This document shows positions 1-64,000 of a stretch of DNA of 64,000 nucleotides, one piece after another (within the stretch, counting starts at the first letter, position 1; the number at the start of each line of letters is the position of its first letter). The stretch covers positions 1,430-65,429 of the forward strand of contig JAHJQO010000033.1 in the NCBI GenBank assembly GCA_018819305.1. Direction: 5' to 3'. The notes beneath the pieces are model-generated. The model did no database searches. It saw nothing but the letters and a program-made list of their open reading frames with translations, and was not told the origin of the DNA. Position numbers and translations under genes: made by a program. This DNA comes from Nanobdellota archaeon. GTDB taxonomy: Archaea; Nanobdellota; Nanobdellia; Woesearchaeales; SM23-78.

Positions 1-1293
1 TTTATCTCCATCTGTTGCATAGATGTAAGCAGTGTAGGTTCCCTGAATATCTGAGCTGATGGTCAGGATTTCCTGGTTCATCTCCGTAGTTATTTCAGCT
101 ATCTCATTTAGGTCATATGCTACTAAGTCTCCGTCAGCATCTGAAAAGTATTCATCCAGATTCAAAGTTGCTGTTTGTGTTGTTGTGATTGTGATGTCAG
201 GAATGTTTTGTATTTGTTCTGGTGCATTGTTTTCTTTGTTTTGCACTACTATTATGTCTGTTATTGTGAGTACACTTCCTTCTTCTAGTTCAACTATTAA
301 GATAGGGTTGCTGTTTTCATTGAGGTTGCATGTGTCTGTGCAGAGCGCCTCGAATGTATAAGTTTCTGTGATTGTTTCATTTGTTTGGTTTGTTTCATTT
401 ATTGTTGTGTTTATTTCTATTTCTGGTTCTTCTGGAATTTCTTCAGGTATTGTTTCATTTGTCTGGTTTGTTTCATTCAGAATTTGTTCTATGACTGTGA
501 ATGCACTTTCTAATCTGAGAATATCATCAGGCAATACAATGAGTGCTACAATTGTGTGTTCTCCTGTTTGTTCTGTTATGTAACTATCATCGTCTAATTG
601 TTGAGTTTCTTCTCCATAAGACACATACACGGATCTGTCATCTGCTTCAGGTTCTATTGTTATATATACAGTTTCTCCAAGTGCATATTCATTTTTATCT
701 GTGCTGATTAAGTATTCTGGTTCTTCTGCTATTACAAGTCCTGAGATTAGATTTTCTTCTTCTTGGTTTGTAATATCAGCAACAAGGTATTCTATATCTC
801 CAATTCTGAGCTTTACTATTGCTCCTGTTCCTTCTAAGATTCCACTTATTTTCAGACTGGTTATTTTTTCTAACTCAAGTGGTGTTTCTGTGTAATGATC
901 AAATACTCGGTCATATTCTATGAGTTCTTGAACTTCTCTGTCTAATGTTGTAAATCCTGTGAGTGCGTCTGGTGTTGTATAAAGAATTCCAACAATTACA
1001 ATTAGGACAAGCACTATTGCTGCTGCGCTGAAAGTTATTGCTGTTTTCTTTTTTCTCTGACTGTGCTCTTTGTCTTTTATTTTGCTTTGCTCTTCTAGGA
1101 TTTTCTGGTCGATGTATCTTATGAGTTCTTCTTTGTGTTTTCCACCTAGTTTTTCATTGAGCATGACATGATATTCTATTCCATCAATCTGATTGGTTCT
1201 TAGTTTTTCATCTAATTCATTTGTGAACCTGATTATTTCGTTCCTGGTTTCTTCCAGTTTCCTTATGTTCTCTTCAGGGTTTATTGAATTCAT
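1..1293 (-). CDS. Membrane-anchored cell-surface protein, partial (continues beyond left edge)
   Basis: Absent from the ORF track because it is open to position 1. Reverse-strand translation from ATG 1293..1291 reads MNSINPEENIRKLEETRNEIIRF.... It then has one TM helix (TAITFSAAAIVLVLIVIVGILY) and an N/T/E-rich ectodomain with many N-x-T sequons, a duplicated NETNQTNETI block and ...LDEYFSDADGDLVAYD.... Plus-strand ORFs 59..895 are its antisense shadows. Confidence 0.6.
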   Translation of the reverse strand, partial: MNSINPEENIRKLEETRNEIIRFTNELDEKLRTNQIDGIEYHVMLNEKLGGKHKEELIRYIDQKILEEQSKIKDKEHSQRKKKTAITFSAAAIVLVLIVIVGILYTTPDALTGFTTLDREVQELIEYDRVFDHYTETPLELEKITSLKISGILEGTGAIVKLRIGDIEYLVADITNQEEENLISGLVIAEEPEYLISTDKNEYALGETVYITIEPEADDRSVYVSYGEETQQLDDDSYITEQTGEHTIVALIVLPDDILRLESAFTVIEQILNETNQTNETIPEEIPEEPEIEINTTINETNQTNETITETYTFEALCTDTCNLNENSNPILIVELEEGSVLTITDIIVVQNKENNAPEQIQNIPDITITTTQTATLNLDEYFSDADGDLVAYDLNEIAEITTEMNQEILTISSDIQGTYTAYIYATDGDK

Positions 1294-1613
1294 TTTCTCC
1301 TTTTATTCTTTTTTTTAGCATTATTGTATACAGTCCATATTGTGCGGTCATCTCTGTTTAAGGCGCGAGCTATTTCGCTGTATTTTAATCCGATTTCATC
1401 TTTGAGATAAACAACTGTGGATTCCAGTACTCCGTATTGTCTGTTTTGTAGAATTTGTATTGGTATGGTTATTGCATTTTTGTCTTGAGGTGATATCAAT
1501 TCTATCAGTTCTGTACTATTCAAGTCGTGTTTTTCTTTTAGACTTTTTAGAATTAGCTGGAATGCATTATACAGTGAGTCTTCTCTTATTTTTTCGCGTT
1601 TGACAGAATCCAT
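1290..1613 (-). CDS. Small HTH DNA-binding protein (sigma-70 region-4 / LuxR-like C-terminal helix-turn-helix)
   Basis: 107 aa. The C-terminus LKDEIGLKYSEIARALNRDDRTIWTVYNNAKKKNKRRK has the pattern of a region-4-type HTH followed by a basic tail. Its stop overlaps the start of the downstream surface-protein gene (ATGA at 1290..1293). Confidence 0.55.
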   Translation of the reverse strand: MDSVKREKIREDSLYNAFQLILKSLKEKHDLNSTELIELISPQDKNAITIPIQILQNRQYGVLESTVVYLKDEIGLKYSEIARALNRDDRTIWTVYNNAKKKNKRRK

Positions 1614-1617
1614 ATTA

Positions 1618-1801
1618 TTACTTATTATATAAGTATTTATAGTTTTTTTAACTTATTTAAATGTATTTTTTATGGTTAAAAATTCATTTTTTACTTATTA
1701 TGTAAGTTTTTATATTTAAATCTTTCTATTTTTTACTTATTTATTTTATTTTGAAGCTTTTTTTACCTATTATATAAGTATTTAATATGAATTTTACTTA
1801 T
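1618..1801. promoter_or_regulatory. Array of six T-tract+ACTTAT motifs, three extended to the palindrome ACTTAT-TAT-ATAAGT, in a divergent promoter region
   Basis: ACTTAT/ACCTAT starts at 1620, 1651, 1693, 1735, 1765 and 1796, all in the same orientation and each preceded by a T run. Spacings are 31, 42, 42, 30 and 31 bp. Near-identical 22-mers TTAC(T/C)TATTATATAAGTATTTA lie at 1618..1639 and 1763..1784. Confidence 0.5.
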
Positions 1802-1809
1802 TAAAAAAT

Positions 1810-2796
1810 ATGGAAACTCATTTAAAAACCAACATTTCACTGTTAGCTATGATCAATGATGCAAAGAAAAAAGACCTTGAAAAACAAGGATATAGAATAA
1901 TTGGCAATCATTCAGCAATCAAAGTATGCTTGTGGTGCAAAAAAAGCATCAGAGATGAAGGAACTTGCTATAAGCAAAAGTTTTATGGTATTAATTCCCA
2001 TAGATGCGTGCAAATGACTCCGAGCCTGCCTTTTTGCACTCTGCGATGTTGCTGGTGCTGGAGAGACATTGAACATACAATCCCGAAATGGATAGGACCA
2101 ATTGATTCTCCAAAAAAAATTGTTGATGAATGCATTAAAGCTCATGTAAAGTTTTTGCAGGGCTTTGGCGGAAATGTAAAATCAGATAAAAAAAAATATT
2201 CAGAAGCACAAAAACCTTTGCACTTTGCAATTAGTTTAGCAGGAGAGCCAACACTTTACCCTAAACTGCCTGAGCTTATCAAAGAGATACATGCTCAAGG
2301 CATGAGCTCATTTCTAGTTACTAATGGCACAAACCCTGAAATGCTGGAAAAAATAAAAACAAATCCACCCACACAATTATATATAACACTTCCTGCACCA
2401 AATGAATTAATTTTCATGAAGATGTGTTCTCCGCTTATCAAAGGCTTATGGCAAAACATAATTCAATCTCTTAAACTAATGAAAGGATTAAAAGACAAAA
2501 CTCGCACAACCATAAGACTTACATTAGCCAAAGATGTTAATATGCTTCATCCAGAACAATATGCAGAACTTATTAAAATCGCAGACCCTTTGTTTGTTGA
2601 AGTCAAAGCCTATATGCATGTCGGATATTCAAAAAAACGTCTTGAGATTGGAAACATGCCTATTCATTCTGAAATAAAAGAATTTGCAAATCAGCTTGCT
2701 AAGCATCTGGATTATAAATATATAGACGAGCAAATACCTTCAAGAGTTGTTTTGTTGATGAAAAAAGATGTAAAAGATAGGAAGATGGAATTCTAG
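1810..2796 (+). CDS. taw1: tRNA 4-demethylwyosine synthase (radical SAM, Taw1/TYW1)
   Basis: 328 aa. N-terminal ...GYRIIGNHSAIKVCLWCKKS...CYKQKFYGINSHRCVQMTP... plus the radical-SAM cluster motif CTLRCCWCWR, followed by LAGEPTLYP, are characteristic of archaeal Taw1. Confidence 0.9.
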   Translation: METHLKTNISLLAMINDAKKKDLEKQGYRIIGNHSAIKVCLWCKKSIRDEGTCYKQKFYGINSHRCVQMTPSLPFCTLRCCWCWRDIEHTIPKWIGPIDSPKKIVDECIKAHVKFLQGFGGNVKSDKKKYSEAQKPLHFAISLAGEPTLYPKLPELIKEIHAQGMSSFLVTNGTNPEMLEKIKTNPPTQLYITLPAPNELIFMKMCSPLIKGLWQNIIQSLKLMKGLKDKTRTTIRLTLAKDVNMLHPEQYAELIKIADPLFVEVKAYMHVGYSKKRLEIGNMPIHSEIKEFANQLAKHLDYKYIDEQIPSRVVLLMKKDVKDRKMEF

Positions 2797-2799
2797 AAA

Positions 2800-3231
2800 A
2801 TGCAGCATTTAGCCATACTTAGAAAATCCTGGAAGCTTGCCCAAAAAATTCTTTCTGGGGAAAAAAAGATAGAATCCAGATGGTACAATGCAAAATATGC
2901 TCCATGGGATAGAATAAAAAAAGGAGATATAATTTATTTCAAGAATTCAGGGGAACCTGTGACTATAAAAGCAGAAGTAAGAAAAGTAATTCAATTTTCA
3001 GGGCTAACTCCTTCAAAAGTCAGGATGATTCTAGATGAGCATCATTCAGGGCTTGGTATTCCTAAAGCAACATTATCTAAATTTGTTGAGCGCTTTAAAA
3101 ATAAAAATTACTGTGTGCTTATTTTCTTGAATAATCCTCAAAAAATCAAGCCTTTTGATATTGACAAGAAAGGATTTGGATTGATGTCTGCATGGATAAC
3201 TATTGATGATTTAAATAAGATTAAAAGGTGA
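2800..3231 (+). CDS. ASCH (PUA-like fold) domain protein
   Basis: 143 aa. The pattern ILSGEKKIESRW...KKGDIIYF...VTIKAEVRKV matches the ASCH signature (I-x-G-x-K-x-E-x-R, then GD-x-I). It starts 3 nt after the taw1 stop, so it is probably co-transcribed. Confidence 0.6.
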   Translation: MQHLAILRKSWKLAQKILSGEKKIESRWYNAKYAPWDRIKKGDIIYFKNSGEPVTIKAEVRKVIQFSGLTPSKVRMILDEHHSGLGIPKATLSKFVERFKNKNYCVLIFLNNPQKIKPFDIDKKGFGLMSAWITIDDLNKIKR

Positions 3232-3271
3232 ATTTCTAAGAACAGATTTTTAAAACAAAAAATTTATAAAC

Positions 3272-3934
3272 TTGATAGTGATAACACATAATGAATTACA
3301 GGTGATAAAAATAATTAATCCATTTTCCAGCAGGGAAATTAAGAAAAGAATTCTTTTAAGAACTGCCAGACATAAAAAGAAACTAGCAATAACTGAGGAC
3401 AAAGAAAGAATAACTGACCGGAAGAGAGATCCTTCTTTTGAATACAGGTGGTTTGGCACATCATATCACAATTCAAGTATTAACTGGTTAGATGCAGGAA
3501 GAGGTTATTTCGAAGCTGCAGAATTAACTTTAAAGTCATGTTCTCAGCAAAGAAGGTATGCAAAAGCATTATCCTGTTATAAACATTTTTTTGTAGATCG
3601 TTTTCAATTAGAAAATATTATTGAAAAAGACACCTCCCGGATAATCGCAACAGTTTTGAGAGAGCCAATAGACATTACAGATCATTTTGGAAGATTATAC
3701 AATATTGCACAACAAATGAAAAATGAAAAATTGACGGAAATCACATCTAAAATATTAACTCATGCTCCTAATATGAATGTGGAAGGATCTTTAGAAGATT
3801 ACATAAACAAAACGCTACCTAAACCTGGTGAAGGAGTGATTTCAAATCCAGTTAAAAGACTTTATTTTAATCTCCTTTGGTCTTTTGGTTTTTATAATTC
3901 GGCTTTGTCTTTAAAACGTGCAAATGACAAATAA
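3272..3934 (+). CDS. Hypothetical protein
   Basis: 220-aa ORF from the track (apparent non-ATG start). I recognise no motif. The start is uncertain because the first 120 aa contain no internal Met. Confidence 0.35.
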   Translation: MIVITHNELQVIKIINPFSSREIKKRILLRTARHKKKLAITEDKERITDRKRDPSFEYRWFGTSYHNSSINWLDAGRGYFEAAELTLKSCSQQRRYAKALSCYKHFFVDRFQLENIIEKDTSRIIATVLREPIDITDHFGRLYNIAQQMKNEKLTEITSKILTHAPNMNVEGSLEDYINKTLPKPGEGVISNPVKRLYFNLLWSFGFYNSALSLKRANDK

Positions 3935-3957
3935 GTTCGCCAATCAATTACTTCTAT

Positions 3958-4545
3958 CTAAACCTCAATCAACTTACCTTGATGGCCGGCATTAATTACT
4001 ATTGTTTTGCCAATCTTGTCCTGGGCACCGTCATTTTCATGCAGATGACCGCAGATAACTATCATTGGCTTTTCTTCTTTTATGAATTTTGTGTAGCTCT
4101 TGTTGCCTGCGTGCTCTCCGAGAATCATGTCTGTCTTGTTGCCATACGGCGGGCCGTGAAATACCATGACTAGTTTTTTCCCTTCTTTTTTCTTTATGAT
4201 TTTTTCTGCAAACTTTTCAAACTCCTTGTCTGTCAAAGCAAATCCTCCTCCGCCATATCCGACAAAAAGGATGTTTTCTTTTTCATAGAAATCCTTGTGA
4301 AAATAAATAAGGTTATTGTGTTTTTTGCATGCTTCTCTAAGTCTTTCTTCTGACTCGTGGTTTCCGTGCAGAACAAGAACAGGCTTGTTAAAGCTGTCTA
4401 TTTCTTTAAGCATCTTGCTCATATGGCCTTCAAAAATAGTCATGTCACCAGCACAAATAACAAGGTCTGCCTTGGCTGATTTTTTCTTGAGTTTTTTCAG
4501 AGCATTAACATCTCCGTGCGTGTCTACAAATGCGAGTATTATCAT
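3958..4545 (-). CDS. Metallophosphoesterase (calcineurin-like, YfcE/MJ0936-type)
   Basis: 195 aa with the full motif set: DTHGD, AGD, GNHES, FHGPP and GHLHEN. Confidence 0.85.
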   Translation of the reverse strand: MIILAFVDTHGDVNALKKLKKKSAKADLVICAGDMTIFEGHMSKMLKEIDSFNKPVLVLHGNHESEERLREACKKHNNLIYFHKDFYEKENILFVGYGGGGFALTDKEFEKFAEKIIKKKEGKKLVMVFHGPPYGNKTDMILGEHAGNKSYTKFIKEEKPMIVICGHLHENDGAQDKIGKTIVINAGHQGKLIEV

Positions 4546-4588
4546 TTTAGATACTTAATATTTTGTTTTGATTTTTAAATTTTTAGTA

Positions 4589-5542
4589 TTATTCTTCAAT
4601 ATCTCTTGGAAGATAGTATTCTTTGTCAATATTGTCAATCTGTATTGACCAGTATTCCTCTATTGAAAACCTGGACCTGAGCTCTTTGATGAGGTCATTG
4701 TTTTTTATGCTTTCAATAATAAGAATTATGTGGTAGTCACCTATTATTTTGATTTGTTCAATTATATTCAGGTTCCTGATTCCAAACTCCACTAGCTTGT
4801 TGATTTCACCAACACCAATTCCTGATAATTTAAGAAGCAGGAGTGATCTGTTGATTCCCAGCGCCTTGTGGTTCAGAATGCAGCTGTATCCTCGGATTAT
4901 TCTGAGTTTTTCCAGTTTTTTCTTGATGTTAATAACGCTTTTGACAGAGATTTTGGTGGATTTGGCAATAGATGTATAGCTTGCAGTGGGTGTTTTGATT
5001 AGTTCTTTGAGAATGCTTTTTTCATTTGTTGATAATATGTTGACCTCCCTGTCACCGCAGATAACAATATCTGTGCCTGTACAATGTTCGATAAGATAGC
5101 ACCTGTCATGCTTGTGCTTTACAACAATTGGAAATATGAACTTGGTTTTTACTGTATGGTGTAATTTGTGTATAATTTCAGAATGTATTTTATTGAATGC
5201 AGAAAGGTTTTGGACGCAATATTCAACAATAAAATCAACACCGCGGGATGCTTCTTTGATTGATATGATTGAGTTTGTGTTTTTTAAAACATCTATTACT
5301 TCTGCCCTGATTTTTGCATCAAATTTTACATAGTTGAAGCCCACTATTATGTTTATGAATCCGAGCTTAATCGGGTCTACAATAGTTATTTCATTTTTGA
5401 CAAGTTTCTTCTTTTTAAGCTGGTGGATGATGTATGAAGCTGACTGCTGGCTGGACTTAATATGCTTGCTTAATTCTTTTGTAGATATTCTGATGTTACT
5501 TGAGAGGAGAAAAATAGCATTTTTCAATTTTTTCTTAATCAT
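4589..5542 (-). CDS. Duplicated Lrp/AsnC-like transcriptional regulator (two HTH + ligand-domain modules)
   Basis: 317 aa. Two repeats of a winged-HTH segment (ISTKELSKHIKSSQQSASYIIHQLKKKKLV; ASYTSIAKSTKISVKSVINIKKKLEKLRII) are each followed by a beta-alpha-beta-like segment typical of the Lrp RAM domain. It is divergent from the 5698..9524 operon. Confidence 0.55.
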   Translation of the reverse strand: MIKKKLKNAIFLLSSNIRISTKELSKHIKSSQQSASYIIHQLKKKKLVKNEITIVDPIKLGFINIIVGFNYVKFDAKIRAEVIDVLKNTNSIISIKEASRGVDFIVEYCVQNLSAFNKIHSEIIHKLHHTVKTKFIFPIVVKHKHDRCYLIEHCTGTDIVICGDREVNILSTNEKSILKELIKTPTASYTSIAKSTKISVKSVINIKKKLEKLRIIRGYSCILNHKALGINRSLLLLKLSGIGVGEINKLVEFGIRNLNIIEQIKIIGDYHIILIIESIKNNDLIKELRSRFSIEEYWSIQIDNIDKEYYLPRDIEE

Positions 5543-5697
5543 ATTTGGTAGAATTGGACTAAGTTTATAAATAACTTTTCATTTTAACCAATATATTTCT
5601 CGAAATTTTTATATTTTAGTTGTGTGTTTTGATGTATTCAGAGTAAAGTTATAGGTATACATAGACTTTTCTGATCAGAAACACTGGGTGGGCTTGA

Positions 5698-6633
5698 ATG
5701 GAATCCGATTTAGATAAAATTGTCTATATGTCTGTAGAAGAAGGGTTTTTAGAATCTTCTCAAGATTCATATTTGACTAGCAAAAGAATAGTTCGAAAAA
5801 TTAGTGAATTAGTAACTCTTTTTTTAGTCCATCCTGCAGATTATGATTTAAATTCTATGAAAATAAAGAATGTTTATCTCTTTGAGGGGGAGAAATTAAA
5901 GCAAGAGAAAAATTCACATATTCCTCAAGGAGATATGTTTATAATATACGGTGATGAGACGTCAAAGAACGTCGGGCTTGATTTTGGAAGAAGCCAGTAT
6001 GCATTTTTAAAGAAACTACAAGAACAAGGCAATTTCAAACATTTTTTCAACACGCCTCAAGCAGAAGAAAACACAATGAAAGATGCATTGGTTGAGTTTT
6101 CAAAAAACCATATTCTGCAGATTGCAGATACATTTCGTTTTAATGATTATGAAACAACAGAGGATATGCTTCATAAGTATGGTTCACTGGTTCTGAAACC
6201 CATATTTGGATGCAGGGGATCTGGTGTGCATCTAATACATCGTTTGGATGATCTGCAAAAACTTGATGTAGGATTGGATTTTATTAAAGGAAACTATGTA
6301 TTGCAGGAGCCTTTGCAAGGTCCTGAGAAAAGATTGGTGCTTTTAGGAGGGTCTCTTCTTTGTTCTAGGGTTCATTATAATAGAAAAACACCCTGGAATC
6401 AGGATAATAAACAGGAAACTTATGTTTATACTCCTTCAGATAGGGAACTGGAGCTCTCTCAGAAAATAGCAGAAAAAGCAGGTTTAGAATTGGCAGGGAT
6501 AGATTTCATCGGTGAAAAGGTGAATGAGATAAATGGCACGGGAAGTGGTTTGGTCATCTATAATCATCATAATGAGCTTTTGTATGATAAATCAGATGCT
6601 TTTGTTCAAAGGGTAATTAGCAATTTAAAATGA
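5698..6633 (+). CDS. ATP-grasp ligase (glutathione synthetase/RimK-like)
   Basis: 311 aa. LVLKPIFGCRGSGVHLI (P-loop-like ATP-grasp motif), YVLQEPLQGPEKRLVLLGGSLL and GLELAGIDFIGEKVNEINGTGSG align by eye to GshB/RimK core motifs. Confidence 0.7.
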   Translation: MESDLDKIVYMSVEEGFLESSQDSYLTSKRIVRKISELVTLFLVHPADYDLNSMKIKNVYLFEGEKLKQEKNSHIPQGDMFIIYGDETSKNVGLDFGRSQYAFLKKLQEQGNFKHFFNTPQAEENTMKDALVEFSKNHILQIADTFRFNDYETTEDMLHKYGSLVLKPIFGCRGSGVHLIHRLDDLQKLDVGLDFIKGNYVLQEPLQGPEKRLVLLGGSLLCSRVHYNRKTPWNQDNKQETYVYTPSDRELELSQKIAEKAGLELAGIDFIGEKVNEINGTGSGLVIYNHHNELLYDKSDAFVQRVISNLK

Positions 6634-7715
6634 GGAAAATAACTGTTGTTGGAGCTGGTAAAGGAGGTCATGCAATAGCAGGTTATACAGCTCTTCTGGG
6701 TAATGAAGTAACTTTGCTTACACATACTAAAAGAAAAGCTGATATAATGAAAGAACGAAATAATCAGATACTGCTGCAGGGTATTATTAATGGAGAAGCA
6801 CAGCTTAAAGAAACTACGATGAATGTCGAAAGTGCTGTAAGAGACAGCGAGTTAATATTTATTGTTACTGATGCTACTGCGCATCAAGCATATGCAAAAA
6901 AAATGGCTCCTTATCTCCAGAATCAAAAAGTGATTCTTATCTCGCCTGGTGTTGGCGGTGCGCTAGAATTTTATAAGATTATTAAAGAATTCAATCCAGA
7001 AGCAGATGTTACTGTTAGCGAGACAGATACTTTGATATATGCATGTAACGTTCCTCAGATTGGCGAATCTCATATAAAAGCACAAAAAAACAGCATTATT
7101 TTCACAACCATGCCTGAAAATAAATCAATAGAATCTGAAATACAAAGGTTATATCCTCAATTTAAGGATGTGAATGAACCTTTAATGGGAGTTGATGACA
7201 GTCCTGTGTTCCATATCTGCGGAATGATATTTAATGCAGACCGAATTAACAAAAAAGAAGATTTCAATTTCTATATTGATGGAATCACACCCGACGTAGC
7301 CAGATATATGGAGGAAATGGATGAAGAAAGATGTGAAATTGCAAAAGCTTTAGGGATTTCATACAGACCTATAAAACAATGGCTTAATATTGTATATGGC
7401 GTTCCTGTATCTGATTTATACATGATGATTCAGCATACACCTCCTTATCAGAATACTCTGGAAATGCCCAATAGAAGTCCTGCGCCAAAAAGTTTAATCC
7501 ACAGATATCTTATAGAAGAAATTCTTTTAAGAGCAGTGCCAACTTCATCTATTGGTAAAGCTTTGGAAATAGAAACCCCCAAATACGATGAGATGATACA
7601 AAGAGCCACAGATCTGACAGGGATTAATTTCCGGGAACAAGGAAGAAAAATAGAAGACATGGGCTTAAATCAAGAGCAGATAATTAACTGGAAATATAGA
7701 ACGAGAAATATATGA
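6630..7715 (+). CDS. Opine dehydrogenase family oxidoreductase (Octopine_DH; NAD(P)-dependent)
   Basis: 361 aa. Has the Rossmann motif VVGAGKGGHAIAGY. LISPGVGGALEFYKIIKE, YIDGITPDVARYMEEMDEERCEIAKALG and REQGRKIEDMGL track the Arthrobacter opine dehydrogenase sequence as I recall it. ATGA overlap with the upstream gene. Confidence 0.8.
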   Translation: MRKITVVGAGKGGHAIAGYTALLGNEVTLLTHTKRKADIMKERNNQILLQGIINGEAQLKETTMNVESAVRDSELIFIVTDATAHQAYAKKMAPYLQNQKVILISPGVGGALEFYKIIKEFNPEADVTVSETDTLIYACNVPQIGESHIKAQKNSIIFTTMPENKSIESEIQRLYPQFKDVNEPLMGVDDSPVFHICGMIFNADRINKKEDFNFYIDGITPDVARYMEEMDEERCEIAKALGISYRPIKQWLNIVYGVPVSDLYMMIQHTPPYQNTLEMPNRSPAPKSLIHRYLIEEILLRAVPTSSIGKALEIETPKYDEMIQRATDLTGINFREQGRKIEDMGLNQEQIINWKYRTRNI

Positions 7716-7755
7716 AGAGGACTGTATCGGTATTGTAATTGGTGTTTATGTAAAA

Positions 7756-8682
7756 ATGATGAATATTGGCTATCTTGCTGTCGGGGAAATTAAAAAGGAA
7801 TTTATGTTTGATGATAAAGGAGATGCTGGTATTGCAAAAGCACTTGCAAATAATCATGAAGTTTATGCTTTTTCACAAGAACAGACTGATGGGGATTTTG
7901 TTTATGAAGCATATAGTGTCAGCAGAGGAAAAAGAGTTACAGTAAGAAAACAAATGAATGATTTTTTAGACGTCCTTTTTATTGCTGGTTTTCGAAAACC
8001 TAATGAGAATCGAGATGAGGTATATGATTTTATGCGAGTTATGGACAACATAGATATTCCTGTTATAAACCCGCCTGATAATTTCTTTTCTTTAGATGAT
8101 AAAAAATATCTTTTTCGATTGCAAGAAAAAGGCATTCCCTTTCCAAAGACAGAATTGGTTTCTTCTAAAGATGGATTAATTAATTTAATTTCCTCTGCTA
8201 CGCAAGAGCACAAGATTATTGTAAAACCAGTTAGAGGACAGGGCGGCAAGGGAATAGAGCGTTTTCCCGGCGGAGATGAAGAACTTATTCTGTCTTTTTT
8301 ACAAGAACAAAAAGAAGTTTTTGTCCAGACTTATATTCCTGAAATTGTTAATGGAGAAATTAATGTTATTTGTTTTGATTATGATATTAAGTATGCTATA
8401 AAAAAAGTTCCTAAGGATTTTCTTTCAAACTGGGCGCACGCATCCAGAGTAGAAGAAACTGAATTAAATGAAGATGATAAAGAATTTGTTATGAACATTC
8501 TTAGTTCAGAAGAATTTCTGCCTAAGGTAACGAGAGTTGATTTCGTAAGAACATATGCCAGCCCGTTTTTAATGGAGATTTCTGCAAATCGCCCAGCTCT
8601 TTACTCAACTGTAATCAATGGAGGCCCTGTAAGGGTGGCGAAGTATCTTGAAGATTTATTAAAAAGGGAAGTTTTCAGATGA
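7756..8682 (+). CDS. ATP-grasp ligase, GshB-like architecture
   Basis: 308 aa. IIVKPVRGQGGKGIERF, VFVQTYIPEIVNGEINVICFDYD and TRVDFVRTYASPFLMEISANRP parallel E. coli GshB IILKPLDGMGGASIFR / AQNYLPAIKDGDKRVLVVDG / VGLDIIGDRLTEINVTSP. Confidence 0.7.
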   Translation: MMNIGYLAVGEIKKEFMFDDKGDAGIAKALANNHEVYAFSQEQTDGDFVYEAYSVSRGKRVTVRKQMNDFLDVLFIAGFRKPNENRDEVYDFMRVMDNIDIPVINPPDNFFSLDDKKYLFRLQEKGIPFPKTELVSSKDGLINLISSATQEHKIIVKPVRGQGGKGIERFPGGDEELILSFLQEQKEVFVQTYIPEIVNGEINVICFDYDIKYAIKKVPKDFLSNWAHASRVEETELNEDDKEFVMNILSSEEFLPKVTRVDFVRTYASPFLMEISANRPALYSTVINGGPVRVAKYLEDLLKREVFR

Positions 8683-9524
8683 AGACATGCCAATTAATTG
8701 CACCATCAAGAAAAATCAGCAAGAAAAAACTTGAACAGGCAGTTAAAAACCTGAAAGCATTGGGTTTTCATGCAATTTATGATAAAAATATTCTTGATAG
8801 AGACTGTTATCATGCAGGCACTGTCAGCAGACGGGTTGAGGAAATTCATAAAGCCTTCCAGAATAAAAAGGTGAATTTTATTTTCTCTGTTACAGGAGGG
8901 TATGGTTGTATTGAGTTGCTGCCTTTTTTGAATTATGATTTGATTAAATCCAATGCTAAACCTTTGGTGGGTTACAGCGATATTACTGGATTATTACTTG
9001 GATTATTCAAAAAGACAAAAATCCCCCTGATTCACAGTCCTATGCCAGGTTCTAAATACTTTTCTTTAAAAAATAAATATTTGAAACAACTCGATGATTG
9101 TTTAAATGGTAAGAAACATGCTATTAGAATAAATTCAAAAAACATTGTTAGAAAACAATTTTTTCGAGGTAATATTGTCGGGGGAAATCTGAGGATTTTA
9201 ATTTCTCTAATAGGAACGCCTTATGAATTAGATACAAACAATAAGGTTTTGTTTTTAGAGGATGCGAATGAGAGGCCAGCAGCTATTTATAATATGCTGC
9301 TTCATCTAGAACTTTCTGGTAAGTTAAAAAATATTAAAGCTTTGATTCTAGGAAAAATGAATCAATGCGGAAAATATAAAACATTATTGATGAAATTTTT
9401 GAAAAGATTGAATGTTCCGATTATTTGTGATTTGGATTTAGGCCATTCCCAAAATATGATTTCTATAAGGCTGGGTTCAAAAATTACATTTGACACTGAA
9501 AACAGTTGTTTAATCTTTAATTAA
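8679..9524 (+). CDS. S66 family LD-carboxypeptidase (LdcA/MccF-like)
   Basis: 281 aa. Nucleophile motif VGYSDITGLL, acidic motif LFLEDANERP and DLDLGHS give the Ser-Glu-His arrangement of peptidase S66. ATGA overlap with the upstream ATP-grasp gene. Confidence 0.8.
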   Translation: MKTCQLIAPSRKISKKKLEQAVKNLKALGFHAIYDKNILDRDCYHAGTVSRRVEEIHKAFQNKKVNFIFSVTGGYGCIELLPFLNYDLIKSNAKPLVGYSDITGLLLGLFKKTKIPLIHSPMPGSKYFSLKNKYLKQLDDCLNGKKHAIRINSKNIVRKQFFRGNIVGGNLRILISLIGTPYELDTNNKVLFLEDANERPAAIYNMLLHLELSGKLKNIKALILGKMNQCGKYKTLLMKFLKRLNVPIICDLDLGHSQNMISIRLGSKITFDTENSCLIFN

Positions 9525-9567
9525 GAGAACTCAAATATCATATTTAAAAACAATATGCAAACGATAC

Positions 9568-10794
9568 TCAAACCGAATAATAATCCTCCAGAATAACAGT
9601 ATCAAGGTTCTCAAGGTTCTTGACTTTGTAAACTCTGCCTTGGCTTATCTCTATCATTCTCTTGGCCAGCTTTTCTCCGTCTTTGTCAAGATTGATTCCA
9701 ATGATTGATATTGTGATGTTCTGGTCTCTTGCCATGCTCACAGCCCGCAAGGTGTCAGTTTCTGGTTTTTTACCTTTTGTAGGAATAACATCAGTAAGAA
9801 GAATCAAATGCTTGGTTTCTTTTGCATTGCCAAAAACTTCAATTGCTTTTTCAATTGTTTTTGCAATGTCTGTCTCTGATCTGGCTCTTATGCTTGTGAT
9901 GCTCATTAGTATGTCATTAAAGTCAAGTGTAGGTGGAACAATTTTTTTTACATCATCTCCAAAAACAATAAGTCCAACTTTATTCTTCTCTGCAATGGCT
10001 TTGTAAGCAAGTGCAACTCCTGCTCTTTTGCCAGTTCCGAGCTTGTTGCCTTTCATGCTTCCGCTTGCATCAAGAGCATATATAATGCTGATTCCTCCTT
10101 TTCTTTCTCTTTCAAAAATCCTGAGGTCTTCTTTTTGCAGCTGCTTGTGCTGCCTTCGGATGGCAGTCTTTACACTCTGCCTGATAGCAATATCCCTATA
10201 TCTTGTCTTTTTGTAAGCATGATAATCTTTTTTATCACCATAAATATCTTTTTTCTTTTCTTTTTTTTCTCCTAATCCTTTAATTTTTAATTTGTCAAGT
10301 TCTTCTGTGTAAAGAATAAGCGAACTTAATTTCAAGCCCTGTTCTGTGATTTCTCCTTCTTTGTTAACTAATTCTTTTTGCTTTAGCTTTTTGACATTCT
10401 CATCAATTCTTTTTTTAATCTCTTCCTGAAACTCAGGAATCTTAATGTTTTTTTCAACAAAGCCAGGCTCATAGCCGCTCAGCTGCCGGATGATAACTTC
10501 ACCATATAATTGTTTAGCAAGTTTATAATCATTAACAAGGTTTTTGAATATCATGTCAGGAACAAAACTAGAAAGATTTTGATTAATACTCTCACTCAGG
10601 AGTTTGCCGTCATCAATTGTTTCTTTGTCACTTTCAAGAACACTATTCATTAATTTATCTTCTTCTTTTTGCTTTGAGAGCTTGCCAGTAAGCTCTTCTG
10701 CTTCTTCAAGATTTGAAAACTTCTCTTTGCCAATTTCAGAGTCTATTGGCTCTGTGCTACCCATCACCTCCAATCTGGTTTGAGAATTTTTCAA
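9568..10794 (-). CDS. von Willebrand factor A (VWA) domain protein with long acidic/coiled N-terminal region
   Basis: 408 aa. MIDAS motif ALDASGSM, then VGLIVFGDD... and HLILLTDV in the C-terminal third. It overlaps the upstream AAA+ gene, and an alternative start at MGSTEP still overlaps. Confidence 0.8.
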   Translation of the reverse strand: MKNSQTRLEVMGSTEPIDSEIGKEKFSNLEEAEELTGKLSKQKEEDKLMNSVLESDKETIDDGKLLSESINQNLSSFVPDMIFKNLVNDYKLAKQLYGEVIIRQLSGYEPGFVEKNIKIPEFQEEIKKRIDENVKKLKQKELVNKEGEITEQGLKLSSLILYTEELDKLKIKGLGEKKEKKKDIYGDKKDYHAYKKTRYRDIAIRQSVKTAIRRQHKQLQKEDLRIFERERKGGISIIYALDASGSMKGNKLGTGKRAGVALAYKAIAEKNKVGLIVFGDDVKKIVPPTLDFNDILMSITSIRARSETDIAKTIEKAIEVFGNAKETKHLILLTDVIPTKGKKPETDTLRAVSMARDQNITISIIGINLDKDGEKLAKRMIEISQGRVYKVKNLENLDTVILEDYYSV

Positions 10795-11782
10795 ACTCCT
10801 CTTTAATATAATCCTCAGGAGATTTTAAGAATTTAACACTAGGCTTAAGACTGATTCTATGGCTCAGAACAGAAACAATAACATCCTGAACATCTTTTAC
10901 AGATACTTTGTCTTTGCCTCTGATTTTTGCATTGCTCTGAGCTCTCTCATACAATCCAATGCTTGCCCTTACACTGGGCTTTTTTTCAACATCATTATCA
11001 ATTCTTAAGTCCCTGATAAATTCAATAACATGATACAGGAGTTTTTGTGGGAATTCAATAAGATATTTTCCTGCTTTTTTTACAATTTCAAATTCTAGCT
11101 CTGCAGTTTCAGGATATTCCATGTAAATCAAGTCAAACCTGTCCAGGAATACATCACTTAGTGGCTCTGTGCTTTTGTCATCAGGATTCATGGTTCCGAT
11201 AAACAAAAAGCTCACATCAAAGTCAAATGAATAACTGCCAATTGTTATTTTGTTTTCTTCCAATACCTGAAGAAGTGCGTTTTGTAATTTCTCACTGCAC
11301 CTGTTGATTTCATCAAAAAACAAGATTCCATTGTTGGCCTTGAATATTTTTCCAGGAGTAAAAGCCTCAAGACTAAGAGGACCAAACTTCATTGCTTTTA
11401 TAGGGTCAATATCTCCAATAAGGTCTTCTGCTGTCAAGTCAGGGCTTCCCTGTATTCTTACAAATAATTCATTGCCTTTGAGAATCTTGGTCTGGATTTT
11501 CTCTTTTTTCTCTTTTTTTTCCAGACATTTAGGACATGCAGGATTATCTGTTGTGCAGTTATATCCGCAGTCAGCAACAGTTTTATCAGGCATTAGCTTG
11601 GTCACGTTCTTGGCAAGAGTTGTCTTTCCAATGCCTGGCTGGCCCACAAGAATAATGTGCCGGTCCATGAGCAGAGCTGATTTAACCTGTTGTTTAACCC
11701 TGTTCTGGCCTAATATATCGTTGAACTCAGTTTCCATAAGATTTGTTTTGAATTGTTCATTTTTGGATGTCATAGGCCTCAC
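10757..11782 (-). CDS. AAA+ ATPase, MoxR/ChlI-like, with Cys4 insertion
   Basis: 341 aa. Walker A GQPGIGKT, Walker B LFFDEINR, and GTMNPDD. A CX3CX6CX2C cluster (ADCGYNCTTDNPACPKC) lies between Walker A and B. Paired with the downstream VWA gene. Confidence 0.8.
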   Translation of the reverse strand: MRPMTSKNEQFKTNLMETEFNDILGQNRVKQQVKSALLMDRHIILVGQPGIGKTTLAKNVTKLMPDKTVADCGYNCTTDNPACPKCLEKKEKKEKIQTKILKGNELFVRIQGSPDLTAEDLIGDIDPIKAMKFGPLSLEAFTPGKIFKANNGILFFDEINRCSEKLQNALLQVLEENKITIGSYSFDFDVSFLFIGTMNPDDKSTEPLSDVFLDRFDLIYMEYPETAELEFEIVKKAGKYLIEFPQKLLYHVIEFIRDLRIDNDVEKKPSVRASIGLYERAQSNAKIRGKDKVSVKDVQDVIVSVLSHRISLKPSVKFLKSPEDYIKEEFEKFSNQIGGDG

Positions 11783-11863
11783 GGGAAGGAGAAAGGAGTT
11801 TATAAAGTTTTAGGATGAGATTCAGATAAATTTATATAATTTATACTGATTCTTGTTTGTACA

Positions 11864-12133
11864 ATGGCATTAAGGAATGACCTAAAAAGAGAATATGAAC
11901 GAAAAGCATGGGAAGAAAGAGTAAAGAAAAACCCTTTATTAACTCTGAGTCTTGGAGATCTTGTTATGGAGATGCATAAAATATATGCTGCAGATCCATA
12001 TGTTGTGAAACCTGAAGATCAAGTTCCTGAATCTAGTTTGGAAAACCGCACAAGATATCATGCAATTGTTAAGGAGCTTAATAAGAGAGAATTTGAATAT
12101 ACAAGGGTTCCAATAAGTGAAAGAAGATTTTAG
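11864..12133 (+). CDS. Hypothetical small protein
   Basis: 89-aa ORF. A TATA-like TTTATATA lies about 25-30 bp upstream of the ATG. No motif recognised. Confidence 0.4.
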   Translation: MALRNDLKREYERKAWEERVKKNPLLTLSLGDLVMEMHKIYAADPYVVKPEDQVPESSLENRTRYHAIVKELNKREFEYTRVPISERRF

Positions 12134-12135
12134 GT

Positions 12136-12645
12136 TTAAATTGGCTTAATAAAAACACTAAACAGTTCTGTGCCTGTCACCATGATTATAGTTACGATTA
12201 TTCCTGCAATCACAACACCAATAATACTGGCTAGCATGTATTTTCTGAATTTTAAGTTAAATATGTTTGCGGCTAGTGCGCCTGACCAGACACCTGAGCC
12301 TGGCAGAGGAATACCAATGAATACAGCCAGCCCAAGCTCTCCGTATTTGTCAATATATTTTTTTGCTTTTTTCTGAACTCTTTCAATTGTTTTTGTATAG
12401 AGTTTGTCTATGAATTTTATCCATCTTAACCAGTGTATTACCTTGTTCCAGATAAAATATACGATAGGTGCAAGGATGATATTTGAAATAACAGCGAATA
12501 TAAAGACGATCCACCAGGGCTGCTTTAGCACCAATAGACCTATAGGTATACTTAATCTTAATTCAAGAAAAGGCATTAATGAGATTAGGAATATTGCCAG
12601 CCACCAAGGAAATGTTATTATCCAATTTACTAATTGTTCAAACAT
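12136..12645 (-). CDS. Small multidrug-export-like membrane protein (COG2426 / Sm_multidrug_ex-like)
   Basis: 169 aa, 4-5 TM segments. ...PFLELRLSIPIG... and GIPLPGSGVWSGALAA resemble this family as I recall it. Confidence 0.55.
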   Translation of the reverse strand: MFEQLVNWIITFPWWLAIFLISLMPFLELRLSIPIGLLVLKQPWWIVFIFAVISNIILAPIVYFIWNKVIHWLRWIKFIDKLYTKTIERVQKKAKKYIDKYGELGLAVFIGIPLPGSGVWSGALAANIFNLKFRKYMLASIIGVVIAGIIVTIIMVTGTELFSVFIKPI

Positions 12646-12697
12646 GAGATTAGAATTAGAGAAGGCATTAAAAAAGTTATTGGTTCTGAGTTCTATT

Positions 12698-13948
12698 TTA
12701 GAGTTCTATTTTTTTCACTCTGCTCTTTACATAGTCTTCTTTAATTAGGTTTTTGATGAGTGCTTCAGGAGTCTTGTATTCTCGTTTCTCCTCTGCATAG
12801 AGATTCTTGTTTTTCTCAAAGACTTTTTTGTGCTTTGCCTTGAATCTCTTGGCATCAATCTTTGCTTTGACTGGTGGCCCTCTGAGAACTATCTTGTCAG
12901 ACATCTTGACTTTATTTATAATAAAATAAATCAAGCTCTGCTTCTGGTCAAACTCCCAGCCACTTTCCAGCGCATTAAATTCATGTTTTTTCAAATGCGT
13001 GCCAATGTGCTCAAAGCATTTTAATATCTTGGTTCCAACAACATCATCTTTGCCTTTCAAAGGCTTAACCTTGAGAAGCACCAGCCAGTTTTTGCCTGCT
13101 TTTTTCTTAAGTTCACCCGCATTCAACTTTTTGATTTCAAAAAACTTCTCACTTGGCTTGTGCAGGAATGCTCTTGCTTTTTGTTTGAACAATTCAAACT
13201 TCTCTCTGCTCACAGCCGCTGCTGCATTTCTGTCAGGCTGGATAGGGTCAACAATGATTAGAGGTGATTCTGTTTTTGACTTGTTTAATTCTCTGAGCGG
13301 GTCTTTTAGATGAGCAGCAGGGTCAAGAATAACTCTTTCTCCCCAAACACTTGCCTGCATTAATAGGTTTTCAAAACTTCCATAATATATAATAAACAAG
13401 TCAAGCACATGACCTGAAAAACCTCTTATATAACTTTCAGCACCATAAACATTGGTTGCTTTGCAAAACTGCTTTGCCAGTCTAACTTCATCTGCAAGCC
13501 GCAAGCTCATGTGTTTTTTCACATAATCAACATGCAAAGGGCTCATGTCAGTAACATTAACAGCCTGTTTATAATCCTGAATATTCAGCACAGGCACAAA
13601 CTCAAACAATATCTTGTTTTTTCTGAGCTGATAATAATCTCTGCTTCCATGAACCATTTCTGGCTTCAGAGGAGCAATAGCTTTTTCAAGCAGCTTGGAA
13701 ATATCCTTTTTTTTATACATTTTATAATCAAACCTTACAAACAAATCAACATCAAAGTCATTCTTTAGAATTGTACCTTTAGCATAACTGCCTCCTGCAA
13801 CACAAACCGCCTTGATTTTCTTTTTTTTCAACAAGGCATTTATCTGTTTGATTAGACTGTCAACTACTTTGAACTCCTGTTTTGCAGGCTTTATTTTCTT
13901 GATTACTTTGCTTAACACTGACATCATTATGTGTGGTATAGAATTCAT
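12698..13948 (-). CDS. cca: CCA-adding enzyme (archaeal class I tRNA nucleotidyltransferase)
   Basis: 416 aa. Motifs GGSYAKGTILKNDFDVDLFVRF (catalytic Asp pair) and RGFSGHVLDLFIIYYGSFENLL are typical of archaeal CCA-adding enzymes. Confidence 0.85.
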   Translation of the reverse strand: MNSIPHIMMSVLSKVIKKIKPAKQEFKVVDSLIKQINALLKKKKIKAVCVAGGSYAKGTILKNDFDVDLFVRFDYKMYKKKDISKLLEKAIAPLKPEMVHGSRDYYQLRKNKILFEFVPVLNIQDYKQAVNVTDMSPLHVDYVKKHMSLRLADEVRLAKQFCKATNVYGAESYIRGFSGHVLDLFIIYYGSFENLLMQASVWGERVILDPAAHLKDPLRELNKSKTESPLIIVDPIQPDRNAAAAVSREKFELFKQKARAFLHKPSEKFFEIKKLNAGELKKKAGKNWLVLLKVKPLKGKDDVVGTKILKCFEHIGTHLKKHEFNALESGWEFDQKQSLIYFIINKVKMSDKIVLRGPPVKAKIDAKRFKAKHKKVFEKNKNLYAEEKREYKTPEALIKNLIKEDYVKSRVKKIEL

Positions 13949-13964
13949 TATAAAAAGTTTCTTG

Positions 13965-15068
13965 TTAATCTCTCTTCATCTCAGCATAAATAATCTTCAT
14001 TATCTTGTTAATGTGGTTCTTGATTTTCATCTTCTTAATGTTATTTTCAAAAAAGTCAAGCCTTTTTAAGAATTTGATTATATCCTCTTTTTTTACCTTG
14101 GTTATGTCTTTGTAATCCCCAACCAAAGCATTCTTGGCATTCCTGCCATTAAAGGTCTGCTCAAAGCTCCCCACTTCGGGCATTAAGAACAAAGGCTTGC
14201 CCAGAAATAGGGCCTCTGACATCAACTGCTCTCCTGCACTTGAAATAACAGCCTTGCAAGCAGTCATGTCATTTGCAAAGCCTGTGTGCGAGTGCCTCTT
14301 GTACTTAATATTCTTGGTTTTTTTGTATTTTCCAGGGTCGCTTACATATATAATGAATTTTTGGTTAATTTTTTTTAGCTTAGGAATAATAGCTTTTTCA
14401 AGCACAGGCTTGACATATACTAAAACAAAATCCTGCTTTTTAACCTTGTGCTTAAGCTCCTCAATTTCTTTTCGGATAATAGGACCGGTTACTATAATTT
14501 CTGTCTTTCGATACTTTTTTTTCCTTAGCTCTGGCTGAAAAACAGATGTAATTATGCATTTTTTGCTTAGAGGATGAACAGAAGTAATTATTCCTTTGGT
14601 TACCATAAAACTACCCCAATGCTTGATAGGAATTTGTTTGGCCTTAATTTTTTCCCATAGCAAGCGGTGCTGGTTGTCAATAGTAATAAAATTCAGCTTT
14701 TTCTTTTTAGCTGCTCTTGGAAGAAAAGGCTCAAAATCACTTATTGCAAAATCAAAATCATATCTTTCAATAGTCTGCTTGAGCTTTTTTATTATAATAT
14801 CTCCGTTGACAATGCTCGGAATATTTTTAGAAGCTGTCTTAAGATAATTGATTTTTCCTTTTTTATTATAAACAGACTGAAAGCCCGGAAGCCTGTGCAT
14901 AGAAACATTTTTTATTTTTTCCAGGGTTTTTTCAAGAGGTTCATATGTGTCTCCTCCAGTAAGAACCATGATTTTGTGGTTGTCTGCAGCCAGCCGTCTG
15001 ATAATTTCATAACCCCTGGAAGCATGACCTCTTCCGTCTTGAGCCAGCGAGTAGAGTATTTTAGCCAT
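13965..15068 (-). CDS. GT-B glycosyltransferase (MJ1255/TIGR00661-like, GT28-related)
   Basis: 367 aa. The N-terminus MAKILYSLAQDGRGHASRGYEII matches the G-x-GH-x-x-R motif of this family. The C-terminal ...ISSAGEQLMSEALFLGKPLFLMP... is the nucleotide-sugar binding region. Confidence 0.75.
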   Translation of the reverse strand: MAKILYSLAQDGRGHASRGYEIIRRLAADNHKIMVLTGGDTYEPLEKTLEKIKNVSMHRLPGFQSVYNKKGKINYLKTASKNIPSIVNGDIIIKKLKQTIERYDFDFAISDFEPFLPRAAKKKKLNFITIDNQHRLLWEKIKAKQIPIKHWGSFMVTKGIITSVHPLSKKCIITSVFQPELRKKKYRKTEIIVTGPIIRKEIEELKHKVKKQDFVLVYVKPVLEKAIIPKLKKINQKFIIYVSDPGKYKKTKNIKYKRHSHTGFANDMTACKAVISSAGEQLMSEALFLGKPLFLMPEVGSFEQTFNGRNAKNALVGDYKDITKVKKEDIIKFLKRLDFFENNIKKMKIKNHINKIMKIIYAEMKRD

Positions 15069-15071
15069 AGT

Positions 15072-15258
15072 TTATCCATCCTGTTTTTTTGAGGCCCTCA
15101 CCCATTCTGTCTTTACAAAAACAGCCTTGTTGTCAACAAGCTTTTCACTGCCAGTGCTCAGGTTGTCAAAAACAACAACTTCATGTCCTTTTTTCAAGAA
15201 GCTGTTTCACAGTGTGACTTCCTATGCATCCAGCTCCCCCTGAAACCAATACTTTCAT
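15072..15258 (-). pseudogene. Remnant of an NAD-dependent sugar epimerase (GalE-like), N-terminal fragment with a frameshift
   Basis: Reverse translation from ATG 15258 gives MKVLVSGGAGCIGSHTVKQLLEKRT*. Removing one base of the A run (plus-strand T run 15189..15194) restores ...LEKGHEVVVFDNLSTGSEKLVDNKAVFVK..., the Rossmann N-terminus of GalE. Similarity then ends, with a stop at 15072, 3 nt before the glycosyltransferase start. Confidence 0.6.
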
Positions 15259-15355
15259 AATTAACACCTATAGTGTATAGGAAATAGAGATATTTAAAAA
15301 TCTTTCTGAGCAAAACCTTTTTATACTCTCTTTCATAGTTTAATATTAAAAAGAG

Positions 15356-16654
15356 GTGTTTTGGTTGAAAAAGGCGTGGGTTGTTACTATGGACATGGGA
15401 TATGGCCACCAAAGGGCTGCTTATCCCTTAAAGGATATTGCTTATGAGAGAATTATCACTATTAACAGCGACAAGTTGGTTGGTGACAAGGAAAAACGCA
15501 TCTGGAAAAGAAACCAAGATTTTTATGAAAGCGTGAGCAGGTTTACTTCTCTTCCTATTTTTGGGGATTATTTGTTCAAGCTTTATGACAAGTTTCAGTC
15601 AATTGAAGATTTTTATCCCAGCAGAGATTTGTCAAGCCCAAATATTCAGGCTCGTTACCTTGAGCATTTGATTAAAAAAAAGAAGCTGGGCCTGGGTTTG
15701 ATTGAGCATATAAAGCGTTCAGGCAGGCCAATGGTTACAACTCATTTTATTTCTGCTCTTGCAGCAGAATACAATAATATGAAAAATGCTTTTTGTGTTG
15801 TTACAGACACAGATATTAATCGTGCATGGCTGCCAATTGATTCAAAACATGCAAAAGTAACTTATCTTGCTCCTACAGAGCACACATTCAAAAGACTTAA
15901 GCAATATGGTCTGCCAAAAAACAAGCTGATTCTTACTGGATTTCCTTTGCCAAAAGAAAACATTGGCGGTAAAAGCATGCATATCTTAAGGAGAGATTTG
16001 GGAAACAGGCTTCTTAATCTTGACCCAAAGAAAAAATATATTCATGATTACAAATCTGTGATTAAGAAAAAACTTGGAAAATATTATAGGAATAAAAGCA
16101 GCCACAAGCTCACACTTACTTATATGATTGGAGGAGCTGGCGCGCAAAAAGATATTGGCTTGAAAGTTATACAGAGCTTGAAAAGCAAAATCAAAAAAAA
16201 TGAAATAAGAATCAATCTTGTGGCAGGAACTCATCTTGATGCTGCAGAATATTACAGAGAAAACATTATTAAGATGGGGTTAAAAGACAGGCTTGGTAAA
16301 AACTTGTACATTGTTTTTGCATGGAATAAGCCAACTTATTTCAAGGATTTTAATTATATTTTGCACAACACAGATATTCTTTGGAGCAAGCCCAGTGAAA
16401 TGGTGTTTTATGTTGCTCTTGGTCTTCCATTAATCATGTCTCCGCCTATTGGCTCGCAGGAATATTATAATAGAAATTGGGTGCTGAATATGGGCAGCGG
16501 CTTTAAACAAGAAGATCCTGAATATATTCATGAGTGGCTTTATGACTGGCTCAACAGCGGCAGGCTTGCAGAAGCTGCTTTTGAAGGCTTTTTAGAAGCT
16601 CCTAAAATGGGCACTTATAATATTGAGAAAGTTGTTTTATCAAAGAGAACTTAA
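15356..16654 (+). CDS. GT-B glycosyltransferase-like protein (MGDG synthase / UgtP-like N-terminus)
   Basis: 432 aa. LKKAWVVTMDMGYGHQRAA resembles the (K)ILILTxxxGxGHxxAA N-terminus of UgtP/MGDG-synthase enzymes. The start is ambiguous: GTG 15356, or TTG 15365 preceded by GAGGTG. Confidence 0.5.
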   Translation: MFWLKKAWVVTMDMGYGHQRAAYPLKDIAYERIITINSDKLVGDKEKRIWKRNQDFYESVSRFTSLPIFGDYLFKLYDKFQSIEDFYPSRDLSSPNIQARYLEHLIKKKKLGLGLIEHIKRSGRPMVTTHFISALAAEYNNMKNAFCVVTDTDINRAWLPIDSKHAKVTYLAPTEHTFKRLKQYGLPKNKLILTGFPLPKENIGGKSMHILRRDLGNRLLNLDPKKKYIHDYKSVIKKKLGKYYRNKSSHKLTLTYMIGGAGAQKDIGLKVIQSLKSKIKKNEIRINLVAGTHLDAAEYYRENIIKMGLKDRLGKNLYIVFAWNKPTYFKDFNYILHNTDILWSKPSEMVFYVALGLPLIMSPPIGSQEYYNRNWVLNMGSGFKQEDPEYIHEWLYDWLNSGRLAEAAFEGFLEAPKMGTYNIEKVVLSKRT

Positions 16655-16755
16655 AATTAAAAGTAAAATTAAAATAAAATTTATAAACAATTGTTAATAT
16701 TAATTAATTAGGATTAAGTAGAGAAAATAATAAAGCTAAAAAAAGAGGACTGAAC

Positions 16756-18033
16756 ATGGATGCATTACTTGTGCTTACAAATGTAGCAATTATTCTTTTA
16801 TTAGGAATTCTTTGCTCTCTGCTTTCTAAAAGGCTTAAGTTATCTAATATGCTGGTATTAGTTATTCTTGGCTTGGTGTTGGGAAGAATTGTTTACAATG
16901 GACAGCCCTTGTTTGTTTTTGAACCTTCTTTTCTTATAGGTATTGGCGTCCTGGCTCTTGTGATGATTGTGTTTGACGGCTCTTCAAGGTTCAGATTCAA
17001 AGAAGTTAATGACTTGTCTGTATCTGCTCTTAGAATCATATGGTTTTTTATGCTTTTCAGCATTTTAGTCATTACTTCTTTTACAAATCTCTTGTTTTTT
17101 GACAGCATTAATGTTCAGAACATATTATTCTCAATCATATTTGCTATTGTTGTTGTAGGTACTGACCCGGGCTCTGTTTTTGCAATGATTAAAGATTTTG
17201 TTGGTGAGCGAGCTAAAAAAGTCATGGGACTGCTTCAGATAGAAGCAATCATTAACACTCCTTTGATTGTTCTTATTCCATATCTAATTTTAGACCTCAT
17301 AAAAAACATTGAATTGGGAACAGGTGATTTTCTTTCTTCATTTATTTCCCAGATTCCTGCTTTTCTGGCACAGATAATTGTAGGTGTTGGTGCAGGTGTT
17401 CTTATTGGACTTATTGTTTTCAAAACAATGCAAAAAGTTTATTCTCACCAGTTTTCTCCAGTAGCTGTAATCACAGCTGCTCTGCTTGCATATATACTGG
17501 CAGAGAACCTTAAAGGCAATGGTGTGCTTGCTGTTGCAACTCTTGGCTTGTTGTTTGGAAACCTTTATGTCAAGGAAAAAACCCAGCTTCAGGAATTCAG
17601 CTATATGCTTTCAAATGCATTAGAGATTCTTGTATTTGTTCTGGTGGGATTAATGATTCAGATTCCTCTGACTCTTGATTTCTTTTTAAAGTCATTATTT
17701 TTGTTTGGCCTGCTTGTGCTTTGCAGGGCTGCAGCAGTATTTGTTGCAGTGCATAAGTCAGATTTTTCTTTCAAGGAAAAATTATTTATGAGTTTAAACA
17801 TGCCCAAAGGTATTGCTGTTGCAGTTGTGGCATTTACTCTGGCTTTGTATCAGACTGTGCAAATGGGGATAATACTTGACTTGATTGTTGTATTTTTGCT
17901 CTACTCTTTGATACTGGCAGCTGTTGTTAATTTGTTTTCAAAAAAATTCATTCAGGTTGATGTTAAGAATATGAAAGAAGATAATATTCCTCATGCTAAA
18001 TTAAAATGTCCTGACCCAAAGAAAATTCCTTGA
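16756..18033 (+). CDS. Cation/H+ antiporter (Na+/H+ exchanger family, CPA1-like)
   Basis: 425 aa, about 11-12 TM helices. N-terminal pattern ...ILLLGILCSLLSKRLKLSNMLVLVILGLVLG... and the internal TDPGSVF segment are typical of NhaP-type exchangers. Confidence 0.8.
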   Translation: MDALLVLTNVAIILLLGILCSLLSKRLKLSNMLVLVILGLVLGRIVYNGQPLFVFEPSFLIGIGVLALVMIVFDGSSRFRFKEVNDLSVSALRIIWFFMLFSILVITSFTNLLFFDSINVQNILFSIIFAIVVVGTDPGSVFAMIKDFVGERAKKVMGLLQIEAIINTPLIVLIPYLILDLIKNIELGTGDFLSSFISQIPAFLAQIIVGVGAGVLIGLIVFKTMQKVYSHQFSPVAVITAALLAYILAENLKGNGVLAVATLGLLFGNLYVKEKTQLQEFSYMLSNALEILVFVLVGLMIQIPLTLDFFLKSLFLFGLLVLCRAAAVFVAVHKSDFSFKEKLFMSLNMPKGIAVAVVAFTLALYQTVQMGIILDLIVVFLLYSLILAAVVNLFSKKFIQVDVKNMKEDNIPHAKLKCPDPKKIP

Positions 18034-18150
18034 GCCCCATGGAAATTCCTGTTAAGTTCTTTTTCTTCATATGAACTGTTTAAAATTGCTTCAGCAAATT
18101 AATAAAAGTTGAGTTTTGTCGGACTACTCACTTGACAGTTAATCATAAGA

Positions 18151-18158
18151 TTTATAAA
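18151..18158 (+). promoter_or_regulatory. TATA-box-like element upstream of the RHH gene
   Basis: TTTATAAA lies 24-31 bp upstream of ATG 18182. This spacing fits a short-leader or leaderless archaeal transcript. Confidence 0.35.
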
Positions 18159-18181
18159 CATATGAGATTATATGGGTTTAT

Positions 18182-18331
18182 ATGGGAAGAAAAACTGTAG
18201 CTCTAAGCGTAGATGAAGATATTTATGCTTCTTATAAAAAATTCTGCGAAAATAATTCCATGATTTTATCTAGAAAGATAGATCAATTTATGAAAGATGA
18301 ATTGCAAAAGGAAGATAAAAATGTCAGATAA
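18182..18331 (+). CDS. Ribbon-helix-helix (CopG/antitoxin-like) small protein
   Basis: 49 aa, below the track cutoff: MGRKTVALSVDEDIYASYKKFCENNSMILSRKIDQFMKDELQKEDKNVR. The N-terminal beta-strand (KTVALSV) plus two helices is the RHH pattern. Confidence 0.55.
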   Translation: MGRKTVALSVDEDIYASYKKFCENNSMILSRKIDQFMKDELQKEDKNVR

Positions 18332-18376
18332 GGAAGAAGCAAAGGACGAGATTAAATTAGTGGAGGATAGCATTAA

Positions 18377-19162
18377 ATGAAAGAATTGATTGGCAAAACA
18401 TATGAGGAAATCGAAGATAAATTCTGTTTTGATTATTATCTTGAGACTAAAGATGACTCTTTATTAGGTAAGCCGGTGGATAACAAAAAACTAATTAACT
18501 CTTTTATCGAATTTAATAAAGAAAATGAATTGAAAGTAATCAAATTATATGATGGCGTAATACAAGAAATTAATGATATGGACTTGACAGAGATTAAAAA
18601 TAATCTCGCCCTTCTAGCAGAAAATAAAGGAGTATTTTATGATGATTCGGATGATGAATTGGCAACAACCTATGGATTTCTATGCGAAGAGTACTTTGCT
18701 GAAATAATGCAGGGTATAATTTTCTTCTTTGGAAAAGAAGAATATGTACTGAAATTTGCAGATATTCTTAAAGAAAGTAATATTGAATATCATAAACCTG
18801 AAAAGAAATCTGAAATGGGAAAGGATATGGAAACAGTATTAAAAAAATTAAGAAAGCTTGGAAGAAATGAGCCCTGCCACTGTGGTTCTGGAAAAAAGTA
18901 TAAAAAGTGCTGTTTTGATAAGGATATTAAAGAAACTGGAAAATTTATGAAAGTAGACGATTTATGGGAAGAGGGATATTTTGCTGAAACATTAAGCCCT
19001 AGCGAAATTAAAGAGAAAGAAAAGACTATTCACATGGGCCATGATGAAGATATGGATTACAACTGTAAAAAATGCAATAAGAAAATCTCAGCACATAACA
19101 AAGATTGGCATGCAGGGATGTGTGATGGTTGTTTTAATAAAGAATTTCATGAGGGTAACTAA
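18377..19162 (+). CDS. SEC-C motif protein with additional C-terminal Cys/His cluster
   Basis: 261 aa. Has the canonical SEC-C metal-binding motif GRNEPCHCGSGKKYKKCC, then YNCKKCNKKISAHNKDWHAGMCDGC. Confidence 0.7.
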   Translation: MKELIGKTYEEIEDKFCFDYYLETKDDSLLGKPVDNKKLINSFIEFNKENELKVIKLYDGVIQEINDMDLTEIKNNLALLAENKGVFYDDSDDELATTYGFLCEEYFAEIMQGIIFFFGKEEYVLKFADILKESNIEYHKPEKKSEMGKDMETVLKKLRKLGRNEPCHCGSGKKYKKCCFDKDIKETGKFMKVDDLWEEGYFAETLSPSEIKEKEKTIHMGHDEDMDYNCKKCNKKISAHNKDWHAGMCDGCFNKEFHEGN

Positions 19163-19163
19163 A

Positions 19164-20318
19164 ATGCCGAAAAAATCACCAGTTGTGGATATTGAATTAT
19201 CTGTGCTAAAATGGCTTATTGATAGTTCTGGCTGGACTAATGAGGAAATGGCGAAGCGATTAGGCATAAGCACCCCGAATATACAGAAAATAATTGCAGG
19301 AGAGAAAAAGCCGACATTTAAGCAGTTACAAGAGTTATCAGGAATTTTCAAAAGACCTGTTGCTGCTTTTTTACTATCAAAACCAAAATACGAGAAGCCA
19401 AAGCCTAAGGATTACAGGTTACTTCCTGAGAAAGCAGATAAGTTTGATAAGAAAACATTACTAGTATTAAGAAAGACAAGGCGATTACAAAAATTAAGCA
19501 AGGAATTATCCAGAAATATCAAATATGAGACTAAAACAAAATTAGAAAAAGCAAAAATTTCGGATAGTCCTGAAAAAATGGCTGATAAATATAGAGAACT
19601 TTTTGAATTAACACTTGAAAAACAGAAGAAATTTAAGACTGCTTACGAACTATTCAATTATCTTAGAGATGTTCTTGAAGATATGAATATTTATGTTTTT
19701 CAGTTTTCTATGCCTGTTGAGGATGCGAGAGGTTTTGTATTAGTGGATGATAGTCCAAATATCATAGTAGTGAATACAAAAGATAGCATTGAAGCAAGAT
19801 TATTCTCTTTAATACATGAATTTGGGCATATTCTATTAGGAGAATCAGTTATAGATTTACCAGATGTAGCTTTATCCAGCAAAGATAAAATTGAATCATG
19901 GTGTAATGCTTTTTCAGCTTCGTTTTTACTTCCAAAACCTATGGCAAAGGATATTTTTATTGAGAATAAAGCAATATTGACTCAAAGAAAAACCCTTAAT
20001 TATCTTTCTAGGAAATATAAAGTCAGCAAAGCCATGCTATTACTATCTATGACAAAACTAGACTTTATCCAGAAAAAAGATTATGAGAATATTCTTAATC
20101 AATTCAAACCTGATTTAAAAAAGGAAAAAGAAAAAGTAGCCAAAGGAGGTGGAGGAGTATCATCTGATAGGAAAACACTTGCAGAAATGGGAAATAAATT
20201 TATTTCGCTTGTCGCTCATAATTATGACAGAGAATTCATTACTTATACAGATGCATTGAATTACCTATCCATCAAATCAAAAAATTTTGACAAGGTTCTG
20301 GCAAAGGCGAAAAAATGA
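19164..20318 (+). CDS. XRE-type HTH fused to ImmA/IrrE (COG2856) zinc metallopeptidase
   Basis: Start chosen at ATG 19164, 1 nt after the SEC-C gene stop. The track ORF 19041.. adds 41 aa overlapping that gene. HTH: WTNEEMAKRLGISTPNIQKIIAGEKKPTFKQLQELS. Peptidase HEXXH: SLIHEFGHILLGE. Confidence 0.8.
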   Translation: MPKKSPVVDIELSVLKWLIDSSGWTNEEMAKRLGISTPNIQKIIAGEKKPTFKQLQELSGIFKRPVAAFLLSKPKYEKPKPKDYRLLPEKADKFDKKTLLVLRKTRRLQKLSKELSRNIKYETKTKLEKAKISDSPEKMADKYRELFELTLEKQKKFKTAYELFNYLRDVLEDMNIYVFQFSMPVEDARGFVLVDDSPNIIVVNTKDSIEARLFSLIHEFGHILLGESVIDLPDVALSSKDKIESWCNAFSASFLLPKPMAKDIFIENKAILTQRKTLNYLSRKYKVSKAMLLLSMTKLDFIQKKDYENILNQFKPDLKKEKEKVAKGGGGVSSDRKTLAEMGNKFISLVAHNYDREFITYTDALNYLSIKSKNFDKVLAKAKK

Positions 20319-20806
20319 CTTCAAATTGTTACATTATTGACACTTCATCATTAGTGAAGCTGAACAGAGAAAATCCCTTGGATGTTTATCCTAGTGTTTG
20401 GAAAAAGTTGGAAAGCCTTGTTACTGCTGGTCGCCTAATTGCTCCTAAAGAAGTTTTTAATGAGATTAATCAGAATGATGATCAATTAACTAAGTGGGCA
20501 AAATTGCAAAGAAAAATGTTTAAAGAAGCCACACCAAAACAAATAGAATTAGTTCAGCAAATTCTAAATATGCATCCCTCACTTATTGATGCAGATAGAA
20601 AATATGATGCTGATCCATAGGTTATAGCATTAGCTATTGAAATGAGTACCAGCGTTCAAAAAACTCTAGTTCAAATTAAGAGAATTGTAGTAACTGAAGA
20701 AAAAACAAGAGGGAATAGAGAAAATATTCCGTTTGTTTCTAATGAAATGTCAATAGAAGCTATTGATGTAATAACCCTGTTCAGAACAGAAGGTTGGAAA
20801 TTCTAG
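20315..20806 (+). pseudogene. DUF4411 (PIN-like nuclease) gene interrupted by an in-frame TAG
   Basis: The track ORF ends at TAG 20618..20620 (...RKYDADP*). The same frame continues VIALAIEMS...IVVTEEKTRGNRENIPFVSNEMSIEAIDVITLFRTEGWKF* to 20806. Together this gives the full ~160-aa DUF4411 layout, with the TAG where I recall an aromatic residue (ADP-W/F-VIA). ATGA overlap with the upstream peptidase gene. Confidence 0.65.
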
Positions 20807-20885
20807 ACAAAACTCCCTACTTTCACTGTCGAGAAAGGGGCATTTTATTGAACTTAATAAATATTAGAAGAAACTATAAGACGAA

Positions 20886-21575
20886 TTAACCAAGATAACT
20901 CATATTCTTTTTATCTGCTTCCTGCAGAGTCTTGTTGCTGCCTTGCATAATCTTTTTTATCTTGTCTTCAAAGTCTTCTGCTTGTTTTAGCAGTGGATTA
21001 TAGTCAACTTCCAAGCCCAGATATTTGTCAAGAATCTCAATAAGCTTTGCTGCTGCTTTGCTGTCTGGAAGCTGGCTGTGGGCAGCTGCAAACAAGCAGG
21101 TTATGTTTTTATGTCTTAACATTAATGATGCACTCACACCCATGATAATGCTCTCTTTTACAGGCTTTGCCCCGCATTCCTCGAGTTTTTTATCTCCATA
21201 ATAATATGCTTTTATATCACCGCTTGGGTCATCTGTTGCTACTCCTTCCAGGCTTATGATTTTCTTTGCAGTCATTTTCTTAGCCATATCCATGACTGCT
21301 TCTGCAATCTCCCATTCAAAACCTTTAACATTAAGGATGGTGTGAAGAATAACTATGTTTTTTTTAGGAACATACCAAATTGCCATTGGATTGATAAGTT
21401 TGCCTTTGTGAATTGCTGCAACAGGGCTTAATTCATTATAATGGAATTCTCCAATAAGTTCTGCTTTTAAGTGCTCAAGAAGAAACTCTGTTGTGATTGT
21501 TCCCACCAGGCCAAAGCTTGGAAAGCCTTCTATGATAATCGGATTCTTGGGAGTTTTCTTAAGAACAATCTTCAA
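20886..21575 (-). CDS. PAC2-family proteasome assembly chaperone-like protein (PbaA/PbaB-like)
   Basis: 229 aa. IIIEGFPSFGLVGTITTEFLLEHLKAELIGEF is the hallmark N-terminal motif of archaeal PAC2 proteins. Apparent TTG start. Confidence 0.75.
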   Translation of the reverse strand: MKIVLKKTPKNPIIIEGFPSFGLVGTITTEFLLEHLKAELIGEFHYNELSPVAAIHKGKLINPMAIWYVPKKNIVILHTILNVKGFEWEIAEAVMDMAKKMTAKKIISLEGVATDDPSGDIKAYYYGDKKLEECGAKPVKESIIMGVSASLMLRHKNITCLFAAAHSQLPDSKAAAKLIEILDKYLGLEVDYNPLLKQAEDFEDKIKKIMQGSNKTLQEADKKNMSYLG

Positions 21576-21776
21576 AATGTTTCACCTCTTTTTCTAACAC
21601 TTTTTTTGATATTGTACTCATAATAATATAGGTATATAAAGGTTTTGGAATTTAAACCAAAATAAAACAAATAAAACAAAACAAAACAAAAAGATTATAA
21701 AGGGCTTTTCCAATAATAATATATCTATTATTACTCAGAATAAGTTTATAGTAATAAGTCTCTATGCAGAAACAAG

Positions 21777-22940
21777 ATGAATCTTTTTAAAAGAATAAAA
21801 AAAACAATATTACCTGCGGTTATCTTATCTGCATTTCTAAGCTACGCGCCAATGTCTGCAAAGCAAACAACAACTTTGCCGCAACAGGATAAAATAGAAC
21901 TTAAAACCAGTGCTATAAAAAAGCAGGAAAGCAAAAAACCAGATTATAAAGAAGTGAGAGGAGTATTTCTATATTCTTGGAATACCAGAAATAAAGATAA
22001 ACTTGAAGAACTTATTGATAATATGAAACAATCAAATTTGAATGCTGTTGTTGTTGATATCAAGAGCAATGCGGGCGAGATTCTTTACAATACTCAGAAT
22101 GATTTGGCAAAAACAATTGAATCAAAATACAGTGCTCTTGGAAACCTGGAAAAGTTTATCAAGAAATTTCATGATGAGAATATTTATTTTATTGCACGTC
22201 ATGTTGTTTTTAATGATCCTATTCTGGCAAAAAAAAGACCGGATTTGGCAATCCATAATCAAAATGGTGAAGTGTGGAAAGGAGAGATGGCTAAATCTTA
22301 TGTTCCTTGGGCAGATCCTAATTCTGCAGAAGTTCAAAAATATAATCTTGATATTCTGGAAGAAGTTTGCAAAGCAGGTATTGATGAAATCCAGTTTGAT
22401 TATATTAGGTTTCCTGCGCATAAAAATCTGGTTTATTCACATCAAGAACCAGATACTTCAAAAATTCAAGTGCTACAGAAGTTTCTTAATGATGCATGGC
22501 TCATAGCAGATAAGTATGATGTAAAAGTAGGTATTGATATTTTTGGGTTTTCAATTTATAATTCAGGAGACCTTGGAATAGGTCATTCATTCTTAGATTT
22601 GTTAGAGTCTATTGATGTTATTTCACCTATGTTATACCCTTCTCATTACACAACAGGTAATTTTGGCTTTGAAAAACCACAAAATCATCCCTATGAAGTA
22701 ATTTCTTCGAGTGTAGAAAAAGCCAATAAAATGGCAAAAGAGAAGAATGTTGTTGTAAGACCTTGGATACAGGCATTTGGATGGAATACTCCGACTTATT
22801 CTATAGAATATATAATGGATGAAATACAGGCTGTGTATGACGGTGGAAGCACCTCGTTTTTGGTTTGGAATGCAAATAATAATTATGATATGTTATTCAA
22901 GGCGATTCAGAAAGCTAATATGAAATTTGCACCTTTCTAA
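21777..22940 (+). CDS. Secreted putative glycoside hydrolase (DUF4015 / GHL TIM-barrel family)
   Basis: 387 aa. Has a signal-like N-terminus. VRGVFLY...LNAVVVDIKSNAGEILY...IYFIARHVVFNDPILA...WADPNSAEVQKYNLDILEEVCKAGIDEIQFDYIRFP follows the DUF4015 pattern. Confidence 0.7.
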   Translation: MNLFKRIKKTILPAVILSAFLSYAPMSAKQTTTLPQQDKIELKTSAIKKQESKKPDYKEVRGVFLYSWNTRNKDKLEELIDNMKQSNLNAVVVDIKSNAGEILYNTQNDLAKTIESKYSALGNLEKFIKKFHDENIYFIARHVVFNDPILAKKRPDLAIHNQNGEVWKGEMAKSYVPWADPNSAEVQKYNLDILEEVCKAGIDEIQFDYIRFPAHKNLVYSHQEPDTSKIQVLQKFLNDAWLIADKYDVKVGIDIFGFSIYNSGDLGIGHSFLDLLESIDVISPMLYPSHYTTGNFGFEKPQNHPYEVISSSVEKANKMAKEKNVVVRPWIQAFGWNTPTYSIEYIMDEIQAVYDGGSTSFLVWNANNNYDMLFKAIQKANMKFAPF

Positions 22941-22959
22941 TTTTGTCAGGGTTTCTTTT

Positions 22960-23895
22960 TCAATGCTTCAAGCCATCAATAATCATCTTAAGAAGAGCCA
23001 TTCTTATGTATAATCCGTTTTTTGCCTGCCTGAAATAAGCAGCTCTCTTGTCTTTATCAACTTCTGGTGTTATCTCTATCACTCTTGGCAATGGATGCAT
23101 GATTATTGCTTTTTTATTAAGTTTTTTTAATGCTGCCTTGTCAATCACATAGAAACTTTTGAGCTGATTATATTCATGTTCTGTTTTAAACCGTTCCTTT
23201 TGAACTCGTGTCATGTAAAGAACATCGACTTTGTCAAGAACCTGCTGCACATCTTCAACTTCCTCAAAAGTAATTTTTTTCTTTTTCAGGTGTTCTTTGT
23301 ATTCTTTTGGCAGCTGAAGTTTTTTTGGAGCAACTAAATAAAATTTTATTTTTTTGTAAAGAGAAAGCAGAATAAGCAAAGAGTGGATTGTTCTTCCATT
23401 GAGCAGGTCTCCTACAAGAGCAATGTTTAGATTTTCTAGTCGTCCAAGTTCTTTTTCAATAGTATATATGTCAAGCAAAGCCTGAGTGGGATGTTCTCCT
23501 GTGCCATCGCCTGCATTGATAACAGGAACTTCAGACACGTCTGCTGCTATTTTGGCAGAACCTTTTGTAGGATGCCTAAGTACAATAACATCTGCATATC
23601 CACTAATGATTTTGATTGAATCTGTCAGAGATTCTCCTTTTATTGCAGATGAAAAATGTCCTGCACTCTCTGTTGTTATAACTTCACCTCCTAGCTTGTA
23701 CATTGCTGCTTCAAAAGAAAACCTGGTTCTTGTGCTTGGCTCATAAAACACAGCCACCATTATTTTGTTTCTCAGATAGTTCGGGAGTGTGTTTGCTTTT
23801 TCCCTGCTTTCCATTTTATCAGCTAATCTGAAAATCTTGTCAAGAAGAGATGTATCTAAAAATTGTTTTGTGCTAATAATATGTCTTAAAATCAT
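22960..23895 (-). CDS. pyrB: Aspartate carbamoyltransferase catalytic subunit
   Basis: 311 aa. Motifs STRTRFSFEAA, RHP...G, HPTQALLD and HPLPR are diagnostic. Confidence 0.95.
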   Translation of the reverse strand: MILRHIISTKQFLDTSLLDKIFRLADKMESREKANTLPNYLRNKIMVAVFYEPSTRTRFSFEAAMYKLGGEVITTESAGHFSSAIKGESLTDSIKIISGYADVIVLRHPTKGSAKIAADVSEVPVINAGDGTGEHPTQALLDIYTIEKELGRLENLNIALVGDLLNGRTIHSLLILLSLYKKIKFYLVAPKKLQLPKEYKEHLKKKKITFEEVEDVQQVLDKVDVLYMTRVQKERFKTEHEYNQLKSFYVIDKAALKKLNKKAIIMHPLPRVIEITPEVDKDKRAAYFRQAKNGLYIRMALLKMIIDGLKH

Positions 23896-23972
23896 ACTAA
23901 AAATTATGTAGTGTTGGCTGAATTTAAAAATTTATAGAAGACTTTAAAAATAAGAATAAGTACCCCTTTTGC

Positions 23973-24290
23973 ATGACAAAGGTTAATATTGAGATTGTTG
24001 GAAATTATACTAATGGCAGGCTTGAAGACTATTCAATTGACTATGAGTTAGACCAGCCAAGAACAGATGGTTTTGTAAAACATGTTCCTAACATGATACA
24101 AGCAGCAGAATATATAAAAAATTATAGCCAGGAAAAAGAAATAAGAGAACCTGCATATAACATCACTGTGGGAAAAGGTGTGTTTGCAAGGAAATGGTAT
24201 AAAGGAAAAAAAGGAGATTATACTGATTATCCTGATGAAAAAGCTCAAGATCAATTAATAACATTATTAAAAGAGGAAAAGGAGGATTAA
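23973..24290 (+). CDS. Hypothetical protein (ORFan operon, gene 1)
   Basis: 105-aa acidic soluble ORF. No motif recognised. First gene of a tightly packed same-strand set. Confidence 0.45.
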   Translation: MTKVNIEIVGNYTNGRLEDYSIDYELDQPRTDGFVKHVPNMIQAAEYIKNYSQEKEIREPAYNITVGKGVFARKWYKGKKGDYTDYPDEKAQDQLITLLKEEKED

Positions 24291-24291
24291 A

Positions 24292-24573
24292 ATGATAAAT
24301 TTAGAAAAATTTTTCAGACCTCAACTTGATAAAATTCCAATTGAAGAAATTGAAAAAGAATGGAAAAGACACGATAGAATTGTTGACCATCGCGGAGCAG
24401 TTGATATAGTGGAAGCATTGAGTGAAAATGAAATAGTAACAGATGTGGAAAAAGATGTTTATCTGAGAAGACCAACATTGGAAGAACTAAATGCTAGTGA
24501 TAAATGCCTGCCTTGCTATCATCAGGGCGCACTTAAAGATTTATTTGCAGTTTATGTAAGGAGGAATGATTAA
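24292..24573 (+). CDS. Hypothetical protein (ORFan operon, gene 2)
   Basis: 93 aa. The ATG lies 1 nt after the gene-1 stop. A GGAGG Shine-Dalgarno at 24281..24285 sits inside the end of gene 1. Confidence 0.45.
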   Translation: MINLEKFFRPQLDKIPIEEIEKEWKRHDRIVDHRGAVDIVEALSENEIVTDVEKDVYLRRPTLEELNASDKCLPCYHQGALKDLFAVYVRRND

Positions 24574-24574
24574 A

Positions 24575-25003
24575 ATGTTTACATGCAGAGGATGTGAAAT
24601 TGAGTATGATGACAAAGATTTTGGAGCACTTATTAGTTATTATGTTCCAAAAGGCACAGAAGATAATGAAAAAGAAAAAGTTAATCTATTGTTTTGTGGC
24701 ATAACAATGCATCCCTGCTGGATACCTACCAGTTATTTTATGCTTGAGAATATGAATCATCAAGAAAGAGTCCAGGGATGGAATGTTCTTTTGCAGGTTT
24801 CTGATTTATTTGATGTAACAAGAGATTATAGGTTTATTAATCTTGAAATCATGCTTGATGAAATGAAAAAAATAACAGAAAAAACTCCTATTCAAGAGAT
24901 GGATTTAGTAAGAACTCTGCATCATTATGAGACAATTGGAGTCACTCTTGCACAGGGTGATTACAAAAGAAGCAGTGAATCAGATACTTTACTAATAGAT
25001 TAA
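24575..25003 (+). CDS. Hypothetical protein with possible Cys4 metal site (ORFan operon, gene 3)
   Basis: Start set at ATG 24575 (MFTCRGCEIEY...), 10 nt after AAGGAGG and 1 nt after the gene-2 stop. The track start at 24566 is in frame but too close to the SD. Cys residues occur at CRGC and ...FCGITMHPC. Confidence 0.45.
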   Translation: MFTCRGCEIEYDDKDFGALISYYVPKGTEDNEKEKVNLLFCGITMHPCWIPTSYFMLENMNHQERVQGWNVLLQVSDLFDVTRDYRFINLEIMLDEMKKITEKTPIQEMDLVRTLHHYETIGVTLAQGDYKRSSESDTLLID

Positions 25004-25067
25004 ATTATTAATATTATGTTTTTTTTTGACAAATTATTAATACTTATCTTACTTTCTTATTAATATA

Positions 25068-25424
25068 ATGAGTGATACTGCCTTTTTTGTAAAAGGAACA
25101 AATTATCATGGAAGTTCATATTTGACTGAGCATAATTCTTGCTATGGCCTTTCTAAAAAAGGAAAGTTTAGAGGCAGAGAAAGTATTGAAGGAGCAGACA
25201 TAGCTTACATGGCAGGACTGGATCCTTTCTATTATAGGACTGCTGTAAAATTCATGACTCATTATGATCCTGAAGTAAAAAAGCAATTAGATGAACTGAT
25301 AAAAGAAAAAGGCCAGGAAATCCAGCCAGGATTAATCATCGTGGCAAGCCTTACTGACGAATCTGGAAAAGAAAGAAATAGAAATGGAATTGTCACTTCT
25401 CTTGTTGATAAGATGTTAAATTAA
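25068..25424 (+). CDS. Hypothetical protein (ORFan operon, gene 4)
   Basis: 118-aa ORF after a 64-bp AT-rich gap. No motif recognised. Confidence 0.4.
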   Translation: MSDTAFFVKGTNYHGSSYLTEHNSCYGLSKKGKFRGRESIEGADIAYMAGLDPFYYRTAVKFMTHYDPEVKKQLDELIKEKGQEIQPGLIIVASLTDESGKERNRNGIVTSLVDKMLN

Positions 25425-25452
25425 ATAAATTATTTTTAATTATCTTCTTTAA

Positions 25453-26625
25453 TTATCTTTTTCTCATATACAATCTTTTAATCAGCTCTTTTTTGCCAAA
25501 CTTGGCAAGCTCCTGCATTTTTTCAGGATCTATATCGAGATTTTCAAATGCTTTCTCAAGTTTGAACTTATCTAATGTGGTGAACTCATCCCACAAACCT
25601 TCTTTTTTCAATAGTTCAACAAAAGTTGCATGTCTTTCATCTGTTCTTCCTGGGAACTTAACACAATCTTTTTGCCAGATTGTTACAGCAGTGTCAGAAC
25701 CATAAACCTTGTTAACTTTTTTCTGCTCTCCAAACGCAAATATTTTGTCCCTGATTTCCTTAACTTTCTCATTTACTTTTTGCTCTTTTATTTTCCATGC
25801 AGCATATTCATTTGCAAGCTTTACACCATCATCGTCCTTGAATTCTTCAATAGTTTTCTTTTCAACTTCAAACAAATGCCTGAAGTTGGGGCAGTCTGGC
25901 TGGTACTCACACCAGTCGCAAAGAGCAGATTCTTTTGCAGGATAATTCTCAGCACTTTCAATTGATTCTATGGCTTTCAAAACCTCTTTTTTGAGCTCTT
26001 CAAGAGCTTCATCTTCTCTGGTGCTCCTGATTTCTTTATCAAAAGCAAGGTAATGCCAGACAAGTTCTACTTTTTCACAGTCAGAAAACATTTCTTTTAC
26101 AGCAATAGCATAAAGTGCGAGCTGCCTGTCTTCGTCTGCTTTTTCCTGAGTCATCAGGGTGTTGGCGGTCTTGTAATCATGGATTTCATAAACACCGTCT
26201 TTAGAAGCAAGCCTGTCAATAAAACCCTGAATTTTTTTGCCATTAATATCAATAACAATCCTCATTTCCAGGCCAATGGTTTTGTCATGGTCAAAAGGCT
26301 TGTACCGATTATAATAATCTGTGATGAAACGCTCACCCATCTGCCTGTAATTTTCCTTGTCATATTCTTTTCTGACAATCAAAATGTTTTCATTCCAGTT
26401 TTTTTCCCATTCAGAGTTATAGAATTCAAGCAGTTCAGGCAGGGTGTTAATTTTTTCAAATTTCAGGTCTTTGTAAAGCTTCTCAAGAACATCATGAACA
26501 CGTGAACCTAAAAATGCTTCAACACCCTCTCCAATCTCAGACTCAACCTCATCAATATAATGAAGCTTGAACTTAAGAGGGCATTGCTCAAAAGAAGATA
26601 TTCTTGAGTGGGAGTATACTGTCAT
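25453..26625 (-). CDS. PD-(D/E)XK nuclease with Cas4/AddB-type Fe-S cluster (RecB-family exonuclease, COG2887-like)
   Basis: 390 aa. N-terminal SRISSFEQCPLKFKLHY gives the first Cys. Nuclease core is GFIDRL...YEIHDYKT plus RQLALYAIAV (QxxxY). C-terminal Cys triad is CDWCEYQPDC. Confidence 0.8.
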   Translation of the reverse strand: MTVYSHSRISSFEQCPLKFKLHYIDEVESEIGEGVEAFLGSRVHDVLEKLYKDLKFEKINTLPELLEFYNSEWEKNWNENILIVRKEYDKENYRQMGERFITDYYNRYKPFDHDKTIGLEMRIVIDINGKKIQGFIDRLASKDGVYEIHDYKTANTLMTQEKADEDRQLALYAIAVKEMFSDCEKVELVWHYLAFDKEIRSTREDEALEELKKEVLKAIESIESAENYPAKESALCDWCEYQPDCPNFRHLFEVEKKTIEEFKDDDGVKLANEYAAWKIKEQKVNEKVKEIRDKIFAFGEQKKVNKVYGSDTAVTIWQKDCVKFPGRTDERHATFVELLKKEGLWDEFTTLDKFKLEKAFENLDIDPEKMQELAKFGKKELIKRLYMRKR

Positions 26626-26704
26626 ATAAAAATAAAAATATTAACTCTTATTTAAAGCTTACCAAACAATAAAATTTTTATACAACCATCAAATCACCTT
26701 TAAC

Positions 26705-27925
26705 ATGAGGTATGGTGAGAACTCTCTTCTAAATCCAAGAAGTCAAAGGATAGAGAAATCTTTTCAAAAACTTGAAACTCTTAGATTAATTAACGGAGGA
26801 TACTTGGCTTCTCCTAATCCTGGCAAGGCAGATGGTACAGGGCGCTATAATGTTTTTTGGCTGAGAGATATTATGTATGCAACTTATGCAAACGAATATC
26901 TGGGCAACATGGAACACATGCTCAAAAGTTTTGAATTAATCATGACCATAATGCTCAAGCACCGCGAACTAATATGTGCAGCTATAAGAAAGCTTCCAGA
27001 GAAATGGGCCCTGCATGCAAGATATCATCCATCAACTCTTGAGGAAATATCTCCTGATTGGGGTCATCATCAGCTTGATGTTATAGGATTCTTCTTGTAC
27101 AAAACAGGAGATTTAATACAAAAAGGACATAATGTTCTTCAGACAGATGAGCAAAGAGAACTTATTAAGGATTTAATACAATATTTGTTTAATTATCGCT
27201 GGGAAACCTATCCTGATTTTGGGATGTGGGAAGAAGGACCTGAAGTGCATTCCTCAAGCCTGGGAGCAGTTCTTGCAGGACTGACCATGTGGTTTGATGC
27301 AGGTCACTATAAATATAAATATGCGCATGACAGAGACTTGGCAGATGTTGTTCCTGTTTCTGAAAGATATTTTGATACAGGACCTCAGAAAATAAAAGAA
27401 CTCTTGCCAAGAGAATCTCAATCAAGAGAATGTGACCTTGCACAGCTGTCACTTATCTGGCCTTATAATATTGTTGATGACGAGATGAAACTCACTATTC
27501 TGAATAATGTAGAGACTAAGCTTTTGAGAGAGCATGGCGTTATAAGATATGAAGGAGATAATTACTTTAATTCAGATAAGAAGAATCCCAAAGGCAATGA
27601 GGCTGAATGGCCGCTGGGCCTTGCATGGCTTGCAATAGTTCATAATAAGCTTGCAGAGTGGGGCAAGGATAATCTTGAACAGTCTTTGGTTCATCTTAAG
27701 AAATCAAAAGAGTATCTTTTGAAAATCGACAGCCTGATGATTGATGGATGTATTCCTGAGCTTTATTCAAGAGGCAAGCCCAATGAGAACAGGCCTTTGG
27801 CATGGGCGCATAGTTTTCATATCATAGCACTGCAGTCATTTATTAATACTCTTGAGTGGGTCAGAAAAAAACACAATATTGAGCTAAATGAGGATCTTGA
27901 GCCTGTGAATTCTGTGAATTCTTGA
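26705..27925 (+). CDS. Glycoside hydrolase family 15 (glucoamylase/glucodextranase-like catalytic domain)
   Basis: 406 aa. YNVFWLRDIMYATYA, HHQLDVIGFFLY, DFGMWEEGPEVHSSSLGAV and EWPLGLAWLA match the GH15 (alpha/alpha)6 barrel motifs. Confidence 0.85.
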   Translation: MRYGENSLLNPRSQRIEKSFQKLETLRLINGGYLASPNPGKADGTGRYNVFWLRDIMYATYANEYLGNMEHMLKSFELIMTIMLKHRELICAAIRKLPEKWALHARYHPSTLEEISPDWGHHQLDVIGFFLYKTGDLIQKGHNVLQTDEQRELIKDLIQYLFNYRWETYPDFGMWEEGPEVHSSSLGAVLAGLTMWFDAGHYKYKYAHDRDLADVVPVSERYFDTGPQKIKELLPRESQSRECDLAQLSLIWPYNIVDDEMKLTILNNVETKLLREHGVIRYEGDNYFNSDKKNPKGNEAEWPLGLAWLAIVHNKLAEWGKDNLEQSLVHLKKSKEYLLKIDSLMIDGCIPELYSRGKPNENRPLAWAHSFHIIALQSFINTLEWVRKKHNIELNEDLEPVNSVNS

Positions 27926-27962
27926 AAAGTTTTATTAACTCAAGTACTATACCTTTCAAAAT

Positions 27963-28556
27963 ATGGATAAACAACTCTATCACTTTGAATATGTGCCTGA
28001 TGATATTTTTATTGAGGCAAGGCTTACTAATCTGCTTATAAATATTTATGAAGAAGATCTGCTTGATGCTGTTTTTTTTGAATACATCCCCCAAACATTT
28101 ACTCCATTAGAAAAATCATATTTTGTAAATTATTATAAGGGTAATGAATTCTATAGAATCATACCTTTTCCTGTTTTTGGAGCTGACAGTAAGACACTTT
28201 TGAAAAAGCAAGGTAACTTATCAGATAAAATATTTAATCTGCTTGAAAAAAAAGACTTTTTGGAAAAAAAGTTGAGAAAATTAGATGATTCTGAACTTGT
28301 TAAGGAAACTCACCAGGTTTTGGAGTTATTAGAAGCCACAGTAGATATTTTTTGTTTAGATGATAACATATTGCAGGATCAAAGATCAAGATATATGATG
28401 CGTCATGTTAATAAGGTTTCCGAAATGAGGGATTATCAGTCAGTAGGACTTGCATGTTCTATTGCACATCATGAAGAGTTACTGTTATATTCTAGTGTGT
28501 TGGATTTTGAGTATACTCTTTTTCAGGCTGAGAAAAAAGAAGATTCATTAATATAA
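27963..28556 (+). CDS. Hypothetical protein
   Basis: 197-aa ORF. No motif recognised. Confidence 0.4.
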   Translation: MDKQLYHFEYVPDDIFIEARLTNLLINIYEEDLLDAVFFEYIPQTFTPLEKSYFVNYYKGNEFYRIIPFPVFGADSKTLLKKQGNLSDKIFNLLEKKDFLEKKLRKLDDSELVKETHQVLELLEATVDIFCLDDNILQDQRSRYMMRHVNKVSEMRDYQSVGLACSIAHHEELLLYSSVLDFEYTLFQAEKKEDSLI

Positions 28557-28600
28557 ATCATTAACTTTATATATTACCTTTCTCAATATGTTATTTGAAA

Positions 28601-29248
28601 ATGGCCAAAAAAACAAAAAATAAAATAAAACATGAAAATAAAACAAAATCAAAGATTTTGAATATTTCAAAAAAAGAAAATAAACCAAAACCAGAAAATA
28701 AAACAAAACTACAAAAACAAATCAAACTTTCTGCTATTTTTGGAATTATTACACTGATATTTGCTTTTCCTTTGGGAGGATTTGAATTGCTTAAGTTTAC
28801 AAAGCAGATGACATCAGGATTTATGGTGATGTATATCTTGGTTTACCTGCTGTTCTTTTTGTTTACTGCATTATTTGTAAGAGGATTTATCATTACAGGA
28901 AGAGAACTAAAAATTCCTTTGTTGATAAAAGCTTCTTTTATTATGATTTTCGCATCTGCATTGGCTACAGTGTTTCAGATAATTTTGTTGTTTGCACCTC
29001 AGATAACTACTATTTTGTCAATAATATCTTTAGTGATTATTTCAGGAGCAGCAACTCTGTTGTTTGGAATAGCTTTACTCAAACTTAAAAAGAAATTTGG
29101 CAGCCTGGCAACAGCTGCAGGCGTGCTGGAAATCATTGGAGGAGCAGCATCAATCACAGTGATTTTGGCTTTGGGAGCAATACTGCTTGCAATTCCAGCA
29201 ATGATAATTGAAATCATCCTGCTCTTTGTGATTGCAAAGAAATTATGA
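28601..29248 (+). CDS. Hypothetical multi-pass membrane protein with Lys-rich N-terminus
   Basis: ATG 28601 is preferred over the in-frame TTG 28595. The N-terminus carries KTKNK/ENKTK repeats, followed by about 5 hydrophobic helices. Confidence 0.5.
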   Translation: MAKKTKNKIKHENKTKSKILNISKKENKPKPENKTKLQKQIKLSAIFGIITLIFAFPLGGFELLKFTKQMTSGFMVMYILVYLLFFLFTALFVRGFIITGRELKIPLLIKASFIMIFASALATVFQIILLFAPQITTILSIISLVIISGAATLLFGIALLKLKKKFGSLATAAGVLEIIGGAASITVILALGAILLAIPAMIIEIILLFVIAKKL

Positions 29249-29333
29249 TTTCCTTATAATTTTTTTATATTTTTTCTTTTATTATTCTATTTTTTCCACA
29301 AGCTTTTAAAACCCTTGTTCTACTCTATGATGC

Positions 29334-29723
29334 ATGAAGAAAATAGTAATTATTGACACGAATTTCCTGCTTATACCTGGCCAGTTCAAAGTAGATATAT
29401 TCACGCAGATAAATGATTTGGTCATGGAGCCGCATGAGATGTGCATAGTTGACAGAACTATTGGTGAGCTTAACAAATTAACAGTGGTTGGCAAGGAAAA
29501 AGACAGATTTGCTGCAAAACTTGCTCTCGTCCTGACAATACAGAAAAACTTAAAAACCCTACGTAGTTTCGGGAGTAATAAGAGTGTGGATGATATTATA
29601 GTGAAAAAGTCAGACTGTAATACGTTCATAGCAACCCAGGATAAGGCCCTGAGGCAAAGAGTAAGGGAAAAAGGGGCTAAAATCATTGGGTTAAGGCAAA
29701 AAAAATACTTGGTGATAACATAA
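29334..29723 (+). CDS. PIN-domain protein, Fcf1/Utp24-like (COG1412)
   Basis: 129 aa. IVIIDTNFLL (N-terminal Asp) and FIATQDKALRQRV are PIN motifs. It sits immediately upstream of rpoE', the conserved archaeal arrangement. Confidence 0.75.
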   Translation: MKKIVIIDTNFLLIPGQFKVDIFTQINDLVMEPHEMCIVDRTIGELNKLTVVGKEKDRFAAKLALVLTIQKNLKTLRSFGSNKSVDDIIVKKSDCNTFIATQDKALRQRVREKGAKIIGLRQKKYLVIT

Positions 29724-30310
29724 TGTTTTACACAGTAAAAGTAAAAGACCACATCAGAGTTCCTCCAGATAAGTTTGGAGAAGAAATAAAATTAGCAATA
29801 ATAGGCGAAATCAAGAACAAATACTCAGGATATATTTCCAAGGACCTGGGTTTGGTTATTGATGTTTCAGACATAGATGATGTTGGCGAAGGCATTATTA
29901 TTCCTGGAGATGGCGCATCTTATTATGAGACAACCTTTAACTTGATAACATTTGAGCCTGAAATACAGGAAGTTATCAGAGGCAAGATTAAGGATATTGC
30001 TGACTTTGGAGTCTTTTTTTCCATGGGGCCTATTGATGGAATGATTCACATTAGTCAGACAATGAATGATTATGTTAGTTTTAGCAAAGACAAAGCTTTG
30101 CAGGGAAAAGAATCCAAGAGAAACCTTAAGGTAGGTGACAAATGCAGGGCAAGAATCATTGCTGTATCATATAAGGATATTGCAAACCCAAAGCTTGGCC
30201 TTACAATGAGACAAGCTGGTCTTGGCAAAGATGAATGGGTAGAACCAGATCTTGCAGAAGGCAAAGGCAAAGTTAAAAAAGCAGCCAAGCCTGAAGATAA
30301 GAAGAAATAA
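29723..30310 (+). CDS. rpoE: DNA-directed RNA polymerase subunit E' (Rpo7)
   Basis: 195 aa. MFYTVKVKDHIRVPPDKFGE... is the typical N-terminus, and the S1 domain is (V)IRGKIKDIADFGVFFSMGPIDGMIHISQ. Confidence 0.9.
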   Translation: MFYTVKVKDHIRVPPDKFGEEIKLAIIGEIKNKYSGYISKDLGLVIDVSDIDDVGEGIIIPGDGASYYETTFNLITFEPEIQEVIRGKIKDIADFGVFFSMGPIDGMIHISQTMNDYVSFSKDKALQGKESKRNLKVGDKCRARIIAVSYKDIANPKLGLTMRQAGLGKDEWVEPDLAEGKGKVKKAAKPEDKKK

Positions 30311-30322
30311 GGAGATGATCAT

Positions 30323-30508
30323 ATGAAAAAGCAAGTTTGCAGAACATGTAAAGCTTTTTTTGTAGCTGACAGTTGTCCTGTTTGCAAGAAAAAATCAGCT
30401 GCCACAGTATGGCAGGGAAGAATTCATTTTCTAAGTATCAAGAAATCCGAGATTGCAAAGAAGATGAATATAGAAAGAGACGGAGAATACGCAATTAAAG
30501 TAAGATAA
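30323..30508 (+). CDS. spt4: Transcription elongation factor Spt4 (RpoE'')
   Basis: 61 aa. Zinc ribbon CRTC...CPVC, and its position between rpoE' and S24e. Confidence 0.85.
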   Translation: MKKQVCRTCKAFFVADSCPVCKKKSAATVWQGRIHFLSIKKSEIAKKMNIERDGEYAIKVR

Positions 30509-30518
30509 GTGATGCCTT

Positions 30519-30935
30519 ATGAATATACAAATAATCAGTGATGAGAAAAAACCCTTGTTAAATCGAAGAGAAATATCTGCTAAGATTGGATTTGATAATA
30601 AGACTCCCAGCAGAGCAAATATAAAAAAAGAAATTGCAAAAAAACTTAATGTAAAAGAAGATCTGGTTGTTGTCAAACTTGTTAATCCTGATTATGGCAC
30701 AACATCTGCTGTGCTTGAGATTGATGTTTATGATAATGAGAAAACCATGAAAGATGTTGCTTCTGATTATTTGGCTAAACGAGGAGTTCCAAAAGGCAAA
30801 AAAGGAGAATCTGAATCTGCACCGGCTGCTCCGGCTCCTGCTGAAACACCAAAAAAAGAAGAAAAACCTGAGGAGAAAAAGGAAGACGCTCCGAAGGAAG
30901 AAAAGAAAGAAGAAGCAAAAGAAGAAAAGAAATAA
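30519..30935 (+). CDS. rps24e: Ribosomal protein S24e with a Lys/Glu/Pro-rich C-terminal extension
   Basis: 138 aa. ...KKPLLNRREISAKIGFDNKTPSRANIKKEIAKKLNVKEDLVVV... is S24e. About 45 extra residues (GESESAPAAPAPAETPKKEEKPEEKKEDAPKEEKKEEAKEEKK) form the tail. Confidence 0.9.
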   Translation: MNIQIISDEKKPLLNRREISAKIGFDNKTPSRANIKKEIAKKLNVKEDLVVVKLVNPDYGTTSAVLEIDVYDNEKTMKDVASDYLAKRGVPKGKKGESESAPAAPAPAETPKKEEKPEEKKEDAPKEEKKEEAKEEKK

Positions 30936-31003
30936 TGATTACAGGTAAAAAAAAATACAAAAATTAAATTTTTGAATTTAAAAATAAAAAACGAGATTTT
31001 AAA

Positions 31004-31219
31004 ATGGCTAAGAAAAAGAAAGGTAAAGGAAAAGAAAGAAAAGGCAAAAAGCCAAAAAAGAAAAAAGCAGCCAGTAAAGTGGCTAATGTTTATGATGTGA
31101 GCGGCGGTTCTATCAAAAGAAAAAATCATACTTGTCCAAAGTGCGGACCAGGAATTTTTATGGCTGCGCATAAAGACAGGGCAACCTGCGGCAAGTGCGG
31201 TTTTACTGAGAAGAAATAA
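31004..31219 (+). CDS. rps27ae: Ribosomal protein S27ae (eS31)
   Basis: 71 aa. Basic N-terminus plus zinc ribbon CPKCGPG...CGKCG. Confidence 0.9.
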   Translation: MAKKKKGKGKERKGKKPKKKKAASKVANVYDVSGGSIKRKNHTCPKCGPGIFMAAHKDRATCGKCGFTEKK

Positions 31220-31245
31220 AATATTTTTATTCTTTAAATTAATAT

Positions 31246-31605
31246 TTAGAAGTTTATTGAAGTAGATTCTATTAAGAGACCGTCTTTAAAAGTTAGTTTG
31301 CCGTTTAGCTCAGAAATATCGAAGTTTGGAAGCATCTTGTATTTTGCATAATAGTAATAGTTGGGATCACGAAAATGGTCTGGAAATCCTAGAATATCTA
31401 TTATTTGTTGCTTGTCTATCTTTTTAGGTCTTTGCCCTGGAATAAATTTTGGATTGAAATAGATTAAGCAAGAACGGAAATAAGGCCTGTTTCCAGTATT
31501 TTTATCTTCTACTAAAATTGAATAGTTAATTTCTGCTTCTTTAAGTTTTGATTCTATGGCTTCGCGTGGAAGACCTTCTACTAAAGATAAATTTTCTAAA
31601 TCCAT
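31246..31605 (-). CDS. Hypothetical protein
   Basis: 119-aa ORF. No motif recognised. Confidence 0.4.
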   Translation of the reverse strand: MDLENLSLVEGLPREAIESKLKEAEINYSILVEDKNTGNRPYFRSCLIYFNPKFIPGQRPKKIDKQQIIDILGFPDHFRDPNYYYYAKYKMLPNFDISELNGKLTFKDGLLIESTSINF

Positions 31606-31708
31606 AAAAGAAAAGAAATCCTTGAGTATTTATAAATCTGGCTGTGTTTTTTTGTTATTATTTAATAGAAACATTTTAATATTCAAATGTTTTTCCAGGT
31701 TTAGTATA

Positions 31709-32464
31709 ATGTCAGATATAAAACCATTAGTGGATGTTGCACTTGGATTCGGAGCATACTTTGGTGCTACCTTAGTTACTGTAGGGACTTTTTTTTGCGG
31801 TTTAGCCCCAATCATAACAGCTCCTATTCAGTATGGTAGAGATAGAAGGGAGAATCTCACAGATATTTCTCTTCCAAGATATATGTTTAAGATTACAGAC
31901 CGAATGATAGATATTGATTTGCATGTTTATCACCAAAGAACGATTAATCTCAGTCAATTTTATGGTTGTACTGGGCTTGATAGTAAAAAGATAAATGTTG
32001 GAAAAGCTCAAAATCTGATAAAACTTACTTCGGATTATTCTCGTTTAAACAAGTTTATGATGGAAAGCCCAATTGAAAGTACTGACTGGAAAAATTATGT
32101 GAATGAAATGATGTCTTCACGAAATAAGAATGTGGCTTTTTCACATATTCAAACATTAGATTCTCTTGATAAGAAAATGAATGCTTACGAAGCTAAAAGA
32201 ATGAATGATTATTCTGTGAGTTTAGAACATCTAGAACATAATGTTGATCATATTATTGGAAATGATTTTTTTTCTGAAGCAAAAGAACCATTGATTGATT
32301 TTGTGAACTCAATTAATATAAATCCTAATGTTCATGATGCCCTTGAAAATCTGTTAAAGAATGAGAAGACAATAGAATATTTAAAAAAACAAAGACGTTT
32401 TGAAAACTCTGAAAAATTATTTTCAGATCCTTCTGGCTGGATGCAATGGCTGGGTAAGAGATAG
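31709..32464 (+). CDS. Hypothetical membrane-anchored protein
   Basis: Start moved to ATG 31709 (MSDIKPLVDVALGFGAYFGATLVTVGTFFCGLAPII...). The track start at 31556 would overlap the opposite-strand gene. One or two N-terminal TM helices. Confidence 0.4.
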   Translation: MSDIKPLVDVALGFGAYFGATLVTVGTFFCGLAPIITAPIQYGRDRRENLTDISLPRYMFKITDRMIDIDLHVYHQRTINLSQFYGCTGLDSKKINVGKAQNLIKLTSDYSRLNKFMMESPIESTDWKNYVNEMMSSRNKNVAFSHIQTLDSLDKKMNAYEAKRMNDYSVSLEHLEHNVDHIIGNDFFSEAKEPLIDFVNSININPNVHDALENLLKNEKTIEYLKKQRRFENSEKLFSDPSGWMQWLGKR

Positions 32465-32480
32465 TTTACTTGTATTTTTT

Positions 32481-32996
32481 TTAATAAAATTTCCTGGTAC
32501 CTTTTATGCAGTTCTGTTCGCAAGTTATTTGCTGTTTATCATTCAGATTAAGCGGAACTACAAAGTCTTTTGCTGATTTAATAATTATGTTCATTTCTAT
32601 TTCTTTGACTTTTGGGTGGCACCTGAGATGATAGTTCACTATGCCTTCAAGAGTTTTTAAGTCTTTGGCTATGAAGAGCATGCAGAGATTATGTTTGCCT
32701 GATGTTACAAAGCCATTTATAAAGAACGGACACCCTTGGAATTCCTTAAGCAGACTTTCTGTTTCTGTTGTGCTTATGTCAATTTTAGCCATTGGCAGGT
32801 CTATTTTCTTGAGATTGGTGCCTACGATTTGCTGTAAAACCCCTTTTTCTCTCAGTTTTCGTATTCTTGCACTTACGGATGGCTGGGATAGTTTAAGCTC
32901 TTTTGCAAGGTCTTCCTGTGATGTAAATGGGTTATTTTGCAGTTTGCTAATTATAATGCTGTCTCTGTCGTCTAAATTTAGCTTTTCTTTGAACAT
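32481..32996 (-). CDS. Lrp/AsnC-family transcriptional regulator
   Basis: 171 aa. LDDRDSIIISKLQNNPFTSQEDLAKELKLSQPSVSARIRKLREKGVL is a canonical AsnC-type HTH, followed by a RAM-like domain. Confidence 0.7.
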   Translation of the reverse strand: MFKEKLNLDDRDSIIISKLQNNPFTSQEDLAKELKLSQPSVSARIRKLREKGVLQQIVGTNLKKIDLPMAKIDISTTETESLLKEFQGCPFFINGFVTSGKHNLCMLFIAKDLKTLEGIVNYHLRCHPKVKEIEMNIIIKSAKDFVVPLNLNDKQQITCEQNCIKGTRKFY

Positions 32997-33147
32997 TTTA
33001 TTTATATACTTATTTATATCATATAGAAATGTTATAGCTAATATTTAAATTTTTTCTATTTTATATAAGTATTTTATATTATTTTCTATATTTTATAGTG
33101 AGAGAACTTATATATTTCATACACATACACTTATTTGGGTGATAAAA

Positions 33148-33390
33148 ATGTATACTCCAACAATGCCAATACGGCTTCCAAATCCAGGACTTCCACCAGA
33201 AGGATTTCCACCAATGCCAGATAGATATAAGAGAATTGATGACCTAGTAGAATTTCCAAATAAGAATAAGGATATTTTGAGTTATAAAATAATCCTTCCA
33301 AAATTCGATAAGGACCGTTCAACAGGCCATAATATTGATTATAATATTTTGAAGCTTGTAAAGCCATTAGAAAACCATTATGTTCATTAA
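33148..33390 (+). CDS. Hypothetical Pro-rich small protein
   Basis: ATG 33148 is preceded by GGGTGAT (SD-like) with a 4-nt spacer. Sequence starts MYTPTMPIRLPNPGLPPEGFPPMP.... No family recognised. Confidence 0.35.
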   Translation: MYTPTMPIRLPNPGLPPEGFPPMPDRYKRIDDLVEFPNKNKDILSYKIILPKFDKDRSTGHNIDYNILKLVKPLENHYVH

Positions 33391-33458
33391 CCCAAACAAC
33401 CCTAGTTATGTTTGGGGAATCTAAAGGGGGATAAAATTCAATAAAAACGAGGTATAAA

Positions 33459-34307
33459 ATGAGTTTAAGAAAAATAATTGAAATAAATGAAGACTTGTGC
33501 AATGGATGCGGAGACTGTATTCCAAATTGCCCAGAAGGAGCACTCCAAGTTATTGATGACAAAGCCAGATTAGTCAGCGACCTTTTCTGTGACGGACTAG
33601 GAGCTTGTGTAGGATATTGCCCAACAGGAGCAATGCAAGTAGTAGAAAGAGAAGCAGAACCTTATAATGAAGACAAAGTTATGGCAAACATAGTCAAGCA
33701 GGGAGCCAACACAATAAAAGCTCATCTTGAGCATTTAAAAGAGCATGGTGAGACTAATTTCTTTAACCAGGCTGTTCAATATCTAAAGAAAAACAAGGTA
33801 AAAAACCCTCTTGAAGGGCAGGAAAAGAAAAAAGAACCTGAATACTGCGGTTGTCCTGGCTCAAAAATGGTGGATTTTTCACAAGAAGAGCAAGCAGAAC
33901 CCAAAGCAACAAGTTCTGAGAGGCAAGAATCACAGTTAAGAACATGGCCAGTCCAGCTTAATCTCGTGCCTGTTCATGCACCATATTTTCAAAACCCAGA
34001 TCTAGTTATTGCTGCTGATTGTGTGCCATTTGCAAATCCAAATTTTCACAGAGATTATCTTAATAAAAAACCCCTAGTAATTGGATGTCCAAAGCTAGAT
34101 GATGCAGAGCATTACACAAACAAACTGACAGAGATTTTCAAAGAAAACCCCATAAAAAACATTACACTCCTGAACATGGAGGTGCCCTGCTGCTTTGGAC
34201 TTCAGCACATTGTTAGTGAAGCAGTTCAGAAATCAGGAAAAAAGATTAATGTGGACCAGCGTATTATCAGCATTAAGGGAGAAGAAAAATCAGGTGCGTA
34301 TGCATAA
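33459..34307 (+). CDS. 4Fe-4S dicluster ferredoxin-domain protein with Cys-rich C-terminal domain
   Basis: 282 aa. CNGCGDCIPNCP and CDGLGACVGYCP are two ferredoxin-type clusters. The C-terminal AADCVPFA...GCPKLDD...MEVPCCFG is a recurrent Fe-S protein module in anaerobes. Confidence 0.75.
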   Translation: MSLRKIIEINEDLCNGCGDCIPNCPEGALQVIDDKARLVSDLFCDGLGACVGYCPTGAMQVVEREAEPYNEDKVMANIVKQGANTIKAHLEHLKEHGETNFFNQAVQYLKKNKVKNPLEGQEKKKEPEYCGCPGSKMVDFSQEEQAEPKATSSERQESQLRTWPVQLNLVPVHAPYFQNPDLVIAADCVPFANPNFHRDYLNKKPLVIGCPKLDDAEHYTNKLTEIFKENPIKNITLLNMEVPCCFGLQHIVSEAVQKSGKKINVDQRIISIKGEEKSGAYA

Positions 34308-34378
34308 GTACATAATTATACTCAACCCTCACACCTTTGTTAAATTATTTCTCTTTCTTTTTTTATTATTTTTTCACT

Positions 34379-34420
34379 TTTTTTTAGTTTTCTGAGTATA
34401 ACTTCAAGTAAAATTGAAAG
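34379..34420 (+). repeat. Left copy of a 42-nt direct repeat bracketing the 34514..36198 two-gene module
   Basis: tttttttagttttctgagtataacttcaagtaaaattgaaag. Shares the invariant core ATAACTTCAAGT and flanks with 36221..36262. Confidence 0.6.
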
Positions 34421-34513
34421 GAGCAAATCTTTGATTTGCGACTTCAAGAATTCTTGTTAACTTCAAGAATTATTATTTTTGATAGCTTTAAAAATTATTG
34501 TAATCTTAACAAA

Positions 34514-35479
34514 CTAGTGTAGCAATAGCAAGGGATCGGCTCTTTCTCTTATTCTCTGAGTTAAATTATTCTCAATTCCGCTTCCTTTCAATTCTTCTAA
34601 ATATTCTATTAGATGAGTTAAATTATCCCTCATTCTATAAACACAAGAAGTCAGTTTACTTGCTGATGCCAGTTCAAATCTTTTCCCCGCCCGGGTTAAA
34701 TAAGAATTTGCTGTTTTTACTAATACAGGGAACACATTAGAAGAAAATACCGCTCGTTCTATTTGATGATTATTTAAATTCCCACTTTCTTGATATGCTA
34801 AAACAATAGGTTGCGTATAAATTCCAGATTCTAAATCTTTTTCCCAGTCAAAAATATCATCACATAATTGAACAGCAACCGCCCCCTCTTCAACACCTTT
34901 TTCAAGATTTAAAACAGGTAAATCGTTATTTGAAGCATCGGCATAGAGAGCAATAGAGGTTTTAGCCATTGCCCCTCTTTTTCCCAACATTAAAAAGTCT
35001 TCAGAATCATAAGGAATTAATTTCCCATGATGCCTCCAGAGATGCCTTTCTCCTTCACTTGCTTGTTGCCAATAGCTGAATAACCTGTGAAAGAGCATAT
35101 CTTTTTGGTTGACGCACCTTATATCCCTTATCCCACTAATCAGACTAGTAACTGCTGCATGTGCAGATGCAGCTCCATTGGCAGGGTTATCCTTGACATC
35201 ATCAAGATGGTGGACAAAAACATCAAAGTGAGAGTTTACTCTCCTAACTCTTTCAAGTACTTTGCGGTTATTTATCCCAAATGGTTCGATCAACAGCTCT
35301 GCTAAACTCACGACAAAAGGTTCGCTTACAGCTCTTTCCTGCCTGGTTACATAATCAATTACAGCAGCCTTCTCTGGGCGTTCCTTTATTTCGTATTTTT
35401 CAAAAGTCACAGCACATCCTGATTCCATAAGGTTAGGGTATAGAAACAAATATATATTATTTCTAGCGATATATATCAC
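34514..35479 (-). CDS. Divergent isoprenoid (trans-prenyl diphosphate) synthase-like protein
   Basis: 321 aa. Two Asp-rich motifs lie at the expected spacing: HHLDDVKD (DDxxD, nt 35192..35206) and AVQLCDDIFDW (FQxxDDxxD-like). A K-T-x-x-L segment (AMAKTSIALYA) lies between them. The start is either GTG 35479 (GTGA overlap) or ATG 35428. Confidence 0.45.
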   Translation of the reverse strand: MIYIARNNIYLFLYPNLMESGCAVTFEKYEIKERPEKAAVIDYVTRQERAVSEPFVVSLAELLIEPFGINNRKVLERVRRVNSHFDVFVHHLDDVKDNPANGAASAHAAVTSLISGIRDIRCVNQKDMLFHRLFSYWQQASEGERHLWRHHGKLIPYDSEDFLMLGKRGAMAKTSIALYADASNNDLPVLNLEKGVEEGAVAVQLCDDIFDWEKDLESGIYTQPIVLAYQESGNLNNHQIERAVFSSNVFPVLVKTANSYLTRAGKRFELASASKLTSCVYRMRDNLTHLIEYLEELKGSGIENNLTQRIRERADPLLLLH

Positions 35480-36198
35480 TTTTCAAGATAAACTGGTAAA
35501 AGTTTCTGCTCTGCTTTTCTTAAATGCGCATGAAATGCTGAGAAAGATATTTTAGACATTTTTGCTAATTTTTTCACACTTGTCTTTCTGGGATAATTAT
35601 AGTATCCTTCTCTGATAGCTAATTCAATGGCTTTCTTTTGTCTTTTAGTTAATTCAGGCCTCAGATTTATTAAGTAGAAATTAGAAATAATCTTTTTTTC
35701 TACCTTTAATATGTTTGCCTCATAATTTTTGTCAAGAAAAGATAAGAATTTGTTTAGTTCCTCTCTTTTCCAACTGCCTATGGTGTAGAAGTTATTTCCC
35801 TTTGCATCAATTAAAACTGGCTCTAGATTAAGTATATTAGTAGTATATGCGGGTTCTAATTCCTTTGGATCCTTAACTTGTGATATGATGAGGTCGTTTT
35901 TTACCTCTAAGTTTACTACTTCATCAGCTTTTTTCAAATCTTTGATAAAATCATTCTTGTTTTTCTCAGCTCCGAAAAGCAAAGAAACTGAATCAACAAA
36001 AAGATAATCTCCTTTCTTCCTCACTAAAACAGGATAGGAAGCGAGTGAAATGTTGAATTTCTTAGCTCGACTACCAAAAACCCCTTTTCCATCTATAATC
36101 TTCATTCTAGCTACCCACATATACATGAGATATATATCACATTTTATATGCTTATCGAAAATATCTGGCTCGTAAAAGCATAAAAGAACATAAATCAT
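35476..36198 (-). CDS. HTH_10 (bacterio-opsin activator-type) transcriptional regulator
   Basis: 240 aa. The C-terminal LTKRQKKAIELAIREGYYNYPRKTSVKKLAKMSKISFSAFHAHLRKAEQKLL is the classic HTH_10 signature. The true start may be an internal Met (MKIIDGKG...). Confidence 0.65.
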   Translation of the reverse strand: MIYVLLCFYEPDIFDKHIKCDIYLMYMWVARMKIIDGKGVFGSRAKKFNISLASYPVLVRKKGDYLFVDSVSLLFGAEKNKNDFIKDLKKADEVVNLEVKNDLIISQVKDPKELEPAYTTNILNLEPVLIDAKGNNFYTIGSWKREELNKFLSFLDKNYEANILKVEKKIISNFYLINLRPELTKRQKKAIELAIREGYYNYPRKTSVKKLAKMSKISFSAFHAHLRKAEQKLLPVYLEK

Positions 36199-36220
36199 GG
36201 AAAACTATTTCCCTTCCTAT

Positions 36221-36262
36221 TTTTTTTCAGTTTTTTGTTCATAACTTCAAGTTAAATCAAAG
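36221..36262 (+). repeat. Right copy of the 42-nt direct repeat
   Basis: tttttttcagttttttgttcataacttcaagttaaatcaaag. About three-quarters identical to 34379..34420 by eye. Confidence 0.6.
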
Positions 36263-36352
36263 TCTAAACAAAGTATATTAATAAGCTTGCACATACAAAT
36301 GGATTAAAACATTAAAAATGCAAAAAAATAATATTAAAAAAACAAACAAAAG

Positions 36353-38536
36353 GTGACTTTTATGACGAGAAAAAAAATATCTGATACAACAATTATGTTA
36401 TTGGGAATTTTAGCGCTAGTTGCAGTTCTTTTTTTAGCAGGATGCAAACCAATACTACCAGGACCTGGTCCAGGCACTGGAACTGGAACCACCACAGGAA
36501 CATATGATTCTATTGAAGTGTTTGATCCAAATGAACAAGTAAGTTCGCAGAGTTTTAAGTCTTTGGCAGAGTTCAATGACTTTGTAAAAGAACAATCCAC
36601 TCAGCAAAATGTTTATTATGGAGGAGGCATGATGAGGGATGGCTTGATGGTTGAAACCATGGATGTGGCTATGGAAGAATCTGCTAATTTCAAAGCAGTT
36701 GCCGCTCCTACAGCCGCAGGTGAGGCTCAGGCTAATATTGATTTCTCAGAAACCAATATTCAGGTTGCTGGCGTTGATGAGGCAGACATAATCAAAACAG
36801 ACGGCCAATATATATACACTGTAACTGGAAACACTTTGTTCATTATCAAAGCTTATCCAGGTGAAGATGCAGAGATTGTTTCTACAATTGATTTTAAAAG
36901 CCAACCAAGCAGCTTGTTTGTCAATGGAGATAAATTAGCTGTGTTTGGAAATTATTATGACCTTGACTTTTTCAAGAAAATTGAATTCACACCAAGACAG
37001 GGCATGACTTTCTTTAATATATATGATATCTCTGATAAATCAGATCCTGAGTTGGTTAAAGAATATAAATTTGAAGGCAATTATTTTGAGTCAAGAATGA
37101 TAGATGACTATGTTTATTTTGTAACAACAACACGACCAGAATACAGGGAAATTTTTCCAACGCCAGTGATTGTTGAAGATACTGTTGTAAGAACTGTTCC
37201 TATAAGAGACATCTTTTACTATCCAATACCATATCAATCAGCACAGTTTGCAAATATTCATGCAATAGACATTGCAAGGCCATCTGCTGACCTTAGTTCA
37301 AAAACAATTGCAGTTGAAGGAAGTCAGAATATGTATATGTCACAGAACAACATCTTCATCACATATACAGAATATATTAATGAATGGGAGATCACCCAGA
37401 AGATCACAATTGATTTGATGATAGATGAGCTTACAACAGCAGACCAGATGCTTGTTGCAAAAATTAAGAAAACAGATAATGAGGTATTGTCTCAGAGCGA
37501 AAAAGAATCTAAAATAATGCAGATAATTCAGACTTATGTGCAGTACCTTGATCCAAATGAGCAGGAAGAACTACAGAACAGAATAGAAGAAAAAGTTCAG
37601 ATTGAGCTTGAGAAATACAAATACAGAGAATATACTTTGATTCATAAAATTAGTGTGGATAAAAGTGTGATAAGGATTGATGCTGATGGCAAAGTACCAG
37701 GCCATATCTTAAATCAGTTTTCAATGGATGAATACAAAGATGTCTTTAGAATTGCAACAACTGTAAGTCCTGTATGGTCAAGATTTGACAAGGAAAGAAC
37801 AGAATCAACCAATAATATCTATACTCTGAATGAGAATTTGGAAGTTCTTGATGAACATGAAGGAATGGCAGAAGGCGAGCAAATTTATTCAACCAGATTC
37901 ATGGGAGACAGATTGTATATGGTTACTTTCAGACAGGTTGATCCATTCTTTGTAATAGATTTGTCTAATCCAAGAAACATCAAAGAGCTTGGAGAATTAA
38001 AGATTCCTGGATTCAGCAGATACCTGCACCCATATGACAAAGATACAATAATAGGAATTGGCAGAGATGCAACAGAACAAGGAAGAACCCAAGGACTTAA
38101 GATTAGCTTGTTTGATGTAAGTGATGTTGAGAATCCAAAAGAGATTGCAAAGTTTGTTACAGATGAAAAATACGCCCAGAGTACAGCAGAGTTTGAGCAC
38201 AAAGCATTCTTGTTTTCAAAAGAAAAAGAACTGCTTGTAATACCTGTTTATAGCTATGATTATAGATGGGATGGTGAAAACACGCAGGGCTATAACGGCG
38301 CAATGGTTTTCAAGATAACCAAGGATGACATTGATATTAGAGGAATTGTTGACCATTCCATGGCAAGAGGAACAAGCAGGTATTATGGCCAGCTAGTAGA
38401 GCGAAGCTTATACATTGAAGAATTGCTTTACACAAAGTCACCAACCTTGCTAAGAATCAATAACATTGATGACTTAGACAGTGTGAACAGCATTGACCTT
38501 GAGCCAAGCAAGGATGGACCGTATAAGATTTATTAA
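36353..38536 (+). CDS. Secreted/lipid-anchored beta-propeller domain protein (COG4880 / Beta_propel)
   Basis: 727 aa. Signal plus lipobox-like LFLAGC, then a PG/TG linker. FSETNIQVAGVDEADIIKTDGQYIYTV and the C-terminal propeller segment (RFMGDRLYMVTFRQVDPFFVIDLSNP) match this family. Confidence 0.75.
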   Translation: MTFMTRKKISDTTIMLLGILALVAVLFLAGCKPILPGPGPGTGTGTTTGTYDSIEVFDPNEQVSSQSFKSLAEFNDFVKEQSTQQNVYYGGGMMRDGLMVETMDVAMEESANFKAVAAPTAAGEAQANIDFSETNIQVAGVDEADIIKTDGQYIYTVTGNTLFIIKAYPGEDAEIVSTIDFKSQPSSLFVNGDKLAVFGNYYDLDFFKKIEFTPRQGMTFFNIYDISDKSDPELVKEYKFEGNYFESRMIDDYVYFVTTTRPEYREIFPTPVIVEDTVVRTVPIRDIFYYPIPYQSAQFANIHAIDIARPSADLSSKTIAVEGSQNMYMSQNNIFITYTEYINEWEITQKITIDLMIDELTTADQMLVAKIKKTDNEVLSQSEKESKIMQIIQTYVQYLDPNEQEELQNRIEEKVQIELEKYKYREYTLIHKISVDKSVIRIDADGKVPGHILNQFSMDEYKDVFRIATTVSPVWSRFDKERTESTNNIYTLNENLEVLDEHEGMAEGEQIYSTRFMGDRLYMVTFRQVDPFFVIDLSNPRNIKELGELKIPGFSRYLHPYDKDTIIGIGRDATEQGRTQGLKISLFDVSDVENPKEIAKFVTDEKYAQSTAEFEHKAFLFSKEKELLVIPVYSYDYRWDGENTQGYNGAMVFKITKDDIDIRGIVDHSMARGTSRYYGQLVERSLYIEELLYTKSPTLLRINNIDDLDSVNSIDLEPSKDGPYKIY

Positions 38537-38539
38537 AGT

Positions 38540-38564
38540 ATTTTTCTTATTTTTTAAGAAAAAT
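38540..38564. terminator. AT-rich hairpin between convergent genes
   Basis: atttttctt (38540..38548) and aagaaaaat (38556..38564) form a perfect 9-bp inverted repeat with a 7-nt loop, embedded in T runs. Confidence 0.3.
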
Positions 38565-38594
38565 ATTCAAAATTATTTTTTATTTTGTTATTTT

Positions 38595-39038
38595 TTATTT
38601 TTTTATTATTCTTTCGAGTTTTCCTTCAAGAACTTTGTGCAGGAAGTCTGTATTAAATTTACGTCTGTATTTGTATTTCTTAAATCCTTTTTTTAGAATT
38701 TTAACGGCTTTTTTTGGGTTTACATCAGGATTATAAGGCGCTTCAGTCTGTCTTACCCAAGTAAATATGTCTGGGATGTTGAGATTGATTATTTTTTTGC
38801 TTTTCTGGACATAAAAATTATTCGCAACTGCTTTTTTCATGTACTTTTCCATAACTAGCAGGGTGTCTGCCCAGTCAACATGCTCTTGCGTTAATTTTAT
38901 TGTATGAGTTGATTCAAGGCCAGCAGATTTAACATTAGCATCAATCTTGTTTTCTGCACAATAATCTTTTAGCCATTCTGCTGCATAAGGACTGCGAAAT
39001 TTATTAACTTGGCATACAAATAAATAGTTTTGAACCAT
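38595..39038 (-). CDS. Low-molecular-weight phosphotyrosine phosphatase / ArsC-like protein
   Basis: 147 aa. The N-terminal LFVCQVNKFRSP fits the CX5R(S/T) P-loop at the position typical of LMW-PTPs. Confidence 0.6.
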   Translation of the reverse strand: MVQNYLFVCQVNKFRSPYAAEWLKDYCAENKIDANVKSAGLESTHTIKLTQEHVDWADTLLVMEKYMKKAVANNFYVQKSKKIINLNIPDIFTWVRQTEAPYNPDVNPKKAVKILKKGFKKYKYRRKFNTDFLHKVLEGKLERIIKK

Positions 39039-39097
39039 TCTGAGAATAAGTTAATCTTGTTTTGTTTTTAAAAGTTGCTTTAGGTACTGATTAAATT

Positions 39098-39763
39098 TCA
39101 TTTCCCTTTATGCTCACTCAGCATTTCCTGGAATGCATTGTAAGCTCTGACAGCGTCTTTTTCTGCAATTATGAATATGAGTTCTGTCATTGTTGAAATG
39201 TTTTCAAACACATTGATGTTTTCCCAGGAGAGCTTTCTTGTGGCTAATGCCAGGATACCAGGCGTGTAGATAAAATCTTTATCCAGTGTGAGCGTGAGAG
39301 AAACCAGATTTTTCTCTATATTAAGGGTTTTTTCTTTTCTGAAAATATTTTTAAGTTCGTTTAAGTATTTTTGAGATACAACAATTGTGATTTCATAGTT
39401 TCCCTGGATTACATTCAGAGTTTCTCCTTTTTTATAATCAACTAGCTTGTGAAGTTCTTTGATTTCATCCAGAGCAGAAGGTGATTTTGTAATTGTGACA
39501 TCGCACAGATTGGTTTTCATGATTAACTCTGATGTTAATTTAAGGGTTTTGGGAATAATAATTTTTTTTCTGAGGGTTTCTGCATATCTTCTGATGCTCA
39601 TGTTAATGGCTGATGCTTTGACTTTATGACCTATTTCTTTTTCTATTCTTGGCTGAAGTTTCTCTGCGAGATTGGCAAAGCTAATGACGTCTTCGATTAA
39701 AGCCTCTTGTAGTGTTGGCCTTGATTCAATTATTTTCTTTGTTATTTGACTTATTGTTACCAT
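39098..39763 (-). CDS. Hypothetical protein, possible C-terminal ACT-like ligand-binding domain
   Basis: 221 aa. The C-terminal ...ENINVFENISTMTELIFIIAEKDAVRAYNAFQEML resembles ACT_7-type domains. This is weak, by-eye evidence only. Confidence 0.3.
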   Translation of the reverse strand: MVTISQITKKIIESRPTLQEALIEDVISFANLAEKLQPRIEKEIGHKVKASAINMSIRRYAETLRKKIIIPKTLKLTSELIMKTNLCDVTITKSPSALDEIKELHKLVDYKKGETLNVIQGNYEITIVVSQKYLNELKNIFRKEKTLNIEKNLVSLTLTLDKDFIYTPGILALATRKLSWENINVFENISTMTELIFIIAEKDAVRAYNAFQEMLSEHKGK

Positions 39764-39870
39764 AACAGTTTACTCTCTATTTTGTTATTATAATAACATT
39801 AAGTTAATATACTATATAAAGATTACGGTATAAATATCATATTTGATAAAGAAATAGTGGGAGGAATACA

Positions 39871-40191
39871 ATGGCAATTCAATATGAAACAGATGTTATG
39901 GGTGTAGACCCAGTTGGTATATTACTTGAAAGCCAAATAATTCAACCAGGTAGATTTCAGCAGGCTTTGAGCAATATGCATGAAATCTTATCTTGTGTAC
40001 CAACTGATGAACACGGGAGATCACCTTATGAAATACAAAGTGAGATACAGGCTTTAAGCGCTGATTTAAGTGAATTAGAAATTGTAGCAAATGGTGGTGG
40101 ACCTGTTCAAAGAGCAGATGTTCTTAGCCAAATAGATCCTATGCATTTGCATACAAACCTAAGAACAATTATTTCTTATTTAGGAAAATAA
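39871..40191 (+). CDS. Hypothetical protein
   Basis: 106-aa ORF preceded by GGGAGG. No motif recognised. Confidence 0.4.
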   Translation: MAIQYETDVMGVDPVGILLESQIIQPGRFQQALSNMHEILSCVPTDEHGRSPYEIQSEIQALSADLSELEIVANGGGPVQRADVLSQIDPMHLHTNLRTIISYLGK

Positions 40192-40220
40192 ACTGAAAGA
40201 TATGAATGGAGGTAAGTAAA

Positions 40221-40379
40221 ATGGCAGAATGTCCAACATGCGGAGCAAACATAACAATACCAGAAGGAACAGAAACAAACCAGATAATCACATGCCCTGA
40301 TTGTGGCAGCGAATTAGAGGTTACTGGACCAGATGCTGTGAAGCCAGCACCGCAAGAAGAAGAAGATTGGGGAGAATAA
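40221..40379 (+). CDS. lysW: Amino-group carrier protein LysW
   Basis: 52 aa, below the track cutoff: MAECPTCGANITIPEGTETNQIITCPDCGSELEVTGPDAVKPAPQEEEDWGE. Has a zinc ribbon (CPTC...CPDC) plus the canonical acidic C-terminus EDWGE. GGAGGT lies 8 nt upstream. First gene of the lys operon. Confidence 0.85.
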   Translation: MAECPTCGANITIPEGTETNQIITCPDCGSELEVTGPDAVKPAPQEEEDWGE

Positions 40380-40407
40380 GGAGAATAATTTAGGAGACAA
40401 GAAAGAA

Positions 40408-41571
40408 ATGGTGCAAATACTAGATGCAACACTGAGAGAAGGAGAACAAACTCCAGGAGTTTATTTTGATAATCATATCAAGCTCGCAATAGCTGACAGA
40501 CTGGATAAAATAGGTGTTGATTATATTGAAGCAGGACACCCTGCTGTAAGCAAAGAAATTTATCACGCAGTGAATCAGATTGCAGGCAGAAACCTGAGTT
40601 CTGTTGTTGCAGCGCATTCTCGTTCATTAAAAAAAGATGTTGATTTTGCACTGGAATGCGGAGTTGGGTTCTTAGGAATATTTTATTGTGTTTCTAATGG
40701 CAGGCTTAATGGTATTTTTGAAAAAACTTTACCATTAGCTATTGACCAAATATCAAAAACCATTGCTTATGCCAGAGAACAAAACCCTGACTTGATAATA
40801 AGATATACTCCGGAAGACACTGTCCGTTCTGAGTTCAGCAATGTTGTAGATGTTTCTGTTGCTGCTGTAAATGCAGGCGCAGACATAATCAGTGTTGCTG
40901 ACACAACGGGTTTTATGATTCCAGGAACAGAAAGAAGCATGTATGATTATGTTTCCAGATTAAGAGATGCATTTGATAAAAACAATGTTAATCCAAAGAT
41001 TGCTGTTCATTGCCATAATGACAGAGGGCTTGCGCTTGCTAATGCTCTTGATGGGTATAGGGCAGGAGCAGAAATTATTGATGCAACCATTCTTGGCATT
41101 GGAGAAAGAGCAGGCCTTGTTGACCTTGCAACTCTTCTTGCAGTTCTAAAGACAGATTTTAAGGTTGAAAATAATTGGGATTTGGCAAGGCTTCCAGAAT
41201 TATACAAACTTGTAAGTGAATATGCTAGAATTCCTATTCCAGTAAACGCTCCTATTACAGGAGCTAATGCGTTTACGCATTGCGCAGGCGTTCATACTCA
41301 TGCAGCTGCCAGCAAAAAAGGAGATCCAATTCATTATCAAAGCATATCGCCGGAAATTGTGGGAAGAGAAAGCGAAGTTTCATTAGACCATATGTCTGGG
41401 TTGAGTTCTGTAATCTGGGCATTAGAAAGAGTTGATGTACCTAATCCTGATGAAGAATTTGTAAGAAATATTCTGGAAAAAGTGAAAATAATTGGTCAGA
41501 AAAGACCAGTGAGTCTTGATGAATTAAGACATATGGTAGAATCTTGTGAAGGAGAGATGGTAAGGAGGTAG
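40408..41571 (+). CDS. Homocitrate synthase / 2-isopropylmalate synthase family (no regulatory domain)
   Basis: 387 aa. ILDATLREGEQTPGV and HCHNDRGLALANAL are DRE-TIM metallolyase motifs. The LysW-cluster context favours homocitrate synthase, but citramalate/IPM synthase cannot be excluded. Confidence 0.8.
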   Translation: MVQILDATLREGEQTPGVYFDNHIKLAIADRLDKIGVDYIEAGHPAVSKEIYHAVNQIAGRNLSSVVAAHSRSLKKDVDFALECGVGFLGIFYCVSNGRLNGIFEKTLPLAIDQISKTIAYAREQNPDLIIRYTPEDTVRSEFSNVVDVSVAAVNAGADIISVADTTGFMIPGTERSMYDYVSRLRDAFDKNNVNPKIAVHCHNDRGLALANALDGYRAGAEIIDATILGIGERAGLVDLATLLAVLKTDFKVENNWDLARLPELYKLVSEYARIPIPVNAPITGANAFTHCAGVHTHAAASKKGDPIHYQSISPEIVGRESEVSLDHMSGLSSVIWALERVDVPNPDEEFVRNILEKVKIIGQKRPVSLDELRHMVESCEGEMVRR

Positions 41572-41574
41572 AAT

Positions 41575-42429
41575 ATGACAATTAAAATAGGATTTTTGCA
41601 TTCAGTAATAAGAGTTGAGGAAAAACTTTTGCTGGATGAATTGAGAAAGAGAAAAGATGTTGAAATAGTAATGTTAGATGACAGAAAACTGGCATTTAAT
41701 CTTGGAAAGAATGGATTTGATGTGGATGTTATTATTGAGCGAAGTATTAATCATTCCAGAGCATTGCATGCATTGAGATTATTTGAAAGCATAGGTATTA
41801 AGTGCATTAATAGATATGCTGTTGCAAATATTTGCGGTGATAAGCTTCTCACATCAACTGCACTCATGGAACATAAAGTTCCTCAGCCAGAAGTAAGAGT
41901 TGCATTTACAGAAGAATCTGCTTTGCAGCAAATAGAAGAAATGGGTTATCCTGTTGTTCTCAAGCCAGCAACTGGTTCTTGGGGAAGACTTATATCCAAG
42001 GTGAATGACAGAGAATCAGCTGAATCTCTGCTTGAGCATAAGAGAATACTTGGAAGTTATCATCATTCAATATTTTACATTCAGAAATATGTCGAGAAAA
42101 AAGGAAGAGACATAAGAAGCTTTGTTGTAGGAGACAAGTGCATTGCTGCCATTTACAGAACTTCAGAGCATTGGATTACAAACACTGCCAGAGGAGGCAA
42201 GGCAACAAACTGTCCTGTAACTCCAGAACTTGCACAGATATCTTTGGCAGCAGCCAAAGCAGTTGGAGGCGGAATTGTAGCAATTGATTTGTTTGAAACA
42301 GACAAAGGATTACTTGTGAACGAAGTCAATTACACTATGGAATTCAGAAACAGCATTGACACAACAGGTGTTAATATTCCTGAGAAAATTGTTGATTATG
42401 TTTTAAAAGTTGCAGGTGAAAAAAAATGA
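41575..42429 (+). CDS. lysX: LysW--alpha-aminoadipate (or glutamate) ligase, RimK-type ATP-grasp
   Basis: 284 aa. [31 protein letters not shown] and [18 protein letters not shown] are ATP-grasp motifs. Sits in the canonical position in the cluster. Confidence 0.85.
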
Positions 42430-43466
42430 CAGAGAAAATTCGAGTTAGCATTGTTGGAGCTAGCGGATATGTGGGTGGAGAACTGCTGAGACTTTTGCTT
42501 CAGCATCCAAATGCAGAAGTTAATCAAGTTACTTCTGAGAGGTTTGCAGCAAAACCTGTAACTGTGATTCATCCGAATCTTAGAACGCAGACTGATTTAA
42601 AGTTTTGCAGTGTAAATGATTTGGAAAAAGTTGACTTGATGTTTATTGCATTGCCACATGCAAAGTTGATGAATGATTTTGACAAGTTCAGCAAGCTTGC
42701 TGAGAGAATTATTGATTTGTCAGCTGACTTTAGATTGAAAAATCCTGAGGATTACAAAGAGTGGTATGATGTTGAACATCCAAGAGCTGAGCTGTTGAAT
42801 GATTTTGTTTATGGAATTGTTGAACTGCACAGAGAAGAGATGAAAAAAGCAAACTACATTAGCAGTGCTGGATGCAATGCAACTGCAACAATCCTGCCAC
42901 TTTATCCTTTGTTTAAAAACAATCTCGTGGATTTGAGCAAGCCTGTTATTGCAGAGGCAAAGTGCGGTTCATCTGAGGGAGGAAACAAGTTTTCAGAAGC
43001 ATCACATCATCCTGAGAGAAGCGGATGTGTCAGGTCTTACAAGCCATCAGGCCACAGACATACTGCAGAAATGATTCAGGAGCTTGGCAATCAAATTAAT
43101 TTTTCAGCCACATCAATTGAAATGGTCAGAGGTATTTTGTTGACTGCTCATGTTTTTCTTAAGCAGGGTTTGACTGAGCTTGATGTTTGGAAAGCTTATA
43201 GAAAAGAATATGGTGATGAGCCATTCATTAGAATTGTCAAGGAAAGAACAGGAATCTATAGGTATCCTGAGCCAAAGATTTTATCAGGAAGCAATTTCTG
43301 TGATATAGGTTTTGCTCTTGATGAAAAAACGGGGCGGCTTGTAGTAATTGGGGCTATTGATAATCTGATGAAAGGAGCAGCAGGTCAGGCAGTGCATGCA
43401 ATGAATGTGATGCTTGGTTTTGATGAGAAGATGGGTTTAGAATTTATGGGGTTGCATCCAATATGA
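42426..43466 (+). CDS. lysY: [LysW]-aminoadipate/glutamate 6/5-phosphate reductase (ArgC family)
   Basis: 346 aa. [16 protein letters not shown], catalytic SSAGCNATA, and [12 protein letters not shown]. Confidence 0.9.
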
Positions 43467-43473
43467 GGTTAAA

Positions 43474-44277
43474 ATGATTGTTATAAAAGTTGGCGGAGCA
43501 CTTGGAATCAATTATGATTTATTTTTGCAGGACCTTGCAGGACTTGTAAAAAATAAGAATCAGGAGATTGTGCTAGTCCATGGTGGCTCAGGAGAACTTA
43601 ATGAGATATCAACCAAACTTGGCAAGCCACCTAAAATGGTGACATCTGCATCAGGCCATGTTTCCCGCAGGACAGATAAAGAGACTCTTGAGATTTTTAA
43701 TATGGTTCTTTGCGGCAAGATGAACAAGATGATTGTTGAGAAACTGCAGCAGCTTGGAGTAAATGCAATTGGCTTGAGTGGAATAGATGGCAGACTGTTG
43801 GTTGGTAAGAGAAAAAACATAATTATTGTTGAAGATGGTAAAAAGAAAATTATTCGTGATGATTATACTGGAAAAATTGAAGAGGTTAATGTTGATTTGA
43901 TTCGATTGCTGCTTGGCAATGGTTTTATGCCAGTAATTACACCGCCAGGTTTAAGCTATGAGAATGAAGCAATTAATGTTGATGGTGACAGAGCAGCTGC
44001 AATTATTGCAAGCTCACTCAAAGCAGAAGCATTGGTTATTTTGTCAAATATTCCTGGCCTGCTTAAAGATGTTGATGATGAGAGCAGTCTGATTAAAGAG
44101 ATTAATAAAGAAGAGATTGACGATTACATGCAGTTTGCTAAGAAGAGGATGAAGAAAAAAGTTATGGGAGCAACAGAAGCACTGAATCAGGGCGTGCAGA
44201 AAGTTATTTTTGGTGATGCAAGAATTGAGAATCCAATAACAAAAGCTCTTGAAGGGCAAGGAACTGTGATACAATGA
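43474..44277 (+). CDS. lysZ: [LysW]-aminoadipate/glutamate kinase (ArgB family)
   Basis: 267 aa. Amino-acid kinase fold: IVIKVGGA, VLVHGGS, INVDGDRAAA. Confidence 0.85.
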   Translation: MIVIKVGGALGINYDLFLQDLAGLVKNKNQEIVLVHGGSGELNEISTKLGKPPKMVTSASGHVSRRTDKETLEIFNMVLCGKMNKMIVEKLQQLGVNAIGLSGIDGRLLVGKRKNIIIVEDGKKKIIRDDYTGKIEEVNVDLIRLLLGNGFMPVITPPGLSYENEAINVDGDRAAAIIASSLKAEALVILSNIPGLLKDVDDESSLIKEINKEEIDDYMQFAKKRMKKKVMGATEALNQGVQKVIFGDARIENPITKALEGQGTVIQ

Positions 44278-45494
44278 GCAAGACAAAATCCACAAAACAA
44301 ATTGAAGAACAGTTTGAATTAGATATTTATCCAAGAAGAGAGGTTGTTATAGTCAGAGGCAAAGCTAGCAAGTTGTATGATGATAAGGACAGGGAATATA
44401 TTGACTGTGCTTCAAATGTTGGCGTATCTAATATAGGGCATGCTAATGAACAGGTTGCAACTGCAATTCATGAGCAATATCTAAGGTTGGCAAATTGCTA
44501 TAGTATGTTTTATAATGATATCAGAGCAAGGTTTGCACAGAAATTAGTTGAGATAATGCCGCATTTCAATAATAATGGTAATAAAAATGGTAATGGCAAT
44601 GGAAATGGCCAACTAAGCAAAGTTTTTTTCTGTAATTCAGGTTCAGAAGCAGTAGAAGCAGCAATTAAGTTTGCAAGAGCAACAACAGGAAAAAAACAAA
44701 TCATTTGTGCAATGAGAGGATTTCACGGCAAAACCATGGGTGCTTTAGCTGCAACATGGGGTCCTGAATATCAAAAGCCATTCATGCCAATGCTTGAAGG
44801 ATTTGTACATGTTCCTTTTAATAATTATGATAGGTTTGAAAAATCAGTTAGTGATGACACTGCTGCCGTTATAGTTGAAGTTGTGCAGGGTGAAGGAGGA
44901 GTAAGGCCTGCAGATAAAGAATATCTAAAAAAGCTCAGCCAGTTTTGCAGGGCAGTTGGCATCTTGCTGATTGTTGATGAAGTGCAGACTGGTTTTGGAA
45001 GAACAGGAAAAATGTTTGCATCAGAGCATTATGATATTTCACCTGATATATTATGTCTGGCTAAATCAATTGCTGGCGGAATTCCAATGGGAGCAGTGGT
45101 TTGCAAGGAAAAAATAATTGTTCCTAAGAGGAGTCACACGTCTACATTTGGTGGAAATCCTTTGGCATGTGCAGCAGCACTTGCATCAATTGATTTTATT
45201 GAAAAAGAGAATTTAGTTGAAAGAGCTGCTGAGTTAGGTGAATATTTTATTGAAAAGCTAAGTGAGATAAAAAGCCCTAAGATAAAAGAAATAAGAGGGA
45301 TTGGATTAATGATTGGTATTGAGCTGACTGAAAAAGCAGGACCTTATGTTGCAGCGCTAATGGAGATGGGTGTGATTGCTTTGCTTGCAGGCAACTTTGT
45401 AATCAGATTATTACCACCTCTTGTTATCAGCAAAGAAGAAATTGACAAAGTAGTTGATGCTCTAGGAGATGTTTTGCAGGAGCAAGAGGATTAA
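44274..45494 (+). CDS. lysJ: [LysW]-aminoadipate semialdehyde / acetylornithine aminotransferase (class III PLP)
   Basis: 406 aa. FFCNSGSEAVEAA, LIVDEVQTGFGRTGK and TSTFGGNPLACAA. Contains an Asn/Gly low-complexity insert, NNNGNKNGNGNGNG, at nt 44568..44609. Confidence 0.9.
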   Translation: MSKTKSTKQIEEQFELDIYPRREVVIVRGKASKLYDDKDREYIDCASNVGVSNIGHANEQVATAIHEQYLRLANCYSMFYNDIRARFAQKLVEIMPHFNNNGNKNGNGNGNGQLSKVFFCNSGSEAVEAAIKFARATTGKKQIICAMRGFHGKTMGALAATWGPEYQKPFMPMLEGFVHVPFNNYDRFEKSVSDDTAAVIVEVVQGEGGVRPADKEYLKKLSQFCRAVGILLIVDEVQTGFGRTGKMFASEHYDISPDILCLAKSIAGGIPMGAVVCKEKIIVPKRSHTSTFGGNPLACAAALASIDFIEKENLVERAAELGEYFIEKLSEIKSPKIKEIRGIGLMIGIELTEKAGPYVAALMEMGVIALLAGNFVIRLLPPLVISKEEIDKVVDALGDVLQEQED

Positions 45495-45507
45495 AGGAGG
45501 CTTGAAA

Positions 45508-46533
45508 ATGTTAGTTCTTGATATGGTTAATATTTACAGCCCAACAGGCTCAGAAGGAGAACTAGTTGATTTTCTTGTTAATTGGGCAAATAAAAATGGT
45601 TTCAAAGCTTACAAAGATGAAGTTGGTAATTTTATTGCTGAAAAAGGAGAGCAAAGTGAAAAAAATAAAAAAGAAATTCTTATGGTTGGACATGTTGATA
45701 CAGTAGCAGGCAATATTCCTGTCAAAGTCAAAGATGGAAAACTTTATGGCAGAGGCTCTGTAGATGCAAAAGCACCATTAGCATGTTTTCTAGAGGCAGC
45801 AAGTAAATTTGACAATGATAACTGCAGACTTGTTGTTGTTGGAGCAATTGACGAAGAAGGAGAATCAAAAGGAGCTCGAAACATACTAGGTAAATATAGT
45901 CCAGACTATATTATTGTTGGCGAACCTAGTGGATGGAGCAATATGAATATTGGGTATAAAGGAAGTATTAATTTGTTCTACAACGCAAAGCAGGATAAAG
46001 AACATAGTTCACGCTCTAGTATGAATTGCAATGAAAGAGCAGTTATGTTTTTTAATGAGCTTAGAGCTTATTTTGAAGATTTCAATCAAGAGAAAAATTT
46101 GTTCAATCAACTGGGAATAAAGTTGATTTCAATTAATTCAAATGATGATGGATTTAATGAATCTGTTGAGATGAAAATTAATATCAGGATTCCTGTAGGA
46201 TTTGACATAGAGCAATTAAAGAATTTTGTTGAGCAGAAAAAAGATGATGCAGCAGTTGATTATTCCAGATTTGAAAAGCCAGTCAAAGCTGGCAAAGACA
46301 ATAAATTAGTTTCAGGTTTTATCAAGGCAATCCGCGAAGCAGGAGGAGAACCTAAATTCAAGTTAAGAACAGGAACATCTGACATGAACATCCTTCAAGA
46401 TTATGATGTGCCAATTGTTACATATGGACCTGGTGATGCCAGCCTTGAGCACACGCCTGATGAATGCCTGGATTTAGAAGAATATGATAAATCTGTGAGA
46501 ATAATGAGCAGCGTCTTACAACAGCTAATGTAA
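45508..46533 (+). CDS. lysK: [LysW]-lysine/ornithine hydrolase (M20 peptidase, ArgE/LysK-like)
   Basis: Start set at ATG 45508 (MLVLDMVNIYSPTGSEG...), preceded by AAAGGAGG. The track start at 45469 overlaps lysJ. M20 motifs: MVGHVDTV, GRGSVDAK and IDEEGES. Confidence 0.8.
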   Translation: MLVLDMVNIYSPTGSEGELVDFLVNWANKNGFKAYKDEVGNFIAEKGEQSEKNKKEILMVGHVDTVAGNIPVKVKDGKLYGRGSVDAKAPLACFLEAASKFDNDNCRLVVVGAIDEEGESKGARNILGKYSPDYIIVGEPSGWSNMNIGYKGSINLFYNAKQDKEHSSRSSMNCNERAVMFFNELRAYFEDFNQEKNLFNQLGIKLISINSNDDGFNESVEMKINIRIPVGFDIEQLKNFVEQKKDDAAVDYSRFEKPVKAGKDNKLVSGFIKAIREAGGEPKFKLRTGTSDMNILQDYDVPIVTYGPGDASLEHTPDECLDLEEYDKSVRIMSSVLQQLM

Positions 46534-46584
46534 ATTCAGGCAGATAAAGAAATATTTATAAAACACCTCTTTCTCTGAATTCTT

Positions 46585-46944
46585 ATGACAGACTTAGTAG
46601 CATGCCTTAGCACTGGAAAGGGAACATGGACCAATGTTCTTCAGCTGGTTAAGAAAGAAGAATTTACAAATGTTTTTCTTATTGTTAATGACTGGGCTAA
46701 AGACAACCTGAAGCTTGAGAGAGCTAACCTGCATGTGATTGTTGTTGATGCAAATTCAAAATTGCAGGTAATCAGGGGCATGATTATTGCAGGATTAAAA
46801 GACAAGGTCAAAGGCCTGGAAGTTGCTGTTAACATTGATTCTGGCAGCGGCAAGGAACACACAGCAATCTTGTCAGCACTTATCAATCTGGGCTTTGCTT
46901 TGAGATTTGTCTCTTTTGAGAATGAAGAGATTATTGAGATTTGA
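46585..46944 (+). CDS. Hypothetical small alpha/beta protein
   Basis: 119 aa. Alternating hydrophobic strands (LVACLSTGKG, VFLIVND, HVIVVD, VAVNIDSGSGKEHTAIL) suggest a Rossmann-like fold. See the finding for a speculative CARF-like reading. Confidence 0.4.
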   Translation: MTDLVACLSTGKGTWTNVLQLVKKEEFTNVFLIVNDWAKDNLKLERANLHVIVVDANSKLQVIRGMIIAGLKDKVKGLEVAVNIDSGSGKEHTAILSALINLGFALRFVSFENEEIIEI

Positions 46945-46989
46945 ATTCATGATAAACTTTATTAACTTCGGCGCACTATTTAATTTAAA

Positions 46990-47436
46990 ATGAGGTGCAT
47001 AGGGATATTTTTATTCACAATTTTAAGTATTCTGGTTATTTCAGGATGTCAATATAGTATTCCTGAAAATATTCCTAAAGAAGAATTTTTTTCTGAAAAC
47101 ATTAATCTCAGACTCGAACTTGTTGAAAATGAGCCTTTGTTTAAGCAAGTTGAAAAAATTAAGCCTGATTCAATAATTACTTTGAAGGCAAAGATTCTTG
47201 GCATTGAATCAGAAGATGCTTTGGCAGGAAAATTGCGTGTTGGAGAAACAATTGAAATAAATGCAGGCAACATGCAGGAGTTCTTTGACTGCTGGCAAGA
47301 TGAATGCACTTTTAATCAGCAGTATTTTGACAACAGCGGATTAGCAGGGCTTCAGCCAGAAGATAGATTCAGATTGGCAGTTATATTATTTTCTTTTGAT
47401 AAAAATTTCAAAGAATTTGAAATTAGAGGAATATAA
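46990..47436 (+). CDS. Hypothetical lipoprotein-like secreted protein
   Basis: 148 aa. Signal peptide with lipobox-like LVISGC. Confidence 0.45.
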   Translation: MRCIGIFLFTILSILVISGCQYSIPENIPKEEFFSENINLRLELVENEPLFKQVEKIKPDSIITLKAKILGIESEDALAGKLRVGETIEINAGNMQEFFDCWQDECTFNQQYFDNSGLAGLQPEDRFRLAVILFSFDKNFKEFEIRGI

Positions 47437-47471
47437 AAATAGAATTCATAAATCTAGTCCATACCATAAAT

Positions 47472-48140
47472 CTAATCCATAATTCCAAGAAGCTGATATA
47501 CTACTCTGTCAGCAACTCTTATCATGTCTGTATAAGTCTTTGCTTCAAGAATCACGCAGTATCCTTCTGATGATGCTAAATTCACATTACTTAGTGTGAG
47601 CCAGACTACTAAAGTCCTATTGCTTGAATGTCTGCAAGTGATGATTGGCGTCTCACTCTCTGTAACTGCGTTGCTTGGAGGCTTGATAAAAGCAGAACTA
47701 GTAGGTATTTGATACCATTGCCCTGTAATCTTAGATATCTCCACCCCTGCAAGCACAACTTCATTACTCTCAGAGTCCGGATCCAGAGTGATGAATATGC
47801 TTCCATTATTTCTTTTCATATCAAGGAATTTTTCTTTTAATGTGCTGTCAATAATAATATCTTCTAGTTCAGAAGGGTGATAGTAAAAAGGAACTGGTGA
47901 CCGCTGATTGCCACTCTGAATTTCAGTATACCAGAACTTGCCTACTGGTGTAAACTCAAAATTATTGTACTTGTTGCCTTCAAACTTTGTTTTATTTATG
48001 AATTTAGGAACAAAAACAATTGCTAAAAATAAAATAATAAGAATGCTGGCAAAAATAATAAAATTAATTGTTTTTGCTCTTGCTTCTTCAGGAGTCTCTT
48101 CTTTAACAAGTTCTTCTTTTTTTTCTTCTTCTTCATTCAT
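47472..48140 (-). CDS. Membrane-anchored protein, paralog A of a tandem pair
   Basis: 222 aa. Acidic N-terminus, then one TM. Shares YNNFEF, PIITC, YCVILEA and DRVVYQLLGIMD with the upstream paralog. Confidence 0.45.
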   Translation of the reverse strand: MNEEEEKKEELVKEETPEEARAKTINFIIFASILIILFLAIVFVPKFINKTKFEGNKYNNFEFTPVGKFWYTEIQSGNQRSPVPFYYHPSELEDIIIDSTLKEKFLDMKRNNGSIFITLDPDSESNEVVLAGVEISKITGQWYQIPTSSAFIKPPSNAVTESETPIITCRHSSNRTLVVWLTLSNVNLASSEGYCVILEAKTYTDMIRVADRVVYQLLGIMD

Positions 48141-48714
48141 CCTGTATCACGCCAAAATAAGAATAAACTAATCTATCTTTTAACTGGACAAACTCAGGAC
48201 CTCTTGCATTCAAGTAAATGCAATTGTCAATGTCCTTAATGCTTGTTTCTGATGAAATATTAAATATAATCATTGGTGTCTGCAGGGTGGCATTTGCACA
48301 AGTTATAACTGGCAATGCATAATCTTCAGATTCAACAAGCACACCATTTACAATGGATTTGCCAAGGACCTGTGAAAGCTCAAACCTTGCAAGCTCAATA
48401 TAAGGCAGGCTTGGATCTTCTTCTGGATTAAAAGTCATATATATCAAGTAAGATTCTTTAAGCTTGTTCATAGTAGCACTGGAAAGATTAATATGAACAA
48501 GCTGCTGAGGCAGGTTATAGAAAAACATTTCTTTATCATTAATTTTAGTAACATATCTATTATCTTTAATAGAAAATTTATAATCATTATATTTTAATTC
48601 ATCAGTCTGATTGCCAATAATAACTCCAAAACCAGAAGCTACCATTAGAAATACAAGAATACCAGCCATCCATACCTGCTTTCTTTTCTCAGTTTTACGT
48701 TCACGCCGTCCCAT
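48133..48714 (-). CDS. Membrane-anchored protein, paralog B of a tandem pair
   Basis: 193 aa. One N-terminal TM, plus YNDYKF, PVITC, NCIYLNA and DRLVYSYFGVIQDE. Overlaps paralog A by 8 nt. Confidence 0.45.
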   Translation of the reverse strand: MGRRERKTEKRKQVWMAGILVFLMVASGFGVIIGNQTDELKYNDYKFSIKDNRYVTKINDKEMFFYNLPQQLVHINLSSATMNKLKESYLIYMTFNPEEDPSLPYIELARFELSQVLGKSIVNGVLVESEDYALPVITCANATLQTPMIIFNISSETSIKDIDNCIYLNARGPEFVQLKDRLVYSYFGVIQDE

Positions 48715-48767
48715 AGCACATGGTAGAAATAAGGGGTTTTTAAAGGTTGTTATAGATTTTATTTAAT

Positions 48768-49346
48768 TCAGAATTCTTGGTTCAGCTTCGCAATATAAGG
48801 ACAGTCAATTTTAAGTTTTTTTACCATTTTTTTCCCAAATTCACGCATATAAACTTTTATCATTATTTTGTATGCATCATTAATACTGCCATGGAGCACT
48901 TTGGTTTTTTTGTCATAATGCCATTTTCCTTTTTTATCTAATTTTTTTTCTGAAGGTCTTACATTTATCAGCAGGGAAAACTTGATTCCTGATTCAATCA
49001 TATCTTTGACATCGTGCTTGCTGAGATAATCAATTCCACAGGTGTGTGAATGAAACTCTCCTAGGATTTTGCATCCTGAAAGATAATTAATAACATATCT
49101 GAGCCTGTCATCTTGTTTTGGCGAGATAAATACTTCATCTTCTTTCCTGACAGCATGCTGGTAAGTCACTGCATTTTTTATAGTGATAAATGATTTATAT
49201 CTGCTTTCTTTGACAGAACCCACCAGAAGACCATAAGTTTCTTTTCGATATACTTCTATGGCTGCTGTTAGAAGTGAAACTAGAGCTTGTTCTTGGATTA
49301 TTGCTGTAGAAATTTTTCTAGGCATGTTCATGAGTGTCGATTTCAA
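48768..49346 (-). CDS. JAB1/MPN/Mov34 (JAMM) metalloprotease
   Basis: 192 aa. Upstream Glu in YRKETYGLLVG and the JAMM motif EFHSHTCGIDYLSKHD (HxHx7Sx2D). Confidence 0.75.
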   Translation of the reverse strand: MKSTLMNMPRKISTAIIQEQALVSLLTAAIEVYRKETYGLLVGSVKESRYKSFITIKNAVTYQHAVRKEDEVFISPKQDDRLRYVINYLSGCKILGEFHSHTCGIDYLSKHDVKDMIESGIKFSLLINVRPSEKKLDKKGKWHYDKKTKVLHGSINDAYKIMIKVYMREFGKKMVKKLKIDCPYIAKLNQEF

Positions 49347-49435
49347 GCTTTGTTGCTGTCTCTGGTTTATTAAGTTTCCGATATTGGTTTTAAAGCAAAA
49401 ACTTTAAGAAACCCTGTTATTAACCATGTAACATT

Positions 49436-51994
49436 ATGCTGACTGACAAGCAATTAAAGACAAAATTCAAGAAGACAGCAAGTGCTGAGCCTGATAAATA
49501 TTATGCTACAAAAGTGCTGAAAAAACAGGGTTTTATGCGTAAGCTTTGCCAGTGCGGCATGTGGTTCTGGACTATGCATGAGAAGCAGGAGACTTGTGGT
49601 GATGCAGCCTGCATGGGCGGAGTGGATATATTTAAGGGCGCACCTGTAAAAAAGAAACTTACTTTTATTGACACATGGCTTAACTTTAAGAAGTTCTTTG
49701 TAAACAGAGGCTACAAAGCAATCAACCGTTATCCTGTGATTGCAAGATGGAATCCTACAATTGATTTCACAAATTCATCTATTGCTGCTTTTCAGCCTTA
49801 TGTTATTAGCGGAGAAAGCCCTCCGCCTGCAAAAAAGCTTGTTATTCCTCAGTTTTGCCTAAGATTTGGTGATGTTGATAATGTTGGTGTTACTGGCAGC
49901 CATTGCACTGGCTTTGTTATGATTGGCCAGCATGCTTTTATTGAGCCTGAAGAATGGGACAGGGACAAATTTTTTCAGGATATTTATGATTACATCACAA
50001 TAGAGGTTGGTGTGCCTAAAGAAGAGCTTACTTTGCACGAGGAATCATGGGCTGGAGGAGGCAATTATGGACCTTGCATGGAATTCTTTAGCAGAGGCAT
50101 AGAGCTCTTTAATCAGGTTTATATGATGTTTGAGCATTCAGACCATGGAGACAAAGAGCTTGCAATCAAGGTTCTGGACATGGGTCTTGGAATGGAGCGT
50201 GTTGCATGGTTTACCCAGGGGGCGATGACAATTTATGATGCTGCTTTTCCAACAGTCATTGAAAAACTAAAGAAAAAACTTGAAGTAAAATTTAACCAGG
50301 CGCTTTACAAAAAATTCGCACCTCTTGCTTCTAAGCTTAATCTCGACGAAGTAGATGATATTGACAAGCAGTGGAAAGACGTGGCTGAGGAGATTGGTGT
50401 TGAAGTTGATGAGCTTAAAGAAAAAATCCTTCCTATGACTGCTCTTTATTCTGTTGCAGAGCATAGCAGGGCTTTGCTGTTTGCAATTGTTGACGGCGGG
50501 CTTCCTTCAAATGTTGGAGGATATTATAATCTCAGAGTTATCTTTAGGCGTGCAATGGAGTTCATTGACAGGTTTAAATGGGATGTTAACATGGCTGATA
50601 TTTGCCAATGGCATGCTGATTATCTGAAACCTGTTTATCCTGAGCTTTTGAAAGGCATGGCTGAAGTCAGCAAGATTTTAGAAGTTGAAAAGAAAAAATA
50701 TTATCACAGCAAGAGAAAAGGAAAACTTGTTGTTGAGCAGATGCTTAAGAGCAATAAAAATATTTCAACTGACATTCTTATAAAACTTTATGACAGCCAT
50801 GGTATTAGTCCTGAGCAGGTTAGAGAAGAAGCACTTGCTCTTAAAAAGAAAGTTGTTATTCCTGAAAACTTTTATGCATTAGTTGCAGACAAGCATGCAA
50901 ATGCAGAGCAAAAAACCCAGACTAAAAAACAAAAAGAAATTGCTCTTGGTGATTTGCAAGGCACAGATGCGCTTTATTTTGATTCTTATGATTATGTCAG
51001 GTTCAAGGCAAAAGTTTTGAAGATCCTTGAAGACCAGTACAGATGGTATGTTGTTCTTGACAGAACTGCTTTTTATCCAACAAGTGGTGGTCAGCTTCAT
51101 GACAAAGGCACTCTGAATAAGACAGATGTTGTGGATGTTTTAAAGCAGGGCAGTGTTATTGTACATGTTTGTTTGAGAAAACCTGATTTCATTGAAGGAG
51201 ACTCTGTTGTTGGCACTGTTGACTTTGACACCAGACTTCAGCTTGCCCAGCATCACACAGCAGCTCATATAATTAATGGTGTGGCCAGAAGGATTCTTGG
51301 CAATCATATCTGGCAGGCAGGTGCAGGCAAGACTTTGGAAAAAGCAAGACTTGACATTACTCATTATGATGCTTTGACAGATGAAGAAGTTGCCAAGATT
51401 GAAGAAATGGCTAATGAGATTATTAAGAATAATATTCCTGTTTACAAGAGTTTTATGGCTAGAAATGTTGCGGAAGCCAAATATGGTTTTACACTTTATC
51501 AGGGTGGTGCTGTTCCTGGAAAAGAAATTCGTGTTGTTGCCATCAGCGGCCTTGATGTTGAGGCTTGTGGAGGAACACACTTAAATCTGACAGGTGAAGC
51601 AAAGCTTATCAAAATTCTCAGAACAAGTAAAATTCAGGATGGTATCGTGAGAATTGAGTTTACTGCTGGCAATGCTGCTGAAAAAACACAGGTAAAAGAA
51701 GACAAAGTGCTTCAGCAGACTGCTGACATGTTAAAGGTTGATATTGATCAGCTGCCAGGCAGGGTTGAGGAGTTGTTTGAGAAATGGAAAAAAGCAAAAA
51801 AAGCAATTAAAAAGAAAAAAAAGCTTGATGCCAAAGAGTTAAAAGAGTTTGAACTTTCAAGCACTGCTTCTTACAAAGGAGAAGATATTCTTTACAAGTT
51901 AGCAGAAGTTCTTAGCACCCAGCCAGACCATGTTAACAAGACAATTAAAAGGTTTTTAATGGAGTTAGATGAATATAGGAATAAACTGCAGTGA
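49436..51994 (+). CDS. alaS: Alanine--tRNA ligase (archaeal type)
   Basis: 852 aa. Class II core is ...QFCLRFGDVDNVGVTGSHCTGFVMIGQH..., and the editing domain is HHTAAHIIN...CGGTHL. Confidence 0.95.
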   Translation: MLTDKQLKTKFKKTASAEPDKYYATKVLKKQGFMRKLCQCGMWFWTMHEKQETCGDAACMGGVDIFKGAPVKKKLTFIDTWLNFKKFFVNRGYKAINRYPVIARWNPTIDFTNSSIAAFQPYVISGESPPPAKKLVIPQFCLRFGDVDNVGVTGSHCTGFVMIGQHAFIEPEEWDRDKFFQDIYDYITIEVGVPKEELTLHEESWAGGGNYGPCMEFFSRGIELFNQVYMMFEHSDHGDKELAIKVLDMGLGMERVAWFTQGAMTIYDAAFPTVIEKLKKKLEVKFNQALYKKFAPLASKLNLDEVDDIDKQWKDVAEEIGVEVDELKEKILPMTALYSVAEHSRALLFAIVDGGLPSNVGGYYNLRVIFRRAMEFIDRFKWDVNMADICQWHADYLKPVYPELLKGMAEVSKILEVEKKKYYHSKRKGKLVVEQMLKSNKNISTDILIKLYDSHGISPEQVREEALALKKKVVIPENFYALVADKHANAEQKTQTKKQKEIALGDLQGTDALYFDSYDYVRFKAKVLKILEDQYRWYVVLDRTAFYPTSGGQLHDKGTLNKTDVVDVLKQGSVIVHVCLRKPDFIEGDSVVGTVDFDTRLQLAQHHTAAHIINGVARRILGNHIWQAGAGKTLEKARLDITHYDALTDEEVAKIEEMANEIIKNNIPVYKSFMARNVAEAKYGFTLYQGGAVPGKEIRVVAISGLDVEACGGTHLNLTGEAKLIKILRTSKIQDGIVRIEFTAGNAAEKTQVKEDKVLQQTADMLKVDIDQLPGRVEELFEKWKKAKKAIKKKKKLDAKELKEFELSSTASYKGEDILYKLAEVLSTQPDHVNKTIKRFLMELDEYRNKLQ

Positions 51995-52036
51995 AATAAT
52001 CTAATTTAAATAATCTAATTTAAATAATCTAATTTA
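51995..52036. repeat. Perfect tandem repeat, 14 bp x 3 (AATAATCTAATTTA), directly after the alaS stop
   Basis: Copies at 51995..52008, 52009..52022 and 52023..52036, followed by a degenerate AATAAAATAATAATTTAGATT that is partly complementary to the unit. Confidence 0.85.
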
Positions 52037-52146
52037 AATAAAATAATAATTTAGATTGGAAATTCTCTTATTCAACCAGTTTACCAGCTGATAACTGGAA
52101 CAGAGAACAAGAAAAGAAATAACAGAAACATAAAGCGCTGATAATC

Positions 52147-52329
52147 GTGGTACATTCCATAAAAGAGTCAGATTTAGAATTACTCTGCCCTAAATGCAGG
52201 ACAAAGCATAATTCAGACCTGAAGTGGATTCCTGAATTCTGGAAAGAAGTCCATTACAGAACCCTGCTTTGCACTTGTGGTTATAAAGTATCAATTAGGA
52301 CAAATGGTTTTCATTCAGGCCATTATTGA
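52147..52329 (+). CDS. Possible small zinc-ribbon protein
   Basis: 60 aa with a GTG start. The CPKC...CTCG pair suggests a zinc ribbon. No other support. Confidence 0.3.
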   Translation: MVHSIKESDLELLCPKCRTKHNSDLKWIPEFWKEVHYRTLLCTCGYKVSIRTNGFHSGHY

Positions 52330-52390
52330 TATCTCATATATTTTATACTTTTTGAATAACTTTATAAAATATTGATTCTCACTTTTTTTT

Positions 52391-53146
52391 ATGATAGGAA
52401 TAAGTTCAAAAAACGCTTTTTCAGCAGAGTTCTGGTGGAATACTTTGATAGATAAAGGTTTTAAGCTTCTTGAACTTAACCACAGGGTTACACCAATTAG
52501 TTTTAATCCAGAGCATATTACAGGCATGAAAGAAATTATTAAGAATAATGATTTGACTATTACAATTCATAGCGGAGTAACAGATATTTTGCATCCAGAT
52601 GAAATCACTGCAGAGTACCAGTTATTGCTTCTCAAAGCTGAGATAAAATATGCCTCAGACATTGGCATGAATCATGTTATTTTTCACATGTCATCTTATC
52701 TTGACCATGAAAAAGACAAAGACAGGATTCATGAATTTCTTTCAGAAGTTATTGAGTTTGCCAGAATCCATGATGTTAAATTATTTTTAGAAAATGATTC
52801 AAAAGGAGCATGGGTTAATCCTGATGATTTACTGCCTTATTTTGAAAAATACAAAAATCTCAAACATCTGCTTGATATAGGACATCTTAACAGGGCATTA
52901 CATTCAGGATTTGTAAAATCAGAAAAAGATTATTTTGACAAACTTGGCAAACATATTTGCTATGTTCATATTCATGGCAACAAAGGAATTATTGATGAGC
53001 ATACGTCTGTTGACAAGGGAAACCTGAAGCTTGATTTTCTTCTTCCTGAAATAAAAAAATTAAACCCTATTGTTATTATTGAAACAAATAATATGGAAGA
53101 TGCATTAATAACAGAGAAAATACTCCAAGCAAATGGATTTGAATAA
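52391..53146 (+). CDS. Sugar phosphate isomerase/epimerase (xylose isomerase-like TIM barrel)
   Basis: 251 aa. Metal-ligand pattern ...TIHSG..., VIFHMSS, LFLEND, LDIGHLN, VHIHGNKG...DEH. Confidence 0.7.
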   Translation: MIGISSKNAFSAEFWWNTLIDKGFKLLELNHRVTPISFNPEHITGMKEIIKNNDLTITIHSGVTDILHPDEITAEYQLLLLKAEIKYASDIGMNHVIFHMSSYLDHEKDKDRIHEFLSEVIEFARIHDVKLFLENDSKGAWVNPDDLLPYFEKYKNLKHLLDIGHLNRALHSGFVKSEKDYFDKLGKHICYVHIHGNKGIIDEHTSVDKGNLKLDFLLPEIKKLNPIVIIETNNMEDALITEKILQANGFE

Positions 53147-53156
53147 TTACCTCTTA

Positions 53157-54803
53157 TCACCACTTCTTTCTTTTGAAACTGTCTTTTACAATTGAGAACA
53201 AAAGATAAAGCAGCAAGAGCACTCCAAGAATTATGAATAATCTGCTTAAAAGAAAACTTATCTTGTAAGTAAGGCTTGCTCCTATTGCAAAGCCAGCAAT
53301 CAGAATTCCTATGATTATTCTGCCACCTTCAATCCTAATTTCATTTGTCAGGCTCTGGATGTCAGAATTAATATGGTCAAGTGTAATGTCTGCTTTCTGG
53401 ACAGTTTGATACATTTTTTGGGATTCTTCTGGCAGTGAATCAACAAATTCCAGGAATTTTGCTGTGCGTTTTACAAGAGCTCTGGCAATTAAAGATGGCT
53501 TTGTTTTTTCTTTTGCAAGAACTTTTAGAAAAGGATGTGTTTCTCTTACAAGATTGAAATCAGGGTCAAGCTCAATGCCGACACCCTGCAGAGTAATAAG
53601 TGCTTTTCCCAGGAGCACAAAGTCTTTGGGAATCTTTATTTTATGCCTTTTTGCAACTTCAAGACTCTTGAAAAACAATTCTGCCATGTCAATCTTTTCC
53701 AGACTTGTATCATAATATCCTCCCAGAGTATTTCTTAAATCAGTTTTTAACCTGATAACATCAACGTCACTCTCGACAAGATTAAGGCTGATAAAAGATT
53801 TGACCAGACCATTGATATCTCCATGAATCAGGCTGATGAATAAATTGCCAAGCCTTTTTTTTAAATCCTTGTCAATCCGTCCGACAATTCCAAAATCAAT
53901 TAAGCCAAGTGAATATGTGCTCTTTGTTTTTTTTACAAGAATATTTGCTGGATGAGGGTCTGCATGAAAAAACCCATTGATAAAAATCTGCTTCATAACA
54001 GTCTCAACTAATAAGTGAGATGTTTTTTTTCTGTCATATTTTAGGTTTTTCTTCGGATACTGTATGATGTCTCTGAGTTCAATACCATCCAAAAATTCCA
54101 TTGTCAGCACTTTGTGTGTTGTGAATTTGTCATAAACCTTTGGAATCCTTACTTTTTTGTCTTTTTTGAAAAGTTCATAAAAGATTTTTATGTTATGGGC
54201 TTCTTTTAGATAGTCAAGTTCATTTTCAGTATAATCCTTAAACTCCTTAAAAATTTGATCAGGATCAATAAGCTCTTGCTTTAAATGAGCTTTTGCAAGT
54301 TTAGTAAAATGTTCAATAATATCAAGGTCTGTCTCAATCAAATGCTTTATTCCAGGACGCATTACTTTGACTGCAACTTTTTTATTGTTTTTTAACTTTG
54401 CAAGATGAACCTGTCCAATGCTGGCAGAAGCAAGGGGTTTTTTGTCAAAGCTCTTGAAAAGTTGCTTGATTGGTTTTCCCAGCTCTGCTTTGATAACATG
54501 CTCAACTTCAACATAAGTTATTGGCGGAACATCATCCTGTAGTTTGCTAAGTTCATCACAGTATTCTCGGGGAATAAGATCAGGCCTAAGACTCAACAAC
54601 TGGCCCAGTTTGATAAAAGTGCCGCCAAGCTCTTCAAACATCAGTCTGAGCTCAACAGGATGAGTGTCTTTTTTCTTTTTGAAAAAACTTTTTCTTTTGA
54701 GCTTTAATTTTTCCAGAACACAGCCTATTTCATACTTGGTCACCACCCCAAGAATTTGCTCAAACCTCTTTATCCCGCGATACCTTTTGGGTATATTAAA
54801 CAT
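53157..54803 (-). CDS. ABC1/UbiB-family atypical kinase with C-terminal TM helices
   Basis: 548 aa. GGTFIKLGQLLSLRPDLIPREYCDELSKLQDDVPP, ASIGQVHLAKL, VAVKVMRPGI, HADPHPANILV, IDFGIVG. Confidence 0.85.
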   Translation of the reverse strand: MFNIPKRYRGIKRFEQILGVVTKYEIGCVLEKLKLKRKSFFKKKKDTHPVELRLMFEELGGTFIKLGQLLSLRPDLIPREYCDELSKLQDDVPPITYVEVEHVIKAELGKPIKQLFKSFDKKPLASASIGQVHLAKLKNNKKVAVKVMRPGIKHLIETDLDIIEHFTKLAKAHLKQELIDPDQIFKEFKDYTENELDYLKEAHNIKIFYELFKKDKKVRIPKVYDKFTTHKVLTMEFLDGIELRDIIQYPKKNLKYDRKKTSHLLVETVMKQIFINGFFHADPHPANILVKKTKSTYSLGLIDFGIVGRIDKDLKKRLGNLFISLIHGDINGLVKSFISLNLVESDVDVIRLKTDLRNTLGGYYDTSLEKIDMAELFFKSLEVAKRHKIKIPKDFVLLGKALITLQGVGIELDPDFNLVRETHPFLKVLAKEKTKPSLIARALVKRTAKFLEFVDSLPEESQKMYQTVQKADITLDHINSDIQSLTNEIRIEGGRIIIGILIAGFAIGASLTYKISFLLSRLFIILGVLLLLYLLFSIVKDSFKRKKW

Positions 54804-54880
54804 TAATATTAGAAGATGAATTAAGGTTTAAAAAGTTATTGGAAGATTTTATATATTTGATATTTTTTCTTTGGCTTGAA

Positions 54881-55927
54881 ATGTACAAGCTGATAAGACC
54901 TTTGATTTTCAAATATGACCCTGAAGATGTTCATGAAAAAATTATTGCTCTTTCCCTCTCTCTTTCAAATTCTCACTTGAACAAAATAATAAAAGGTTTA
55001 TATTCTTATGAAAACAAAATGTTAAATACCAATGTTTTTGGAATTGATTTTAAGAATCCAGTTGGTCTGGCTGCGGGTTATGACAAGAACGGAGAGTTAT
55101 TAGATTTTCTTCCATCCTTAGGATTTGGCTTTATAGAAATAGGTTCTGTTTCAGCCCAGCCCAGCCAAGGCAATACTAAACCAAGGATTTTCAGATTTCC
55201 TAAAGACAAATCGCTTGTAAACAGAACGGGTTTGCCTAATAAAGGAGTTGATAAGATTCATGATAAAATAAAAGATAAAAAGTTTAAAGTTCCAGTTGGA
55301 ATTAACATTGTAAAGACCCACAATCCTGAGCTTTTAGGAGAGGCAGGAATTTTTGACATATGTTATTCTTTTTTGAGGTTACATGATTTGGGAGATTATA
55401 TTACTATCAATATAAGCTGTCCTAATACAGCAGAAGGAAAAACTTTTGAAGATAAAAACTCGCTTAATGATTTGTTATTGGAAATAAATAAAATAAGAAA
55501 GAATTTCTCAGAGAGAAAACCAATTCTCTTAAAGATTTCTCCAGATCTGTCTTATAATGTAATGGATGATGTTCTTGAGATTGCAGAGTATTTTAGTATT
55601 GACGGTTATGTTATTAGCAATACATCTTCAATCAATACTAAAGGAATTGAAGGAGGGTTAAGTGGTTTGCCAATAAAACAGAAATCAACAGAACTGATTA
55701 GATATGTGCATAAGCATATTCCTGACACCTCGATTGTTGGTGTAGGGGGTATTTTTTCTGCTCAAGATGCTTATGAAAAGATTCTGGCAGGTGCTTCTCT
55801 TGTTCAGGGTTACACAGGATTGATTTATGAAGGCCCTGGTTTAGTTAAGAAAATTAACAAGGGTTTGGTTAGATTGCTCAAAAGAGATGGTTTTTCTTCT
55901 TTAGAAGAAGCTGTTGGAAGTGAATAA
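54881..55927 (+). CDS. pyrD: Dihydroorotate dehydrogenase, class-2-like architecture
   Basis: ATG 54881 (MYKLIRPLIFKYDPEDVHE...) is preferred to the in-frame TTG at 54839. FKNPVGLAAGYDKNGE, GFIEIGSV...GNTKPRIFR, VNRTGLPNKG, NISCPNT, GGLSG and GVGGI align with E. coli PyrD along the full length. Confidence 0.9.
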   Translation: MYKLIRPLIFKYDPEDVHEKIIALSLSLSNSHLNKIIKGLYSYENKMLNTNVFGIDFKNPVGLAAGYDKNGELLDFLPSLGFGFIEIGSVSAQPSQGNTKPRIFRFPKDKSLVNRTGLPNKGVDKIHDKIKDKKFKVPVGINIVKTHNPELLGEAGIFDICYSFLRLHDLGDYITINISCPNTAEGKTFEDKNSLNDLLLEINKIRKNFSERKPILLKISPDLSYNVMDDVLEIAEYFSIDGYVISNTSSINTKGIEGGLSGLPIKQKSTELIRYVHKHIPDTSIVGVGGIFSAQDAYEKILAGASLVQGYTGLIYEGPGLVKKINKGLVRLLKRDGFSSLEEAVGSE

Positions 55928-55965
55928 GCCTCTGGTTTTAATATTGAGGTAGATATATTTAATAA

Positions 55966-56706
55966 TTAGCTTCCTCCTTTCGTAGGTTTTCCCTGAGTCC
56001 AATACATGTCAAAAATAAATTTCATCGCTTCTGTAACTTGTTCGTTAGATATTATGATTCCGATTATGTCTTTTTTTAGTGTATATATGGCTACTTTTTT
56101 CCCATAGATAAATATCATACAGGGAAAATTTCGAAGAGCGTTGTTAAATCTCATTTCTGTAATTTGTTTATATTCTTTTTTATGGAATGTTGCTTCATCA
56201 TATTTATCCATGACTATTTGCGCAGGTATTTTCTTATCTAATCTTATTGTCCTAAAATGCTCTGGTTGATGTTTGAGCAGTTCTTTAGATAAAGAATAAG
56301 ATCCAAAATAGTAGATTTGTTGTTTTATCTTGAATACATCAGATAAAATTGTGAATAATCCTTTAGTTCCCTCAAAAATTTCTACTGATGAAGATTGAAT
56401 TTTTGTTTCTTTCATAATCTTAAGATTGGGTAGAATTGATGTGATTAAGGCCTTTTTTTCATCTACTTTAGCAACAAGCTTTTCAGGATCTGCTGCTTCA
56501 TAGAAACGCGCATTTCCTTTAACTATAAATGAAACTAAACCTTTTGCAATTAGATAATTTAGCGTATTGTATATTGTAGTTCTTGGCAGATTCACTTTTT
56601 TTGCTATCTCTTGCAAATTAATAGAACCTAAAGGTAAAAGTGCAAGATATGTTTTAATTTCCTTATCAGATAAACCATATTCGTTTAATGCGAATTCAAT
56701 ATCCAT
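55966..56706 (-). CDS. TrmB-family transcriptional regulator
   Basis: 246 aa. The N-terminal LNEYGLSDKEIKTYLALLPLGSINLQEIAKKVNLPRTTIYNTLNYLIAKGLV is the TrmB wHTH. Confidence 0.8.
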   Translation of the reverse strand: MDIEFALNEYGLSDKEIKTYLALLPLGSINLQEIAKKVNLPRTTIYNTLNYLIAKGLVSFIVKGNARFYEAADPEKLVAKVDEKKALITSILPNLKIMKETKIQSSSVEIFEGTKGLFTILSDVFKIKQQIYYFGSYSLSKELLKHQPEHFRTIRLDKKIPAQIVMDKYDEATFHKKEYKQITEMRFNNALRNFPCMIFIYGKKVAIYTLKKDIIGIIISNEQVTEAMKFIFDMYWTQGKPTKGGS

Positions 56707-56801
56707 GTTATGAGTTTGTTAGAGGTAATATTTAAACTTATCTATTTGTCCTCCATTTTGGTGGACAATATTTCATATACTACTTTAACTATATATCTTA
56801 T

Positions 56802-57290
56802 ATGAAAAACAACTTAGAATTAAATAATTTAGAAAAAATCATTGGAAAATTTGATTGCAGAAGTGTTTTGCAGGGAGTTCAAAATTATTTAATTGATACT
56901 TCGGCAAAAGTTGCATCCTATGCGCCTTTGATGGCTACGATGGAAGCATTTAATGGATTAGATGGCGATCAAATTCTTCAATCAAGATTAAGCGCTGCAT
57001 TAGTTGATTCTGTTGTGGCAAGGGTTTATGGAAAAACACTTGACTATGTACGCAATAAATTTCATGCTGACCCTAAAGAGAAAAGTATGAAGAATTATTT
57101 TATCGACACAATTACAATGATTAGTATCTATACGCCAGTTTATGCAGGGATACTTTTTGCTACGGGAGCAAATTTATCACAAATTGGATCGGCATTATTA
57201 ATGGGTGCAGGTATTGCTACTGTTACTGCAAGACCTTATGCAAAATATGTTCTTGCACCTTGGAGAAAACTGTGCAAATATAAAAAATAA
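56802..57290 (+). CDS. AlaE-like small amino-acid exporter family protein
   Basis: 162 aa. LIDTSAKVASYAPLMATMEAF..., ...ARVYGKTLDYVRNKF... and DTITMISIYTPVYAGILFATGANLSQI follow the E. coli AlaE layout as I recall it. Confidence 0.5.
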   Translation: MKNNLELNNLEKIIGKFDCRSVLQGVQNYLIDTSAKVASYAPLMATMEAFNGLDGDQILQSRLSAALVDSVVARVYGKTLDYVRNKFHADPKEKSMKNYFIDTITMISIYTPVYAGILFATGANLSQIGSALLMGAGIATVTARPYAKYVLAPWRKLCKYKK

Positions 57291-57392
57291 ATTAAGCCTC
57301 TGGGAGGATTACCACTAACCTTTTCCACCTTGTGCAAAAGGTTAACGAAAAACAAGTGATTCCTAGCACAAAAACGTGCCGGAATCCCTTAA

Positions 57393-57464
57393 AGCCTCTG
57401 ACCGGATTTGAACCGGTGACCTGCGGCTTACGAAGCCGCTGCTCTACCACTAAGCTACAGAGGC
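57393..57464 (-). tRNA. tRNA-Thr (anticodon CGU), no encoded CCA
   Basis: Reverse complement: GCCTCTGTAGCTTAGTGGTAGAGCAGCGGCTTCGTAAGCCGCAGGTCACCGGTTCAAATCCGGTCAGAGGCT. Acceptor 7 bp (GCCTCTG/CAGAGGC), D arm GCTT/GAGC, anticodon stem GCGGC/GCCGC with loop TTCGTAA, T arm ACCGG-TTCAAAT-CCGGT, discriminator U. Confidence 0.92.
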
Positions 57465-57497
57465 ATGTTGGTAATGAAAGAAGAGAAGAGCAACCTC

Positions 57498-57650
57498 TTA
57501 AAGTTTCTCTTTTAACTCAGTCGTCGTGTGTTTTTTCTGGCACTCATTGCAAACAGGCTTTCTTTTGCCTTTGTCATTCTTCATATAAGTGCCTATTAAT
57601 TTATTAAGAAAAGTTGTTTCAATTTTTTTGCTACATATACTACATTTCAT
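57498..57650 (-). CDS. Possible small zinc-ribbon protein
   Basis: 50 aa, below the track cutoff: MKCSICSKKIETTFLNKLIGTYMKNDKGKRKPVCNECQKKHTTTELKEKL. Two CxxC pairs. Lies between the M50 protease gene and the tRNA. Confidence 0.35.
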   Translation of the reverse strand: MKCSICSKKIETTFLNKLIGTYMKNDKGKRKPVCNECQKKHTTTELKEKL

Positions 57651-57695
57651 TTTGATTTTATTTTTCTTTTGTGTTTTGTGATTATATTGCTATTT

Positions 57696-58268
57696 TTAAA
57701 GATTTGGTATTACAATGTGAAATATGTTGATTATTAATGCTGCTGCCAGCATTCCAAAGTATGCTGCCTTGCTCCAATCAATTATTTTTTTGCCGTCAAA
57801 TCCTCCAAATGGTATGAGGTTGAACAATGCAAGCCATGCATTAATCATTATGCCTATCTGGGCTATGGTTGGAATTACAAATATTAATGGAATGAAAAGT
57901 ATTGCTAAGACTAGGTTGGCTGCAGGGCCTGAACTTGCTATTATTCCTCCTTCTCTTTTTGAAACAAAGCCTGAGATGACAACTGCGCCTGGTGCTGCGA
58001 TTACAAATCCAAAAAAACTCATGACAATTGCCAGTATCAGCATTTTGTTATTTGCTCTGAATTCTGCATGTTTGCCAAATTTCTTTGCAAAGTATCTGTG
58101 AGCCAGCTCATGAAAGATGAATCCAATTCCTACTGTGATGGCTGCTATGATTATGCTAATTATAATTGAGAATTGATAGCTTGGAGTTGTATAAATGAGT
58201 ATGCCAAAGGCTATGCTTATAGCAGCCCATGCTTTGACCAATTCTTTGAATTCATGTGTTATTTTCAC
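57696..58268 (-). CDS. M50 family (site-2 protease-like) membrane zinc metalloprotease
   Basis: 190 aa, multi-TM. HELAH zinc motif and NAWLALFNLIPFGGFDG second motif. Confidence 0.8.
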   Translation of the reverse strand: MKITHEFKELVKAWAAISIAFGILIYTTPSYQFSIIISIIIAAITVGIGFIFHELAHRYFAKKFGKHAEFRANNKMLILAIVMSFFGFVIAAPGAVVISGFVSKREGGIIASSGPAANLVLAILFIPLIFVIPTIAQIGIMINAWLALFNLIPFGGFDGKKIIDWSKAAYFGMLAAALIINIFHIVIPNL

Positions 58269-58393
58269 TTTATAGCCAGGAATAGATGTGTGATTTATAA
58301 AGATAATCTATTAATTATTAGACTACTCGCAAGTGGTTATAAAAGAAAAGTTTATATATGATACGCACATTTCCATGAAATACGAGGGATAAG

Positions 58394-59410
58394 ATGTTCG
58401 CATACAGAACTATAATTTTATTTGTAATAAGTGCATTATTAATACCTGCGATTCTATTAACAAGAAATACAATCCTTCTTGCTATATTCATAATATTATT
58501 TATTTTAACTCAAATAGCATTACTTTTCTTTATTTATAAACAACAGAGCATGACTATCATGAGATGGTATGCCTTTGCACTGGCTTTAATAAACTTAATT
58601 TTTTTGCTAGTATTGGTTTTATTTGGAAGAAAAGTATATGTGGGATTCATAGGATTATTAATTTTTCTAGGACATTTCATAGGCCTGCTGGGTTTATTAT
58701 TTGGGCCAATACTGTTTCGTCTGTTTAGAGGCAAGCCTAAGAAACACAAAAAAAAGAAGCCAGAACCTAAAAAAAAGGACTTTGAAAAATTCAGGGAAAA
58801 TGATGAAATTGACAATCTGATAGATTCATTTGAAGAAGATATTGGTCCTAAAATTGATTCTAAAGTTGAGACATATGATTTTCAAGAACCAGAACCGCAG
58901 TCAGAGCATCGAACAGAGTCTCCAAGGCAAGAGCCAAGAGAAATGTTTCCTGATGAAAGTGAATTTGATGATTTGACAACATCATTTGTTTTTGATGAGC
59001 CTGAAGAAGATGAACCTATAGAAGAACTAAATGAAGACATAGAAGAACCAATAGAAGAACCCGAGATAAGAGAGCTTCATGAAGCACCAAAATTAGATTT
59101 GGAAAAAGTCAAAAATGACTTGGACAGGATTGATGACGGAGTCAAAGATATCAGTGAGAAAATAAAACTCATAAGTGAAAAGGCGATATTAGAAGGCGCG
59201 CAGAAAAAAGTTGATGAGTTAGAAGAAAAAGAAAAACAAAAGCAGAAAAAGAGTGAGCAAAAAGTTTTTGCATCAAAAACAGGAACAAAATACCACAAAA
59301 ACAAAGACTGCTTAAGTCTGAAAAGAGTGAGCAAAAATAACCTTATATCATATTCTGATTCTAAAGAAGCAAGAAAAAAGAAACTGACTGCTTGCGATAG
59401 ATGTAACTAG
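58394..59410 (+). CDS. Membrane protein with acidic linker and C-terminal Ada-like Cys/His metal-binding motif
   Basis: 338 aa. About 4 N-terminal TM helices, a KKHKKKKPEPKKK patch, an E/D/P-rich region (EEPIEE repeats), and a C-terminus ...GTKYHKNKDCLSLKRVSKNNLISYSDSKEARKKKLTACDRCN. Confidence 0.5.
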   Translation: MFAYRTIILFVISALLIPAILLTRNTILLAIFIILFILTQIALLFFIYKQQSMTIMRWYAFALALINLIFLLVLVLFGRKVYVGFIGLLIFLGHFIGLLGLLFGPILFRLFRGKPKKHKKKKPEPKKKDFEKFRENDEIDNLIDSFEEDIGPKIDSKVETYDFQEPEPQSEHRTESPRQEPREMFPDESEFDDLTTSFVFDEPEEDEPIEELNEDIEEPIEEPEIRELHEAPKLDLEKVKNDLDRIDDGVKDISEKIKLISEKAILEGAQKKVDELEEKEKQKQKKSEQKVFASKTGTKYHKNKDCLSLKRVSKNNLISYSDSKEARKKKLTACDRCN

Positions 59411-59441
59411 AATTTTTTTAATAAAAATAAACAAAGGCGGG

Positions 59442-59834
59442 GTGAAAATCATGAGTGAATATGAAGAAAATGTCAAATTGAATCGGGAGAGGCATGCTCT
59501 GGTTGAAAAAGATAAAAGAGAGGAATTTATAGATAAACTTATTATGCCTGCTTTGCCAGATTATAAAAAAGCTTTTGCCAGACCAAGAGTTAGTGACATT
59601 GTTGATAAATTTATTGGCAGAGATATGGATACTCTTTCAGTTCTGCAATATGCTGCTGAAAACAAAAGGTTTGATGAGTTCATGGATAAATTAGAAGAGC
59701 ATTATTATAATAATATTAGATGCGTTGCTCCGGAGGCCCGGATGGTTTTAGAATGGCCTGGTGGCAAAAGGGCGGAGTATTTCTTTATAGAATGCTATGT
59801 ACACTTAGGAATTAAGCCGCAGAAGAAAAAATAA
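59442..59834 (+). CDS. Hypothetical protein
   Basis: 130-aa ORF (GTG start in the track; internal ATG 3 codons in). No motif recognised. Confidence 0.4.
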   Translation: MKIMSEYEENVKLNRERHALVEKDKREEFIDKLIMPALPDYKKAFARPRVSDIVDKFIGRDMDTLSVLQYAAENKRFDEFMDKLEEHYYNNIRCVAPEARMVLEWPGGKRAEYFFIECYVHLGIKPQKKK

Positions 59835-59889
59835 CAGAAAAGTAAAAAATATCAAAAGGTGGGTGGAATGAAAGACTTTGAAGAACTAA

Positions 59890-60633
59890 TCACCACTCAA
59901 CCAAACTCTTCTGATCCTTAGAATATCTCTCCAATCTCTTAGGAGGATTAACCTGAACCCATTTGAATTTCCATTTCTCCAGCATTTCCTTGGCATTTGG
60001 GCTGATGCTTGGACTGGCCATGATGCCTTTTACCTTGCTGATAGAAACTCCTTTTAATTCACTTATCTTTTCAACATATCTTCTTAGCTGTGTAACACAT
60101 TGCAGGCTTGCTGTGTATCGTTTGCACTCAACAATAACCATGTTGCCTTTTTTATCATGGCCAAAAACATCGATAAAGCCAAACTTGGTGTGCTCCTCCC
60201 TGCTCAAAGGCTTGAAATCATTGCTTATTAATTCAGGCTTGGCTTTTATCATGTCACTCATATCCTTCTCATTCCCAGCAAGTTCTAGTTTTAATCCATC
60301 CTCTAATTTGTGATTCATAAAATTATAAACTCTGAAGATTTCAATATCAAGATAATCCTTGTAATCAAGATTTTGGCATTTTAAGATAAGATGCTTCTTG
60401 TGTTTCACCAGTTCAAGCTTTGAATTTGGCTTCATGTAATTTACAGGACTGCTTCCTTCTGGCTGATGAACAAGAACAGTGTTATCTCCTTTTACAATAA
60501 TTATCCTGTCGCCTCTGGCAAGAAAAGCCTCTGCCCTTCCGCTGTATTTGATTTCGCAGTTGCAAAAGAAAACAATTGACTCATTTTTACTCAAGGCTTG
60601 TTCAAACTTGTCTTTAAACTCTTTTATCTCCAT
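59890..60633 (-). CDS. nucS: Endonuclease NucS (EndoMS)
   Basis: 247 aa. The N-terminal half-barrel domain has ...GDRIIIVKGDNTVLVHQP.... The C-terminal RecB-like core is GFIDVFGHDKKGNMVIVECKR...QLRRY. Confidence 0.85.
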   Translation of the reverse strand: MEIKEFKDKFEQALSKNESIVFFCNCEIKYSGRAEAFLARGDRIIIVKGDNTVLVHQPEGSSPVNYMKPNSKLELVKHKKHLILKCQNLDYKDYLDIEIFRVYNFMNHKLEDGLKLELAGNEKDMSDMIKAKPELISNDFKPLSREEHTKFGFIDVFGHDKKGNMVIVECKRYTASLQCVTQLRRYVEKISELKGVSISKVKGIMASPSISPNAKEMLEKWKFKWVQVNPPKRLERYSKDQKSLVEW

Positions 60634-60685
60634 TAGAAAAAACAGAACATAGGATTAAAATATAAACTTTTGGGTGTTTATTCTT

Positions 60686-62632
60686 TTACCCTTCTTCTTC
60701 ATACTTGAATGCTTTAAAAGACCAGACTGCCAGTCCTCCAAGTACAATTAGCTGGATGAGAATAACAATCAAATCACCACTCATAGAAGCAAGGGTTTTG
60801 TTGAACAAGAATGCTTTGCTGAGCAAAAACTCTGCTACAACAAATGGATTGGCTCTTGCAAACATTGCCATGGTTGCACTCATTTTTTCAATTGGCACAA
60901 TTGTGCTTGAGAACATAAAGAATATGCACGCAAGAATTATAGATGCGATTGTGGATGTTTCTTCTGATTTGAAAAGATTGCTTATAATTATTCCTATGCA
61001 AGAGAAAATTGATATTATGAGGATAATGATGATCAAAACAGTTCCAAAGTTCTGGAACACAGACATGTTAAAGAACAAGCTGGCAATCAATACTATTATA
61101 AGAATTTGTATCATGGTGATAAATAATGAAGTTAAGAAAGTGCCAAGTACATAGACATAATTGTTAATGGGTGCAATTAGATTTCTAAAGGTTGCATTTG
61201 AAGATTTTTCTCTCATAACAAGAGAGCTTGATAATAATATACTCACAAACATGATGATAAGGATTAATAAACTAGGAAATAAATAATCAAGGGTTTTCTT
61301 GTTAGTTGTCAAAGGTTTTACTTCTGTGGAGATTGGATTGATAATAGAGTCTGGTGTTAATACACTTATGTTTTTAATATTTGATGTGAGTTCTGTCATT
61401 GCATTGTTTATCAGGTCAAACTTTTCCAGATTATTATTTACAAGACCGCTGATATTATCAAGTTCAGAAGCAAAATCTTGTTTGCTGCTATTCATTTGCC
61501 CAAGTCTTTCTTCTGCATCATCAATTGAAGTCTCTGCTTGTCCAAATCTTTCTTCTGCATTAAAAAGTTCTATTTGCACTTGTGCAAATGTATCTCTGCT
61601 TTCAATCTCAAACTTATCAAGCTCAGCAAGTGCACCATCAATCTCATTAATTAAAGTGCCAAGTTTCTGAGATGTTGCGTCAAGGTCATTACCTGTCTGG
61701 TCAACATTGCTTTTTATTGTGTACAAAAATGAACAGGTTGGGTTTGTCAAACTGCTTATCATGCTGTTCAAGGTATCAGAATCCTCAAGATAAGGAGTTA
61801 AATCAACAACAGTTTGAGAAGCACAGCCTTGAGCAATATAAGACTCATCAACATTTTTTTTAATATTATTTTTAGTTACTATCTGTGCATCAACAGTGGT
61901 CTTTAAATTCACTGCATCCTGCCGGAATTGTTTTAGCTTTGCCCTGTTTGTTGCTATTTGTCGCTCAATTCTGTTTTCATAAGTTGAAATCATGCCTTTG
62001 TTTCTGGCAACATCCTGTTTCATGCTTGAAAAATTCATGCTCTGCAAGTCAAAGTCCATGTCAAGATTTTCAACTTCTTGCTGGACATCAACAATCTTTA
62101 CACCAAGCTGCTCTGCCTCTGATTTTAACTCGTTAATAAGTCCTGCATTATCTTCAATCTTTCCAATTGTGTAATGCATCTTGTCAATAAGTTCAGATAC
62201 AAGACCAAGACTGATTTGTTTTGACTGGCCAGATATTTTTGCAGAAACAATCTCAAGCAAAGTAAAAACTAAGTTCAATCTTGAGTAATCAACATGAAAC
62301 TCAATTCTGTTGTCAAAATTTATTTCATTAGGAAAACTAATGCAAATATGAGACTTGCCAGTTCGTACACTGTCAATACAATCTTCTTTATTTTCATACT
62401 CAACAATGCTGAATTCTTTTCCCTCGAGATTGTCAATAAATAAATTTGTAACTTCATTATAAGACTCTGAATGAACTCCGATTATAATTCCATAAATTCC
62501 AGAACTGCTAAAAGCCAAACCGATAATGCCAATCAATACAAGCGGGCCCAGAAGAATAATCAATGCAGAAAGTTTAGACCTGATTAAACGTCTGAAATTC
62601 TTTTCAATTATTGCTATGAGTTCTCCAATCAT
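60686..62632 (-). CDS. ABC-2 type transporter permease with large coiled-coil extracytoplasmic domain (YhgE/Pip-like)
   Basis: 648 aa. One N-terminal TM, a ~400-aa helical/coiled region, and 5 C-terminal TM helices. Sits immediately downstream of the ABC ATPase. Confidence 0.7.
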   Translation of the reverse strand: MIGELIAIIEKNFRRLIRSKLSALIILLGPLVLIGIIGLAFSSSGIYGIIIGVHSESYNEVTNLFIDNLEGKEFSIVEYENKEDCIDSVRTGKSHICISFPNEINFDNRIEFHVDYSRLNLVFTLLEIVSAKISGQSKQISLGLVSELIDKMHYTIGKIEDNAGLINELKSEAEQLGVKIVDVQQEVENLDMDFDLQSMNFSSMKQDVARNKGMISTYENRIERQIATNRAKLKQFRQDAVNLKTTVDAQIVTKNNIKKNVDESYIAQGCASQTVVDLTPYLEDSDTLNSMISSLTNPTCSFLYTIKSNVDQTGNDLDATSQKLGTLINEIDGALAELDKFEIESRDTFAQVQIELFNAEERFGQAETSIDDAEERLGQMNSSKQDFASELDNISGLVNNNLEKFDLINNAMTELTSNIKNISVLTPDSIINPISTEVKPLTTNKKTLDYLFPSLLILIIMFVSILLSSSLVMREKSSNATFRNLIAPINNYVYVLGTFLTSLFITMIQILIIVLIASLFFNMSVFQNFGTVLIIIILIISIFSCIGIIISNLFKSEETSTIASIILACIFFMFSSTIVPIEKMSATMAMFARANPFVVAEFLLSKAFLFNKTLASMSGDLIVILIQLIVLGGLAVWSFKAFKYEEEG

Positions 62633-62656
62633 TTTTTATATTATTTTATTTATTTT

Positions 62657-63787
62657 TTATTTTTGTTTCCTGCTTTTTATGAGGCTCTGGAGTGCTTCCA
62701 TTGTGTTTGATTTCTTAGGAGTTTCATGACCCAATGGAACATATTCTTGTGAACCAGTTTGTCTTGTCTGATTTGCCTGTTTTCTTATCAAAAGACGTTT
62801 TAATGCATGCTTTGAAGTATCTTTTGGAAATGGCATGGGTGCAATCTGAACAACTTTGTATCTTGAAAAAGCTTCAAACACTTCGCTCAGAGTTGGCTTG
62901 TTGATTTCAATCTCCAATAGATTTTCATTTAATTCCTGGAGTGTGTTTGCAATTGCAAGCAAAGCTTTCTCTGCATTAGGAGTGTACATGACAACTTTGT
63001 GTTTTTCATAACGCACAAAACTTAAACTGATGCCTTTTTCCATTAGCCTCTTAACAATATGTCTGTATCGTCCAGGATATGTCTCAAGATGAATTTCCTC
63101 ATTTCTGGAATAAAGATTTTTTAGCTGGTCAGGTGTTCCTTTACCCAGCAGTTTGCTTTCTTTAATCATGGCAATACTTGTACAAAGATGTTCCATTTCC
63201 TCTAAAAGATGAGATGAAACAATAATTGTAACGCCAGTTTCATTGATTTTCTGAATTAAGCTCCACATATGCTTTCTTAGCATTGGATCAAGGCCACTTG
63301 TTGGTTCGTCAAGAACAAGCACTCTTGGCTGGTGCATAAGAGCACAGCAAAGATCAAGTCGTCTCTGCATTCCACCTGACAAATCCTGGGCAACCCTGTC
63401 TTTTGCTGCCCACAAATCAACCATTCTTAATAATTGTTCAGACCTCTGCCTGATAACTTTGCTGTTAATTTTGTATAACTTTCCAAAATATTTAAGATTC
63501 TCCATAGGAGTCAAATCCTGATAAAAACAGTTGTCCTGCGAAGCAAAACCAAATTTCTTCTTTACAATCTCAGGATATTTAGTAAGGTCTTGACCATAAG
63601 AATAAATATGCCCGCCATCAGCTCTGTAAAAACCAATGAGAGTTCTGAGAAGAGTTGTTTTTCCAGAACCACTCTCTCCCATAATGCCAAAAATTTCTCT
63701 TTCATAGATATCAAAAGAAATATCATTAATTACAGCTCTCTTGCCAAACTTCTTGGTAATATTCCTGAGAGATACTATTGGCTGCAT
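62657..63787 (-). CDS. ABC transporter ATP-binding protein with ~140-aa C-terminal extension
   Basis: 376 aa. Walker A GESGSGKTT, signature LSGGMQRR, Walker B VLVLDEPT. Confidence 0.9.
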   Translation of the reverse strand: MQPIVSLRNITKKFGKRAVINDISFDIYEREIFGIMGESGSGKTTLLRTLIGFYRADGGHIYSYGQDLTKYPEIVKKKFGFASQDNCFYQDLTPMENLKYFGKLYKINSKVIRQRSEQLLRMVDLWAAKDRVAQDLSGGMQRRLDLCCALMHQPRVLVLDEPTSGLDPMLRKHMWSLIQKINETGVTIIVSSHLLEEMEHLCTSIAMIKESKLLGKGTPDQLKNLYSRNEEIHLETYPGRYRHIVKRLMEKGISLSFVRYEKHKVVMYTPNAEKALLAIANTLQELNENLLEIEINKPTLSEVFEAFSRYKVVQIAPMPFPKDTSKHALKRLLIRKQANQTRQTGSQEYVPLGHETPKKSNTMEALQSLIKSRKQK

Positions 63788-63897
63788 AAATCTATATCAT
63801 ATAATCGCGATTATATAAATTTACGTTTTCATTATATAATGGTGGAAAGATTTAAATAATATAATTCTCAAAAGTGATTATTATAAATGAATATTAG

Positions 63898-64000
63898 TCA
63901 GCGACATAAGTAATTAATAAAATTTAGCTTAAAAAAATGTTTATTCCAGAAATTCTCTAAAGAGTCTTGTAATTCGTCAACTGTTTTGTAGTATTTGGAG
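63898..64000 (-). CDS. C-terminal end of an ORF entering from the right edge (function unknown)
   Basis: Reverse frame reads ...SKYYKTVDELQDSLENFWNKHFFKLNFINYLCR* with its stop at 63898..63900. Only 33 aa are visible. The Y-x-x-x-x-EL...F... tail is reminiscent of some DDE transposase C-termini, but that is very weak. Confidence 0.2.
   Translation of the reverse strand, partial: SKYYKTVDELQDSLENFWNKHFFKLNFINYLCR

Follow-up and report, generated by a model that had tools for sequence, protein, structure and literature searches.

An opine dehydrogenase encoded with ATP-grasp ligases and an S66 peptidase in DPANN archaea: a possible pathway to an opine-type pseudopeptide

In the biosynthesis of staphylopine, pseudopaline and yersinopine (CntK-CntL-CntM), a conjugate-building enzyme is followed by an opine dehydrogenase that caps the conjugate with a 2-oxo acid, and in Cnt-type pathways this capping dehydrogenase is NADPH-dependent. 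For other opine dehydrogenases, namely CENDH (the N-(1-D-carboxyethyl)-L-norvaline dehydrogenase of Arthrobacter sp. 1C, PDB 1bg6), the Ti-plasmid ocs and the bacterial relatives that we examined, no ATP-grasp ligase is seen as a partner. Among the ATP-grasp ligases, GshB acts on an acid the size of a dipeptide, to whose carboxylate it joins an amino acid, and fusions of RimK to a PF05618 peptidase domain set a precedent for pairing a ligase with a peptidase. Here we describe a locus in which an opine dehydrogenase is encoded together with ATP-grasp ligases. It lies in a window of 64,000 nucleotides (the whole stretch of DNA analysed) from a Nanoarchaeota (DPANN) metagenome-assembled genome, and the features concerned are the following:

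4589-5542, minus strand: double Lrp-like regulator, 317 aa
5543-5697, no strand: divergent intergenic spacer, 155 bp, 28% GC
5698-6633, plus strand: ligase A, GshB-type ATP-grasp, 311 aa
6630-7715, plus strand: opine dehydrogenase (ODH), CENDH-type, 361 aa
7716-7755: gap between ODH and ligase B, 40 bp
7756-8682, plus strand: ligase B, RimK-type ATP-grasp, 308 aa
8679-9524, plus strand: S66 serine peptidase, LdcA-like architecture, 281 aa
40206-40379: lysW, the only one in the window, with a protein ending in ...EEEDWGE

The initial annotation had placed four same-strand genes in an archaeon, with two ATGA start/stop overlaps, one 40-bp gap and a 155-bp spacer towards a divergent double Lrp gene. 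All of these coordinates match the sequence, in which the overlaps are read at 6630 (ligase A/ODH) and 8679 (ligase B/S66), the host is indeed archaeal, and the four enzyme assignments made at the same time are all upheld. Genes often overlap in the compact DPANN genomes, and ATGA overlaps are frequent there even where the genes are unrelated, so that overlap by itself is weak evidence. The spacer had been described as containing a TATA element; it does hold one palindromic TATA-like TTTATAAA (5564-5571, located 22-29 nt before the ATG of Lrp2), but the match alone is not significant and counts as weak evidence, because 0.44 such matches are expected by chance per 155 bp at the 33% GC of the window. 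A Shine-Dalgarno-like GGTGGG is situated in the same spacer, 7-12 nt before the start of ligase A.

Pfam Octopine_DH (PF02317) matched the ODH at 6.7e-32 (111 bits, gathering cut-off 30), placing it in this family, and alignment with CENDH gave 2e-46 over the full length (residues 4-347), with 30% identity and the same two-domain architecture. The AF2 model (pLDDT 95.3) superimposed on 1bg6 with TM-scores of 0.87/0.90 and an rmsd of 2.0 Å; in Foldseek searches with this predicted structure the top 14 matches were all opine dehydrogenases (14/14, TM 0.69-0.87), and CntM-type structures were clear structural relatives (TM 0.70-0.75). Identity as a ketopantoate reductase (KPR) or a G3P dehydrogenase was rejected, since TM-scores were only 0.5-0.64 with KPR and mandelate DH and 0.43-0.54 with G3PDH; the earlier call of an opine dehydrogenase, for which grouping with these two enzymes had been set as the refutation test, survived it, and the grouping with opine dehydrogenases is firm. 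Neither the DPANN nor the bacterial homologues vary at H195, R292 or E296, and H195, R292 and E296/E297 align with the His/Arg/acid positions of CENDH, which we take from the structural literature to be its catalytic residues. The DPANN clade differs from CENDH by a 7-residue insertion (..PNRS) immediately before the PAPK..HRY active-site segment. By family, the protein is a true opine dehydrogenase with predicted catalysis. The end of its beta2 strand reads T-H-T-K-R-K and lacks the acidic residue of CENDH, which suggests NADPH as the cofactor and would fit the biosynthetic direction.

Ligase A matched Pfam GSH-S_ATP at 2.7e-8 (33.9 bits, cut-off 23) and carries the ATP-binding Lys and the Mg2+ ligands D...E-x-N, which together place it among the ATP-grasp enzymes. 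K167, Q203/E204, D269, E277 and N279 are invariant (K167, D269, E277 and N279 in 17 sequences); the full set of ATP-grasp catalytic residues is present, and the fold is GshB-like. Its motifs N-x-P...K, KP-x-G-x-x-G, Q-E and D-x-I-G-x-x-x-x-E-I-N are collinear with those of GshB, and E. coli GshB (1gsa) gave the top TM-score (0.70) in Foldseek with the AF2 model (pLDDT 93.8); by Foldseek E-value the nearest structures were PsnB, RimK and ArgX, which are peptide- or protein-modifying ATP-grasp enzymes. Ligase A differs from GshB in several ways. The two share only about 15% identity, and the cut-offs of the GshB equivalogs TIGR01380 and NF003573 were not reached (37.9 against 299 and 30.8 against 272 bits). 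The N-terminal motifs YMSVEEGF and IIYGDETSKN are invariant in the ligase A family and peculiar to it, and gamma-glutamylcysteine ligase is absent. No sequence match to it was found in the PDB. Its relatives amounted to 18 clusters at 90% identity in a word-index search and to 9 representatives below 1e-77 in an exhaustive search, and we regard this putative ligase as the universal component of the cluster and the founder of a small DPANN-restricted family. Distant relatives are encoded with an Asp/Glu racemase, RimK and GSP_synth (L052), with GT4 and a PIG-L deacetylase (L053), and with aspartate dehydrogenase and three ATP-grasp genes (L060); these multi-ligase, small-molecule settings argue for pseudopeptide synthesis.

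Ligase A and ODH are adjacent in 10 of 11 independent related loci, mostly with 4-nt overlaps and with unrelated flanks, and the adjacency persists where ODH and ligase A are down to 49% and 39% identical, respectively, to those of the window, in at least five different genomic surroundings. S66 directly follows in 7 of the 11 lineages, often overlapping its neighbour; three lineages without S66 keep ligase A-ODH, and a ligase B-like RimK-type gene is present in 3 of the 11. The quartet had initially been read as a unit. Its genes do co-occur in related genomes, but it is the ligase A-ODH pair that is conserved, ligase B and S66 are optional modules, and the full set was found in this window only among the 11 related loci. 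In the other lineages ligase B and S66 seem to be alternatives to each other, and the genes therefore need not form one linear pathway of four steps. The ligase A-ODH operon family is rare and was confined to DPANN-type contigs in the searches made. That the four genes are chance neighbours in a compact genome, sharing no pathway, is highly improbable: the density of DPANN genomes and the restriction of the quartet as such to this window would accommodate it, but the recurrence of ligase A-ODH adjacency in 10 independent loci with unrelated flanks puts the arrangement beyond chance, and ligase A is essentially never found apart from ODH or S66.

The regulator gene matched Pfam HTH_24 and HTH_Crp_2 in two separate regions, together with an HTH_AsnC-type match, and NCBIfam Lrp models aligned over almost their entire length with residues 10-133 and with residues 175-296, in both cases under the equivalog cut-off. 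Each half thus combines an AsnC-type HTH with a ligand-binding (RAM) domain behind it, as expected for a duplicated member of the Lrp/AsnC family; the duplication had been proposed in the initial annotation. In L014/L015 an orthologue with 44% identity is likewise placed divergently from the cluster, and L050 has a double-AsnC gene of 318 aa upstream of it. With such a gene accompanying the cluster in three lineages only, the predicted tandem-duplicated Lrp/AsnC-type regulator is an optional partner.

Both domains of the S66 family are present in the peptidase (Peptidase_S66, 3.7e-31, 108 bits; S66C, 7.8e-29, 101 bits), and the GYSD, LEDxxE and GH motifs noticed earlier proved to carry the triad S100, E194 and H256, which is invariant in 7 orthologues and places the protein in the family. 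The two domains and the intact Ser-Glu-His triad are shared with LdcA and MccF. The best PDB match of its profile was the muramoyltetrapeptide carboxypeptidase 6uuk (6.5e-47, in a single collinear stretch), and the LdcA equivalog NF008424 was not reached (136.3 bits, cut-off 378). Unlike LdcA, this enzyme is found in an archaeon and has ligases, not murein-recycling genes, as its operon partners, no murein pathway being seen within the window; unlike MccF, which confers immunity to microcin C, it has no microcin C cluster around it. In one lineage (L051) S66 follows a divergent ligase A where ODH is absent, which counts against the pseudopeptide pathway; it also ties S66 to the chemistry of ligase A.

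Collinearity with a muramoyltetrapeptide LD-carboxypeptidase, its closest solved relative, could also point to salvage, in which S66 would trim D-Ala-terminated or murein-derived peptides scavenged from a host or from the debris of bacteria, ODH would oxidise opine-like compounds and the ligases would re-use the pieces. DPANN archaea rely on scavenged building blocks, and among the bacterial ODH relatives, which lie in different gene contexts, the plasmid-borne ones adjoin transporters and regulators in a catabolic-looking arrangement. We nevertheless consider salvage unlikely, as three lineages without any S66 still keep ligase A-ODH, two ATP-consuming amide ligases are unexpected in a degradative route, the beta2 end of ODH suggests NADPH rather than NAD+, an uptake transporter linked to the cluster is absent, and none of the bacterial catabolic ODH loci examined contains a relative of ligase A.

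Ligase B matched Pfam GSH-S_ATP (5e-13, 49 bits) and RimK (4.8e-11, 43 bits, cut-off 21), as well as NCBIfam MptN (2.8e-16), rimK_fam (3.8e-16) and DcsG (3.5e-13), all three under their own cut-offs. With the RimK/MptN/CofF alpha-L-glutamate ligases it shares the RimK domain match and a DF(L/R/K)SN motif (DF(R/L)SN in that comparison). It differs from them in scoring below the TIGR00768 subfamily cut-off (59.3 against 143.4 bits) and in its E-x-N metal motif, which is E-I-S in this protein but E-x-T in those counterparts (28-30% identity) that fill the same slot in L005 and L049. A word-index search of 5.8 billion proteins returned the self match only. Because the canonical Asn of E-x-N is missing and there are almost no relatives, its activity is uncertain; the protein is, on its motifs, a divergent RimK-type ATP-grasp ligase and an optional module. 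RimK-type ligases elsewhere can likewise be fused to or paired with a peptidase, but there the peptidase is the retropepsin-like PF05618 domain and here the partner is S66.

RimK-type motifs in ligase B, and Foldseek E-values that put ligase A nearest PsnB, RimK and ArgX, raise the alternative that both ligases modify the C-terminus of a protein or carrier such as LysW, in the manner of RimK or LysX, with ODH modifying the tethered residue and S66 releasing or trimming it. A complete lysW-lysXYZJK operon is present in the window (40206-46533), and in the LysW pathway a carboxypeptidase, LysK, frees the product. This alternative is very unlikely. At none of the loci is there a small carrier or precursor gene within the cluster or beside it, nor did we find, inside the cluster, a LysW-type carrier with an acidic C-terminus or any small conserved ORF; lysW itself, at a distance of 31 kb, belongs to a separate operon that includes a LysX, to which ligases A and B have no significant pairwise similarity, nor have they any to each other. 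The top TM-scores of ligase A were with GshB, a small-molecule ligase, and attachment of the LysX type would leave no free alpha-amino group for an opine dehydrogenase, which requires one.

The CntK-CntL-CntM systems are similar in their logic of building and capping. The builder here is an ATP-grasp ligase, and a nicotianamine-synthase-like CntL, a racemase and dedicated exporters or importers are all lacking; ODH scored 20.8 bits against the cut-off of 675 of the CntM equivalog NF033600, which leaves the cluster outside the CntKLM type. The metallophore analogy found no support among the neighbours, as no CntL/NAS-like gene was present in the window cluster or in 10 related loci and only one locus has a metal transporter after the cluster. 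Among the related loci the cluster has no transporter or exporter as a constant neighbour, and a role as a secreted metallophore or antibiotic is for this reason unsupported. Searches of NCBIfam, PADLOC, plasmids and the literature turned up no described cluster with the ligase A/ODH/ligase B/S66 gene set, in agreement with the first reading, which knew of no such pathway; the gene set is undescribed, and the enzyme logic itself is known.

In one lineage (L003/L011) a K+ channel gene follows S66, and the samples include marine and saline ones, judging by record names. In invertebrates, the reduced cofactor of anaerobic glycolysis is re-oxidised by opine dehydrogenases, and ODH might be a terminal fermentative enzyme like those of marine invertebrates, its opine being turned by the ligases into a retained anionic solute balancing K+. 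We judge such a redox valve or compatible solute quite unlikely as a separate explanation: the ODH signature suggests NADPH over glycolytic NADH, the K+ channel is a neighbour in that lineage only, and the physiological role is compatible with a pseudopeptide pathway rather than being a distinct mechanism.

Our leading reading, held tentatively and at somewhat less than an even chance, is that the operon of these DPANN archaea spends ATP and NAD(P)H on making a small N-carboxyalkyl (opine-type) pseudopeptide, which it also hydrolyses in a controlled way. The sequences show to which families the enzymes belong, that catalytic residues are intact and that the linkage of the genes is conserved; substrates, step order, product and physiological role are what we infer. 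The CENDH-type ODH would reductively couple an amino group and a 2-oxo acid, giving an imino-diacid of about dipeptide size with one L and one D centre. Ligase A, co-encoded with ODH and usually translationally coupled to it, would contribute an amide bond to that small molecule, whether by putting an amino acid on a carboxylate of the opine or by building a dipeptide for later capping by ODH. Where present, ligase B might attach a further C-terminal residue, and the LdcA-like S66 may take off a residue at the C-terminus, which would serve turnover, control of the pool or self-protection. In some lineages the operon would be governed by the amino-acid-sensing Lrp-type regulator.

A more specific proposal, which we regard as doubtful, is that the product represents a new class of archaeal metabolite, a short peptide that ATP-grasp ligases build upon an N-(D-1-carboxyalkyl), or opine, scaffold, with the LdcA-like enzyme trimming at the L-D junction, and that it may serve as a dedicated solute, a chelator or an envelope component. 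If this were true, the opine scaffold would be a nitrogen analogue of the D-lactyl handle that carries the stem peptides of murein.

The cluster and the regulator divergent from it were re-examined by ORF listing, which returned coordinates identical to those of the initial annotation.

Genes of the cluster in the window
4589-5542 (-), Lrp2, regulator with two complete Lrp-like halves
5698-6633 (+), ligase A, GshB-type ATP-grasp ligase
6630-7715 (+), ODH, opine dehydrogenase
7756-8682 (+), ligase B, RimK-type ATP-grasp ligase
8679-9524 (+), S66, LdcA-like peptidase

The ATGA start/stop overlaps claimed at 6630 and 8679, the 40-bp gap (7716-7755) and the 155-bp divergent spacer could all be read directly in the sequence. 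The spacer has a GC content of 28%, and the TATA element attributed to it is present as a single palindromic TTTATAAA (5564-5571) that lies 22-29 nt from the regulator ATG, a position that would fit a leaderless regulator transcript; the match proves little, however, since 0.44 matches are expected per 155 bp in the window. A GGTGGG element precedes the start of ligase A at 7-12 nt. Convergent to the cluster lie a MoxR-type AAA+ ATPase gene and a VWA-domain protein gene (9568-11782, minus strand) that overlap each other at 10757-10794; this common chaperone-like pair is not conserved beside the cluster at other loci.

Every domain call made earlier was reproduced with Pfam and NCBIfam. ODH matches Octopine_DH (111 bits) and aligns over its full length with N-(1-D-carboxyethyl)-L-norvaline dehydrogenase (CENDH, PDB 1bg6; 2e-46), its H195, R292 and E296/297 falling on the His/Arg/acid positions of that enzyme. 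The predicted structure of ODH (pLDDT 95.3) superposes on CENDH with a TM-score of 0.87-0.90 and an rmsd of 2.0 A; its best 14 PDB matches are opine dehydrogenases only, and ketopantoate reductases and G3P dehydrogenases score far lower. Sequence and structure comparison thus rule out the ketopantoate reductase or G3P dehydrogenase identity against which the proposed opine dehydrogenase had been weighed. Strand beta2 ends in T-H-T-K-R-K in ODH versus D-I-D in CENDH, and T-H-T-x-x-K is conserved across the clade of DPANN-type relatives, which by the usual Rossmann-fold rule points to NADPH as the probable cofactor.

Ligase A gave a GSH-S_ATP match and no relative in a PDB sequence search. In an alignment of 17 family members, the ATP-grasp catalytic residues K167, D269, E277 and N279 are invariant and the N-terminal motifs are specific to the family. 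Foldseek comparison of the predicted structure (pLDDT 93.8) placed GshB first by TM-score (0.70), followed by ArgX and DcsG, and PsnB and RimK first by E-value, with all structural matches at about 15% identity. A graspetide/RiPP ligase identity was rejected: PsnB and MdnC have top E-values, yet their TM-scores are lower than that of GshB, and a precursor ORF is absent.

Ligase B is RimK-like and retains the DF(L)SN motif, which in its counterpart (B') at locus L005 reads EGDFRSN, as it does in E. coli RimK. At the metal motif E-x-N the sequence is E-I-S-A-N in ligase B (residues 274-278) and E-(M/I)-T-A-E in the counterparts at L049 and L005; since the replacement of Asn is conserved in these counterparts, the change to Ser/Thr appears to be a functional variant, not decay. 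A homologue search with ligase B returned only the protein itself. In S66 both domains of the family are present and the S100/E194/H256 triad is invariant. Searched as a profile built from seven orthologues, it matched the LdcA structure 6uuk best (6.5e-47, collinear); single-sequence matches to MccF were split in two, and the S66 score is far under the LdcA equivalog cut-off. Judged by sequence, each enzyme is assigned to a known superfamily and none reaches a named equivalog cut-off (GshB, RimK subfamily, LdcA, CntM).

Related loci were gathered by looking up the exact proteins and by scanning species-representative genomes and metagenomes, and the five window proteins were placed on them by tblastn. 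De-duplication left 11 clade lineages (ODH at least 47% identical). The census stays small because the ligase A profile found only 6 loci when scanned against metagenomes, 4 of them from the clade.

Gene arrangements at the window cluster and related loci
Window: divergent Lrp2, A-ODH-B-S66
L001/2: A-ODH-S66 and a C39-like peptidase
L003/4/11/56: A-ODH-S66
L012: A-ODH-S66
L048/55: A-ODH-S66
L050: A-ODH-S66, downstream of a double-AsnC gene and a RelA/SpoT gene
L005/13: A-ODH-B'
L049/57: A-ODH-B'
L014/15 and L044: divergent Lrp2, A-ODH only
L058: A-ODH, then contig end
L051: an A of diverged sequence directly followed by S66, ODH absent

The proposed co-occurrence of four genes held in part: ligase A and ODH are conserved together, S66 is frequent and ligase B occasional, and the full quartet has so far been seen in the window only. 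As the arrangements across the 11 lineages vary in B and S66, the core is A plus ODH. Outside L058, five lineages show a 4-nt overlap of the two genes and four others a spacing of 2-11 nt. The flanking genes of L001, L003, L005, L012 and L050 are completely different, indicating that the cluster moves as a whole; the persistence of the arrangement across such unrelated flanks also weakens the view that the genes are adjacent by chance. The A-ODH linkage is real, and it is unusual for a reduced archaeal genome. The window (1810-4545), L048 and L049 are syntenic, with Taw1 (wyosine radical SAM) and then a Metallophos phosphoesterase ahead of the cluster, and at this common site the window carries B and S66, L048 S66 only and L049 B' only. 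Constant synteny beside varying third and fourth genes shows that modules are gained or lost at one fixed chromosomal site.

In four lineages A-ODH adjoins a protein of 133-142 aa that has no Pfam family, a faint winged-helix hint and 75-83% identity between lineages.

Positions of the 133-142-aa neighbour
L048, 5490-5906 (+)
L049, 8971-9399 (+)
L003, 6292-6693 (-)
L012, 5295-5687 (-)

It lies downstream of A-ODH in two lineages and divergently upstream in the other two. The 64-kb window lacks this protein and has the Lrp-like gene in the divergent slot, so that the 133-142-aa protein may be an alternative regulator. At L050 the long RelA/SpoT-type (p)ppGpp synthetase/hydrolase gene (3964-5952) is directly upstream of A-ODH-S66 on the same strand, the double-AsnC regulator preceding it. 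As to physiological role, neighbours confined to single lineages point different ways, and none of them recurs: L003 has a K+ channel, L012 a ZIP transporter, L044 an aminotransferase and L050 the RelA/SpoT gene.

A word-index search of 5.8 billion proteins yielded 18 clusters for ligase A and, for the ODH of the clade, 24 full-length ones (47-100% identity), two further ODH matches being fragments. When 1.84 billion representatives were searched exhaustively by HMM, 9 came out as close to ligase A (<1e-77), followed by a second tier of full-length relatives (1e-50 to 1e-30), whose contexts are all assemblies of small-molecule ligases.

Contexts of distant ligase A relatives
L052, 3198-6939: Asp/Glu racemase, RimK, GSP_synth, distant A-like
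L053, 4090-6945: GT4 glycosyltransferase, PIG-L deacetylase, distant A-like
L054: ATP-grasp_4 and A-like, in an acidobacterium
L060, 601-5069: aspartate dehydrogenase and three ATP-grasp genes, one distant A-like, in a soil bacterium

The L052 operon looks like one for a ligase-built peptide with a D-amino acid. L053 resembles bacillithiol/mycothiol synthesis in its three-step logic but has an ATP-grasp ligase as third enzyme. L060 is another case of a reductive aminating dehydrogenase beside several ligases.

Bacterial ODH relatives (L006-L010 and others of L016-L047; 26-37% identity; Thermotogae, Halanaerobiales, Synergistales and others) are followed by a B12-binding-domain protein of about 540 aa or, at a distance of about 1.2 kb, by another copy of ODH, a separate and apparently uncharacterised gene pair. 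Those examined were never beside ligase A or S66; they form a different subfamily and were rejected as a functional guide. The plasmid search gave no ligase A homologue, its ODH matches being ocs-type genes of Ti plasmids and Bacillus genes adjoining transporters. A known anti-phage defence system was also discarded, none of the four enzymes having a PADLOC match.

ODH and ligase A have 100% identity to proteins from a 'Nanoarchaeota archaeon' metagenome-assembled genome, encoded on a contig of 101 kb. Elsewhere the window holds archaeal-type genes (Taw1, archaeal CCA-adding enzyme, PAC2, LysW), among them a complete LysW-type amino-carrier operon at 40206-46533 (+): lysW (57 aa, zinc ribbon, C-terminus EEEDWGE), homocitrate synthase, LysX, LysY/ArgC, LysZ/ArgB, LysJ/ArgD and LysK (M20). 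Its GC is 0.37-0.39 versus 0.33 in the rest of the window, and neither homoaconitase nor homoisocitrate dehydrogenase was seen within it. DPANN genomes are usually described as lacking amino-acid biosynthesis, and a full LysW operon in one is unexpected. An aspartate/ornithine carbamoyltransferase family gene lies at 22960-23895 (-), and this gene and the operon together hint that the archaeon metabolises Orn/Arg or Lys; basic amino acids are what the classical opines (octopine, lysopine, octopinic acid) are made from. The full lysW operon would also suit ligases that modify a protein or carrier, a reading weakened by the absence of a carrier gene from every cluster, by the lack of similarity of ligases A and B to the resident LysX, and by the alpha-amine, which a LysX-type linkage would block. 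Salvage of murein-type peptides, to which an LdcA-like enzyme might belong, is likewise weakened: some lineages have no S66, the cluster includes two ATP-consuming ligases, and the ODH cofactor site appears to be of the NADPH type.

Staphylopine-type synthesis is the closest in pathway logic, in that an opine dehydrogenase caps a conjugate built beforehand; the DPANN cluster differs in having neither a CntL-like enzyme nor a transporter set. As initially supposed, a set of GshB-type ligase and ODH, with or without RimK-type ligase and S66, is absent from the profile libraries and literature searched. The literature search, whose coverage did not extend to the ATP-grasp amidoligase survey of Iyer et al. 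2009, turned up no paper connecting ATP-grasp ligases, S66 peptidases or DPANN archaea with opine dehydrogenases, and none on ATP-grasp with LD-carboxypeptidase or MccF. Papers on archaeal opine dehydrogenases, judged by title and the start of the abstract, show no link to a ligase/ODH/S66 gene set. The cluster is one of known chemistries in an undescribed, lineage-restricted combination.

The best-supported reading of the A-ODH cluster is a biosynthetic module, whose function we infer as follows. ODH would reductively join an amine and a 2-oxo acid, and ligase A would form an amide on the same small molecule, in either order. We favour ODH acting first on two lines of reasoning: an opine is a dipeptide-sized di-acid, the kind activated by GshB-type enzymes, and the sole ligase A without ODH (L051) is altered in the near-invariant N-terminal motif of the family, reading IIFSDGSNRN for IIYGDETSKN. 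Ligase B may add one more C-terminal residue and S66 may remove one. The frequent presence of S66, with RimK proteins fused to a peptidase domain as precedent, suggests controlled turnover and not a fixed step in a linear route. To our knowledge, every opine dehydrogenase characterised so far generates a D centre; speculatively, one made by ODH would produce an L-D junction of the kind that S66 enzymes recognise.

DPANN archaea are thought to be stripped of nearly all biosynthesis, and since this conserved operon spends ATP and reducing power, it is probably important for their lifestyle. Crown-gall plasmids, invertebrate muscle and bacterial metallophores are the settings in which opine chemistry is known so far. 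If the biosynthetic reading is true, archaea would join this range, S66 'LD-carboxypeptidases' would gain a non-murein substrate, and ligase A would define a GshB-like family that acts on a new substrate.
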